Below are positions 1 to 64,000 of a DNA stretch of 64,000 bases, piece by piece. Source of the stretch: Perna viridis. Taxonomy: Eukaryota. The translations under genes and the position numbers were made by a program. Numbering within the stretch: the first letter of the stretch is position 1; every line of letters begins with the position of its first letter. The stretch covers positions 59,898,862-59,962,861 of the forward strand of contig CM074511.1 in the NCBI GenBank assembly GCA_037379345.1, read 5' to 3'. The notes under the pieces were generated by a model, which did not search any database, had not been told where the DNA came from, and saw nothing but the letters and a program-made list of their open reading frames with translations.

Positions 1-40
1 TGGTTTGACATGGGCGTGTGTTCAATGTTAACATATATCT

Positions 41-92
41 TAATCATACCAGAACATCATACTCCTTTTAATCATACCAGAACATCATACTT
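41..92. repeat. Tandem duplication, 2 x 28 bp
   Basis: taatcataccagaacatcatact at 41 and 69. Confidence 0.9.
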
Positions 93-422
93 CCTTCCAT
101 CAAGATGCTACAAAATGTTTCCACAAAAGATCAAGAAACAGTGACATTACACTTTTAACATTCCTATATGTACATGTAGTGATCATTTAAGTATATGTCT
201 TTGTAAGAACTATAAAATAAGACTTACAAATAGCATATGTTCCAGCTGGATAATTTTGAAGAAAATAATAAATTGATATTTCAAGCTTTATAATGGTGCA
301 GTCAGTTCCAAAAATTTTGATCTACCTTCTATGATAAATTCGCAAAAATTCTTTGAAAGTTCTGCAATTTCACAACTTTGAACATTTTTGTGGTATTAAG
401 CATCTGATTAGTGGTTGTAAGA

Positions 423-518
423 TTGCAGACCAATGTTCCATATACATGTAGCTATATTAGTCACAGTAACCTTGCAGACTTATGTTCCATATACATATAA
501 TATATTAGCCACAGTAAC
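423..518. repeat. Diverged tandem duplication, 2 x ~49 bp
   Basis: ttgcagac..atgttccatatacat..tatattag.cacagtaac at 423 and 472. Confidence 0.85.
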
Positions 519-810
519 TGTCTTAGCTTAGGTTCTTGCGTTCTTAATGTCCCTGTTAAAACTTGATTACAAAATATATTCTCTCTGCAAGTTTTCATAT
601 CATACATGTAGTGGCTACAGGACAGGTAACTTAGATTTGACATACTTGGTCAAATTGGCTACCAAGTACCTCAACATACAGACTAAGGGCAATAACTCAA
701 AGTCCTTGACATGACATTACTGTCTTTTCCCAATATTCTATATTTAATACATTTATAGAATGAACTTGAAATTATTCTATACCATTAATGAGACTATTCA
801 ATTTTTATAT

Positions 811-1041
811 GGCAAAAAAAAATAATAGTCTTGTTTCCTGCTAGTGCTACCATCATAAAAAAGTAGGGTAGGAAGGTTGGGAAATGATTTTATTTTTCAA
901 AAACATTTTACATTGAATTAAAGGGGAAACAATCTTGACTTAAACAGTGCTTGAGCCAAAAAGACAACAAAATGTTTAGGGCAGGCACATAAAATAGGCT
1001 AGTTAGGGTAGCAGGAAACAGACATATTATTTTATTTTGCC
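811..1041. mobile_element. MITE (~230 bp) with ~33-bp imperfect terminal inverted repeats
   Basis: ggcaaaaaaaaataatagtcttgtttcctgcta (811-843) versus tagcaggaaacagacatattattttattttgcc (1009-1041); no coding capacity; TSD not clean. Confidence 0.7.
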
Positions 1042-1212
1042 TAAAATGATAATTTAGTAGTATGATGAAAGTGAAATCTTTTAACGCTCCTGAAGAAACA
1101 TTGATTAAAAACAACTTTGATAATTTTTGTTAGCTCTGATTTGATATATTAAACATATAACCTTCAAATGTGGTAAATTTTGGAATGATATATGTCATAA
1201 AGCATTATACTG

Positions 1213-1310
1213 ATTGTCATGGTCTGATATGTCTATTGGCCGAAATGTCCGGCATTCATAAGGAATTATTGGTTGTCATGGTCCGAAATGTCTTTGGGTC
1301 GAATTGTATG
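1213..1310. repeat. Degenerate short-unit repeat (ggtccgaaatgtc-type), likely a transposon remnant
   Basis: ttgtcatggtctgatatgtct, ggccgaaatgtcc, ttgtcatggtccgaaatgtct, ggtcgaattgt. Confidence 0.5.
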
Positions 1311-4300
1311 GCATTAGTAATCATTATGCTAATCTGGTTCCCTGGTCAATATTATAAGCAATATGAGTAAGTTGCCGCTTATGAAATAAATAAAAACAAA
1401 AGATTAGATTATCTAAATTATCTTTATAATTGTGCATTTATATCGAAAAATATTTAAATGTATTTTTCTTGAAATTTGATATTAGAACATATAAAGGTAA
1501 ATAAAATAATGTCATATTCACTCAGCCAATCAAAAGAAAGAGGATGTCACTGGTGACCTGGGGTTATATTTGAGAGAAAATTGTGGAATGAAAATATTAC
1601 CTGAACTTCCAGGTTAACATTATGCTTCTTATAATTTGCGAAACGTCTTAAAAGATTTCTTTTATTTTATTCAGTTTCACTTGATTCAGTTTTGATTTGT
1701 ATCATTTAATTATGTTTCTATTACAAGTTGATTCACTTTATCGATTTGTTTCGTTTTGATTCTTTCTTTCATCTATTATTTTCGTTTCGCAACTTTTAAG
1801 ACCCGAAAATTATGGGTAATATTAATTACGTAATTTTTGTAAACAACTGGGCACCATACTGCAGACTATTATGACCAACCCTATCTTGGAAAAGCTATGA
1901 TTCTATTTGTATTTAATTATCAAAACTAGCGAATATTTTCTGAGACTGGTTTGGCTCTCAATCGCATATATCCAAGTACACGCAAATGAAGCTGCCATTA
2001 TGCTGTTTACCAGCACCTGAAAATGAAGCTACAAACTGGATATTGATGCTTTTTCTTGCCATTAGTATACAGTACCAAGTTGATAATACAACCATTAACG
2101 CTTCCGAAGTATTAATAATTATATGTATAAGTAAAAATAAATGCATTACAGTAATGATACAATGCTTTGACAGGTATATTTTTTGTTATTTTACAACAGA
2201 GAAGAAGAATTATACTTACTGGTTAAAACATGGTCATGTGATATTGACTTAAAGGCATTTTGGGCATTAACACAGGATATTACCCAGAGCATTTCCACAC
2301 AGTAATGGTAACTTCAAATTCTTCGAGGAATTAAACAGGTTAGTTGGTTATTTGATGATTGCCCTTGGGAAGTGATATCGCTTCAACTGTATGCCTTAGT
2401 CTGGCTTAAGGCATTATCATTTCAGGCAATACTAACCTCGACAATGGATAATATGATGCCCTCTACATGTACATATGCAACTGGTATAATTATTATTAAA
2501 ATTACAGCTAATTGTAGCAAGGTAATGTTGTTTTTTTTGGGGGGAGTGGGGGGTGGTTATTGCAATACTCATCATATTACTATCCAGAACTAGTTACATT
2601 TCTTTTTTCTTTAATCAGTCATAAGAATGAAAGAATTTTTTTTTTTGGTAATAGTAATATTACTACAATGTTCACTTAGCATACACATGTGATGTGTATC
2701 ATGGTCACTACATTTACAAATGTATATTGTCATACATGTATGTATGTGTATGCATGCCAAATGTCCAGCACTGGCCCTAACTCCTTTGGAAAATATTTTG
2801 TCACCATTCAACACTGAAGGGAAAATGTATATCTTTTTGTATGTGTGGTATATTCTTGAGAGTTTTTGATACAGATGTACTTTGAATACACTCTCAATGA
2901 AGGGAAGGCTGGTGGTAGAAGTATCAAAAAGTATTCAGCAAATTGAATGAGAATAGTACGCATGAGAAATCATGCATACTATTATCATTCAAGACTTAAG
3001 ATTTCAACAGCAACCAAACTGGCTTACAAAGTATGCCGCAAAATGAGCCACCTGTAGAAAGTCACAAACCAAATTTGAAATCAATCTGTCCAATGGGGCC
3101 AAAGATTCAGTACGGTATATCAGACCAGAAATCCATTAGACAAAGACCACTCCTTCCAATTTTTATCAAAGAAACCTCAGTTTCTTCCTGAGCATTTCAG
3201 GTACAACTATACCACCTGCTCCATAAAAAATGCACAAAATGCACATGTACATTGTATAAACAGGTGAAATCTACAGAGAATCAAGTCATACAATAGACTA
3301 GTCCCTTTTGAGAATCATAGCTGGAAATACTTTTTGTTTTGACCACAACTGTTTCTTTTTATTTTTGCCAACAAATATTACAGCACCAAACCCCAAAGGG
3401 ATAAATAACAGAGTACATTGTAGTTGCATTAAACCAATGGCACATTTGGGATAAAACAAAGTTAGCTTATCTTCTCCAGAATTTTTAGTTTGCTTTATTT
3501 TAGGTAGTACAGAAACATGGGTTTTCTTAGACAGAATAATTATGACATCTGAAAGCTCATTTAACATTTCACATTCATCTTTTATCAAATCTGCCTTTTA
3601 TTTTTAATCTTTAATATTTTTGCTGCTTTCTACAAAGAATATTCTTAATTGTACAAAAGGTGATGGATCAAATTCAAATTTAAAAAAAAAATGACCAATG
3701 TAAAGACTGTCCTCTAAGTCTAAGAATGCATGGATTGGATGCCACGTTCATAAACAACAAAAACAACAAAAACATACAACAAAATGCACCGAAGAAAATA
3801 TATTGACAGGAGACCACTCCTGACGGATGACAGAAAGGAAAGTTTAGCCAAACGGATAAACCATAATTAATGTTACCTTGCAACTCACTATTTTTTTTTT
3901 TTTGGTCACTTTCAGGTAAATAAATCTGAACTTATTCAAGGGTTCACGAATATAAGGGAGGGAAACGCGAAAAAAGATGTAACACTAATCGATGGAGGTT
4001 CAAATCGTCCCCGAATTTGTTCGCCAATAATTTTCCTGTTACATAAAAAACATAGTTATTCTGGATTAAATTCCAGTTACTTGATGCTTTGTTCAAACTT
4101 TTTACCATATGGTTCCATTAAAATCTACATCAAACAGTATATTTTAATACAAGGCAGTGAATCCCTGCATGAAGGCAGCATCAAGCCTAGAAAAAAATTA
4201 ACCAAATAAGTAGGACTCCCGGTCTTTTACAAAAAAGTTCCATATGCATTCCACAAATTGATTCAATTTAAAACTTGTGTCCATGAAATGCAACATTCTA

Positions 4301-5444
4301 CTTACCATTTATGATCACTTGATATTTGAGAAAGTCCAGTCTTAGTGATAGATGCAAAGGAGTTATAGTTGGTTGGAACTCCCCCCTTTTTTGTTAGAGA
4401 ATACTTCAAATCTCACATGCGACTTTCTTCCATTCTCTGCAGATAATTTGATTGAATTCCAGTGTAATGTCATTGTAATGAGTTGTTTTGCTTAAAAATG
4501 TTTTACACAAAAGTTGGGAGAATTGAACTTTTTTTAAGGGGATATAAGAAATTAGAGAATAATTCACCTAGTACTAAATACCTCCAACATTAATATTCAA
4601 ATAAATGAGAGTATTTTCAGTACTCGTTAAAGCTCATGTTGAATATATCATTAATTTTGCTACTGATAATGGAGAACTCTGATAATTATATACATGCAAG
4701 AAGCTAGAATGACCAGGATGTTAGATTTTAGTCATATCCTATTCCTAATGACTAGGTCCTACCTTTGAGCAAGATCTCAAGATTACTATGTGATATGATA
4801 AGGAACAAAAAAAAAAATACAATATTCTATATGAATCAATCAATATAAGTGTTTATGGATTTAGTTTTGCAGTATTAGTCAATTGTGTGGCTGTTTGGGA
4901 ATCTAGTGATATGACTCCTTTTATATCAATGTTGTAAAAATTGAAAAAAATAGTTTTGTGTAACCATTTTACGATTTTTTTCAACAACCAACTTGCATTG
5001 TTAGCAGCATTCTTCAAGTATATGGATGGTATCTTATAAGATTATCAATAACTTTTTATTGAAAGATAAAAACAAAGACATGGAACCTTTACAAACATCG
5101 TCATATCATTTGTTAATACCATGATTGAAAATTTGTGTTGTTGGAGAGAAAATTAATACATTATATTAATATGAAGTTCATTTGTGTGAGTTAAATACTG
5201 GACCATTTGATTGTGGAGTTTTTCAATCAGGATATGTACAATGCAAGTATGGGACCCAACAGCAGCAACCACTACTGTCTGGATTGTCAGCACTTCATAA
5301 TAAATATTTTGGTAGTTTGGTTGTAACAGTTTGTTTTTGCCACCGTACAATAGTTGTGTTTGATAAGGCTGCAATGCATCTACAGAGCAACTGATTTACT
5401 GCTCACCTTTGGTATTAAAACACAAAAATACTAACAAAGACAAA

Positions 5445-7815
5445 ATTCCAGTTTCAACAATAGATATTTTAATGCTCATGTTGTAATAAAGGTATAATTA
5501 TGTACATGCCTACTGGAAACAAATGTTGCATAATGTTTGACAAAGAAGGCACAAAAGCAGCACAAAAATCTGAACACAATACAGGTGACATGGTTACAAA
5601 ATGTACAGGTATACTCTACATTGAAGGTATCCCTGTTCAACTAATATTATTAAAAAACTCACTCAATGGAAAGAGCACAAATACATGATGAAAGTACGGA
5701 TAACAAAATTATTTTTTTATCAACATGGAAACTCTCATTGTAAGATATAATAAACCAGAACTTATTGTTCACATTTTGTGACCTTCCAAAAAAATTGTTT
5801 TTGCTATTTTTTCAGGAACTGCAACAGATGCTTTAAATAAAAGTTTATTTCTGACTTCATAGTATTTGAATAATTGTACATGAGAAGTATACCATTTATT
5901 GCTAGGAGTTACTTTTTATTTTTTTAATACTGGTAATAGTTTTTTTTTGTTCATAATGCCTATGGCATTCCTTTACAATTTCAGAAAACAAATAACCCTG
6001 GTTTGAAGAGCACACTTACCATCTCTATAAATAAATGAAATATGGGGCCATAATGTAGTAAACCACAAGTTTTCTACAATTAAAGACCAAGATTTTTCAC
6101 TTTTAACAACTTCAAAGTGTTTAACTTAAGTTTTTTAAAGTTTGTGACCAAAACCTACTTAGAATATATTACTATTTATACATGTAGAAATATATCTATA
6201 CTCCCCTATCCTATAGTTTAAACCTTTACTCAAGTGTTTACAAAACAAGTACAGTGTATACAGTAAAACATTATAAAATCAGCACTAGTTTTATAACAAT
6301 TATGTACAGAAAAATTATATACACACTTAAACTTTATACATATAATCTATAAAATTATAACATTGTAAAGTTTTAAAATAATTGCTAAGGTTGTCAACAA
6401 AGAAAGACATCACTACTTATAATCCTTGATTTGAAAACATTTTGGGTGTACTTGAAATGTTCCTACATTGAGACAAACATGTATAATGACAGTATCACTG
6501 CTGTAAATAACTACAGTGTCAACAATCAAAGCTCTCACAAAACAACCATCAATACTTGACTGTCTCTCATGTATTGTTTCACTTTCTGCTTAGATGTTTA
6601 CCAGTATGACACACAAGATGAAATACTTTTGAATGATATTGTATTCATTATCTTCAGAAAGTAAACAATGTTTACTTTAGCTTTGTTTGCTATGATACAG
6701 AACTGAAAATTTGAATGATAGAGAAACTATACTATACATGTCATTATTTGTAATCAACTATCTACTATGAAATAAATACTTAAGTGACTGACCATGACTT
6801 ACATTACCAACATACATCTACTTTCATGTTACCAAAGACTACATTGTTGTACATGTATGTATAAATTTGTTAAGTAATTTACATACATGTACATGTGTAT
6901 GTGTGAGTACATAACCAAGAGTATCCTGATTTTTATGACTAGAATCCATACATTTATATTTAACTTAATGATAAACGAGCTATACCCTGACAGTTAAAAT
7001 ATTGAATACATATTTACATATGATGGTGCTGGAGTATGTACATATGCTAATGACTCATAAGATGTAAGAAAGTATGACAGAGACTTCAATAATTTATCTT
7101 CTTTCAACAAATACAGTCGCCATATTTCAAAATTCATTCTTTTTAGATTCAACACCCCAAACATCCTGTTTTCTTAGATCAATCTTCTCAATGAATCAAC
7201 TTTTCAGGCATTTCACAACATTGAATTGATCATATCTTTAATTTTTAAAAATGTAATTTTGCAGACATTACACAGAATGTGATAGCAGTTCCTGACAATC
7301 TATGATGAAGTTTGGCACATTGTTGAATACATGATACAGTTACTTTTACAACACCTATGTCTGACCAAATACAATTATTGAAAGTTCAAGGGTGAAAATG
7401 CAATATTCATATTGGATTTTGATTTCTTTTTTTTTCTAAAGTAACAACATTCTGGTAAATAAAATTTTAAGGAAAAGAAAAATAAAAAAGTTGGTATACT
7501 GACAGAAAAGGTTAAGAAATATCAGACATATCTGAGCAAAATTCATTTTGAATTTTAGTTTTGGCATCAAAAACTGCCAAATAATTTGTCAAATTTTCTT
7601 ACATTAACATAGCAGAAAGTCAGGTCATTGTATATGTAATCACTATTGAATTTTGATGCAATAGTACAAGCATAATGTACTAAAAGTATCAATATTATGA
7701 AAATTTCACTAAATGCTTCTCATCTAAAATTGTATTAAAATATTATCATAAAATTTTGATTGTTGTGTATTACAAGTACCTTAATTACGATACACATAAA
7801 TGGTACATAATATCA
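5445..7815 (-). other. Probable prickle 3' UTR (~2.3 kb)
   Basis: U/G-rich on the minus strand; ATTAAA at 5468-5473 followed by a GU/U-rich tract (ttttgtctttgttagtatttttgtgtttt); an alternative AATAAA lies at 5844-5849. The 3' end is inferred. Confidence 0.45.
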
Positions 7816-9183
7816 CTATGATATTACACATTGTTTATTTTTGTTCTTGTGTCGCCCTCTACCTAGAGGTAAAGTCTGGTAAGTATTTCTGCCTCCAAGC
7901 CCAACTCCCATATCATCAACATATGTTATACGAGGTCCATTCCGTCTTGGAGGTTCATAATAATAAGGATAATCGTCAGAATCACTAGAACTAGAACATG
8001 TGCTACATCTATCATCATCATAACCTTCAGCATAACCTTGAGGCATTTCGTGTTGGTAACTTCTATCATAATAATGTCCTCTTGGTTTTCCTTCAAAACT
8101 ACGACTCCTTGGATACCTGGATGCAGGTATACTTGGATCAAATTGCACATTTTTAGGTCTTGTTATGGGGTTCATTCTTTGTCCATCATTTATGGGAGTA
8201 GTCTTAATATCTGGATTTTGAGTCATATTACTAGTATTTTGTAATTCTGGTTGTGATTTAAAAGATTCATAATTGCTACTGTTTCTGCTTCCTTTTCTAG
8301 AACAATGATGATGATTGTTATGAACATAAGGGACGTCATAATAAGTAGCACCAAGTTCCTCATAGTTCTGAAAATGTACAGATAAATTCTTTTCTGATCC
8401 AGAGCGACTTCTATTTCTTGGATCAAAAGCTGGTTTCTTCTCCATTACAGGTTCTTGTGGTGGATCAATACTCAAATCAGGCATAGAAAATTGTGAAAGT
8501 CTATTTTTCATTTTGGCTTCTTGGATTGGAAGAGATTCTTTAAAATTGTCAAAATTAAAATTATTTGATTGTGTATCCTTGATCATAGGTATTGATGTAG
8601 ATATTGGTTCATACAAACAGCCAGGAGCATACACTTCACTATTACTACTGGTAGCATACCCCTGATCTCTGTCAGAGGATGGCAAACTGTCTGTTAATGA
8701 ATACTGTTGTCTTAGAACTTCCTGTATACTGGCCACACTATTGTCTTGTAATGCATGACTGATTGGAGAACCAAGTCTTATATCATTAGACTCTTGCATC
8801 AAATAGTCCTCTGGTCTCCTAGGAGTCTGTGTCTGCATTGAACCTGCTCGACTACAGGCTGCAGAACAATATATCACACCATGCTTAGGTAAGAATGGTT
8901 GTCCTAGCAACGACTTTTGACACGTATGACATTTAAAACATTGTTCTGTTGCATGCCAGTGTTGACCTTCATGAGTCATTTGACCATGGTCAACACCAAT
9001 GTGCTCTCCACAAGTGTCACAATATTCAGAAAACATTTGTTCAAAGCAAACACAACAGTAAGGTCGGCCATTTTTCATGATGTATCTCTGTCCGCCTAAT
9101 TGTTTATCACATTCAAAACAACAAAAATGTTTCATGTGCCAACTCCTGCCTTCAGCTTCTGTGCATTCATCGGCAAAAATTAT
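7816..9183 (-). CDS. prickle: prickle last exon: LIM2, LIM3, long disordered region, [12 protein letters not shown] motif, polybasic stretch and CAAX (CVIS)
   Basis: ttcattatag| acceptor then [20 protein letters not shown], extending the tracked ORF by 16 codons; ends ...[12 protein letters not shown] then TAG. Confidence 0.97.
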
Positions 9184-10289
9184 CTATAATGAAAGATGAA
9201 GGTGTTACTTCCTTAAAAACATAGTAACGGCTTTTTACACTTCTACATTTTAGAAATTATGTTCACTGTTCATTGCATCTCTATACATAACATATTTTTA
9301 AAGTTAAGTCATAAATGGTCCTTTCTTGGATTTTTCTGTAGTTATGGAGTTTTCCCTTTGTAATAAAAATAAACAGCTAATTCATGTATATATAACATTT
9401 TGCTTGTTGTACTGAAAATTATGATAAAGGATAAAAGCATATACAATGTAAAAGAACAAGTTCACTTTTTCTAAGGTTTTTCCTACAAAGAGTAACCTAT
9501 ACAACATCGATATAAAGATACTAAGTATTGGGACCCCAGACAATCTTCACAGGGAACCAGTTTTTTTATTTGTTATTAATGTATACAAGTCTAAGAAAAA
9601 AATCAAATATCCATCAATATAAAAATATATATTGGCGGAAGTCTAAGATCGACTATTGTGATAGTCTGAATTACTCAGTTCATTACAATTATTGTCCTCT
9701 AGAGGAATATATTATTAAGTGTCTGCAACAGATTGATTTTTTACACTGGTTATACAGTACAATAGTGCATCATACAACTTTTTGTGTTACCCTATCAGGT
9801 TTTATTATGCAGGATATGATCCCATAACACAGCCATATTAATTTCTGTCTGAAATTCCATTTGTCTAATAATGCCTTATTGGTCTGTATTTATGATCAAT
9901 TTATAGGTTGTGACCATTAATGAATTCCAATGAATATGTGGGTTTATGAATATAGAAGCAAATACCTAATACTGACATACTGTTACTTATGCAAAAGAAC
10001 TCATGTATGGGTAAAAAGTTCAGATCATGCAATGATAAAATCCCATGTCAATCTCCATCAATGTAGCGGTTGATCAATTTCATTTTAAAAGTGACTTTCA
10101 ATTTATTCTTGAGCACCTTACATGTACTTCAAATGATTTCCTGAACTGAATTCTTTCCCTACTGTAAATAGGTCAACTTTACTTTTTAAATTTTTTTGTA
10201 TAGTCAAAAATTGAGAATTTCTTCTCCAGGAGTTATTGCATCCTACGGTACAATTTACTTTACTTAATACACAGTTACACAACTATTAC

Positions 10290-10493
10290 CTCATCACATG
10301 CAGCACACCGAGGTTTAATAAGTTCAGCATGATGACGACCACAGTATAGGAAGCCATCTTTGTAGAAGTATATAAGATCTACTAGCAGTTCATCACAGCT
10401 TAGACAAGTGAAGCATTTAGGATGCCAGCATTTTTCATGGCCAGCTCTGGAGGCAAACACAGCCATACACCCCCCTGGGATCATCTCTTGGCA
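10290..10493 (-). CDS. prickle: prickle exon 5, LIM1 and start of LIM2
   Basis: ttttcag| acceptor, GAG|gtaata donor, 204 nt; [21 protein letters not shown]...[19 protein letters not shown]. Confidence 0.97.
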
Positions 10494-11532
10494 CTGAAAA
10501 TGGAACAAACACAGACTGATAAGGTTTTTATTACTTAATGAAATAGCTCCTTATTTACAACCATTAACAGCTAGTCTACTTCTTACTGATGTACATTATA
10601 CTATTAGAGTTACCTCCCTTACACCAAACTGAACAGTTTTACAGGTCCTAATCATTAACCTGATTGCTGAACCAAGTCCTAGCTGAAAATGAATGTGTAT
10701 CATTTAACCATAATTTTACTCTTCACAGAGCCTTTAATTGTGCAGCAGTCTGATAATGTGCACTATATGCATAATAGGCTAATGCACCTAACTACACAGA
10801 TGCACTTAAGATATGGGAATAATTTAATTATAGCTATAAATAATACCCCAAGTAAAACCTATCCCTTTAAAATTACATGCTTTTGTTTAAAGCAGTTAAA
10901 TCTGCCCTTAAGCTTAAAGACAGGATTGTGACACGAAAACATTATTAAGTATTATTATATCAACTTACAGAAAATCTATAACTGAAACATTTATTTTATA
11001 AAAAAAAAGGTTATTCGGTTACCCAAATATGAATTTGACAAATTACAACAATCTTAAAGTTAAACCAGTATTTTTGATATTGGAAAAATGTCTTTACAGA
11101 TACAAAGCAGATCATCAATTTGAAGCGGTAATAGATCATTATACATTACTTCAGACCAGGAAAGTCGGAGTTTAATAGATGACCTTATATTTAATCATTG
11201 TGAATCTTTGGTATCTAAACTCTTTAAGTTCAAGGCATTTTAATTTTAAAAGTTAATTTGAACCCATGCTAAGCAAATACATAAACTACTTGAAAAGGTT
11301 GAGGATAATGTCCATCCTATAACATTGATAGTACGAATGAAAAGGCTTTTATAAGTAAAGCTGTGAATTATTCAGTTTAGGGCATAACAAAAAAAAAAAA
11401 AAAAAAAAACTGTGTTGAGTTAGTGATCATTCTGTGTAAGTCCTCATAAAAAATGATAAAATTTGTACAACCAGTATACTACTACATCCCTCATAATGTT
11501 TTTATTTTACTTTATTTTATTACATCAATTAC

Positions 11533-11784
11533 CTTTGCACAAATACTGCCTTGCATTGTAAGAGGCAAGGGTCTAACACTCCCCCTGCCAAGAGCTTCTC
11601 TCTTCCTCTGAGAGCTGAACATCCGTAACTCCCTCTTCTCTTCCTCACTGAGGATGTTACAATATCGAACTTCATTATCATGTGGAGGTAACTGTTGTAG
11701 CAATTGTCGAACACGATACTTTTCACCAAGACTGTTTAAATATGGGACTTTGTCTTCTGGCAACCCACTAAAGTACTGATGGAC
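11533..11784 (-). CDS. prickle: prickle exon 4, PET domain core ([15 protein letters not shown]...[11 protein letters not shown]...REALGRG...ICAK)
   Basis: tttttcag| acceptor, AAG|gtaatt donor, 252 nt, phase 0-0, PET consensus. Confidence 0.97.
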
Positions 11785-14467
11785 CTGAAAAATAAAATTT
11801 AGAAATTGATAAAACTTTTACAAGCTATAACCAGCACCAATTACTATAACTTAAAAAAAATAAAATGTGCTATTAATCTCCCCAATTTGCTGCCAGTCAC
11901 TGGAAGATGGATTTTTAAACAGTATGACTTGTACTGTTACCATGAATACAAATCCAATGTATTCTGCTAGCAATTATTTTTAAAAATCTATATTTAAGAC
12001 CCATTTTACATCAGTGTTTTGGAAAAAAAATTACGATGCAAGTATGCAAACAGTGCAAGAAAAGTGTACATCTGACCATACTTCAGGTAATAACATTAAC
12101 ATTTCTTATTTTTATCCAGCCCTCAATCAAATGCCCTGTTTATCTATCCTATATCATTCAACTTCACAATAAATTGTGCAACAATTACATGGTGCAGACA
12201 TAAAATATGATCAGGAAAATACTGTTATCAGGAAAATGAAGCCATTTAATTTTGCATCCACTATTTATCCAGCCCAGTGGCCCATTAAAAAAGCTGTTAA
12301 TTTATTTTACATCAAATAATAATACACCCTAAATACCTTTAATTCTTTATCACTGCCATAATATGATCTAATAACCTCAGAGAAACTGACATAATTTAAA
12401 GCCAGGGGTATATGATTTAAAAGTCTATCATGAAATTATGATGTTGTAACTGTTAATAATATACATTGGTTTTAACAGTAGTTTTCAACTTTCAGTGTAG
12501 TTAATTCAGCTTAAAAACTGGTATTCTTTTATACAGCAAGTGATTACAAAGCAGAAATCTAAAGAGTTAACTAAATTTATAGATTTACAGCTACCAGAAT
12601 TGGTCCAACCAATAAGTTTTACTACAAACTACTGGCAGAAAAAAAGGTTATAAGATTAATTGCTTCATTCAAACGATTAAACCAAATTTTTCAGTCTAAA
12701 GGAAAAAGTTATCAGCATTGACGACAAACTGGCTGAGATTTAGATATTTGTTTTCCTGCAATGACAATTAAACAACTGAAAAATTCTCGGTGATGCTCCA
12801 GGTCCTTAAAGTTAATTTTTGCTGTATTTAAATGAAGTGAAAACCTAAAACCAGTGTGTAAGATGAGCTAATACCAACATTGTAGAGCAAAAAATAATTT
12901 GACATTTAACATAATGAAAGACTCCAACTTAAAGATAATTTTTACACTTTTGTCATTCTTCACCTTTGTAAACAGATTATTGAAATGTATACTTCCAAAA
13001 TACAGCAATTATCTGTCTTGGCAAGGTCATTAGCACATCTTATCATAAATGATACAAAAATAGTCTGTTTTTAACTGGAAAAATGAGGTCCTTGATGGCA
13101 TAGTGGAGTTAAAATAGTCAGAGTAGACATATTACATGTTCAATAAAAAATACAAAGACAACAGGTAGTTGGAATTGACAAGAATTATGAAGACAGTCAG
13201 ACAAATTTAAAATGTTCATGTGATAAAGGGAGGATAAAATAAGTAAAACAAACATACAACAGGTTAAATGTAGAATTGCATAAAAACGAACAGATATTTC
13301 AAATGCAACAATAAGATAGTCAAGTTGTTTTGAGGCATCAAGATAACCAATATTTCATTATTTTTTTATTGTCTTGTGTGTCTGTTGTCTGAAATCTCAG
13401 AAATGTGTGAGATTTATGTCATGAATTCAAGAAAGGCAAACATTATCACCTATTTAAAATAACTGCTTGACTCTGACAGTTTAAAAATATCCTACATGTG
13501 CATTTAGCCTTAGCTTGGTGTACATGTACATCTGTTAGTATCTAATACCAGTTAGAGGAAATACTAATACTAAAAATTCTCTTCTAGATCATACAGATTC
13601 ATTTTGAACTCAGAGGAAATATTATGGTCATCTGAAAGACAAATACCCAGGATTATTTAGTTACTGACAAGATATGGAAAATAATAACAACAATGAGGTC
13701 AAGAAGTATGAAACAAGACACGGGTGGCACTGAGGCATCACCATTACTTTTTATAACCATATGGTCATGATGGTGATTAACATGTGCTCCTAATTTAATA
13801 ATAATTCAGCCTCATCTACATGTATATATATATGATGATGTACCCAGTACTTTCCTTCCATTAAGGTCCAGGAATACATACAGAAATACCAGTTGGTATT
13901 ATCACAAACTGCCTAAATCTCAGACAAATAGCTTCAAGTTCAATTTCATTTGACAAGCCAGTTTCAGAATATAGATTGACTTGTATAGCAAAATTATTAC
14001 AGTTACGTGATATCCCTTTAGAAATGGGTGAAAATCTGGGCAAAGTTACAAAATTCATCAAGTTTTTAATTAATAGAGAAAATTATATACCAAGGCTCTT
14101 GATGTAAGATTAATTGTATAATTCTGATAAGTTACAAAACTGGCCATAAAAACAAAAATATATAACTAATTGATGATTGACAGGTACTATAATCAGCTTT
14201 GATGTTGTGATATTTATACTGTTGGAAGGTATCAGACCCACACAGGATTAAATCAGAGAAGTAAACTAAAGCTATGTTAAGGTATGCAAGGGTTGGGGTT
14301 TCCAGCAATGTTAACCTAGAAGTGTGTCAGATATTACTGCCTGTTTTGATCTAATCATGATCAATCTTCAGTCAATTTATATAGCTGGTTGATACTGTAT
14401 CAGTTTGTAAATAAAAAATATCTATTAAGTCTACTGTAGCAGAGCATAGATTAATCTGATCAAAGAG

Positions 14468-14535
14468 GTTGATTGATTGATTGTATTTTAACATTTACTA
14501 GTAAATATTATGTCAAGTTCAGGAGGAGAACAATT
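14468..14535 (-). mobile_element. Degenerate relative of the short SINE-like tails
   Basis: (GATT)n tail followed by tttaaca...aaatatt...ttcagga, the same layout as the 31.8-kb copy; no clear TSD. Confidence 0.35.
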
Positions 14536-17500
14536 TGAATTAATAAATATCCCTCCCTTGTACACCCCTCCTTTGTACATTGCAAACAATTTCAGTCATA
14601 CAAATTCTACATGATAAACAATCCATTATAATTAGAATGCTCCGCTGAGAGTCACTTCTAGTACAGGTACAGTCTAATACAACAATCTTTACAGAAATTC
14701 ATCATTTTTGCCTCCAAGATACCTAAAATGACATAGACATATTGTCTAATAAAAACCCTGCTGAGACAATGTAGGTAAAATGGTTTGTAATGTTACTGTA
14801 ATTACGGAATGTCTGTGATCAGGAAGAAGAGTTTTGGTGGAGAGATGATGAGTTTTTTATCTGTACCATCATCTGTAAATGTAATTCACAGGGATATTAC
14901 TCATCTATACCCATCATTTCATTATCATTGTGTAAAGCTCTCAACAATAACATGGAATAAGTGAGGAGTTTTTACTGAAGAAACTTATTTAGTCTACTCC
15001 TCTCCACCATAGTAACTGTATGGCAAAAATATATAATACTGTCTCATGACCCAAGTTGTAGAGATAACTAAAAAGTTATGGATTGATACTTTGACCAATG
15101 GATGGACAAATACTCAAGATTAATTCAATGCAACATTGCTTTTGGACATTTCCTTTTTTTTCATTTTTACACACTTCAAATATGCTGAAATAGGTAGACG
15201 TATGTCCCCTTTACAGAACTGATTATTAATATTACACTCCAGTACCTAAGCACTAATATTCCCCCACAAAACTTTATCTGGAGACAGATTAACTGTTTTT
15301 TTTTAAGACTCTTTCTTCACTTTATTAAGATAAAATTATGTTACAGATCTCAGATCATATAATAATGTTTACATAAAATCACTCCATTAAGATTAACATT
15401 GGGGATTTGTTTTAAATCAGACCCAGTAACAGCATTGTGACCATGGCAATTTGAGCTATTGGATTATCATAGTAGATAGATGATGGTAATAAAAGTTAAA
15501 GCAACTTCCTACAGCATGCTGCTTCTCTCATAAACTATGTACTGTTGTCTAAATGTGCACCTGGTGGTGATTAAAGATGTGCATGGGATGCATTATCTTT
15601 TTTTTTAACTTCCAACACCTAATCCAGATCCCAATGCCCCTGATTCTGTTATCTTTCCAGCTCATGAAATTAAGCACTCAGAACACTGCAATTCTTGAGA
15701 GTTGTTCAATATGAAAAATGCAAATTAACACTATATTCCTCTAGAAATGTGAAGAAGAGATGGTTCAACCTAATGTGCTATCTAAATGAAATTTTCATTC
15801 CAATGAATGATTACAAAGAAAGAAACCCTAGTAAAAATCAAATCCAAGATATTCAATAGAAAATAATGGAGTTTAAATATACATGTATATTACAACAGTG
15901 CCTATTATTCCACTTGCTTGGTAATTTTTGGGATTTTACAGAGGTATTAAAATTCAAAATTGCAACTGAGATGCTGATAATAATATCCATCTTAGAACAA
16001 CATATATTTATAGTTGTTTATACATTTATGTATTGAAATTGTTTTGAAGCACATACAAAATTGTTAAAAATGCAACTTAACTATCCCTTTATCAAAAAAT
16101 TGTCAATCATAAATATTAATATTCAAACAAAATTATATTTTTGGATTTTCTTGATTACCAATTTATCTTACAAACTTCATTTAACCATTTGTGAAAGATA
16201 CATTTATGTCTGGCAGCTGACACTTCTCCATTAGACAGAATTTCAGAGCAAGACGGCATACTGTCTTGCCACTTGTAACAAAATGGATGTTTTCTGATAA
16301 ATCAAGAGGTGTCTCTAATGGCAGAAAACAAAGTAAAGTGTCATTATATCCTATGATTCTTCTTCCATCAATAACAGTCTCAGTAAAGTGATACTGAACA
16401 AACAGAACGGACAACCAATTTTTTTTGTAAAACATGAAACATAATGCTGAGAAAGTCCACATTAACTTCTAGGTTTGGAAATTCCCATCATTTAATTTTA
16501 TTGACCTTAAAAAAATCACAAGTAAATTAAAATTAGTTTCTTTGAAATTTGAATAATTACAAACATCTCAATGCATGACAGTTCCATTTCACATCATAAA
16601 AGGATTTTAACATCTAATTTTAGTTTTATTATGGAAAATATTGGAAGTAAAAAGAATGGAGAGAAAACCAAGGAAGTTGGAAACAAAACAAAAAAAGAGA
16701 GTTACTTAGCCCGATTAACCAAACATTATCATTATCCTTATTATCAATATTAATAACTCACAAGTATAATTGAGTATGTCAATATTGGTATTTTGGGCGA
16801 CAATTTTTGCAACAATTGTTGCTTAAGCACTGTTTAAAACAGATAAATTAAACAAGGATGACAGGTTTTCAACATAAGCAGCAAAGCAGAAAAGAACACT
16901 TTTGTTTGACACAAAAGGATCGATTAGTGTTTTAATGATTGTCATTGTGACAGGTGGTGCCGCTTTTGTTTTTCCAAACAAAATCAAAATTTCTGTTTGT
17001 TATCACAAAAGGATTCCAATATTCTGTCGCAACATCCCTGCACGTTTTTCAAATAGTCAATATCAATTTGAAAAGAAATGACGAAAACTAAACAATCATA
17101 AGAATTGAATCAATGCAAATCTTTAGACAGTAAAATTTCTCACATCCATCATTTTGTGCTGATAAGGAAATCCAATCCTATGTATCTGGAGCAATGGTAA
17201 CCCAAGTCATTTGGGGCCATTGTGAGCAATACAAAAAACATCTAATTTGTTGATAAAAATCAAATTACGATTAATCAAACCCTCAAAAGAGAAGTGACTT
17301 CTTTCCTAGCGACACATGACTAATTCTTTTCTGCTACTGTAATGGGGTAAATTGATTCAATTACATATTTCATGATTTGATAGAAAAATTTTGTTTGATG
17401 GAATTTCTCAACACTTGTGGATTAACTTGTGCTGAGCATGAGCCCATGAATTTCATTACCAAAGAGAAGCTTACTATTATAACATGACTTTTTGAATTCC

Positions 17501-18764
17501 TTAATAGGAAAAACTATTGAGTTTCTATATCCTCATGAAAGCTTGTTGTGAATTGTTTATTGACCTCAAGAGAGCTATTATGATACATGAGAACTTTAAT
17601 AAGGTAATTGTTGTGGGTATAAAATGACCATTAAATCAATTTCTGGAAATCCCTACTTTCTAAAAAAAATGTTGATATTGTTCTGATGGTACTGATTAAG
17701 ATGGAATATTGAACACTTTGATCAATTGATGAAGCACTTCACCATTGAAACAGATAGTATAGAGAAACAAAGCCTGCTCCAATACAGTACATAACCAATG
17801 AAGCAGAAGGCTGATCATAGACACTTTCATTTTAATTGACTTCAGGGAAAAAGAAGTACCCAGGGTGTTGCTGTCAGTCATCACCTTAAAAGGGATTTTG
17901 GAGCATCATACAACCTAGTAAAAGGAAAGAAAAAAGGCCATTAAAACTGAACATTCAGAGTACATTGAAATAATCACCTCTTTTTACCTACACCCAAAGG
18001 ATACATTGCTCTTTAGTATATCTCTGTGCTCTTAAGAACACCAATTCACACACATGCAGACCAACTGGTGAAGTTGGAAACATTTGATATTTGCTCAAAC
18101 ACAGAAAACTTAAAAACAAAGAATAAATCTTGAATATTTCTGACTCGGCAGTGTCTATTTTTTGGTTTGGAGAGTTATCAAATAAATCTTCATCCAAACT
18201 ACAGGAAAAGAAACTTACTTGAAACAACTCCTGTTTGATAAACATTCCCCCATAAGCAAGAGACTATCAAACAATGATTAGCTCTGTAAATCTTTGACAA
18301 GATATTGTCTACTGCAGTCAGTCATCTTGAATAGCAATTACTGAATCTTACAGCACAGAAACTTGGCACAAGACTTCAAACATCAAGGAGGCATTCAGGA
18401 TCTGCCTCATCTGAATGTCAAATTTAACAATGGGATAGTTAAGGAACAGATTTGTATAGATCATACCATGGATAATAAGGATAGTACAAATACTGGTTCA
18501 ATCAAATATTGGAAAATTACAGTGAGTGAAATAGTTTACCTAACAGGAAAGTGTGGTCTTCTTTTGATTGAAAGACCTGATGAGCTGCCTAAAGTAGTTA
18601 ACTGGACAACTGAAAAGATTTGAACTTTATATTATTTCATATGTCAGATACTCGGGCAGATAGAAATCTTTAATACATGTTAACTATCTAACATAGCTCT
18701 TTAGGTTACTTTAATGGTCATTCAATCTCTATCATCTGACATTAGCAATTTAACTAACTATGAG

Positions 18765-19010
18765 AAAGAGTAATCAAGGGAACCAAGGTTATAGCGGTAA
18801 TCAAAAGAATGTAATCCAGGGACAAAGACCAGACATGGAAAACAGACACACACAACAAAGAACATAAAGTAACTAAAATCATACATACAAAGTAACAAAA
18901 GTAAATGAGCAACTCGGACTCCACTAAAAACTGGGAGCATGGACCAGGTGCACCGGTAGGGTAAGCATCCTCTGCTTTTCTAGAAACACCCGCCGAGTTG
19001 CTCATAAAAA
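18765..19010 (-). mobile_element. ~245-bp interspersed repeat, copy 1, with structured core
   Basis: Closely similar to 59846-60088 and, inverted and partial, 60308-60466; internal 13-bp inverted repeat 18905-18917/18993-19005; element class and strand uncertain. Confidence 0.8.
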
Positions 19011-19769
19011 GTCAAGTCCAGGGAGTTCATTACAAGACTTAATGACATTGTCATTGTCATTGTCATTTACTGTTTTTAGTTGTGTTTTGTTTTGATAGAA
19101 GAAGGTTTTATAAGAGTACAAGTTTATCATTTTAATGACTTTCAGCAATGTAGACTTTTTTTCAAATGTTGGTCACACCAAAATAGCAATGTGCAAAATT
19201 CTCACATTTTTTCATACTTAGAAGATTTAAAATTACAATATAAATATCTAAGATGCTGGGAAACCCCCAGTACAAAATATACAACTGTATCATTTATCAG
19301 TAAAAGAAAGCTGAAGAAACAGTAATGATAAGTCATAATGATAAGTTTATTACAAGAATTCATATTTTCCTGTGGTTCCAAGCATGAACTAATGAGTACT
19401 CCAATAAAAATGAATTTCTGTAACATTTGTTTAAGCCCTCTTCCCACAGTTAAAATACTCAGGGTCAATAACTCTGGAATGCAACAGGTGAAAGAACAAA
19501 TAATCATTGATTTCAAGCAGTGAAACTAGTCTTACTATTAATTTATGTTTACAAAAACATTCATAGAAAGGATAAAATAAAATAAAACCATAGTACATCA
19601 CTTATCACAAATGGATTTGCAGTGGCATAATATAAGACCTGATTCATACTTGGAATTAGATTACCACATCTATTGTTTACCATCAATCATTGAATAACAT
19701 ACTTAACATTTGCAAAAATGCATAAAACGAGGGGATATCATACCACATACAATAGTTTTTATAGTGAGA

Positions 19770-19910
19770 TATATTTTCACTTCATTTATTTTGGGACCTT
19801 TCCTTTATGGTATGGATTTTGCCCATCATTGAAGACTGCAGAAATTCAATTGTTTATTGCTTTGGCTTTTGGTGGATAGGGAATCATACCACACAGCTCC
19901 TTTTTTCATA
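19770..19910 (+). repeat. Eroded copy of a common mussel-type interspersed repeat
   Basis: ggtatggattttgcccatcattgaagac...aatcataccacacagctccttttttcata; recognised from memory only, single copy in the window. Confidence 0.3.
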
Positions 19911-22900
19911 ATGACACATGTATCAGTTAGCCACCAACAATGATGTCTAGATTGGTTGAAATGAGAAGTAAATCCAAACTGCCTTGTCTAAGGATATGTA
20001 TAAGGTATCACTCTAAAAGCTTATATTCAGCAAAGGAAGGAAAGAAAAATTCAATTATTAATTAAAGAGCAGATATCTGAAACTTTTGCCCCACTTCATG
20101 GTAGTGATCTAATAGCTTTCCATAAAAACTAGCAGCATGGTTGTCACCAAAATCACTGCAATAAAATCGAGAAACAAACAGAAGCTTTGTATGATTTTAC
20201 AGCTCAATAATTTTGACATCAAGTAAATTTGATGACTTTAAATTTGTTCATTTCACAAAAAACAATTTAAATTACAAAATGTTTCATGTTTCACAGATAA
20301 AATTGCAACTGCATTAGTTTGGGACATAAATAACCAAATGATTTCTAATCCCTGCAGTGTCAATATCTTGATATGCTGAATTACATAAATCAACACAGCA
20401 ACTTTAACTAATGAAAAAAGTCATTCCTTTGGTATAAGTTAATGCTTGCACTTCTAGAAGATAGATTACAGCATCTATGTGCATTAAAATATCTGTGGTC
20501 GATTAAAATCTACAAGAAAACACTGGGCTACAATCCTCGAAGAAATGAACGCGTGTATGATGGCCAGATATGGAATAAGGCAAAGTAACTACAGCAAAAT
20601 AGATAGTTAACTTCAATGATTAAATTTGGTCTTATCTTGAATGAATGACCATTACCTGAAGAATGGTCTAGGTAGTTAACTGCAGAATTGACGAAAAGAT
20701 TTAGCACAGACCAAATGCCAACAAACTACAGACAAATAAGGGAAAAAAGTATAAAAATTACTGGCAGCTGGATTGCAAATGAACATGAAATGATTTATGA
20801 TATGATCCTGCATTCATTGTATTTAAAAAAAGACAGCACTGTTTGAAATTGATATAAAGCTTAAACCATGTAAAAACAAGCATTTCTCGTCATCACCACC
20901 TACAACCACAACTTGACAAAAACATCTTGTTTTGCTATTAGAGCCCAAGACATTTTTAACAGTTAAAACTCTTAATGACAAATAGTACAGAAACAAGAAA
21001 CCTGAGGGAAAGTTTTGTTCCTTTATTAACTACCACCATACAATGGATTGAGCAGCACTGCTCCTACAGAGTAGGAATTCATTCAACCTTTTTAAGTGAT
21101 AAAACTGTATTAATTCACAGCTTGAAAACATTCCTAGACAGTAGTTCGTCAAAACTTCTTACCACAGACATAACTCCTAAAATCTGCACTGCACAAAAAA
21201 TCATCCCCAAATTTTATAATTTGATAGCATAATTTCATGTACAAAGACTTTGGAATTTGTAAGCATTCAAAATTTAAGATTTCCCAGACAGGAGGACATA
21301 GAAACATTCCACCTCTGTCTCAGCTCATAAAAAAGCCTCACAGCAATAATGTCTTCCAGAAATTCCATATTTTGATAACTTTATTTAATTCACAAAGGAC
21401 TGAACAAAAAATCAAGAAAGCAGATTGTAAAACCAGGAAATGTGTAAAAATTATCTGTTTTTTTGTTCTATTTAAATTATAAAAGATAAAAAGAAACAGA
21501 CTTATCAATAGATCTAAAATATTCATGGTTTGTCATCAAAATAATATTGCTGGATTTTCCATGGCCAATCCATAATGCATTAGAAATTTATTAAGAAAAT
21601 AAACACTTAAGTGCATTATGCAACTCCACTAATTGTGTAAAAATAATTGGAACTAACAGGTTTTCCGCAGGTTTGATCAATATCTTCAAGCTGTAATTAC
21701 TAATAAAACATATTAAACCCTCAGAAATTAAAAGAAATAATAATTTAATAATATTCAGCAATAAAAACAGAAATCAAGAACTAATTACAGTATAAATCAG
21801 AGGATTTTTGTTAACAAATCATTAAAGCACCTGATAATATTTGATTTTCTCTTCATCAGCACCTGAGTTACAGAAGGTAACAAAAGTAATAGAAAGTCCT
21901 TCATCAAACTCCCGGTACTAATGTAGCTACTCAGATTTCTATTTGCAGCTATTCAGAATTCTATTTATTAATTAAAACAATAAACAAGAAACAATAGAAA
22001 TAAAGAGGTCTTTTCTATAACCAAGGTAACAACGTCCAATTATGTCTGCAATATTTTTCAAATTAATTTTCATCAATTCGAATATATCTGACAGAAAATA
22101 AACAAGGACACTCCTGGCACTAGCATCTGCAGATTGGTGAATAATAAGCTCTCAATTAAGAATCAATCTCACTTACTCAAACATCCTTATCAGAGTCTGA
22201 GTTCATTCTTTCTAATAAATACAGTAAACATTTTTTTAAAAATTTGAGTACTAATTATTGTTGTTTCTATCAAACTGACACATTCATATGTATTAATTTT
22301 TTTGGGGGTTTCCAAGTGTCTCATAATTTTTATTTTTAAGATCAATTACTTATAGTCGTTTTGTGACTTTTGGGAAAATATGGAAAAATAAATGTGCAAC
22401 AACATATATATAGCATGTACATTGTTGGAAAAATATCCAATTTATTTGAACCTGTGATTCTGACAGTTCTGCAGTGATTACAAATGTTCATCTATTGTTT
22501 ATATTCTATAAATGTATTCTGAAATAGATGCAGGAAAAAAAGTTGATAAAGCATTTCATTTATGACATATATCGAATGCTGAATTTCGAAACCACAACCT
22601 TAAACTGGTTACATATTTTCTGAAGGTTATTTTGGCAGTTGTAAAATTTTGTGTTTTTGAAGCAATAAAGTGCATAACAGTTTGTGTCTATTATTTTTTT
22701 TACATAGGGAAATTGGTGCACTAAATTCTTTAGCCTGAGTAAATATTTTATGGAAATCATGCTTGTGGTTGTAGACAGACTGCTAAAATACACCAAAATT
22801 GGTATCCAACAACAATAACCCCATATATAATAGGTAAACAGGTGTGTACACCGTATAATGCTACAAACCAAATACAGTAAAAGTTTATTTGTACAGTAAA

Positions 22901-23059
22901 AACCATTGCTGCAAGATACAAATAGACAACACATTCACAGTAATGGCCTTTAGTTCTTTACAGAAATCTATATTATTGTCTTGCATATCCAAGCAAAAAG
23001 CTTCTCATTAAAGACAAAAAGCAGCAAGTTAAAAAACCAATAAACATAGCCATCATCTT

Positions 23060-23108
23060 TTGATCCTTTTGTTACAGCTTCTCTGTTGAAAAGGATTGGA
23101 GACTTGAA
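23060..23108. repeat. 49-bp segment duplicated exactly at 24644-24692
   Basis: ttgatccttttgttacagcttctctgttgaaaaggattggagacttgaa at both positions. Confidence 0.95.
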
Positions 23109-24692
23109 GCATTTTTTTTATTGTGTTCCCTAACCCCATAAATCTAAGAGTCTCTTCTGTTATATATTAATGACATTCCTTGTCATTATGGGTTACAGAT
23201 GGAATCAAATTTATTCAAGGACTTGTAGATGAAAAATTATTTCAGTGCAATATTATATTTATTTATCTAAGTAAGCCACACACAAGTTTACTTAAAGACA
23301 TTAACATGTTGTTTTAATATCCACTTCACATTACCATTCAGATTTACATCCTTTCTACTTAAAAATTCATAGCCATGGCTGCAATCACAATTATGACAAA
23401 ATCACCTTTGTTATTGTAAAAAAAAATCAAAGTCTCACATTAAGAGTCCCAAAATCAAACACCAAAAAGTACTGGTGAGTGTTGAACAGAGGTTGAGAAA
23501 GCATTCAAAGTAAAATCCTGTAACTTTAACTGGGCCATTTCCAGCTTCAATGGGCATATAGCCATCTTCCCCAATCACTGATAGCAGAATTTTTTGTTTG
23601 TGTATCATGCTTCCCTTTTGTGCATGTAATACAAGACTTAATTTATTCGCAATTCATAGATCGGCACTTGAAACAGATGACCTCAATAATGTTAGATGGT
23701 TCCATGATCAGGATTTCAGACCAACGACTTTCAACAATGTCAGAAGAATCCAGGATCACCTCAACATCTTGCACCTTACCACTGGCTATGCGATATCATT
23801 TGGCAAAGTTACACAAATATATCGCAATTCAATATTTATATTATGGAGGAAGCCAATTTCTTAGTTATCATCTGTTTACATCAGCAAGTTTATGAAACCC
23901 CTAAGGAGCTGTGAAAACAGAGATAAAACACATTGTTTCAGATACAGTATGTCAAAAGTTATTATTTTGCTGCCAAATATTCCCATACAATCAAATAAAC
24001 AAATAGATCCCCAGAAATACAAGATGGGAGATTTGTTTCCTGTCTCAAGGCAAAACCTTCTGTTTATGATACCATCTCTACTGCTTTTATAAACCTATCA
24101 CAACTTCCATATCAAATTAATAGAATCTTTCTTTTCCCACAGAGACAGAAAAATCAAATAATTAGTTTATGCTATCCTTTATTCTTTTCAAGAACTTCTT
24201 AAATATAAGCTACTTCTAGCAAGATAAGGGGTCCCCAAATAGTCATTATTTCATTGCAGAAAAATGAATTTCCCATCCAAAATATATAATTGTGGATTAA
24301 TCTGTGAAGTGCATGTTATGTTAATGGTCATGTTATTACTTCAGGGAAAAGTAAAATTCAACCCAATGCCCCTTCTTTTGCAATTTGGAATAACAATAAT
24401 TTAACATTTGGATCAAAGCTCCTATGTTGCCAATGAGGGCATGTGAATGTAGGTAACTTTACACAAATGAAACTATAGACCGAGCCAAATGTTCTAGGAT
24501 TCCTATTTCCCCTTACCCAGGACAAGTGAAATTTTGGTCAGGGAAAGTTAGGTACTTAGTTATACTTTCCCATGGCAAGTTGCAAACTTCATATGCTGTA
24601 AGGATTCGTTCTGTTAGGAAAGCAGTCATTGACTGTGGGAAACTTGATCCTTTTGTTACAGCTTCTCTGTTGAAAAGGATTGGAGACTTGAA

Positions 24693-24833
24693 TTCTTGAA
24701 TATGGGTTTTTGGGTTTTCAGTATACACAAAAATAGGATTCTCCTTTTTCGTTGGGAACCAAATGTCATGGTTAGGCCTACCCATGAAAACCCTAAATAT
24801 TGGTACCCCACGAACAATAGTACTTTCACAGTA
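24693..24833. mobile_element. Fragment of a TACTGT...ACAGTA-ended MITE (Tc1/mariner-like)
   Basis: Ends ...ggtaccccacgaacaatagtactttcacagta, resembling abundant bivalve MITE termini (recognition from memory); possible degenerate left end gactgtgg at 24631. Confidence 0.45.
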
Positions 24834-27800
24834 GTTCTTAACCAATTTTGGACTAGTATTTAACATTTTAAAATACTTTTTTGCTTCCAAAAAAGATTTC
24901 CCCTACCCAAACCTACAGACCTGTCCATTCTAGAAGTGGCCTATTATCTAATAAAACTGACAACAATAAATCATACAGGATTATTAACATACTACTGACA
25001 TGACAATCTGTTCCATATATATTCAAGAGAGCTATTAGCAATATTTCCTATTAAAAATAATTACAAATATACATTTTGTACACAAAAAATGGTAATACAA
25101 TTAATATAATGCAATAATTGCACTTCAAAGTGAAAATCACAAGGCAAATAAAATATCTATGAGATAAGCAGCTGTTTTTAAATGGAAGTAAGCTGTTGCA
25201 TTAAAATGCCACTATACATAAGAACAAACGACATGTGTATTGCTAAAATGTTCATCAATTACCATAAATCAATTCCCATTCATCAAATATTGAGAATCAT
25301 ATCTATAATATATTGATAAGCAACACCTGAAAAATTATATGCCTTTAGAAATTCTACCCTTAGCTAATCTATTAAAGGTATTACCATTGAAATGCAGAAT
25401 TTGCCAACTGATACTACATGTAACAGAATTTTTTAAGTTACCACACAGCAAAGATATGGATAACTGCTCTGGTATCATAAGGTAACATTACATGACTTGC
25501 ATATATTCATATATTTATCACATTTCATTTCCAAAAAAAAAAAATATGGCCATGATCAATTACTTAAAGTCAAGCAAAATATTAGGTTGTATGTTTTGTT
25601 GGTATATATTTTTGGCACCTATGGAATAAAATCTATTAAACAACAGAAGTTGACCTCCCCACCCCAACCTTGTGGAAAAAAAAGGAATCACTCTATTGAG
25701 TCATCAAACAGATAGAAAGCACTTAGCTAGGATCATCATACATTTTTAGTCATACTGACAAACTTAGATTTGTATATCAATGTTACATATACCTGTATCA
25801 TAAAGATAAAAAAAAACATCTTAATACATAACTACAAGTGTTACAACAATAGTAAGTAGACCTTTTTTCAATGAGTTGTACACAAAAAAAAAACTTAAAA
25901 AAAACCAATGAATTGAATGGAAAAATGATGACAACAGACAGCAGCACACACTACTATACACATTGCTTAAATGCCTTCCACAAAATTGGCTAAATACCGG
26001 TACAATTGCAACTCAACTTCCAACCTTTTCCGCCCTGATTTTTATCAATAGCTTCATCAATGCTTTCTTAGCTACATCAAACAGGAAAATACAACTGTCG
26101 AGTACGATTCAAAAGATCTTCCTTTCATTATTGACTTTCACAACCTCCAATCACTGATTGTACAAGCACCACATCCTTTCAGCTTTAATTAGTAGCCAGG
26201 TGTGCAGGCAAAAGAATTGTGCATGCAATGTGTTGCATGCTTTTATTGCAATATTTATTTGACACATGTCAGTGTATATATGTAATTTTTTGGTGCAATG
26301 CATGTAAATGTGTAGTAATTATACACATTCCTGTGCATCAATACAATATTACTGTTAAAGTTTTCTTCTTTATAAACAATAGATGCTGAAGAAGTTCAAG
26401 ATTTTTTAAAAGAAAAGAGCAGTTTTTCTGTTATTAACCCAAGCCCCATTTTCATACATCTTAAATATCAATTTCTTAAAACATTTGATTTCCAGCCCTA
26501 TGATCAACATTTACATCTAACTGAGGATTGATTTCAGGAAAACTGAGATGACTAATGAAATGGGTCAGGGACTAGAAACAAATAAATAAGAACATAAATA
26601 CAAGTGAGTTAGGGAAAATTTAATGGTTAAAACAGCTGAGCCACTAAATATTGCTTAAGAGCTCACTAGTGTGAAACCTGGGGTATCAAGTATTGGGCTA
26701 ATCAACAGTGATAATAAACCATCAGTTTGATCTGTATCCATATCAGTGTATAAAATCACCCTCATCATAGAACTAGCAGACTCATGATGACAAGATATCC
26801 TCAGTAAACATATGGTGATGAATACATAAACCCCTAGCTGTGGGAGCCCAAGTTTACATTTTCAGTAGAACTATTTTATACTTTAGGTCTGCTGACTTCA
26901 GTTTGAAATTAAGAGTTGTCACAGAAGTCTAGATTAACATACTAATACATTGGCAGTTCCTTTGAAATCCCACCATTTGAGTTGTGAATCTGTAAGTTTA
27001 TAAACAATAGTGAACTAAATCAACAACTCAAGTAGTAGGATTCTTTGCAACACTTCAATTCATCACCATAACACTTAAAATACTACTAACTAGGAATAGG
27101 AAATAGAAATTATTCAGAGAAAATGCCAGACAAGCAAAGCTAGCAGTTTACAACTTAATGATCAATTTACCTTATTCACAAGTTCATTCAAAACTTAGAA
27201 TGAAAAGAATTGAAATCAAAATGCAGAAACACACATATGGTGTCTCAACTTTTTAAAAGAACATTCAAAAGGTCACTCTGCTGGAGGCATACATGTACTA
27301 TGGTCTATTAGCAACCTTTCACTTCCCTATTTGGGATTAGGTTACATGCACTGTCTAAACACATGAAATACAATCTCCTACTCACCCAACATTTATCTAA
27401 GCCCCTATGTATACAATTCTTTTCAGATAAAAGCTATACATTTAAAACTTTGAATAATGATATAAGAAATACGTTTAAAAAATTCCATTCTCTTCATGCA
27501 CACACAACAAAAAAAGCAAACAAAATTTTAACTTTCAACTTTTTGATTGATTGACAAGAAGCTTGATTTATACTGACAATGTCAGCAGAGAAGATTCCTC
27601 ACAACACCTAAAAAATCCTTCAAATTCATTCCTTAATTATGAACTAATAAAATTGACTTATTACACCTATCCTGATAATGCAAATTGTACATTAGGAATT
27701 ATGGCATGTGATTAAACCAACACACCTCTAATTACTATCAAGCTGTTCTAGGTTCATTTTTTTGCAATACACAAATGTGAAGATGAGAAAATGTGGTTTT

Positions 27801-29543
27801 AATTATAGAAGAGATAATGAAGAGTTAAAAAACATGTTTCATTGATGTTGAATTTTTATGGAACAACAATTTACTAGTATTAAAAGCTTCAAAGACAAAA
27901 AATGATTCTGAATATTATGAGCTGTGATCATTAGTATATATACACCTGGATGGCATTTTCAATTGCAACTTTTTACCTGAGCATTTTGAAAATTCATCAT
28001 TTTTCCAAAAATATGTTATCATTTAAGAGAAATATTAAACTGGTAACAAGAATAACGAACACCAAGCTTGGTGAAAACACATTCCTAACACTAAGCTCAA
28101 GAATGATATATTAAGATACCTAAACAAGTCAAAATATTTAATTCTCCATTATAATTGGGCAACAATCCCAACTAAGCCGAGGATCCTAGCCACTTCCATA
28201 CATTTCATCCCTTGGCATAGAAGCTATGTGATGTTAATCGCTTCCATTTATAACTATGTTTATATTGCAGGCTAATAAATCTAAATTAAATTCTAAATTA
28301 AATTCCTATCTATGTATCTTAAAGTTTAATTGAAATATTTAATGGTTCTATTATCTGAATGTTCCTATTCATTTATTTTTTTGCAAAATCACCACCAAGG
28401 GACATAACTGCTTAGAATCATCAAAGAATGTAGCATGATGGAAAGGCATAAAATGGCTCTTCTTACATGGTTGAACGAGTTTGAAATCTTTATTGTCTTC
28501 AAATAAATGACATCAATCAAGATATTACTAGATAGAAGTAAAGTTGAAAGATTTTCTCCTAAACCTACAAACATGAAATTTAATTTGCCATAAAATGCAT
28601 CCTTGCAAAATGAGAGAATGGGAGAATTTTTCTGAGTTTATGGTTGATTATTGTTCCCTTAACAGATGTTGTACAATCAAAATTGAAATGAAAAACTGAG
28701 CAACAGAAATAGATCCCAAACTTAATGATCAGGACTATTCCCAAGGAAATATTGGCCTGTAGACAAAAAGACTAGTTTAGTAATAAAATTCATTCATTCA
28801 ATAATTGAAACACAAATGAATGTGCAATTATTTTACAATAAAGCTGGCTTTCAACAGTATTAAATGTAAATGATCATAATATCATGGCAACATATACATC
28901 ATCTACATATAAAAGTTCATTTACCAGAAAAGACATAAATGTGAAGATTTGAGAATAAAAAAATGCTCTATTTCTCAGCAACAAACTACCCTTTGACTTT
29001 CTTATTGTTTGATTATTGTCATTCTTAATGCTTAAAAACCTGCAAGAAAAATAGTCCAGAATTTACAAAATCTTAGTTTTTACACAGAAAAAAGAGTGAC
29101 CGTTATATATTTGGCCTTCCAATTCAGGATGAAACAAGAGCAGTGCTCCAGGTCCCAAGTCTTGCAACAAGAGTAAAATTTCATAGAAAATTATTTTCTT
29201 TCCCCATAAGCCTTCAACTGACCAAGTTTTGTGAAATTCTATGAAGGTGTTCAAAAGTTACACTCCAGAAACCAAAAAACTTGCATTATGGATCTTTTTA
29301 ACATTACAGAAGCAGAATTTTTCCCAAAATTGCTAAGATTTAAACAACATTTTCGGCTGAAACTATGAAATTGCATGGTTTAATTTGCATTTTCGATTAA
29401 AATTACAAAATTGCAATTATTAATGCCATCAACATTTTCAAGAAGAGTTTCTCAGACTTTAGACTAATGACTAAATAGAAAGTACAGCCTACAACTTCAA
29501 AGGTAGGCAAAAAAGGATTCAAAATAAATAACAACTGACTGAC

Positions 29544-29724
29544 CTGTTCTGGCTTTAATCCTGGAGGGACCCAAGTATACTCTTCCAGAGGACAACCACT
29601 ATCATCATCTGAGGTAGAGTTACGTTTGGCATCATGAATCAATCTGTTCAAAGTGTGATCTGTGTCACATCCCGTCGTCATGTCGTGGGTTTCTGGTGGA
29701 CATTTGCAATGTTTACAAATCTTC
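29544..29724 (-). CDS. prickle: prickle exon 3 (KICKHCKC...[27 protein letters not shown]), end of Cys-rich domain and start of PET
   Basis: tttcag| acceptor completes codon AG|G, donor CAG|gtcagt; diagnostic prickle motif SDDDSGCxLEEYxWVPPGL. Confidence 0.96.
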
Positions 29725-31792
29725 CTGAAATACAGAGAACAAAAAGCTTGATTTAATACAGCATTCATGTAAAAAGTCATCTAAAAGTCTCATTATGTAA
29801 ATTAGAAAAGATCAATTACATGTATTATTCATTGTAATAGCGAAGTTCCTTCTCAGTAACGTGTGAATGCTTTTACAATGATTTCTACCACAGTATAATT
29901 CTACTTATAAACGTCCTCGATTGTTTTTTATACATAATTATATGATGGAGATACCATGTTTGACGTTCTATATAATTTCTCTGTAACAATCAATATTAAA
30001 TGATACTTTATAATATCTATCTATACGAGTTACGTAATATCACTAAGTTAGAGGGATGGTTGTATTGGCATATCCCAATATTTACATGTAATCCATTTAT
30101 TATTCCTTTCCAAGGAGGAGGAAATCTTAATTTAGTCGATAAGATGCTGGCTAGATTCCATTGAAAGACTGAACCATGAATATAGCAAATTCATCTATGA
30201 GAAACAAAATTTTACGATCTGAAAGGATAGGCATTTAAAATGCAAATCTGAAGTATCTACTTCATCATTTGATGCTAAATTTCTGTAAGAATGTCTTTTA
30301 CATTAGTATCAATCAATATTACAGAGTCAGCAAAATATCAAAGAAGACATTGTCAATGTTTGTACTGAAGTATCTGAATGTGTCAAGACAATCATGTTGC
30401 TGTAGAACCTTTGCCAATTAGGCACTAAACAATATTATTATCAATATTCTATCCAACCTTGATTGAAAAAAAGATGATGAGCCTTTGAAATGTTTTATAG
30501 ATGTAACTACATGTGTATTTAGATTAAATCTGACAATGTCCATAAGTCTTAAAAGATACAAAGACTTCAAAATAATCAAAGTGCTGTCAGCACTGGAGCT
30601 TTTCTATTCTTGTGAATTTTGTAGCATGGACAAAATTTCAAAGATTACATGATGTAAAATAAAATTGTGATCATACATTTGCATTTTTCATATCTAATAT
30701 CAGGAACTGCTTTTTCCCTAATATGTATAAACTGAATGTTATTCCATACTTCTGATCAACTTCACACACAAATACAAATTTTGTTCTATTTCACCTTTTT
30801 CCTATATTTTTAAAACTGTCCAAAAAGGCTATATTAACAGATCATTTATCACACATGTACAATGTACCAATTTCCCTTTAACAAAACAATTTACTTGATG
30901 AACATAAGATTTCCAAAAACTTGACACTTTTATCAATTTGAATTTTCCCGACAATTTTACTTGGTTAAAATCAGTGCTCTTCACTACCTGTTTATTAATG
31001 GTAAACTATTGATAAATGGATGGAGAATTTGACTGATAAGTGTGTTAAATGGAACATGCTTAACACATTTTATGCTTCTAAACACATTACTGCATGAACT
31101 AAATTTCCTAAATGAAAATTTATTTCTTAATATCTTTCAAGGCCTAAAAAGGAGTCCCTCAAATTTTGAGTTGATACGAAGACTTGATCTCAATTCTATT
31201 TGCAGAAATAACAGAATATAATTGAGCTGAATAATCGCATGAAACATATTTACTGGTTATAAAACAGGTACTGAATGATCTTTAAGAAATCACTGAAAGT
31301 TCCAGTGATAGACCAGTGACATAAGATATTTTGTTAAATCAAAAAACCTATTAAAAAAAATCTAGTAAGTCACTAAAAGACTCAATTTCAAAGTACAGAA
31401 AGACATGCATTGAAGTTGAATGCATGATCTATTTCAAGATTATAAGTACATTCTAGCTAATTTGTATTATCATCAAATCCTGATAAAAAATCATGAATCT
31501 CATCCTTCAACAAATCAATTAATCCTACATACTTCAGCTGATACTTGAAATGGCCCCATCAAACTGACCATCAAAACAAGAATACCATTCAATCACTATA
31601 TTACAGTGTTAATGTTGTACTTAAGACTCTTGTCAAGAGGTACATTAATGAAGAGGACACTTTATACTGATCTTACTCACTTATCTACTTCAACAGTTAT
31701 TATAGAAGTGGCAATTCTTTGTCTATCTCAGACATTTAAAGAGACTGGAGTTTGAATGCAAAAAAGCTCATTTCTGATGAGGAAGATGTTGA

Positions 31793-31851
31793 TTGATTGA
31801 TTGTTGGGCTTTAACATCCGAGCAGCAATATTTCAGCTATATTCAGACGAT
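31793..31851 (-). mobile_element. Very short retroposon (SINE-like 3' hairpin plus (CAAT)n tail) with 13-bp TSD
   Basis: Flanked by AGGAAGATGTTGA at 31780-31792 and 31852-31864; homologous to 43689-43743. Confidence 0.8.
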
Positions 31852-34800
31852 AGGAAGATGTTGAACAAACAGAGGAGAAGAGTAATGTGTGTGCATTACT
31901 GAAGACAAAACACCCACTTCTGCTGCAAAGATAGTGGTGATTGGAGTCATTATATTGATAGAAAATTTCACTAATATCATAAAAATATTTTTCAAACAAC
32001 CATTCTTCACAAGACACATTTATAATTATATCAAACGATTTGAAGGGAAAAAAATAGTCTTTTTTCACAAAATTCGCACATTTTCCAATATTAAGACACA
32101 ATTTTCTTAGAAACAAAATAGATATCTATAACAATTGTAATAAAAAAACATAAATAACTTATAAAATATCATGCTAAAATTGTAGAAAATATACCAACTT
32201 AATGACTATTTAGTGGGAACAGCATTAATGTCATCATGAATTATGCATACATGATCATTAAAGCATGAATATCGAATCAGTATCTATCAGTTCCACAGAG
32301 ACCAAAAACCATCAAGTCGACAAAATGCTACTGTTACTCTACATAAAATGTTCCAATCTATCCAATTAAACTGTACAATTTCCATGATCCACTGAGAATA
32401 TGACATGAAAATGGAAAATCGGAAGAATATTTCTATCAAATATTCAAAAAACGTAAGTTTTGATGATCAATAGGCTGCATATTGAATGTTGTATATGGCA
32501 CTGCCGTGGAAGTCATAATTGAAAATCAGATCAGAGTTACACCTCAAATGAATGCTGATTATGATATACAGCAGTCAAGATATTTAATTAAAGCTGATGT
32601 ATTTTGATGTATTACACTCGAAATGTTTTATGAAAAGGTACATGCAAATAGAAATTGAATTGGCCACACCGTAGATTCTCAGGCAAGCATCAGTACTCCA
32701 GAGAGCTCTTCAAACAAAGCTACCCAATCATGTTTACAATTATTGGAAATATGATTTAAGACAACACAGGAGTCTTTTTTACTGTAAACAAAAAGCCACC
32801 TGTCAAATTTGAATGAAAATATGATGCTTCAGTATTTATTTCCTATCTCGTACAACTTCAGGGTGGTAGGATCCTACAATTCATAACAGAATCAGACATT
32901 ATTTCAGGCTTTAAACATGTCTTAATTCTAATTGAAAAGATCAATGATCAAGCCATTGATAGAATTCTTTCATTTAGAAAAACTTATCTCATCATTTAAT
33001 TCCTATTTTATAAATTTACAAAGGTTTTATAAATGATACTAGAATTGGAGCAAACGAAGTGCATATGATACAGTATATTTACCTAACCAGTGATTTTGCT
33101 AACCATATAAAATCTGTTGCCTTTATCAAATATGCAAACCCAAAAAAAGGGCATAAATGGAACATAAAGTGATACTCTGCCACATAATGGTGAAAAAAAG
33201 GGGTGGCAAGATGTTCCAAAACTCGAAAACTACATTTTGGATTTTGCTGAAAATTGAAACTTAGACTGAATTTTATGGAAACTGTCAGGGGACAGACAGA
33301 TGAACACCCACCTTTCAAAAGGATATTACATAATACTTTGCCACTTCATGTGGCAGGATATAAAAACTGTAGAGATCCAAAATTTCATTTACTTGTAGGT
33401 GTTGCTATACTTTGATACTCTGAGATATATCATTTTATGAAAGTTCAAATATTTGGGTTCTTCAATTCTTGGGGTTAAATAGAAATCATGTGAAATATTT
33501 ATATTTTATTCATGTGAATATAATCAATATTATATGAAGATGTTTTGTATTTGTTTTGAATTTGTATTGTTTATGGTAACAATTCAGTTGTTTGAATTAA
33601 AATTATACCAATGAATAAAATTCTGATTCTGGGATACAATATAAAAGCTAGTTGCACTGTTTTCATTAATGAACATTCAAGAATTTAGATTGAAAAATTC
33701 TGAAAATTTTACAAGGAAACCAACATCATTGATTAAAGTACTACTGGTATTCTTCAATATAGAATACAAAAAACAGCCACAAAGAACATTGTTAGTCTTA
33801 GCATGTCCCAAATTGTTTCCTATAAACTCAGCCATTTGTACAATTACCATCTCCTTTCCCAAACTGTTTGAATTAGAAGATTACTAAACAATCAACAGCT
33901 GATATTCTGATTTTCTTGAATTTGTAGTTTTACAGTGTTGTGCCTACCAACCCCATTTAATTGAGCCACTTAATGCATTCATATCCAATAGCCATTGTTT
34001 TATATGGGAGTTAATACAGAACAGTCTCAAAGTGGATTTCTCTGGAAACCCAAGGCGTCAATAATGCAGTCTCTGTGATCATTAGTTAGATTAGAAACCA
34101 GAAACGGACTTGAGGAAATAAACTTGAAAACTTCTATAGAAATGCAAATAAACATTGATTTTACACTTTTGAATTTTAACACAATTTTTTTTTCTCATTT
34201 TCCAATAAAAAAGGATCTTACACTTAAAGTTTACTTTCATTACATAATAATTCTTTTAAGCGTTAAATGCTGACAGTTAGAGTGTGCTTAACAGTAATGA
34301 AATTTTTGTTAACTCAAAATTAATTTTAATGCCAGTAAAACTTACTAACTTAACCCTAAGCTGTGACTAAATAATTTTGATTCTTAATCTACATCTTTAC
34401 CACTGCAAGTTTTGAGGTTTTGTATTTTGCTATGTCTATATTACATTTTTGTAATTTAAAATGAATTTTTTTCTCTACAATTCAGAAAATTAAATAAAAA
34501 GAGGAAAATTTATTTAGGTTATGCATATCCATTAAAATTTTCTGTTGTCAAGACCAAATGAAGATATAGAACTAGTTATAGTAACATTAATACACAGTAA
34601 CTTCAGATGCTTTTCCGTGCAAATAAATTCCACAATTCCATCTCATTTACTGCCTCATGCAATAACTTTATGCGGCAATAAATGTCTATATCTTTGCCAA
34701 AAATATCAAATATATTTTAAGAGGTTGTAATCATAAAAGATAGTTGCTGTTATTTTACAAACATCTGAACCTATGTATGCCTGACATTAATGACAATTCT

Positions 34801-36519
34801 CTAAATAAAACCACAAGACAATTTCTGATTACCTCAAATCCTCTCTCATCCAGTCAAACACATTAACCAAATATGATTCATAGGAAGTCATCATATTTTC
34901 CATATAGATCAAAAGCTGTGAAGAAATTGGCATTGCAGATTCTCTAACTGAATGGAAATCTTGTCAATTTTACCATGACAAATAGGCTTATCAGGAAAAT
35001 AAATGATTAAACAAACAGAATGTGATGTAAAGTAGTCAGTAACTGACAGAGATTTCATCAACAAACCAATGTCTCTAACTCTATGACAAGGATCTTCAGA
35101 CAATCCAACTGCAATCAGTTGCATAGAAAAAGGGAAGCAGAATCATTTTAATAACAAGTTTCAATCTATCTGGATGGCTGTAGTCTGTTGCTTGATGGAA
35201 ATTGAAAGAATTTCTTCTTTGATCTACAAATTTTTGTTAAATGCTACTTTGATTAGTATATCTAGACTAGCCTGCACATAGCTTAATTAAATTCTAGTTA
35301 GACTATAAAATTATTGCAATGTCTATAGTGTTCTATGATTTTGTACAAGTTGATTGTATATTCCACTTCAATGCAGACTTGATTTTTCGATAGTTATAAA
35401 AAAAAAATTGCCAATATAAATGAGCAGAACTGAAAAGGGAAAAAATGAAGAGATAGATCAGTATTTCCGCTAAATGTGAAAGAAATTCATTGTTGCTGCT
35501 CTAACAAAAAATAACTGAAGTTAAATTATTTCTCAAAACAACAGCCTAAAGACAAAAGAACCCTGGCCTAAATTCCTATACAAGCTACAAATTTATGTAA
35601 AAATAATTAATCATAGCAAAAAAAGTCCTACCTGGAGGGTTGATGGAACTTTGAATAATCAACTTCCAGGTAGGCTAACTACTGGTACCCACGGGCAATT
35701 TACCATTTCCCAATAAAGGTAACAACCACAGGTACAAAGTCATAAATTATAGAGGTGTTGATGTAATTATCTACTTATTAACTGGTGAGAAAGGCCACTC
35801 AGGTGTTCCTAATAAATGTTCTTTTTGTTTTCTACTTGTCAGGAGATGGACAGGAGGTTACTTACGAGATCAAATACCACATTAGTCTATGGTGTCTAAA
35901 ACCACAAATCAGTGGTTAAACCTGAAGTGAATCCTGATTTAGATCTCCACAAATATATGATGATCACTGCTCTCCTTAGATCATGTGCTACTGTCTTGAT
36001 CATAGCTTTAATGACCTTCCAAGGTCTAAACATTACAAATTACACTCAGATTTCAACATGAAAGTGACAATATTTAGTTTATCAGATACTCAAATCTTCC
36101 AAAATCCACTAGGGTGTTCCTTCATTAGTAACTGTTAATGAAAGTACAAAGTTATCAAGTTCTAAAATCTTTCTTTAGCTCATTAACCCGTCAATTACAT
36201 GCACATTGCACATGAATGAAAAACCATTTTAAAAGGGGGGGTAATAAAGATTAGAACTGGTTACAATTTACATTAAAGTACAATAGGGATAAGTGGGGAA
36301 TTATCATTAGATGGTCATTATGACAATAATGGAGAACACACACAACTAATGACATATCATACATGTACAGACCCAGTGAAAAAGGATAAGCCTTCAGATT
36401 TAGAGGTTGACATGATTACTCTAACAAATGGACATTTCATCAATCAAAATATCATTGATTTCTTTTAGCATGGACAACAACTCAAATCTGAGGTTTCAAG
36501 AAACAAAATCTACTGAAAC

Positions 36520-36659
36520 CAGTGGCATAGCTATAAGGTGTTTCAAGAAGTCAAGGTTTCAACATGCTTGCAAAAGAAACAAAGTAAAATAAATCCCTCC
36601 CCCTTTTCTGTGCTTCAAAAAAAGCTTCAAAACTGATTTGGCCTTCGCTTACACCACTA
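36520..36659. mobile_element. Degenerate MITE with CAGTGGC-type termini
   Basis: cagtggcatagc (36520-36531) versus gcttacaccact (36647-36658), an imperfect inverted repeat. Confidence 0.3.
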
Positions 36660-39024
36660 GAAACTGAAAGAGGATCCATCATAAAAGAATAGTTTTCAAA
36701 TGATGCTAAAACAAATACATGTATTGTGACTGATGCGAAATTGTTACCCTAAATCCTGAACAGCATTTTTTAATGTCAGATCTGCAAACAAAAGATATTG
36801 CAATATTTAAGCATTACAGCATATTTCCCTTAGTAAATTCTATCTGATGACTTTGTACTTAAGAGTTAGCACCTTTTGCCAGGTGTAACCAATCAAGTTT
36901 GCCTTTCTATATATACATGGAGTTACATAATATCATCACCTACAATCATAGGCAAACAAAAGCCCCAGTATTCTGCCATTTTTTTAGAAGAAAAAAATGT
37001 GGAAGGTCAAAAAATCTTAAAATAATACAAATATTTATAAGCAATAAATGTAATATTTTATATTCTTTCATCTCACATTTCTATAAACCAGCCATATTTT
37101 TTTTAAATTGAACATTCAACAGGAAATTCGTCTTCATCATAAACAAATTTGTCTTCATGAGAACTGAGATATTCCAGAGAACAGGCCATCCATTAATTGG
37201 TATATTTGCGTTAATTGTCTGTTGGTTTTCGGAAAACACATTTAACAGAACATGATGAGTTGTTGCTATCTTTAAAGTATACGTGACCAGTGTTTTTACA
37301 ATTCAATTGTTCAAACACCTACAATTTTTTCCATGCTAAAATGAAATTTCTGTTCAAACTTTTTACCCTATAATAAAATTTTGATTTTAACATCTGTGAA
37401 TTATTTTTATCATTTACACTTGTATCTGCTCAACAAGGATGTTGCTTACGTAACAAAGAAAATAAACAGTTTTCTGTTTTCACTTTTAATTTTAAATTGA
37501 AGCTCTTTAGTAAAAGAGATTTTAGACAAGATGAGGCAACAAGTTCTTTCTCACCTTCTGTTATCATGGTTAGAGTGAAAGTGTTGCTTTATCGAAAATA
37601 TCTCCCAAACAAATGAAGCAAACCTTGTACTTCACGCAAACTGAATGCAAAAGCCTGAACAAATTCACAGAAGAATGTATCATGTCTTACTTAAGCATAA
37701 ATATGATTGAAGGAATGCAAGTTATCAGTAATGTTTTATACTCAAGTGATCAAATATTAGATAAAAAGAAATCTTCCCAATTGTTTGTTACATGGGAATG
37801 CAAGCATGTAAAACTGTGTTGCACAACACATCGAACAAAGCAAGATTTGAAGGAGACGATTGGCTTTTTATCATAAGTATCCAATGCTTTAGCATAGCAA
37901 GGTTAGAAGTAAATGATGTAGTATTGGAACATAACAAACATTGTATTTTCTCTCAAGAATTTGCCCTTGATTTATACTAGCTTGCCAGGAATAATGTACG
38001 AGAAATGATTGTATACAACATAGAAATCTATAACTAAATAACTGCCACAAAAATCAAAATTACATGAAAAATATAACTCATACCTCTTTCTTAAGCACTA
38101 TCTAAGCCAATAATTTGAACAGCCAAGCCTGCCCTTTATCACAAATTTACCTCATTCCCTCAGTGATTCCATTACTATATAAAGCCCTTCTTTTCTTCAA
38201 TGGAATACCTTCACAACTTGCCCAATATCTTCAAATGACCCCTGGAAATTTACTTTTTATCCACATTCCACAACTAATTCACAAAAACAAACAAAAGATA
38301 CTTTATCTTCACTCAGCTTCCTATTCTTATAAAATGCAACTAATGAACAGATTAACTTAAGGACCTAGAGATTACCTTAACACCTGACTACCTGTATTTA
38401 CCTCTAATTACTGAAGAGTCTATTTCCTGTTTTACTTACATGTATGTCTCTTTCTGTTCTGACACCATAGAAATAATTAGGTATGGTCAATTATGATCAA
38501 AATTTGAATTTTGACAAAAATCGTACTGAGATTATGACAATAACATGTGACTATTTTAATAGTTTAACAAATGAACTGATAAAATATTATCATAATTTTC
38601 ATAATCCCACCTTTCACATGAAAAAAAGGTGACTAAATGTAGCCATATCTCACTGCACCACCTGTTTAAAAGTGAGAAAAATTTTGTCCTAACATCAACT
38701 GTTCCATAAAGTAATAGACCACTTACACATACATGTACCAGCATTTAAATACTGATTGCTTTCAAGTTGTTAAGAAAGTTGACAATAATTTTCAACTTAT
38801 AGCCTTAGTCATTACTGCATGCTCCAAGGTAAACCATTCTTAATTAACTTATGAAGTGATGCATAGTTTCAGTACATTTTGGTCAAAACAATCCAAAACA
38901 ATGCCTGACTGAAAATCTATGTGAATAGGCATCCTTATCATCTTGATTCCTTCAAGCCCTTATCTAGAAATCATTCAGCATGAAAAACCTACTTTACTAG
39001 AGTGTGGTACATCTATTTTATAAA

Positions 39025-39117
39025 ACTCTGAATACAGCATTTGTAGACTGTTAAAATCATACTTACAAATACTCTGAATACGGCATTTGTAGACTGTTAA
39101 AATCATACTTACAAATA
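39025..39117. repeat. Tandem duplication, 2 x 46 bp
   Basis: actctgaatac(a/g)gcatttgtagactgttaaaatcatacttacaaat at 39025 and 39071. Confidence 0.95.
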
Positions 39118-42100
39118 AAGACTTAATGCTAGCTTCGCAAATTTGTGAACAAAAGTTGTGCCGAATGTGGGGGCATTCAAGAACAAATATTATACAATAC
39201 ATGTTTATGCTAAAAGAGTTAAATGTGGTCTTTCATACACTCATTCTAAAGGTAATTGCACAAAAAACAGTATCTTAAGCAGAAGCTAGCATCCATAAAT
39301 ACAATATCGGTGCAGATTACTCAATGATGTTCAACTAGATAAACAATGAATGAAAATTACCCATGAACACCAAAAAACTTGTGTGTTTTCAAAGACAGAT
39401 GCTTGTGCCTACAAAAATAAACATCTGCTACAAAGATGTTTGTTCTATCAGTGAAAACAGAGATGAAATTTGCCAAACTTTTGAGACTTGTAGACTATTC
39501 TGCAATCATGCCTGTTTTAAAATTTCACCTAGAAAAGAAGTTAATTTGTTATCATTCCTAAATCAGTTGACGAAAATCTTATCAGAAATCTTCTTTTAAA
39601 ACAAATCGGTTGTTTTTTTATTCGATAGGTTGAACTGTATCAAAATAAAATCTATCCTTTCATCATGAACCACTTTGTAAAATGCAGGAAACTGTAATAT
39701 TTTGTTACAACCCGATAATAGACTGTAAGATTTTGATAAAAAGCTTATATTTTTTCCAACATAAATGTTTTTAATTTGATTTTTTTAATAAGGTAAAATA
39801 AGCAACCTCTCAGCATCTAGCCTTTGAACTCTGATACTAAGAATGAATTCAAAGCTTTTGACTATTTTCTAGATAAATCCTGGAAGTCATATGAACAAGA
39901 CCTTTACTTCTTACTTCACGTCTTGCATGAAGAAGAAAATATACAGACTTTAAGGAGTGAAGACAGTCAGAGATATTGAGAGGTCAAGCAAAAACAGCAT
40001 TTGCCTTTTATTTTCCGACTCAATACATCTAAATCACTCATAGAACATGGGAAATGACAAGTATTTATCTATGTTCAGGATGACTGACAGACTTCAAGAC
40101 AGGGCATTGAGATTTCCTATTATACAAACACAGACTTAAATGGCAGCCCTTTGTCTGACTGCCAATCCAAAGAAACAAAATGGCTTCAGATACAATTGGC
40201 TTCAGCTAAGGCAGGATACAAATTTTAATTGTGCAAGAATTAGTCAATGTGTGCATCTGTCAATCCTGTTGCTTATTCAAACAATTTTGAAAATAAAAGA
40301 TTCGCCAATCTGTTTCCATAGTAATACAGCCAGTGATAGCAATTTAAATGATTTTTGCAGAAATGTCTGTTCTGCTAAAATACAAATTGATGAGCAGGAA
40401 TAGATAAGTTATAAAAGTAAAGGCATCTGTATAAACCCCAGCAAATGGTTCTGTCAGTTTATGTTTTAATAGTTAACCAAAATTTTGACGGCTTTAGAAG
40501 TATCGACAAACCTCTTCAGTCTAACCAACTTTTTAAATGCTATAGCACACTTCATATTACACATACATTGTAGTTCTTGAAGTAAGGCAAGGCAGCTGTT
40601 TGCTGCATTAATATAACACAGAACTAATTTCTTTCTAGAGTGGTTATAAGATGTACAATGGTACCTTCTTTATATAATTGATGAATCATTGGAGTATAGA
40701 TAATACCCACTTGAAGTTTTGCATATATTTCTTCCTTTCTGCAGTATTATGCTATATATAATGTTGTTACATTAAATATAAATTTGTAACCACATTCTTC
40801 GATATAGATTCATTTGTATAAGAGAAATTGTTCAACATGGCATTATTATGCACAGTAGTATCACATTCATAAACTACATTTCTTATTCAAATAATTCTAA
40901 AATGTTGATTTATTGTCGCTAAAGCAACTTTTATCACCAATTAGAACAAATTTTCTAAATCATTTAAGCAAATAGAAAATATCAGACATAGAACTGCATT
41001 CATTCCTTAAGCTCATATGTCAAACACCTATGTAAGATGCAGAAGTTTTGACCCAAAATATGCAACAGTGCAAAGAGCTGTAGATTCGTCTTAATTATAA
41101 CAGATAGCCAGCATACCGATTTTAACTGATAAATTTTGTATTCAGTTTGATAACTTTGATAACAAAAAGATATTTGAATATTTCTGAAACAATATGTGAC
41201 AACTTTTTCAGCAGAAATCCAAATGGCTTTTAGGAACAGGAAACATCTGCCCTGTTGTACCACCATGGAGTGTTTGAACTGAATCCTACATAACCTGGCT
41301 TGCAGCCTAGCATAGGTATAATCTAGCAATAAAATGTCTAATATATATTAGCATAAGATTATTAAGAGCAAAGAAAATGAACATCTGTTGGGTAAAAAAT
41401 TGGAATTGATCTGAACCTTACAAAATGTATTTTATGGCTGATTAAAACATTTTAATCTTTAAACTTTCACAAATTTATTCCTAATTTCACAGATTATATG
41501 TAGCATTATCTTATTCAATGCTTTGGAAGCTTGTTTTTTCACTCTACAAGTAAATTCATCAATGTAGATTCTGTTTCTTAACATTTTTCAGTCAAAAAGA
41601 GATAGTGATACCATTTTACATCAACACTACTCTCTCAATATGTTCTGAACCAGGATATCTATCACAGCTAACACTCATGAGTTTACATCAACATATAAGG
41701 AGTGAAACAACTTATAACAAAAACAGTTAGTTAAGATCATACAACAAAGATGTCAACTCAAATACCAATAAAATTCCTTTTACTCTTGAACTGTGCCATG
41801 ATTGAAATATGCTGAGGTTTTGACCATGTGAACAATGACAAATTTTTGATTTGGTATGTTAGTCATGTTACTGTAAGTTTAATTTTGCAGCTTCATGGAC
41901 CAGATATATTAAATTAAACATCTCTTATCATATTTGCCATATTCACTCTTGGAATTCAAAATCAAAGGAGCACACAAAAAAAATATAATGCCATGAAAAC
42001 TTATACCTTAAACATATGTGTGACTGAAATTACTTTAGCAAAGAATCAATGTGTTATCAAGGCTCTTAATGATAGCCTTAAAGTTGGTGACATACTAGTT

Positions 42101-43688
42101 TGGTCAAAATAGTCATCAGAAAATAAAACTAGGTAAGGACAAAATCACAGGTTTATGTTATTTGAGCAGTGATTTTATTTCTGTGATATCTTTCCTTCAT
42201 TTGTTCACATCATCATTTCCTTTTTAAATGGTTTATCTGTTTTTTCATTACATACATGTACATGTCAAGTTATTCAGCACTTGTTACATGATCATTCAAT
42301 AAGAGAGAGCAGTGTTATAATTTTGGTTAAATATCTGATAAGCGGTGCAAAACTATTAATCACCATGCAATTCCACAATTTTACAGAGAACACTGACTTG
42401 CCCAAGTCCTGTGGTTTAAAAAAGTTAAAAAAAAAACTTAAACTGAAAGTTAGGGAAGGATACTGACATGTCCACACCTAAAAGTTAAATCACTTGTAAA
42501 AGAACATCCACACCTAAACTGTTTGTCCTTTCTCAAGAAGTTTTTCAGTTAATTTTCAAAGAAAAGATACTTCAAATACAAAAGCTAATGTTATTAAACC
42601 TCTATAGAAAAAATAGTCTAATGTTTGAAGTTTAAATATGTTGTGACATGAGTCTATTTTGTCAGGTGGACAGTCGTCTCTAGACTTTAAAAAAACTTTG
42701 AATAGTTCACTTAGTATTTGAAAATGGTCAACAATCTCCTTCCAAAGTATACACAACTGCATTATTTTTTGTTTAATTTCTGTAAACAAAGATTGGGCTC
42801 AAACTTCAGAGAGAAAACATTGGGAGAAAAATGTGGAACTATGTCTTTGAAAGGCTATTCATCTTAAATGTTATTTAAAGTTTGTCACTTGTTGACATAT
42901 TTTGAAAGAAAGTGACCTGAATTTTGTTTTTGGTTCACATCTTGTACCATTGTAGATTATTAAGGAGTTGACCTTCTCAATATGGAGCAATCTAAATTTA
43001 GCTTTCCATTTATAATTAAGACTTCAATAATAATTTCTGTTTTTAGTTATAAGCAGAAATTTGTTGGCACATCTTAATAGCGTGCATTCTTTAAAGTATT
43101 CATTAGCTTAATGTTCAATGAATCCTTGAAAGACATTTTTGTTCAAAAAATTGAAAATATCATAGCCAGAATTCAGTTAGAGCTCAAAATATCAGATAAA
43201 AGACACATCAATATAAAGTTGCCAAGATAAAAGCCTAATTTGGCAAAGAAGTTAAACCACCTTTTTGCCAACAGGCAGCATGTAGTAGGAATTTTTCTGT
43301 ACAACAATATATAAAAGCATTCCACTGAACACACACAGTCACCTTTTACACAAAGATTGACAGAAAACCAAAGTATGGATCTTCAGGTTTAAATTGTCAA
43401 AATTTTTCAAAATACATACAACAATATTTACCTTTTAATGTCAACAAATTTATTGAAAATGTGTCAAAAGGATGGCAATGGGACCTAAATCCTTCATTCA
43501 AATAAAGATTTATTCAACTTACACAATGGATCAAGAAGACCCGCGTTTGAAGGGGGAAAATGTTATTGCTCTCACAGTCTATAAGATGCTCTTAACAAAA
43601 AAATCATAGAGCTTATACACCTAAGTGACTAGATTTTAAAGCAGTTAAGAAGGACTACTGAAAAAAATAGCTTGCTCTTTTATTACAA

Positions 43689-43743
43689 TCGTCTGAATAT
43701 AGCTGAAATATTGCTGCTGGGACCTTAAACCCCAACAAACAAA
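43689..43743 (+). mobile_element. Very short retroposon, second copy, (CAAA)n tail, 12-bp TSD
   Basis: Flanked by CTTTTATTACAA at 43677-43688 and 43744-43755; shares tcgtctgaatatagctgaaatattgctgct with the 31.8-kb copy. Confidence 0.8.
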
Positions 43744-46486
43744 CTTTTATTACAAATGAATGTTTACATTGGATATCTTATGACATTTAATGACTAAATA
43801 TAAATATAGACTACATGTAATTTCTAATACAGTACAAACCAAAAGTACATCTAAACTTTCAATATTTTCAGTGTAAACTGATGGCGTCTGAACTAAAACA
43901 GGATAAAAATTCAATTTTACAGTTCACAATTTTATGCATTATACTGAATAGTATATTTTTTCTTAGAAGAATAAAAAAAATTTATTGCATTCTGTCATTT
44001 TGTGTTCAGCAATTGTAATTAAAAGTGCATGTAATGATTTTAAATAAAGAGTTACTTCAGAGTAAATTTAAGAATGAACTGCACTCTTTTGACGGTAAGA
44101 CCAGGAAAACTAGAACATACCCATTTTTTATTCAGTTTTAGGGTGCATGAACTCACAAATATAATTGGATTTATTTGTTTTAAGAATTTGGACTGATCAA
44201 GATGTCATAAAAGTGTCAGACGGGATGAAAAAAGATTATTACCAGAATAAAGGAAGGATTATCGGCTGATAACTGTAAATGCTTCCTTTAATCATACCAT
44301 TGGCAAAAGTTCTACAAACCCAGGTTTGAAACACCTGTAAAATTGTAACAAAAACTCATCTAAAAGTCTTTTTTAACAGTTTATCTCTTGTAAAAATCAA
44401 ATACACATTTCGTATAGCTTTTAAATCTTTTAATTATGTATTTAAAAAGCATACTTGTAAGCTCATTCACAAGTCAATTTTTTGTTGGTATTAAAATTTA
44501 GACTTTTAACAGTTATAAAACAAGATTAACTTTATACCTGATTATTAAAGTATACAATTTAACATTTGCACATGCCATCGCAGATTGCTACAAACAAGAG
44601 AAAGTGCACAAGACCTATTTTTTTATAGTAATTTCCATAACTTCATGATTTCACATGAGCAGACTCCTGCTGTTTAAAGAACAAATATACTCCTAATCAA
44701 GAGCATAACCCGTTATTGTAAGCCATAAAATGGACCACCTGACTATTAAAATCATTTCATCACAAGAAACCTAACACTTCTATATTACTGAAACCTAGTC
44801 ATAACACTATGGTCCATCTGACAGCACCCTACATTTAAAACGAAACCGGATACCCAGTAATAAAACCACAGACATCACATACACAACCAGGTCTTATATA
44901 CAGGTTATGGACACTCATATGCTTGGTTAAGGCTTGATCAAAGTGTAAATCAGGCAGTGAAATTCCATCCTGAGAGGGCCATGTACTTTCTACAGACATG
45001 GGCAAGAGATAAGACATCTCAGGCTTAAAGATTACCATCACAATACCATGTGGTTTCTATGAAACTACCCGAGATTTTGGATTACGAACTTTGTATCCAA
45101 TTAAACATATAATGAAATCAAGGTTTTCAATGTGGCTACTCTCTTCTAATATCTAACAATATTATATCATTTTTAAAAGAATTTACTTTGAAGAAATAAT
45201 TACTGTCCACTATTAACTCAGTTATCATATTATTTAAATATAGATCCTCCATTATCCTGATTAAGGTTTTCAAGATTATTTGAAAAAAGATGATTTACCT
45301 TAGTTTTTGAATACATTTTGTAACTAATTAAAGTTGTGTCTTTCTATCAAACTTAATTGCTATTTCTCAAATGCACACTTTCTTTAATAAATATTTTAAT
45401 CAGTATGAAGAGATGAAGTTTGTAATAAGTAATGTACAAAATATAGATTCCTCACCTAAATCAAATGCTTGATGACCTATTTACAATCATAATGTTTCTG
45501 CCAGATCTGATTTCATGACTTATTAAATCCAAAATTGACCATTTAATAACAACATAAGATAATATCTACAAATTAATTAGAAACAAATTGTCAAAATAAT
45601 CTCTCAAAACAGGTTCTCTAAAGCATGGGATGGATATACCCAGTCCTATGACAGATCTTATCTACCTTTTTACCTGAAAGATAATTTCCACAAATAATTT
45701 GGACATGTATTATATTATGGCCTCAAATTTGATGATTTAAGGTTGAGATTAGATCTAATGTTAAACTTGAAATGTCATTGCTTTACAATGGAGTTAATTG
45801 AGCCATTATGATTTGGGATATAATTAGATGGTAGTATGTGATAATGATTTAATGTATCAAAACTTTTTTAAAATTAAGTGGCAGATTAATTGATAAAATT
45901 TTGATAGACTCCAAGTACAAGTAATCTTGAAAATTGCTCCAAATTTAGATTTTTTAGTTGGCTTAAAATTAAGAGTTTGAACAAAATACTGGTTATAAGA
46001 TATATAAGCAGAGGTGTAATCGGGAAATAGAAAATTGGAAAGTGATAAATACTTGCATGGATATAAAAAAATATCAAAAACTTAAAAATCTGAATATAGG
46101 TTACATTACACAGCTGCACGATACTGGTAATTCAAATATAAATGTTCAGCCTTAAACTGTATTTAGACTTTTATTTATTAAAGGTCACCTCATATTGATA
46201 GCTTGGAACCTGGTCAGCTACTTGAAGACTGGGAAAGTTTATAGAAATTCTTTCTACTGTTTACAAACAGATAATGTCTGTTTACAAGCAGTAGATAAAT
46301 CACATAACTAAAGATTAACACTCTTAATGACATAACAATTGAAAGGGGATTAAAGTTACCAAAATAAAAGGGGTCAGAAAATTCACACCATAACAAGATA
46401 TTAGGATCTGGTAACAACTACTTTAAACTTCTGAAGCACACTTGAACTCAATTTAATTTGAAGTAAATATAAATGAACACCTTAAA

Positions 46487-46556
46487 ATTCTCATGGGGAC
46501 ACATACCAAGAACAACATGAATATTCTCATTAGGAGGCATACCAAGGACAGCATTA
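46487..46556. repeat. Diverged tandem duplication, 2 x ~36 bp
   Basis: attctcat....cataccaag.aca.cat occurs twice. Confidence 0.6.
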
Positions 46557-49500
46557 CAACTATATTCTAAATTAAATCAGTTCAAGAAGGTCCTCTTTCT
46601 GAAACTTGCACCATAAATATTTGGTTGGTTAACATGAAAATGCATGTCCATGAGTATATTCTCATTCATTTTTACCACCAACATAGTCATCGTTACATGT
46701 ACATTCTCCCACAACAACCCACACAAACAAGTGAAAGACTTTACCCTTGTAATCTGGACTTGTTCCTTCTAATTCTAGGCCAAAATCTAATTCATACGCA
46801 CTTAAAATGCACTGTCACTACATCAGCTGACTGACTGTAATGTATTCATTCTAACAACTCAATGAAAATTACAACAATATTAGATAGCAAACCCTATACA
46901 GGAAAGTCATAATGAAAGTCAAATACAATTGTAAGACTAAAGAAAAACATGAGACAGAGAGGTTTCCTAGATACCTTGCAATTTTATCAAAACACAAAGA
47001 TTTAGACAATCTGTTCATAGTTAACTACCACTATACTGATCTTATATTTAAACATCAATTTGACACATTTAAAGGCTTTAGTATCAAAAAGTAGCATTTC
47101 AAACAAGGTTTTATCAATTTCTATTTTTTATAAAATATTAAAACTACCCATACTGGTACAAAAGACTCAAGGCTATTTTAGGGACACGTTTAAAGGCTTT
47201 ACTTTCAAAATGTACCATTTAAGACCATGCTTTATGTATTTCTGCCATATTTTTTTCATTTAATATTAAAATTATCAAAATATAAAAAAATCACTTTAGG
47301 CTAATTTTTGTAACCTTTAGAAGAACACACTACATCAAATGGGTGGAATGAACTTATTAATTATTATGTTGCATTAAATGCAAAGTTTGTAGAGTGCATA
47401 AAATGAGTCCTGTCGCCATCATTCAATATTCATTGCTTTTGTACATAACCAAAGAACCTAGACTAAACTTCAGGTAAGTAGGGAAAAAATGACACAAGAC
47501 ATTAGATCATTATATATCAGTGAAGAAGATATACCATACATTATTATTTAAAAGGAATGCATACACAACTTTGTAGACAAGACAACAGATCTAAGCAGAT
47601 ATTTCCACAATTTTTTGCCCTTCTTGCATTGAACATGTGTCAACAGATTGTCAAACCACATGGAAAGTTCGAATATCAGTGTTCTGTAACAATTTAATAT
47701 TACATAGCTAAAAAGATAAGAATGCCGACATTAACACAGTATGGGGAAGATAACTGGACTAGATTTAAAGGTTAATGTCCATATATTTCCTATTTAAACA
47801 TTCATTAATTCTACCTGGTGAAATATTTCTCTTCTAAATGTGTTTAGCACCCTTGAATACATTATTACCTGTTACATCAAAACACCTTCTAGAATTTACA
47901 AACATTAATACCTAATACTTTTGTTCTACCTTTGATTAAATAGCCTTCTCAATTTTTCAAGGGGTAACTGACATTGAATATAAATGTACATGAATAAAGA
48001 AATTGCATTTCAAAGAAAGGTGAGACTGCTTGGGGCATTGTTTATATGAGCAGTCTTTTGATGAAGCCCTTAACAATCTATCATCAAATATCAGTCAGTA
48101 TTCAGAAAATTACTGGATAATACACATTTCAGATCAAGCTATGAATAGAAGAAAGTCCTACAAATGTACTTTATTTCTTTTGAGGCAAATTGTAATTTTT
48201 GAAAAGAAAAATCCTAAAGAACGGTACATTTATAAATACAATTTGTGTGCAGAATAATCATAGATAGGTTTACCCTATAAGTTACAAGATACCATGAAAA
48301 GCAAAAAAAAACAGTTCACTGAAAAGATAGTAAAGCAATGCCAAGCAAAACCACTTCAACAAACCCAAACATAAGATAATCCAACAGAAAAAGAGACACA
48401 ATGCCAAGAAATCTGCACCTCCATCAAGAAACAATTAAGAGGTATGTGTCTAGTTATCTGAGTAAATGTGTTGTTATTGAAGGATATTTATTTATCAATA
48501 AGAAGTGGTCATTCCTGACAGGTTTATCAGCTATGGTCAGTATAATACCAAACACTAATTAGTGCATATAATGTCTAACAATAATAAACAAGTGCCAATG
48601 GTTAATTACCCTGATTTCTGTCTCATTTTACCATTGTGTAGAACACTTGATGTTGCTCTAGATATGTACACGTGTTTTGGGCATAGCCACTGGTGTTTTT
48701 AAGAAAGCAGAATATGGTTGCATTTGTTTATAATGCATGGAAGGTCATTTGCTGGATGTAAAATTTTGTAATTATACAGCAAAACAGTGTGCAAAATATT
48801 TTGTCGATTCTAAGTGCTTAAGTTAAGAATTAATATTTCTCAGAACTTATTTTGGTCTATTTAGACATACTGCTAAAATAGGTCAAAACTATCACCCCTT
48901 GCAATTACCCTCAATAAAGTATTATCTACATGTATATCAGTATAGATGTACTCTCAAATATTGATTTTGTAATTTTTTTTCAAGCACTTAAGCAATTGAA
49001 ATTTCATGTTTTTCATAATTAATAAATTTTATCTCATTATTTCTGGTATTATTGGTCTTGATACATTTATTTTTCCATCATCAGAATTCATTTTTCTGAG
49101 CTTGTCAATTTTTATACATGTATTCCGACTGTAATATTAAACCTGCCTCTAATTGCTACCAAAATTCATACAAAATATATGACAGATATATCTTTGCTAT
49201 TCTAAAATGCACTTGATGTACATTTTGAACACTCTCTGATACAAGTATTCCCAAACCTTTTCTTATCACACATTTCCTGTTCTTAAAAGCAATAACTCAT
49301 ATTCTGCTAATTAATAAACCATCAAAACTAAGGGAATGCCTTTAGCTGTGAATGGAGGGACATATTTTCAACATTACCTAACTTTAACAGTAAGCATCAT
49401 ACTGTGACTAAATTCTATTGAAATGAGATTTTTATCGATGACACTCCTATTCATGACTTTGTCAATATTAAAACTTTTTGGACAAAAGAAATCTCCACAT

Positions 49501-51241
49501 AATCCACAAATTTATTCAATATTATTGAAATTTCCTTCAGGTAAACACATTACATTGTAATTGGTGATAATGGGCCGGGTTGCTCACTTTTTTCTCGCTA
49601 TTATAATGGAAATTTTCTTCTTGTTTACACTGTGGTTGTAAAACACAACTTCGCTTTACAGTTTATTTTTACCTTATACAGCCTGAATATACATCTACTC
49701 ATATCTTTAGAAGATTTCAAATATCCCCACTGCATTCCTCAAAAAGCATATCATTTTCTATGTGGTATGTTTCTTGTAAATATTAGATGTGCCTTAAACC
49801 TTTGATCCATCAATGACCATTCAATATATTCTAGTTAAGGGACAAACTACTTGTTTCCTAAGAATGAGTATACAAACAGTTGTATGATGGCCTCTGTCGA
49901 TACATTGACAGGATGTATACAGTAAATATTTAAATTTATCAAAGTTAAATGAGATGTGAGGTATATAAATATAATCCAGGATTAATGCCTTGCTACATCT
50001 GTGTTGATACATTAGGATAGTTCCCACCCTTTCATCATGCTTAAGAAATGATACTTTTGTAATTACAGAGTCTGGTGCAGTTCTAAAACAATTAGGAAAG
50101 TCTTCTGGACAGAAGAATGCAGCCAACTATGGTGGTGGTTTTATACAAGATGTGTAGTTCCCTTTTGTTGTTCAATTAACATTTTTTGGCTACATGAGAA
50201 AGGAGTTTAAAAATAAATGATTTGTAGAGGCTACTCATGCAATTTTAGCTGCTGGGACCTTTTACAAGAATCTTAGATTCAACAAAAAAATCCAGTATTT
50301 CATCAAATCCATTCACTCATGATAGTTTCCATGGAAAGAACAGAGAAAGAGTGCAGCTGAAAAAAACAGAAAACCAAACAAAAAATCATAAATGGCATGA
50401 TATTTTAACATGAACAGCACAATGGTTCCATTATCAACACAAGTCGAGGTCATGCATGTCTAAAATAAATCACAGACCAATACAGAACCTAATGCCACAA
50501 ATGAGTTATGAAAGATTGAATGATATGAACTTATCTACAAGAGCAATTAGCTTCACATCCCATGTAAGCAGTTGCATAATTCCTCCTTCTCCAGGGAAAT
50601 AATCAAGCTTATTGAATTAAATTGTTTCAGGAAGTTATAATGAAGTTTTTAGATTCCATATAATCACTCAAGTGACATATTCTAGATCTTGTACGCATTG
50701 GTTTCTCAATATGTAACTTCACTTTACATGGTACTTGAAGAAGAGATTACAGAATTCAAGTGTTTGAATCAAAGCATGAGGCAAATATTATGAATTAGTG
50801 TAAAATGTGATCTTATCATGCAAAGGTTGCTCTAAAACAATTTTCTTGAGTCTCCTGACTCTGTAAACTATACCAAAAATGTGTATAATTTATTAAATAA
50901 TGCAGATAATAGAAACAAGGTATTAATCTTCCTCTGTAAAAGTTATAATTTTCTCCAAATATCCACTGGCCTTTTCTCAGAACCTCTATTTCCAAATACT
51001 TAGAAGAGTCTGTCTTAAAAATTTCTACCTATAAAAATGGGAGAGCCATTTGAAAAAGCATTAGTCACTATAACATAACAAGTTGAGTTACATGTATAAC
51101 CACTCAGTCATTATATGTACATGTAGTTGCCTGGTGCAAAAATGAGTACTGTTGACTTCTATGTGATAAGGTTAGCAAGTCCCCTTGTTATGTAGTAAAT
51201 GTTGTACCTCCACAACTAAGGCTGCCCAGATAAACACTTAC

Positions 51242-51253
51242 CGGTAGTATTTT
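51242..51253 (-). other. Candidate 12-nt cassette microexon in prickle intron 2
   Basis: tttttttaacag|AAAATACTACCG|gtaagtg; frame-preserving and stop-free in phase 2. Confidence 0.3.
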
Positions 51254-53763
51254 CTGTTAAAAAAAGTTATAAATAAATCTTCATAAGGACTTAGAGGGCC
51301 AAGTCATGTACATGCATGATATCTACTATCCATTCAATATATTCTTCATTATGATCTCTCAGAACCACCATGTTTATACACCAAGCAAGAGGCATACTTC
51401 AACAGACGGACTGACAAGTAAAACACATAACTCTCCTACTAGTCAATTTGTCCATATAAGTACATAAAACTCAATACAAATCAGAAATCTATGGGTATAT
51501 TTTACTTAGTCAACTAAATATGACTTAAAACTAGGATCAATCTTAACAATAATATCCTTCAAGAAAGAAAATAAATATAACTATATCTATATCAACAATG
51601 AAAGTAAAATAAAGTTATTAGGATAAGAGATAATATACTTCACAGACATAAAACTGTGTAATGAGATGTCAATAAATGTCATGATAGATAGTAGCCTCAC
51701 ACCTGATACCACTAATAAAAATATAAACATCAAAGTAATGGTGGCCTAATTGTTATATATATGTACAGTACTGGACAGCCTAATGGGTACTATTACTGAA
51801 CTATAGGACCATTGAGTCTAAAATAAAGGGACCTTCTGATACCACTATTAAAGGAATATGTTTAGAACACATTTATTTAAATTAGTAGTGGTATGAGGTC
51901 TTGGACCCTCAATCTCTGACTTAAGACCTTTGAAATTCAATTCACTTTAGTCTTGGACTTTCAACCATTTTAATTGACACTTTTTGTAGATTTTGGTTTC
52001 CCTCAAGAGGACTACTGGTTTGAAACTTTGAGTCTAAGTCCTAAGCCTTCCATTCAAAAAGTATATTTGAACCTCTGAGTATATTTGTGTGCCTTGTACA
52101 TGTTTAACTCAACCCTATAAAAATATTTCCACTTGACACAGAATCTTTAGATATGCTTTCATAATTCTTAATTTTAAAGGTACATGTATATTTTTGGTCA
52201 AGCTCAGTAACAACTTACAAAAGAATTTTTTTCCATATCTTAATGACCAATACGGTTTTGAATGGCTAATGAAGAAATATTCCTGAATTCAGAGTACTGA
52301 AAAAAACATGTACATGTACATGTACCATGCACATGTTCAATGTTAACTGCTACCCAAGTGTATAATGTAATTCAGAAAAGAAGATAACTTAAAACATTTG
52401 TATAATTTGTACATAAATTGATGGTCATAGACTAGTTCTTTACTCATCTGTTAGAAACAAGATTCCAATGAACATCTTCTTATCAAACTACATTGTATTC
52501 ACTAATAAGCAGCTAAATGTATGCTAAACTATAATATACCCATTCCCTCTTTATTAAAGATTCCAGAGAGGAAGGAATCTAGACACAATGTTTTTGATCC
52601 CAATCAGAAAATGAAATGTTTAAGAGCGTTTAAAAATCAACATTGAAATAATGAATGCCATTAAGATAAATCTGTCTTTCACTCTTCGGTGAATTCTTTA
52701 CTAACATAAATTTTAAATGATATAAAGATCTACCTTATATTAATTGTTTCATGATGACAAAATTGCCATATCCTCCATATTCTCTGAGACTTATAAAAGT
52801 ATAGCCTCCAGCAATATCAACATTACATAACCCATTTCATTTTACTTTGATACTGACAGTAAAAGTACTCTTTATGACCAGCCTGAGACAAGTTAATCAT
52901 CTAACAATACATGGAAAAACCAATTAATTCCAAAAGGAAAGGAAATTATTAAGAATTAACATATTTCCTCTTAATTGTTCTCCTCGAATTGTCCTATTCC
53001 AGGTGCTAATCCTATATACAGACATAAAACAACTCTTTTTGTTTCTCTTGTTTTCTTAAATTAAAACAAAATGTATTTCAAAACAAAATGTTGACATTTA
53101 TGTATTTTTTGTAGATTGTATACTAAACAGTACACATGGTACAGCACAAAGTATCTCCAAAACTGTTCTTAACTGTTACCCAACAAAAAAATCATGAAAA
53201 CACTTCTTAATTGTTAAATTTGCACGCCAAGTCAAATTAAGTGAAATACAATACAAATGATAACTTTCAAGAGAACATTTTTTGTTAAAAAATAACATGC
53301 AATAGGTTGATACAAAAAGACAAAACAGCTTAAGTTTCCTTAAAAGTATACAATTCAAAAGCTTAAAAAATAAAATACCTGCCACACTCCTTTTTCAGGT
53401 CTAAACTGCATTGTTTAGGATGTCAACTTTATTTACCAAGTGTGTGACAGAAACTGACATGCTTGTAAATTTCTTTACAGATGAAGGTGTTAGATATGGC
53501 AGTCTCCTATGATTTATAATCATCACCATAAATCATAACTAAATTAGGTAAATTAATAAACAATTGCTAACTTGACACATCTAACAAGGTAATTTACAAA
53601 TTACATGAATTTTTGGACATTTTATAAAAATTGAAAAAAAAAATGGAGATTGGCAAAAAAATGAAATCTCTTGATATCCATTATGAGACACAAAAAATGC
53701 AAATATCAGGTACATGTACATATAATAAATGTACATTTACTGAAATTGGACCTGTACATGAAC

Positions 53764-53898
53764 CAGGGTAGGAAACTCACTCAAAATCTAGCCAGTCCTG
53801 AATACAATTTTTCAATATATTTACTATATGGCTATATTAATTTTTGCTATAATTAGCCAGTCTCAGGCTGGCGGTCAAGGCTACTATATCTAACTCTG
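53764..53898 (+). mobile_element. MITE copy A, CAG...CTG termini (P- or hAT-type non-autonomous element)
   Basis: Short imperfect TIRs cagggtaggaaa / tatctaactctg; flanked by direct repeat CATGAAC (7 bp); second copy at 55095-55248. Confidence 0.8.
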
Positions 53899-54488
53899 CA
53901 TGAACAAGCAGCTTGGAAGAAGTGCATTTGAACAAATATAACTCAAAACAGCTTTAAAAATGTCTGTGACACTTGCAGTATTTGTATTCCCAAAAGCTGA
54001 TCATTTTGTCTACAAAAATTTACCTTAAAAATCTATATTCAGGTACAAAGGTCAAATCTGCAAGTACATGTATTTTGTATTACACAATCAAATATAACCA
54101 TCAACATATTTCATGCTCTTAACAAAATTTTCATAAAAAATCAATATAAAAGCATATAAAGAACCTTGAAATGTAAATCAAACTCAATATAGTTAACTGA
54201 AGTTTTAATTTGGGGTGTATTTTAAAATCCTTTCAATCTCAGAATTTTCAACTGCCAAAAAGTCAACACATTATAGGATGAATTAATAAATCTTCAGTTC
54301 TCAAATATGGATCATACTGTGATGGAATGGTGCCAAAAAACAGACATTACCTGAATGTATTAAACAAACAATGAGGAATTCCCTGACCCCCTGAAGTCTA
54401 AACTCTTTCATTGATTCAATACTCATCAAATGAATGCATGTACTATATATATAGAATTACCAAACTTTATACAGTATTTTCAAAGGTG

Positions 54489-54786
54489 CACTTTTTCACA
54501 CATATATATTTGTATATTATGAAATGAAAGTTCCCTTTTATAGGTCTTAACAAATTACATGTAAATGTACATTGTAAGTGTGATATAACTCTAAATTCAG
54601 TATTTATCATTTTTTATTTCCTAGAAAGTGATTTTACACTTTTTCACACATATTTATTTGTATATAATGAAATGAAAGTTCCCTTTTATAGGTCTTAACA
54701 AATTACATGTAAATGTACATTGTAAGTGTGATATAACTCTTAATTCAGTATTTATCATTTTTTATTTCCTAGAAAGTGATTTCACA
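54489..54786. repeat. Recent tandem duplication, 2 x 148 bp
   Basis: Units start at 54489 and 54637 and differ at about four positions. Confidence 0.95.
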
Positions 54787-55094
54787 AATGTACAATTTTG
54801 ATGTTCTTATTTCGACAATTATCACAATGCTCACCCAATTTTATTTGTCTGAGTTGTTTTGCTTGCCATATTCTCTGTGGTGGGAAAATGAAACTTATTG
54901 ACTAAAACTCAAGCCATGGATTAACTTTCCGATATAAAAGAATGTAGAACAATTCTAATACAGTACTACTTCTAATTTGGTTTAAATGGACACAGTATTT
55001 GGGAATAACTTTTCTACATGCATTAATACAAATGTATTTGTATTAGCATGCAACTATTTGTTTTAATTTTGATGACAAGGAATGACTTCTAAGT

Positions 55095-55248
55095 CAAAGT
55101 TAGAAATAGTAGCCTGTCCCCCAGCCAGAGACTGGCTATTTTTTGGCAGGGCTGGCTAGTTTTAACAAAAATTTATATAGCCATATAGTAAATATATTGA
55201 AAAATTGTATTCAGGACTGGCTAGAATTTGAGCGAGTTTCCTACCCTG
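55095..55248 (-). mobile_element. MITE copy B, inverted relative to copy A
   Basis: Reverse complement is closely similar to 53764-53898, with ~20 extra internal bases; flanked by TTCTAAGT/TTCTAACT (8-bp TSD, one mismatch). Confidence 0.8.
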
Positions 55249-56347
55249 TTCTAACTAATCTAATAGGTAATCTAAACTACTCCTTGTAATTATCAGAAAC
55301 AGCACACAAAATACAATTGTGCTTATTTTGACAAGATATGTCTTGTCAGCATATACATCTTTTACATGCAAAGACAGGCCAGATTTCAACAAGAATCTTT
55401 AGATTATAAAAATCATTCATGTACATACAGTGTATATGAATGGAAGTGATAATCCCTCCCCCCCACCCCACCCCCCCAAAAAAAAAAAAAGATGCAGTAA
55501 AAAGTCTCTCATACATGTACATGGATGGGAACTGAACACCTTTTCACGGTAATCAAAGATCAGAAAATCACACACAGCATACAATAAATAGTTCAGGCAA
55601 CTGGTCCATTGAAAATTGACACATTGTTTCGTGTGACTTTAGTTTGATTAGTTAATTTGTATGAACTATATCCCAATTATAAAAGAAAAATATTTGTTCC
55701 GAATTTTAATTCTATATATTTTATGAGGTGGAAACTCAGACCTTTGTATTTTATCTTGAAAGAATTGTTTAAATAGAGAAAAAAAATTGACAAAGCTCAT
55801 TGACAATAAAATTTGAACTGTTATTTAAATGTCAGGAGGTATGGATAAGATATGAGACTGTAAAACCATATCTCTGCTCTGATATAGAGATAAAAAAAAA
55901 ATATATTGTTTCTTATGTGAACTGAACTTGTAATAATGGAGAAAGTTCTTGTTAAAATGTACATGTAGCTTCATATTAAGCTTATATCTAACATGTGCAG
56001 AGGTAGTCTAGATAAACATGATTTTCACTGAGGCATTTTTTTTAAATCAGACATGGGAGGCAACCAAGCAAAATGAAAATTAAGCCTCACAAAGATGGCA
56101 TATTTGAACCTGTACAGAGGGCATAAGTGTTAGTGGAACTTTTAAACTGAAACACAACTGATATTTTTTTCCAAATAAAATATGGTAAACATTCTAAAAA
56201 TTTCTGCCAAACTATGCTAAAACTAATCACTACATATTTGTACAGATTTAAGCATGTACATACTTCTGACAAGTTCTGTATCTATGATGTTTTTTTTTCA
56301 ACTGAACACAATTCTGGGGGATTCTATACATAAACTTTCTGACTTAC

Positions 56348-56436
56348 CTCCAATAATGAAGTTCAAACCCCGGACAGACATTGGGGCAGTTTGAGCAAGG
56401 CTTTCCAGCTTTTATCTGATGTGCTAACGGGGGGCT
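56348..56436 (-). CDS. prickle: prickle exon 2, first half of testin/PRICKLE3-like Cys-rich domain (SPPLAHQIKAGKPCSNCPNVCPGFELHYWR)
   Basis: ttattgcag| acceptor, AG|gtaagt phase-2 donor; the C-x2-C-x3-C-x-GF-x-LH-x-WR motif continues as KICKHCKC in exon 3, as in testin/LMCD1/PRICKLE3; missed by the ORF track. Confidence 0.93.
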
Positions 56437-56704
56437 CTGCAATAACAGAACAATGTAAATCAGTCATTTAATTTATTGACAGAAAATAAGTACTTGATAC
56501 TGTCATTAAAATATGAGAAATATTATTTCTTAAACTTTCGATGTTATCGTCGAATAATAACGTATTGACATAATTTAATACTATTTTGAATTATAGACCT
56601 GTGATTAATTACGGGTCTATGTAAGGACACGGCACGACAGCAGGTGCCCGTTTCAAAGTAGGACCACGACTGCCGACTTTGCTCTTATCATAAGTTTTAC
56701 TTAC

Positions 56705-56779
56705 GCAAGATGGAAGTCCTTTCTGGTCAAATAAAACTGACGGGCTTACTCTAGGCGACTGATCACCACAAGCAGCCAT
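56705..56779 (-). CDS. prickle: prickle short-isoform first coding exon (MAACGDQSPRVSPSVLFDQKGLPSC)
   Basis: agaATGG start, 25 codons, donor TGC|GTAAGT phase 0, 268-bp intron to the phase-0 acceptor of exon 2; lies in a CpG-enriched promoter-like zone. Confidence 0.75.
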
Positions 56780-57100
56780 TCTCAGTTACTAAGTCCACTA
56801 ACTGATCTTGTCAAAATATTTTCACATGTTCACTGAACAAATCACTCACATGTGCACGCTTACATCACAGAAAAATGGTCAGCCCCTTTTACACTTGTTA
56901 ATTTTAAATGAAAGTTTTCCAAACGAATCCAATTCGATAATTAGAATTAATATTAATTCCAAACTAAACAATAAATCCACCTGATAAAATTAGCAAGCCC
57001 TTCCAGGAGACTTTTCGACAAACGATAGAACAAGTCAAGATAATTTTAAACGCTCATGAATATCGGTCCCGCCCCTTATTGTAACGTCATTGAGGGATGA
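56780..57100 (-). promoter_or_regulatory. Proximal promoter and 5' leader of the short prickle isoform
   Basis: Local CpG enrichment; GC box GGGGCGGG at 57068-57075 and CRE-like TGACGTTA at 57082-57089; Inr-like TCAGTT at 56800-56805. TSS not determinable from sequence. Confidence 0.5.
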
Positions 57101-57599
57101 GATTTCCAGCTGTTGAGAACTATCGAATTTCATTGATTAATCTCTGATCGCATGTCTTCTGGTACTAATTACATAAATCCGATTACAATTCTTAATGAAA
57201 TCTTGAGTTTAAGTAATAATGAAATTTTATTTTAAATTTTTGTTTTAAAATAATATACTTTACAAGTTTAGCAGGAACTAAAGGCAATATAAAGCTTATA
57301 TGTATAAGAATTCACGTTCGAGAATTATTTAAGATATAGATAATAGAGTATTTCACTGCTATACACAGTGACTATATTACTTTCCCTGCTGCTTTAGGGG
57401 CATATATATTGTGACCAATTAAAAAAATATATATATAAAGTGATACCAAGATGTTAGATATAGACTCTTAAACTATAAAGATCCTTGGTAACATGTACAG
57501 TCATTTTTTAAATCGGGTATAAAAAAAATTTGCACCGCATACCGTGATCCCATTAGAAACGGAGTAAAAAAATAGAGGTAGAATTTTTGATAAATCAAG

Positions 57600-57665
57600 A
57601 TTTCATGCAAAAAAATCCAAATTTTAGGGAGGGCGCCGGATGTGCCCCGCCTGAATCCGCGTTTG
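57600..57665. mobile_element. GC-rich MITE end fragment
   Basis: gggagggcgccggatgtgccccgcctgaatccgcg resembles the ggatccgcccctg-type termini of common invertebrate MITEs; other end not found. Confidence 0.3.
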
Positions 57666-57995
57666 CACTTATAAGATTTATACTATAAAAGAACACACAC
57701 TAGCAATTTAAGGGACTTGGAGACATCCAAATTAGAAAAGTCGTTAAGCGGATTTGTCATATCATTTCATCCAAATTCGTAAACTTCGCATTTTCTAAAT
57801 CATTAGCTACTATCCTTACCAAGGTGTGCAGAGTTACCTCCCTTATCCCGATATACAATCATTATATACTCGCAAAAATCACTATCTACAGATTCATACA
57901 GGTTGATCTATCGTTGAGTGTTTACTAAAACTATAGTTTATCAAATTGAAGTTCATATATTATCCAGTGAAATAGAAAAATCTACTAATGTGTCT

Positions 57996-58063
57996 AATTT
58001 GTAATATTAGAAAATGAATTTGTAATATTAAAAAATCATTTTTTAATATTAGAAAACGCTCAT
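57996..58063. repeat. Minisatellite, 3 x 21 bp
   Basis: aatttgtaatattagaaaatg / aatttgtaatattaaaaaatc / attttttaatattagaaaacg. Confidence 0.8.
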
Positions 58064-59845
58064 TTTGTCCACTTTGGCTTGTCATAAAATATGTTATGAT
58101 TAGTAATAATAAAGAATTGAATGAATGTACATGAAACCATGTTTAAAAATATATTAAAATTTCCGTTTTCAATAAGTATATTCCAATTACATTTGACTTT
58201 TTATAACATTTTTGTGTTTTGAGAACATATTCTTCTTCAGTATTTTCATCATAACTTTCTTATTACTTATTTTTTTAAAAACTTATTCAAATTTTTAAAT
58301 AATTTCTTTCTTTCTTTTTTTTTGGTTTTTGTGTGTGTGTGTGTGGTATGTGTAAATGAAATGTAGAGTATTTAAGTTCAAAGTTTATCCTGTAGAAAGT
58401 CTGGGAAAGAAGTGTTATTGTTGTACATTATGTATACTTTCAGTTAGAAGTGACCAGTTCCCTGTATTATTAAGTCCCTACTACAAGTCTCTGTAATGTA
58501 TGTTTCTCTTAAATAAAATTATTGATGTCAATACTTATTCAATCTAATTAAAATTAAATCTTTAATTACGCTTCCTTCCATAAAAGCTTGACTTGGCACA
58601 TGTCAGATCGTGTATTTTAGAGCTGCATTAGCTGTCATTTCGTAAATTTTGTTTCTGTTGAAATATGCTTTAACTTTGAACTACTTCTACTAAATTGTAC
58701 TTTTCCTGAATAAATTCACTTGATATCCACAAATAAAATGCATTAAATACATGAAATAGTTGTCTATATATTTATTGTCTTAATTGCGAGACAAAAAAGA
58801 AATCGACCGAAACGAATTGGTATGCATGGGACTTCTGGTAACCTTAATCCGCGCATGTGCTGTAAAGGTCACTCCTTTTAAAAACAAATTTGTTTGCAAA
58901 GTGAAAGTGGTTAATCAACGGCATGGAAGACCGACGGGCTCAGGCCGTAAAAGAAAAAAAAAATGCGAATAGAACGGTAGGATCCTTTTGAAATTAATTT
59001 ACGTAATGTGATATAATGTGGCACAAATATGGTATTTTTTAACGAAGTGATTGTCCTGTCGGGAATCTTCGGAAGTAATGGCGATAAATAATTAGATCAG
59101 AGCTATCGGTCTTCTCTGATAAAAAATAACATTGTTTTCACAATATTCTGTTGGTATTATCGCAAATTGCTTCAATTGCATTACTAAAAACTTATTTCAT
59201 TGAATCAGCAAATTTCAGTAGAATCAGAACTGAACAAATTTGGCAGCTATTGCAGCTTTAATCAGATTGATACTCATTTACTATCCATCAGCAGTACAGT
59301 ATAGCAGATGGATCGACTTGAAGGAAGACAAAATGGATTGATTATTCAAGAATTGCAGCGTTGAACATCTTGCTTTAAATTTAAACACACCATACGACTG
59401 CTTGTGATATTATATACAATGTAGATTTATTGAATACTGTGGCATGCATTTTATTTTGTATATTTTTCACTTGCACTTGCATGTATAGAGAAAAATTGTA
59501 ACGGAGAATGTGTTACAAAAATAGAACCCTGTCAGACTGTGAAAAAAAAACCAAAGGCAGTCAATGGATGAGAACATATGCTCGGAGTCTGCCTTTATGA
59601 ATTGACTGACACACTTATATTATTAGCGGAATTGGCATCTGTATTCTTAAGCATTCAAAATCACACTTTCCTGATTTGGAACTGGTGCTATCTTTTATTC
59701 AGATAAATGACACATATATAATTAAGAATACTGAGAATTATGATAAAACACGTGTACAACAAGTAAAATATATCTAGTTATTATTAGGAGGTGCACTAGA
59801 AAATTTCATTTAACGTTATCACCCCGAAGAGAATTTTGTGTTACT

Positions 59846-60088
59846 GAGTAATCAAGGGAACCAAGGTTATAGCGGTAATCAAAAGAATGTAATCCAGGGA
59901 CAAAGACAAGACATGGAAAACAGACATTCACAACAAAGAACATAAAGTAACTAAAATCATACATACAAAGTAACAAAAGTAAATGAGCAACTCGGACTCC
60001 ACTGAAAACTGGGAGCATGGATCAGGTACACCGCTGTGGTAAGCGTCCTCTGCTTTTCTAGAAACACCCGCCGAGTTGCTCATAAAAA
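59846..60088 (-). mobile_element. ~245-bp interspersed repeat, copy 2
   Basis: Aligns along its length with 18768-19010 with about ten substitutions. Confidence 0.8.
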
Positions 60089-60307
60089 TGATACGGATAA
60101 ATTTGCACAAATTACTGAGATCAGAAAGATGTTGACTGCTCATTATAAATTACAAAATTTCATGATATTTGGTCTATTCTAAACTTAGTATCAAGGAACA
60201 AATTTCTTTTATCTATAGAGGCTGAACGTGTAAATAAATAGTGATATTTATCCCCTAAATCGTTTTCTGCACATTAAAGACACTTTCTGTCTTCCCTGGG
60301 TATGTTT

Positions 60308-60466
60308 TGGAGTCCGAGTTGCTCGTTTGCTTTTGTTAGTTTGTACGTATGATTTAAGTTACTTTATGTTCTTTGTTGTGTATGTCTGTTTTCCATGTCT
60401 GGTCTTTGTCCCTGGATTACATTCTTTTGATTACCGCTATAACCTTGGTTCCCTTGATTACTCTTT
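60308..60466 (+). mobile_element. Truncated inverted copy 3 of the same repeat
   Basis: Reverse complement of 59846-60002; shares the ...cccttgattactc end and lacks most of the structured core. Confidence 0.8.
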
Positions 60467-61037
60467 GTCATCTGCCAGTCTCTATGGGAAGTTTGTGATT
60501 CATGTTCCTAAATATCTTAATAAAGTTTTTATATTTCTATTATCCAAAACATTGAAATAATAATCTAGTTCATTTTTTTCCTTTATAGATCTGTAATTTT
60601 GAGATTTTGACGAAGTTTGAATATTAGAATGCCAATGCTGTTTGACTGAATAGTATGTCCATTCAACATTAAAATATTATGGAAGAAATACATACCAATA
60701 ACCACATTTATTAAGAACAGTTTTTGACAAAGTTAAACCACGTAGTGTTACCAGTGTATTACTTATACAGAACTGCAGGAGTCTTGTGTTGTTTGCCGGT
60801 GATTAAATTTGCCCAATATTTTATAATTCTCAAATGGTGTCTCCCTTATTCACCATAAATCATAAAATCATGTGTAAATTTCTTTGCATTCAGAAGAATT
60901 TTGCTAACTTATATGCGACTTATAAATATCATACATATATGTAACTACTTTAGTTACTCAGGCGTTCGAGAAAAGGACAAATCGGTCAATATTCAATGGA
61001 TACTAAGTCGTATTTGCAGGGATACCTATCTACTTAC

Positions 61038-61823
61038 CCTCTCTTCACCTTCGAGCGACATAGGTATAATGTCCTCCATACTCGTTTTTAACATGTCAAT
61101 CTGTTGTTGGTTTTCATATATTGGCTCTGATTTTAAACTGGGAACTTTCCTTTTTACGTATAAGCGATAGGTTTCGTCCGGTACTAAACCTTTTGTGATG
61201 GTTCCTATCTTCTTAGGATTCCAGTTTACTGGTTCTTGACATCTTTCGTTACCAGTATAAAACAAACAAGGCGATGTATTACAGATCTTATCCAAGTTGT
61301 CAATGCTATTTCCAATTTTCCGGGCAGAATTTAAATCTTCAGAATAAAATAGAATTTCTGTTCTTTCTTTGGCGATTTCGTCATTGTTGTTTTCAAAGAA
61401 AGATGTCATACTTTTTCTTCTTCTTGTTCTAGCGTTAAGCTTGCTACTCGATTTATCGTCCTTCCCTTTTCCAATGCTCAGTTGTATTTTATTGGGACTA
61501 AGCTGTGCATGAGTTTCTGAGCTAGCTTTGTCACTATCGGAATTGCGGTTAAAATTTGCAGACTTGGTTTTCTGACTGCGTTTTTGTAATTCCTTTAGTT
61601 TGAATTTTCTCAAAGTCTGACGGAATCTTTGTTTTCTATTCATTGAATTCATTACCTTAGCTTCCTCAGAATGATGTGATAAATCGTTAATGTCATCTGG
61701 TTTTGAATTTTCAACCGAATCCAGATACATATTGATTCTATGAAGAAATGGTAAATCCGAACCCGTGCCGAAAAATGGCATCTGATGTGAGCATAAAGAA
61801 GTAATACCTGTTACGTCAACCAT
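61038..61823 (-). CDS. prickle: Putative alternative (long) first coding exon of prickle, 262 codons, low-complexity basic N-terminal extension
   Basis: 798-nt ORF, far longer than background ORFs here. ATG in strong context (acaaaATGG). Codon 262 (AGG) is followed by GTAAGT, a phase-0 donor three codons before the stop, and the nearest recognised downstream minus-strand acceptor (prickle exon 2 at 56436) is phase 0. Coding status is fairly well supported; linkage to prickle is inference. Confidence 0.65.
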
Positions 61824-64000
61824 TTTGTTTATGATTGCAGCTCACTCTTACTCAGTTACGGAATGAGAATCGATGAGTGAGATTGTAAAGTTTTTCCATT
61901 AATCGATTTTTGAAAAACATGTTCCATTAAAAAGTATCCTTAATATAAGATCAATATTTAACCGTATTGGTTGCTTTGATCACGCTAAATAGAAAGTTAC
62001 TAACTTCCTGGGAGAAATATCAGGAAGCTTGATGGACCAGTATGATACTAGCAATTAAAAACACCCGACAATAAACCGATGTAATTAAAGAAAAATATTG
62101 TCTTTGCATCAGAATCCAGAAGGAAATCTGGGAAATAGTTTTAGATGAAAATAATATTACATAATTGCCGAAAATGATCCAAATGCAACCACTTTCCACA
62201 CAGCGAAATGGTTAATTACTAATATTTGAAATGCTAGAACAATATTCTTAATTCATCAATCTGGTAGAAGAGCGTTAAAACACACCGTATTTCACCATGG
62301 CGTTTGCACATGCAACAAGCCGCAAATAATTCATATACCACAAAACCGGATCAAGGTAATCCACCTTACTTAGAGATTAATCCATTTAGAGAAGCCAGTT
62401 GGTGGGTTTTTGATACCAAAACTTGGATTATCAACAATATAATTAAAATTTGTCCTATCAATTATTTCATCCAGTCATTCCAGGTAGGAAAGTAGAATGG
62501 AGTGTTGTTATATCCAACATGCAGTGACTGAATGGAATAATTGATAGTCCTAATTTTAATCAGATTGGACTATCAACTTGTTAGAGGTAAAAATTTTAGA
62601 CCTGAAATAGTAAGACCCTGACCACAACAACTATGGTTACACTTCAGAGCAGTGCTATAATTTCTGAGTTTTGTTAATCGCTGTCTGGTTGAAAAGTACT
62701 TCCATGATTCTTTAGTTAAACCAGTAAATATCTTGCAAACTACAAAGTTTGATGAGATAAGAGCACTAAGTTTTTAAGACGGACCTAGTTGTCAAATTCA
62801 AAGGCCTTAAAAATCGAGAACCTGTCAGTTTTACGGCAGATTCAGAAAAGAGAAAAAAAACCACATAGGAAATATTAGACTTACACGTGATACATTACAG
62901 AAAATGTTTGTAGTATATAACATAGAAAAGCAAACAGTATTAGCTGTCACGTGTCCATCCATTATGAAAGCGATTTCCCGTGCTTTACTACCAAGGGTTA
63001 CTGTTTCCATCATTGGCTGTGTCAAATCAAATAAAATAGTGAATACAGAAATTTAACATCTGACTTGCTCAATGTACCTTCAATGACATAATTCCATTCA
63101 ATTAAGCAGTGTTAGATACTATTCACGTCTTCTGTTCCATATTAGGTTTGTGAGAAACAAAGCTTGTATGTGTACAATGAGCTGATATTCGCCATTCTTA
63201 CGAGTTCGAATTAATTTTTTTTCATGGCCGAATTTTTTTTCTATATCGATCGGATGTCGAACAGTTGAAGAAGTCTAAGTATGGTATGAATTAGTCTAAG
63301 AGCACTAGTACCATCATTTCCCTTTGTTCACCAGTATTGTACAAGATATTGCTGCATTAACTTTTATTACAGCAGTCTTTTACTTCATTCTTACTTGTAT
63401 AAGAACTAGATTTATACTGTTACGAACTAAACACCGGAAGCCCAAGTTGACGTGTTGTCGTAGTATACATAATTGTATTTTCATTCACATTTTTTATTTT
63501 TATCTGTACCAATAGTGTGATATCCATGCCAACATGCTCTGATTTTCGGTTTCACATAAGGTACACCATGGTGCTTTTTATGTTCGTGTGTGCATTACCA
63601 TAGTGCATGGGTAGTTGTGGTTTAAAGATACGGATAATCCAGACTTAATCGTATAATCTTTCAAATCCAATTAAGTTTGTATCAATTTTGATCTTAATTT
63701 CCGTCATAAAGGGATTTAAAATTCCTGATGGTCTTATGTTTCATTTTCATTTTAATTAAATTTTCAGTAAATCTGATCAGTTTTCGTGGGAATTGGCTTC
63801 GAGTAGGCGCCTTTTCTGGGGACAAAGATAGATAACTCCGATTTGAATAAAGAGTATTTTTTAGCGAATGAGCCATTGAAACATTTTATTATGAAAATTG
63901 GAAGACATTGGAAAATACAGGTAGATATATATATATATTATAGATACATTGTTTTGAGCGCTTCTGGGAAAGATTGCGAATGAAATCTGGAAGTAATGAT

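Follow-up and report, generated by a model that had tools for sequence, protein, structure and literature searches.

Organization of the prickle locus

The window, the whole 64,000-nt stretch of the Perna viridis genome that we analyzed, carries on its minus strand a prickle gene with a short first exon and, upstream of the gene, an open reading frame (ORF) that ends at a splice donor (Table 1). The later prickle exons were located from stop-free stretches, Pfam PET and LIM matches and tblastn alignment of P0006, and their boundaries are approximate. P0006, an mRNA-derived protein of 722 aa from a congener, matched all six coding exons. The encoded protein has a PET domain (E 7e-6 with exon 3 alone) followed by LIM domains (1.3e-15). 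Its last exon, which encodes LIM2-3 and the C-terminal tail, shares 84% identity with prickle of Mytilus edulis (XP_071153374) and 95% with P0006, and terminates in the CaaX sequence KNKQCVIS. Prenylation occurs in Prickle proteins. By its PET and LIM domains and its CaaX end, the gene downstream of the ORF is identified as a true prickle.

Table 1. Features of the window and corresponding positions in two other mytilid loci.
Feature	Position	Strand	Remarks
Conserved non-coding element	62082..62380	-	Several TAATTA cores; 250-550 nt upstream of ORF start
Probable start of transcription of ORF exon, with its short 5' UTR	61824..61908	-	AAATCGAT motif
Orphan coding exon (ORF)	61038..61823	-	262 codons, ATG to phase-0 donor
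Splice donor of ORF	61032..61037	-	GTAAGT after AGG, phase 0; last exon base 61038 (GAGAGG/GTAAGT)
Putative intron of long form	56437..61037	-	4601 nt; contains short-isoform promoter and first exon
Conserved short-isoform promoter block	57039..57188	-	Directly upstream of RNA contig starts (57011-57044)
Regular short first exon	56705..57044; CDS 56779..56705	-	5' UTR and 25 codons; donor TGC/GTAAGT
Prickle exon 2	56347..56436	-	SPPLAHQ...CPGFELHYWR; phase-0 acceptor after ttattgcag, phase-0 donor
Further prickle coding exons (approximate)	within 7819..29720	-	About 29720-29544 (PET start), 11787-11520, 10496-10263, 9183-7819 (last exon)
L003: ORF; short exon; exon 2	6154-6600; 11323; 12466		All on the same strand
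M. edulis chromosome (L028): ORF; short-exon ATG; exon 2	249-1031; 10001; near 11739
L028 (Mytilus): ORF donor; prickle acceptors	1025; near 11739 and 39885

In four RNA runs, the main prickle mRNA (4.5-4.8 kb) begins at the short exon, with contigs of 4556, 4778 and 1188 nt starting at 56824, 57019 and 57011, respectively, and extending to 56705; exon 2 has the same RNA depth as the main prickle contig. The dominant mRNA begins at the short exon in three species. Homologs of this exon form the N-termini of P0006, P0129 and P0007 and lie at 11323-11397 in the mytilid locus L003, and the promoter block upstream is 80% identical to L003 over 123 nt and, with the 5' UTR included, 67% identical to Mytilus over 470 nt. 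Exon 2 encodes the same protein sequence as L003 12466-12555 (100% identity) despite 16 synonymous changes, and exon 3 is likewise in phase 0.

A long coding exon upstream of prickle

The ORF starts in the context aaacaaaATGg, six codons downstream of an in-frame stop. The open frame that holds it spans 271 codons, for which the chance expectation is about 3e-6 per window at 31% GC, and the next-longest non-prickle open frame in the window has 129 codons. Because so long a frame is hardly expected and the ORF is present in a single copy in the genome, we do not attribute it to chance. The predicted peptide is mostly disordered and rich in Ser, Lys and Asn. Its N-terminus bears a conserved motif (TSLCxHxMPFFGTGSDxPFLxRxNxYLxSVENxK), and the peptide also has a basic helix and a PIYEN sequence. 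The motif can also be written MPFFGTGSD.PFL..N.YL.SVEN.K, and PIYEN resembles a pYxN site. The AlphaFold model (mean pLDDT 43) has helices at residues 23-39 and 63-91.

Several structural claims of the initial annotation, which had proposed that the ORF is an alternative long N-terminus of prickle, were borne out when we re-read the sequence. Both the ATG context and the AGG/GTAAGT donor on a codon boundary are present, as is the separate 25-codon first exon (56705-56779), which is followed by GTAAGT and starts the dominant mRNA. We reproduced the distance of 4601 nt to the acceptor that precedes exon 2 of prickle, as well as the phase of that acceptor (phase 0), and the predicted lengths of 959 and 722 aa for the long and short proteins agree with the arithmetic (262 + 722 - 25).

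The donor of the ORF looks functional by comparison among mussels. GTAAGT occurs in the window at a frequency of only 2.5e-4 per position, so its presence at the last codons of the ORF is not a matter of chance. Homologous donors read AAG/GTAGGT in Mytilus, identically in all six haplotypes, and CAG/GTATAT in L003 and in L027. All four (window, Mytilus, L003 and L027) keep phase 0, although the residues that precede the donor vary, and this phase matches the phase-0 acceptor of exon 2 in the window and in L003, as expected of a first exon of prickle. Divergence between L003 and L027 rises from 6% in the ORF to 27.5% immediately past the donor. A frame that continues through the GT meets a stop after 3 codons in the window; for the other mytilid homologs the distance is 2 codons (or 21, in one variant of Mytilus), 22 codons and 8 codons.

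Conservation, selection and linkage to prickle

As proposed in the initial annotation, we looked for homologs of the ORF and compared their synteny and dN/dS ratios. Mytilus has homologs of the ORF, and so do a further two lineages of mytilids; the homologous proteins are P0002, P0003 and P0181, and a HMMER (phmmer) search of 1.84 billion representatives returned mytilid ORFs only, with no arthropod protein among them. The exon is present in at least four mussel lineages, with lengths of 149-262 codons. Omega is 0.16-0.18 over the first 45 codons and 0.42 between L003 and L027. Polymorphic sites in the L003 species are four-fold rarer within the ORF (4/447) than in its flanks (25/654), and three of the four ORF variants fall at third codon positions. 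Constraint is weak in Mytilus, with 14 amino-acid-changing and 7 synonymous polymorphic codons. The omega values and the polymorphism of the L003 species identify the ORF as a target of purifying selection.

Where downstream sequence exists for reading the linkage (window, M. edulis and L003), the ORF, the short first exon and exon 2 follow one another on one strand. The ORF lies 4.7-9 kb upstream of the short first exon in M. edulis and L003, and the gap is 4.3-9 kb when the window is included. Linkage and orientation relative to prickle are therefore conserved, as they should be for a first exon of that gene. The initial annotation had named orthologous ORFs unlinked to prickle as counter-evidence; those of M. 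edulis and L003 are linked. From these comparisons, we conclude that the 262 codons form a genuine coding 5' exon, confined to the mussel family and situated within the regulatory territory upstream of prickle. The exon is conserved, selected and linked to prickle, and its constraint ends at a conserved donor.

A chance ORF or mobile-element remnant would fit the lack of a Pfam family match to the ORF, the lack of a confident fold in structure prediction and the plentiful repeats nearby. This explanation has a negligible probability and is effectively refuted by the single copy, the syntenic position in the window, M. edulis and L003, and purifying selection, together with the chance expectation given above.

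The region upstream of the ORF is conserved as well. By blastn, the non-coding element listed in Table 1 is 69-73% identical to L003 5578-5891 and Mytilus L002 756-1020, and it contains long invariant runs in a four-species alignment. Between L003 and L027, divergence is 2.6% for the element, 6% for the ORF and 18-27% for the flanking sequence; in this one close pair, the non-coding element thus diverges less than the exon itself. We regard it as a candidate promoter-proximal regulatory module. The window, L002 and L003 all have the motif AAATCGAT at 70-85 nt upstream of the ATG, the distance in the window being about 85 nt. Transcription of the ORF exon probably starts in this region, a position that we infer, as RNA contig ends cannot map a start site (record 8 of run X1 stops at 61867).

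Transcription of the exon and the fate of its transcripts

The ORF exon is weakly transcribed, at a depth near background. RNA contigs covered it in two of the four runs, where they were confined to 61088-61867, with a depth of about 3x compared to a sporadic intergenic background of 2-2.6x in the same runs. Depth was zero in all four runs at 61872-62250, including the stretch at the upstream element (62071-62250), and at 60877-61075. None of the contigs in the four runs reached the donor, all lying inside the exon; no junction between it and prickle was seen, and the contigs argue neither for nor against one. Every assembled contig that bears the ORF in mussels is colinear with the genome through the GT, as it would be if the ORF were a small intronless gene whose RNA reads through the GT, encodes a disordered protein of 157-265 aa and is polyadenylated a few hundred bases on, for instance at the AATAAA at 60712-60707. 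Such a signal is found about 270-320 nt past the stop in the window, Mytilus and L003, and three Mytilus contigs stop 27 nt past it. The contigs look genomic, however. Those of the window probably come from runs that cover 64-88% of the whole stretch, to judge from run numbering; L003-type contigs terminate in flanking repeat copies; and the Mytilus contigs begin at a repeat, one of them spanning it, and share a 3' end that adjoins a SNP. Furthermore, independent lineages are very unlikely to have come by a consensus donor at the last codons through chance, the tail past the GT is unconstrained and variable in length, and the zero depth at 60877-61075 leaves the proposed read-through uncovered. 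We therefore consider an intronless gene improbable.

A spliced transcript raises the question of which exon the donor joins. The initial annotation had seen no other coding exon between the ORF and the short exon, and our comparisons agree: the region from the ORF to the short-isoform promoter holds no conserved coding block (window vs. L003, and window vs. Mytilus), and open frames from 61.0 to 57.1 kb are no longer than background. The putative intron also contains two copies of a hyper-abundant repeat, inverted relative to each other (about 59.68-60.48 kb; depth 1e4-1e5). The tblastx comparisons are insensitive, as most of the ORF itself is too divergent between the compared species, so a short, fast-evolving private 3' exon could be missed. 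The ORF could, accordingly, open a separate orphan gene, specific to mytilids, that has its private 3' exon somewhere between the ORF and the prickle promoter and is no more than a conserved neighbor of prickle. This reading would account for the real donor, for the conserved upstream element that the ORF has of its own and, given that its C-terminal two-thirds are invisible to interspecies tblastx, for a private exon that escapes detection. It is also in line with the databases: neither the 1.84 billion cluster representatives nor the inspected clusters yielded a protein in which the ORF and prickle are joined, and no annotated mollusc protein carries the ORF, including those of four RefSeq Mytilus proteomes rich in RNA-seq support. 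Against it, no candidate second exon emerged from frames of background length or from three-way comparisons, which revealed nothing conserved; the four annotated Mytilus genomes hold no such gene model; and an independent gene does not demand the tight same-strand linkage kept over deep mytilid divergence. An orphan gene is thus rather unlikely, albeit the most substantial of the alternatives.

Alternatively, the exon could be a leader of prickle transcripts, joined to the short exon's 5' UTR or confined to non-productive transcripts, that adds no protein extension and modulates expression as a long upstream ORF or separate peptide. One RNA run had further transcription at 57096-57493, ahead of the normal start at the short exon, and RefSeq numbering hints that several Mytilus prickle variants encode the same protein, from which many 5' leaders can be surmised. 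But the amino acid-level motif and a frame kept open over 149-262 codons favor a peptide that is translated and functional, conservation of a phase-0 donor would serve no purpose in a leader, and no acceptor is known within the short exon's 5' UTR. We give this explanation little credence.

A putative long isoform of Prickle

We tentatively favor, at somewhat less than an even chance, the use of the ORF exon as a long alternative N-terminus of Prickle, spliced via exon 2 into a low-abundance isoform. A weak promoter of its own just upstream of the ORF would start transcription, and the phase-0 donor would join the first strong acceptor to follow it on its own strand, namely the one at prickle exon 2. 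The usual 25 residues would then be replaced by a disordered extension of about 260 residues with a conserved N-terminal motif of about 45 residues, which may alter the localization or partners of Prickle. We infer the promoter, the splice partner and these effects on Prickle. The start of the dominant mRNA at the short exon, the near-background RNA depth over the ORF, the lack of a joined protein in the databases searched and the weak constraint in Mytilus count against this reading; the alternative first exons already predicted for Mytilus prickle are a precedent for it. Of the short/long prickle switch in the initial annotation, the coding exon, the conserved donor and the linkage stand, a relationship to Sple does not, and the splice to exon 2 remains putative.

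If the long isoform is real, it would be specific to the mussel family and convergent; an ancestral switch is unlikely because the Sple-type motif is absent and the HMMER matches are mytilid only. The fuller scenario, for which our confidence is low, is that the Mytilidae independently evolved an upstream promoter and a Sple-like long, disordered exon with a family-specific motif, spliced in frame to prickle exon 2, that retargets Prickle in particular cells or stages, as a convergent case in Lophotrochozoa. The evidence for the claim is entirely comparative. Were it true, molluscs would have a second, independent long N-terminal isoform of Prickle, suggesting that N-terminus swapping is a recurrent way of rewiring polarity, the conserved motif would offer a new probe for binding partners, and all current annotations would have overlooked an isoform switch in Lophotrochozoa. 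Even as a separate gene, the ORF would be an unannotated coding sequence under selection that is absent from the RefSeq Mytilus proteomes in the searched databases.

Comparison with known systems

Alternative 5' exons of the Drosophila prickle-spiny-legs locus give rise to three isoforms, Pk, PkM and Sple, and the balance of Pk and Sple determines the global cue that is obeyed by the core planar-polarity system. Sple's unique N-terminus binds Dachs and Dachsous and reverses the polarity read-out, and vertebrates are considered to lack the isoform (PMC4764577). As in the Drosophila locus, the mussel has one PET-LIM gene with a short first exon and a longer candidate coding exon upstream in a phase that fits the common exons, although the mussel splice is putative. 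Unlike Sple, the mussel ORF is confined to Mytilidae; as the initial annotation had remarked, it has no sequence similarity to Sple. A Sple-type motif, C[KR]QWW[KR]VCW.YGDQ.K.YRQLYG, is found in spider, beetle and leafhopper prickle (P0083, P0119, P0103 and P0112), and presumably the Drosophila Sple N-terminus carries the same C[KR]QWW...YRQLYG motif. In the window, L003 and L028, we found no match to it better than E 0.06 and, thus, no Pk/Sple-type sequence. The arthropod N-terminus with the motif (spider, beetle and leafhopper) replaces the CPGF..H.WR segment and runs directly into the exon-3-type KVCRNCKC; the mussel ORF, by contrast, is proposed to join exon 2, which encodes that segment. 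Descent of the mussel ORF from Sple is not supported, and coupling of its peptide to Dachs or Dachsous would be a conjecture by analogy.

Closer to the window, RefSeq already has alternative first exons for Mytilus prickle in its predicted isoforms X2 (711 aa) and X3 (687 aa; e.g., XP_063435846 and XP_076096197). There too, alternative promoters and first exons put differing N-termini on one PET-LIM body. The X2 and X3 exons have 16-40 codons, lie within intron 2 and join exon 3, and they are not conserved in the window; the studied ORF, unlike them, lies upstream of the whole gene, has 149-262 codons, is conserved in mytilids and appears in no annotation. Lineage-restricted orphan genes for disordered proteins resemble the ORF in having homologs in one family only, low complexity and fast evolution outside a short conserved motif. 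The ORF differs from such genes, however, in that a splice donor, and not a stop, is conserved at its end, and in that its position and strand are fixed just 5' of one developmental gene.

The prickle locus

The window carries a complete prickle gene on the minus strand. All six of its coding exons were matched by P0006, a 722-aa prickle from the assembled mRNA of a congener. The last exon was 95% identical to this protein and 84% identical to the Mytilus edulis 'prickle planar cell polarity protein 3-A-like isoform X1'. Because concatenating the short-form exons gave no unique boundary solution, the limits of the internal exons are given approximately; the 262-codon ORF upstream of the gene and the prickle exons served as separate search queries, never as one joined model. 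In Mytilus, RefSeq prickle isoform X1 (726 aa) begins with the short exon, while X2 (711 aa) and X3 (687 or 657 aa) each begin with a short alternative first exon that lies within intron 2 and is joined to exon 3; both lack the CxxC...CPGFELHYWR segment. Neither of these two first exons was detectable in the window, and a literature search on molluscan prickle isoforms turned up no paper. Intron 2 also holds conserved non-coding blocks alignable with L003, a 51-kb contig of another mytilid, one of them (55868-55642) alignable with Mytilus too.

Features of the prickle locus and of the donor at the ORF end (window coordinates unless a record is named; L028 is part of the M. edulis chromosome OY782956.1; a slash marks the exon end)
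Feature	Position	Strand	Remarks
ORF	61823..61038	-	262 codons; ends GAGAGG/GTAAGT on a codon boundary
Short first exon, CDS	56779..56705	-	25 codons, then /GTAAGT
Exon 2	56436..56347	-	phase 0 at both ends; encodes SPPLAHQ...CPGFELHYWR
Exon 3, PET domain start	near 29720-29544	-	after 26-kb intron
Two further prickle coding exons	near 11.8-11.5 and 10.5-10.3 kb	-
Last prickle exon	9183..7819	-	ends in CaaX box CVIS
Alternative first exon of Mytilus X3	L028 16083-16124
Alternative first exon of Mytilus X2	L028 33594-33725
ORF donor, window			AGG/GTAAGT
ORF donor, Mytilus			AAG/GTAGGT; invariant in six haplotypes
ORF donor, L003 and L027			CAG/GTATAT
Conserved non-coding blocks	55868-55642, 54399-54335, 53732-53510		5' end of intron 2
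Non-coding element, ~300 nt	62082-62380; L003 5578-5891; L002 (Mytilus) 756-1020; L027 ~500-790
Hyper-abundant repeat	~59680-60090 and 60280-60480; 18761-18979		inverted pair; third copy

A conserved coding exon upstream of prickle

The ORF starts in the context aaacaaaATGg, six codons after an in-frame stop, and its donor lies 4601 nt from the exon 2 acceptor; the figures that the initial annotation gave for ORF, donor and distance were all correct when rechecked on the window sequence. At 31% GC, a 271-codon open frame is expected by chance ~3e-6 times per window, and the runner-up non-prickle open frame has 129 codons. GTAAGT occurs in the window at a frequency of 2.5e-4 per position. The 723-Mb genome holds one copy of the ORF. 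Among 1.84 billion cluster representatives searched with phmmer, four were real relatives, all of them comparable ORFs in DNA of mussels: P0001 (from P. viridis itself), P0002, P0003 and the fragment P0004. A fifth match, the internally repetitive protein P0005, had an E of 1e-3, at the threshold, and was taken for chance. A profile search with the ORF alignment added P0181 and yielded only P0001, P0002, P0003 and P0181; no relatives were found in metagenomes scanned with the same alignment. P0002 matches part of M. edulis chromosome OY782956.1 at 98% identity, and P0003 and P0181 represent two more mytilid species, which are closely related.

All homologues in the alignment share an N-terminal block (TSLCxHxMPFFGTGSDxPFLxRxNxYLxSVENxK) and a basic stretch (DRKxRxR), and the window and Mytilus proteins also share PIYEN near the C-terminus. 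The remainder is rich in Ser, Lys and Asn and has many indels, with homologues ranging from 149 to 262 codons. For the first 45 codons, distant pairs gave an omega of 0.16-0.18; between L003 and L027, the latter from another mytilid, omega for the complete ORF was 0.42. Fifteen haplotypes of the L003 species varied at 4 of 447 sites in the ORF (three at third codon positions) versus 25 of 654 in the flanks. In Mytilus, 14 polymorphic codons change the amino acid versus 7 synonymous ones, and selective constraint on the ORF is weaker there. Pfam, ESM Atlas and AlphaFold gave no family and no confident fold; AlphaFold predicts a largely disordered chain with a mean pLDDT of 43 and two helices, at 23-39 and 63-91. 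The comparative evidence thus identifies the ORF as a real coding exon. A role as a leader or upstream-ORF exon would be improbable.

The nearby non-coding element (62082-62380) diverges by 2.6% between L003 and L027, versus 6% for the ORF and 18-27% for the flanks. It contains long invariant runs and several TAATTA cores, shows no RNA depth over its mapped part, and may serve the prickle locus as an enhancer or promoter module. The only Rfam result was a sub-threshold plant miRNA match, to MIR395 at 62452-62550 (-), which we took for chance (25.5 bits versus a gathering score of 56, E 0.064).

Linkage to prickle and the probable splice donor

The initial annotation had expected the ORF to be linked to prickle in related genomes, and this held in both species with downstream sequence. 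On one strand, L003 carries the ORF (6154-6600), the homologue of the short exon (11323-11397; 25 codons, then /GTAAGT), exon 2 (12466-12555), which encodes the same protein as window exon 2 with 16 synonymous changes, and, downstream of it, the conserved elements of intron 2. In M. edulis (L028), 9 kb separate the ORF (249-1031) from the short-exon ATG (10001) downstream of it, and exon 2 (~11739) and exon 3 (~39885) come next. Also in agreement with the initial annotation, we saw no other coding exon in the stretch from the ORF to the promoter of the short exon: its open frames are ordinary, and nothing was conserved in comparisons of the window with L003, the window with Mytilus, or L003 with Mytilus. 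Even for the ORF, tblastx between these species picks up no more than the initial ~36 codons, and it would miss a private exon that is short and evolves fast.

A phase-0 GT is kept at the homologous ORF end in every lineage, though the preceding residues vary. L003 and L027 diverge by 6.0% over the ORF, without indels, versus 27.5% in the 69 nt past the GT, and indels appear in the 200 nt beyond. The first stop past the GT comes after 3 codons in the window, 2 in Mytilus, 22 in L003 and 8 in L027; one Mytilus variant lacks the usual stop and has its next at 21 codons. The jump in divergence and the drifting stop place the end of functional constraint at the GT, just where an exon-intron boundary would put it, and the donor is very probably real.

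Many Logan and ENA contigs (L010-L024, L027) carry the ORF read through this GT. Recurrent lengths of 1926 nt and ~2.1 kb, together with a common end lying 27 nt past an AATAAA, gave the appearance of an intronless 1.9-2.1 kb mRNA with fixed ends, a reading we rejected because the contig ends are assembly breaks. The 1926-nt contigs have both ends inside two copies of one repeat (L003 5087 and 7004), Mytilus ORF contigs run from the edge of a repeat to a SNP, and one of these (L014) spans the upstream repeat, with an indel. The ORF contigs of the window extend from 62546 into the hyper-abundant repeat at 60442; judging by run numbering, they are probably DNA, from runs covering 64-88% of the whole stretch. 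With ends at repeats or a SNP, the read-through contigs were treated as uninformative. Spliced prickle contigs come from other runs and thus do not identify the ORF-contig runs as RNA. An intronless small gene, for which read-through past the GT would be expected and an end of constraint at the GT would not, has a low probability.

Repeats shape assemblies across this region. A short mussel repeat (...CCACGATATAACTGAAAYATTGTTGAAAGTGG...) flanks the ORF region in the L003 species (5040-5120 and 6960-7060), and its copies fix the ends of many public contigs. The hyper-abundant repeat has an open frame (...SGVRVAHLLLLLCMYDFSYFMFF...), a k-mer depth of 1e4-1e5 in RNA runs and many strand-switch joints, and breaks assemblies at 60442-60466. 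A break of L009 (JGI) from L003 inside the ORF was rejected as a splice, there being no GT at the break; the two sequences diverge in both directions from a 300-nt core, and L009 probably represents a chimera or a structural variant.

Transcript evidence and interpretation

Four runs labelled 'RNA?' were mapped on 56300-62250. Three were shown to be RNA: their contigs of 4556, 4778 and 1188 nt, with starts at 56824, 57019 and 57011, follow the genome as far as the donor at 56705 and no further, and at exon 2 a stretch of exactly 90 nt has the same depth as they do. It follows that the dominant prickle mRNA starts at the short exon, where mRNA contigs of two related species likewise start. In run X1, depth was 12-17 at 57096-57493, upstream of the usual start (~57020-57044) and similar to that of the main mRNA; this sample may use another start further upstream or a longer leader.

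Main prickle mRNA depth was 9-22x in the RNA runs. Contigs over the ORF were short and ~3x deep (61088-61253, 61482-61715 and 61697-61867 in run X1; 61131-313 in run X7), with zero depth at 61872-62250 and 60877-61075 in all four runs. The pattern fits low-level transcription limited to the exon, starting near 61.87 kb; the depth is close to sporadic background, such as run X2 contigs of 2.2-2.6x at 59448-59603 and 60591-60835. No contig of the four runs touches the ORF donor, and neither splicing nor read-through was seen. Nor does any NCBI protein contain the ORF, as part of prickle or as its own gene, so that, whichever reading is right, the Mytilus material sampled must express it at a low level.

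On comparative grounds, we regard the ORF as a real 5' coding exon, conserved, under selection and unannotated, which is linked to the 5' flank of prickle and has a phase-0 donor that is conserved too. The proposal that it forms a long prickle N-terminus stands in part: the selected coding exon, phase-0 donor and linkage speak for it, but no contig joins the ORF to prickle, and no protein joins it to PET-LIM among cluster representatives, prickle clusters or ORF clusters. By elimination and comparative anatomy, an alternative long N-terminus of prickle would be the single most likely reading, held tentatively and a little short of an even chance. An independent orphan gene, in which the ORF is spliced to an unseen exon, would share the donor and the want of a joined product; with the linkage to prickle also considered, we judge it unlikely, if worth keeping in view.

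Comparison with Sple

Prickle proteins of spiders (P0083, P0119), Tribolium (P0103) and a leafhopper (P0112) have an alternative N-terminus with C[KR]QWW[KR]VCW.YGDQ.K.YRQLYG, which we take to be the motif of the Drosophila Sple N-terminus; it runs directly into exon-3-type KVCRNCKC sequence. Shared by chelicerates and insects, the Sple-type N-terminus appears to be arthropod-wide, not insect-only. The initial annotation saw no sequence similarity between the ORF and Sple, and rightly so: comparison of the motif with the window, L003 and the Mytilus locus gave nothing better than E 0.06, and the phmmer matches of the ORF among 1.84 billion representatives included no arthropod protein. By both results, the mussel exon is not a Sple homologue, and the suggested ancestral tie to a Sple-type switch becomes unlikely, the ORF having mytilid matches only. 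If the ORF is a prickle exon, its resemblance to Sple would be convergent and confined to Mytilidae.
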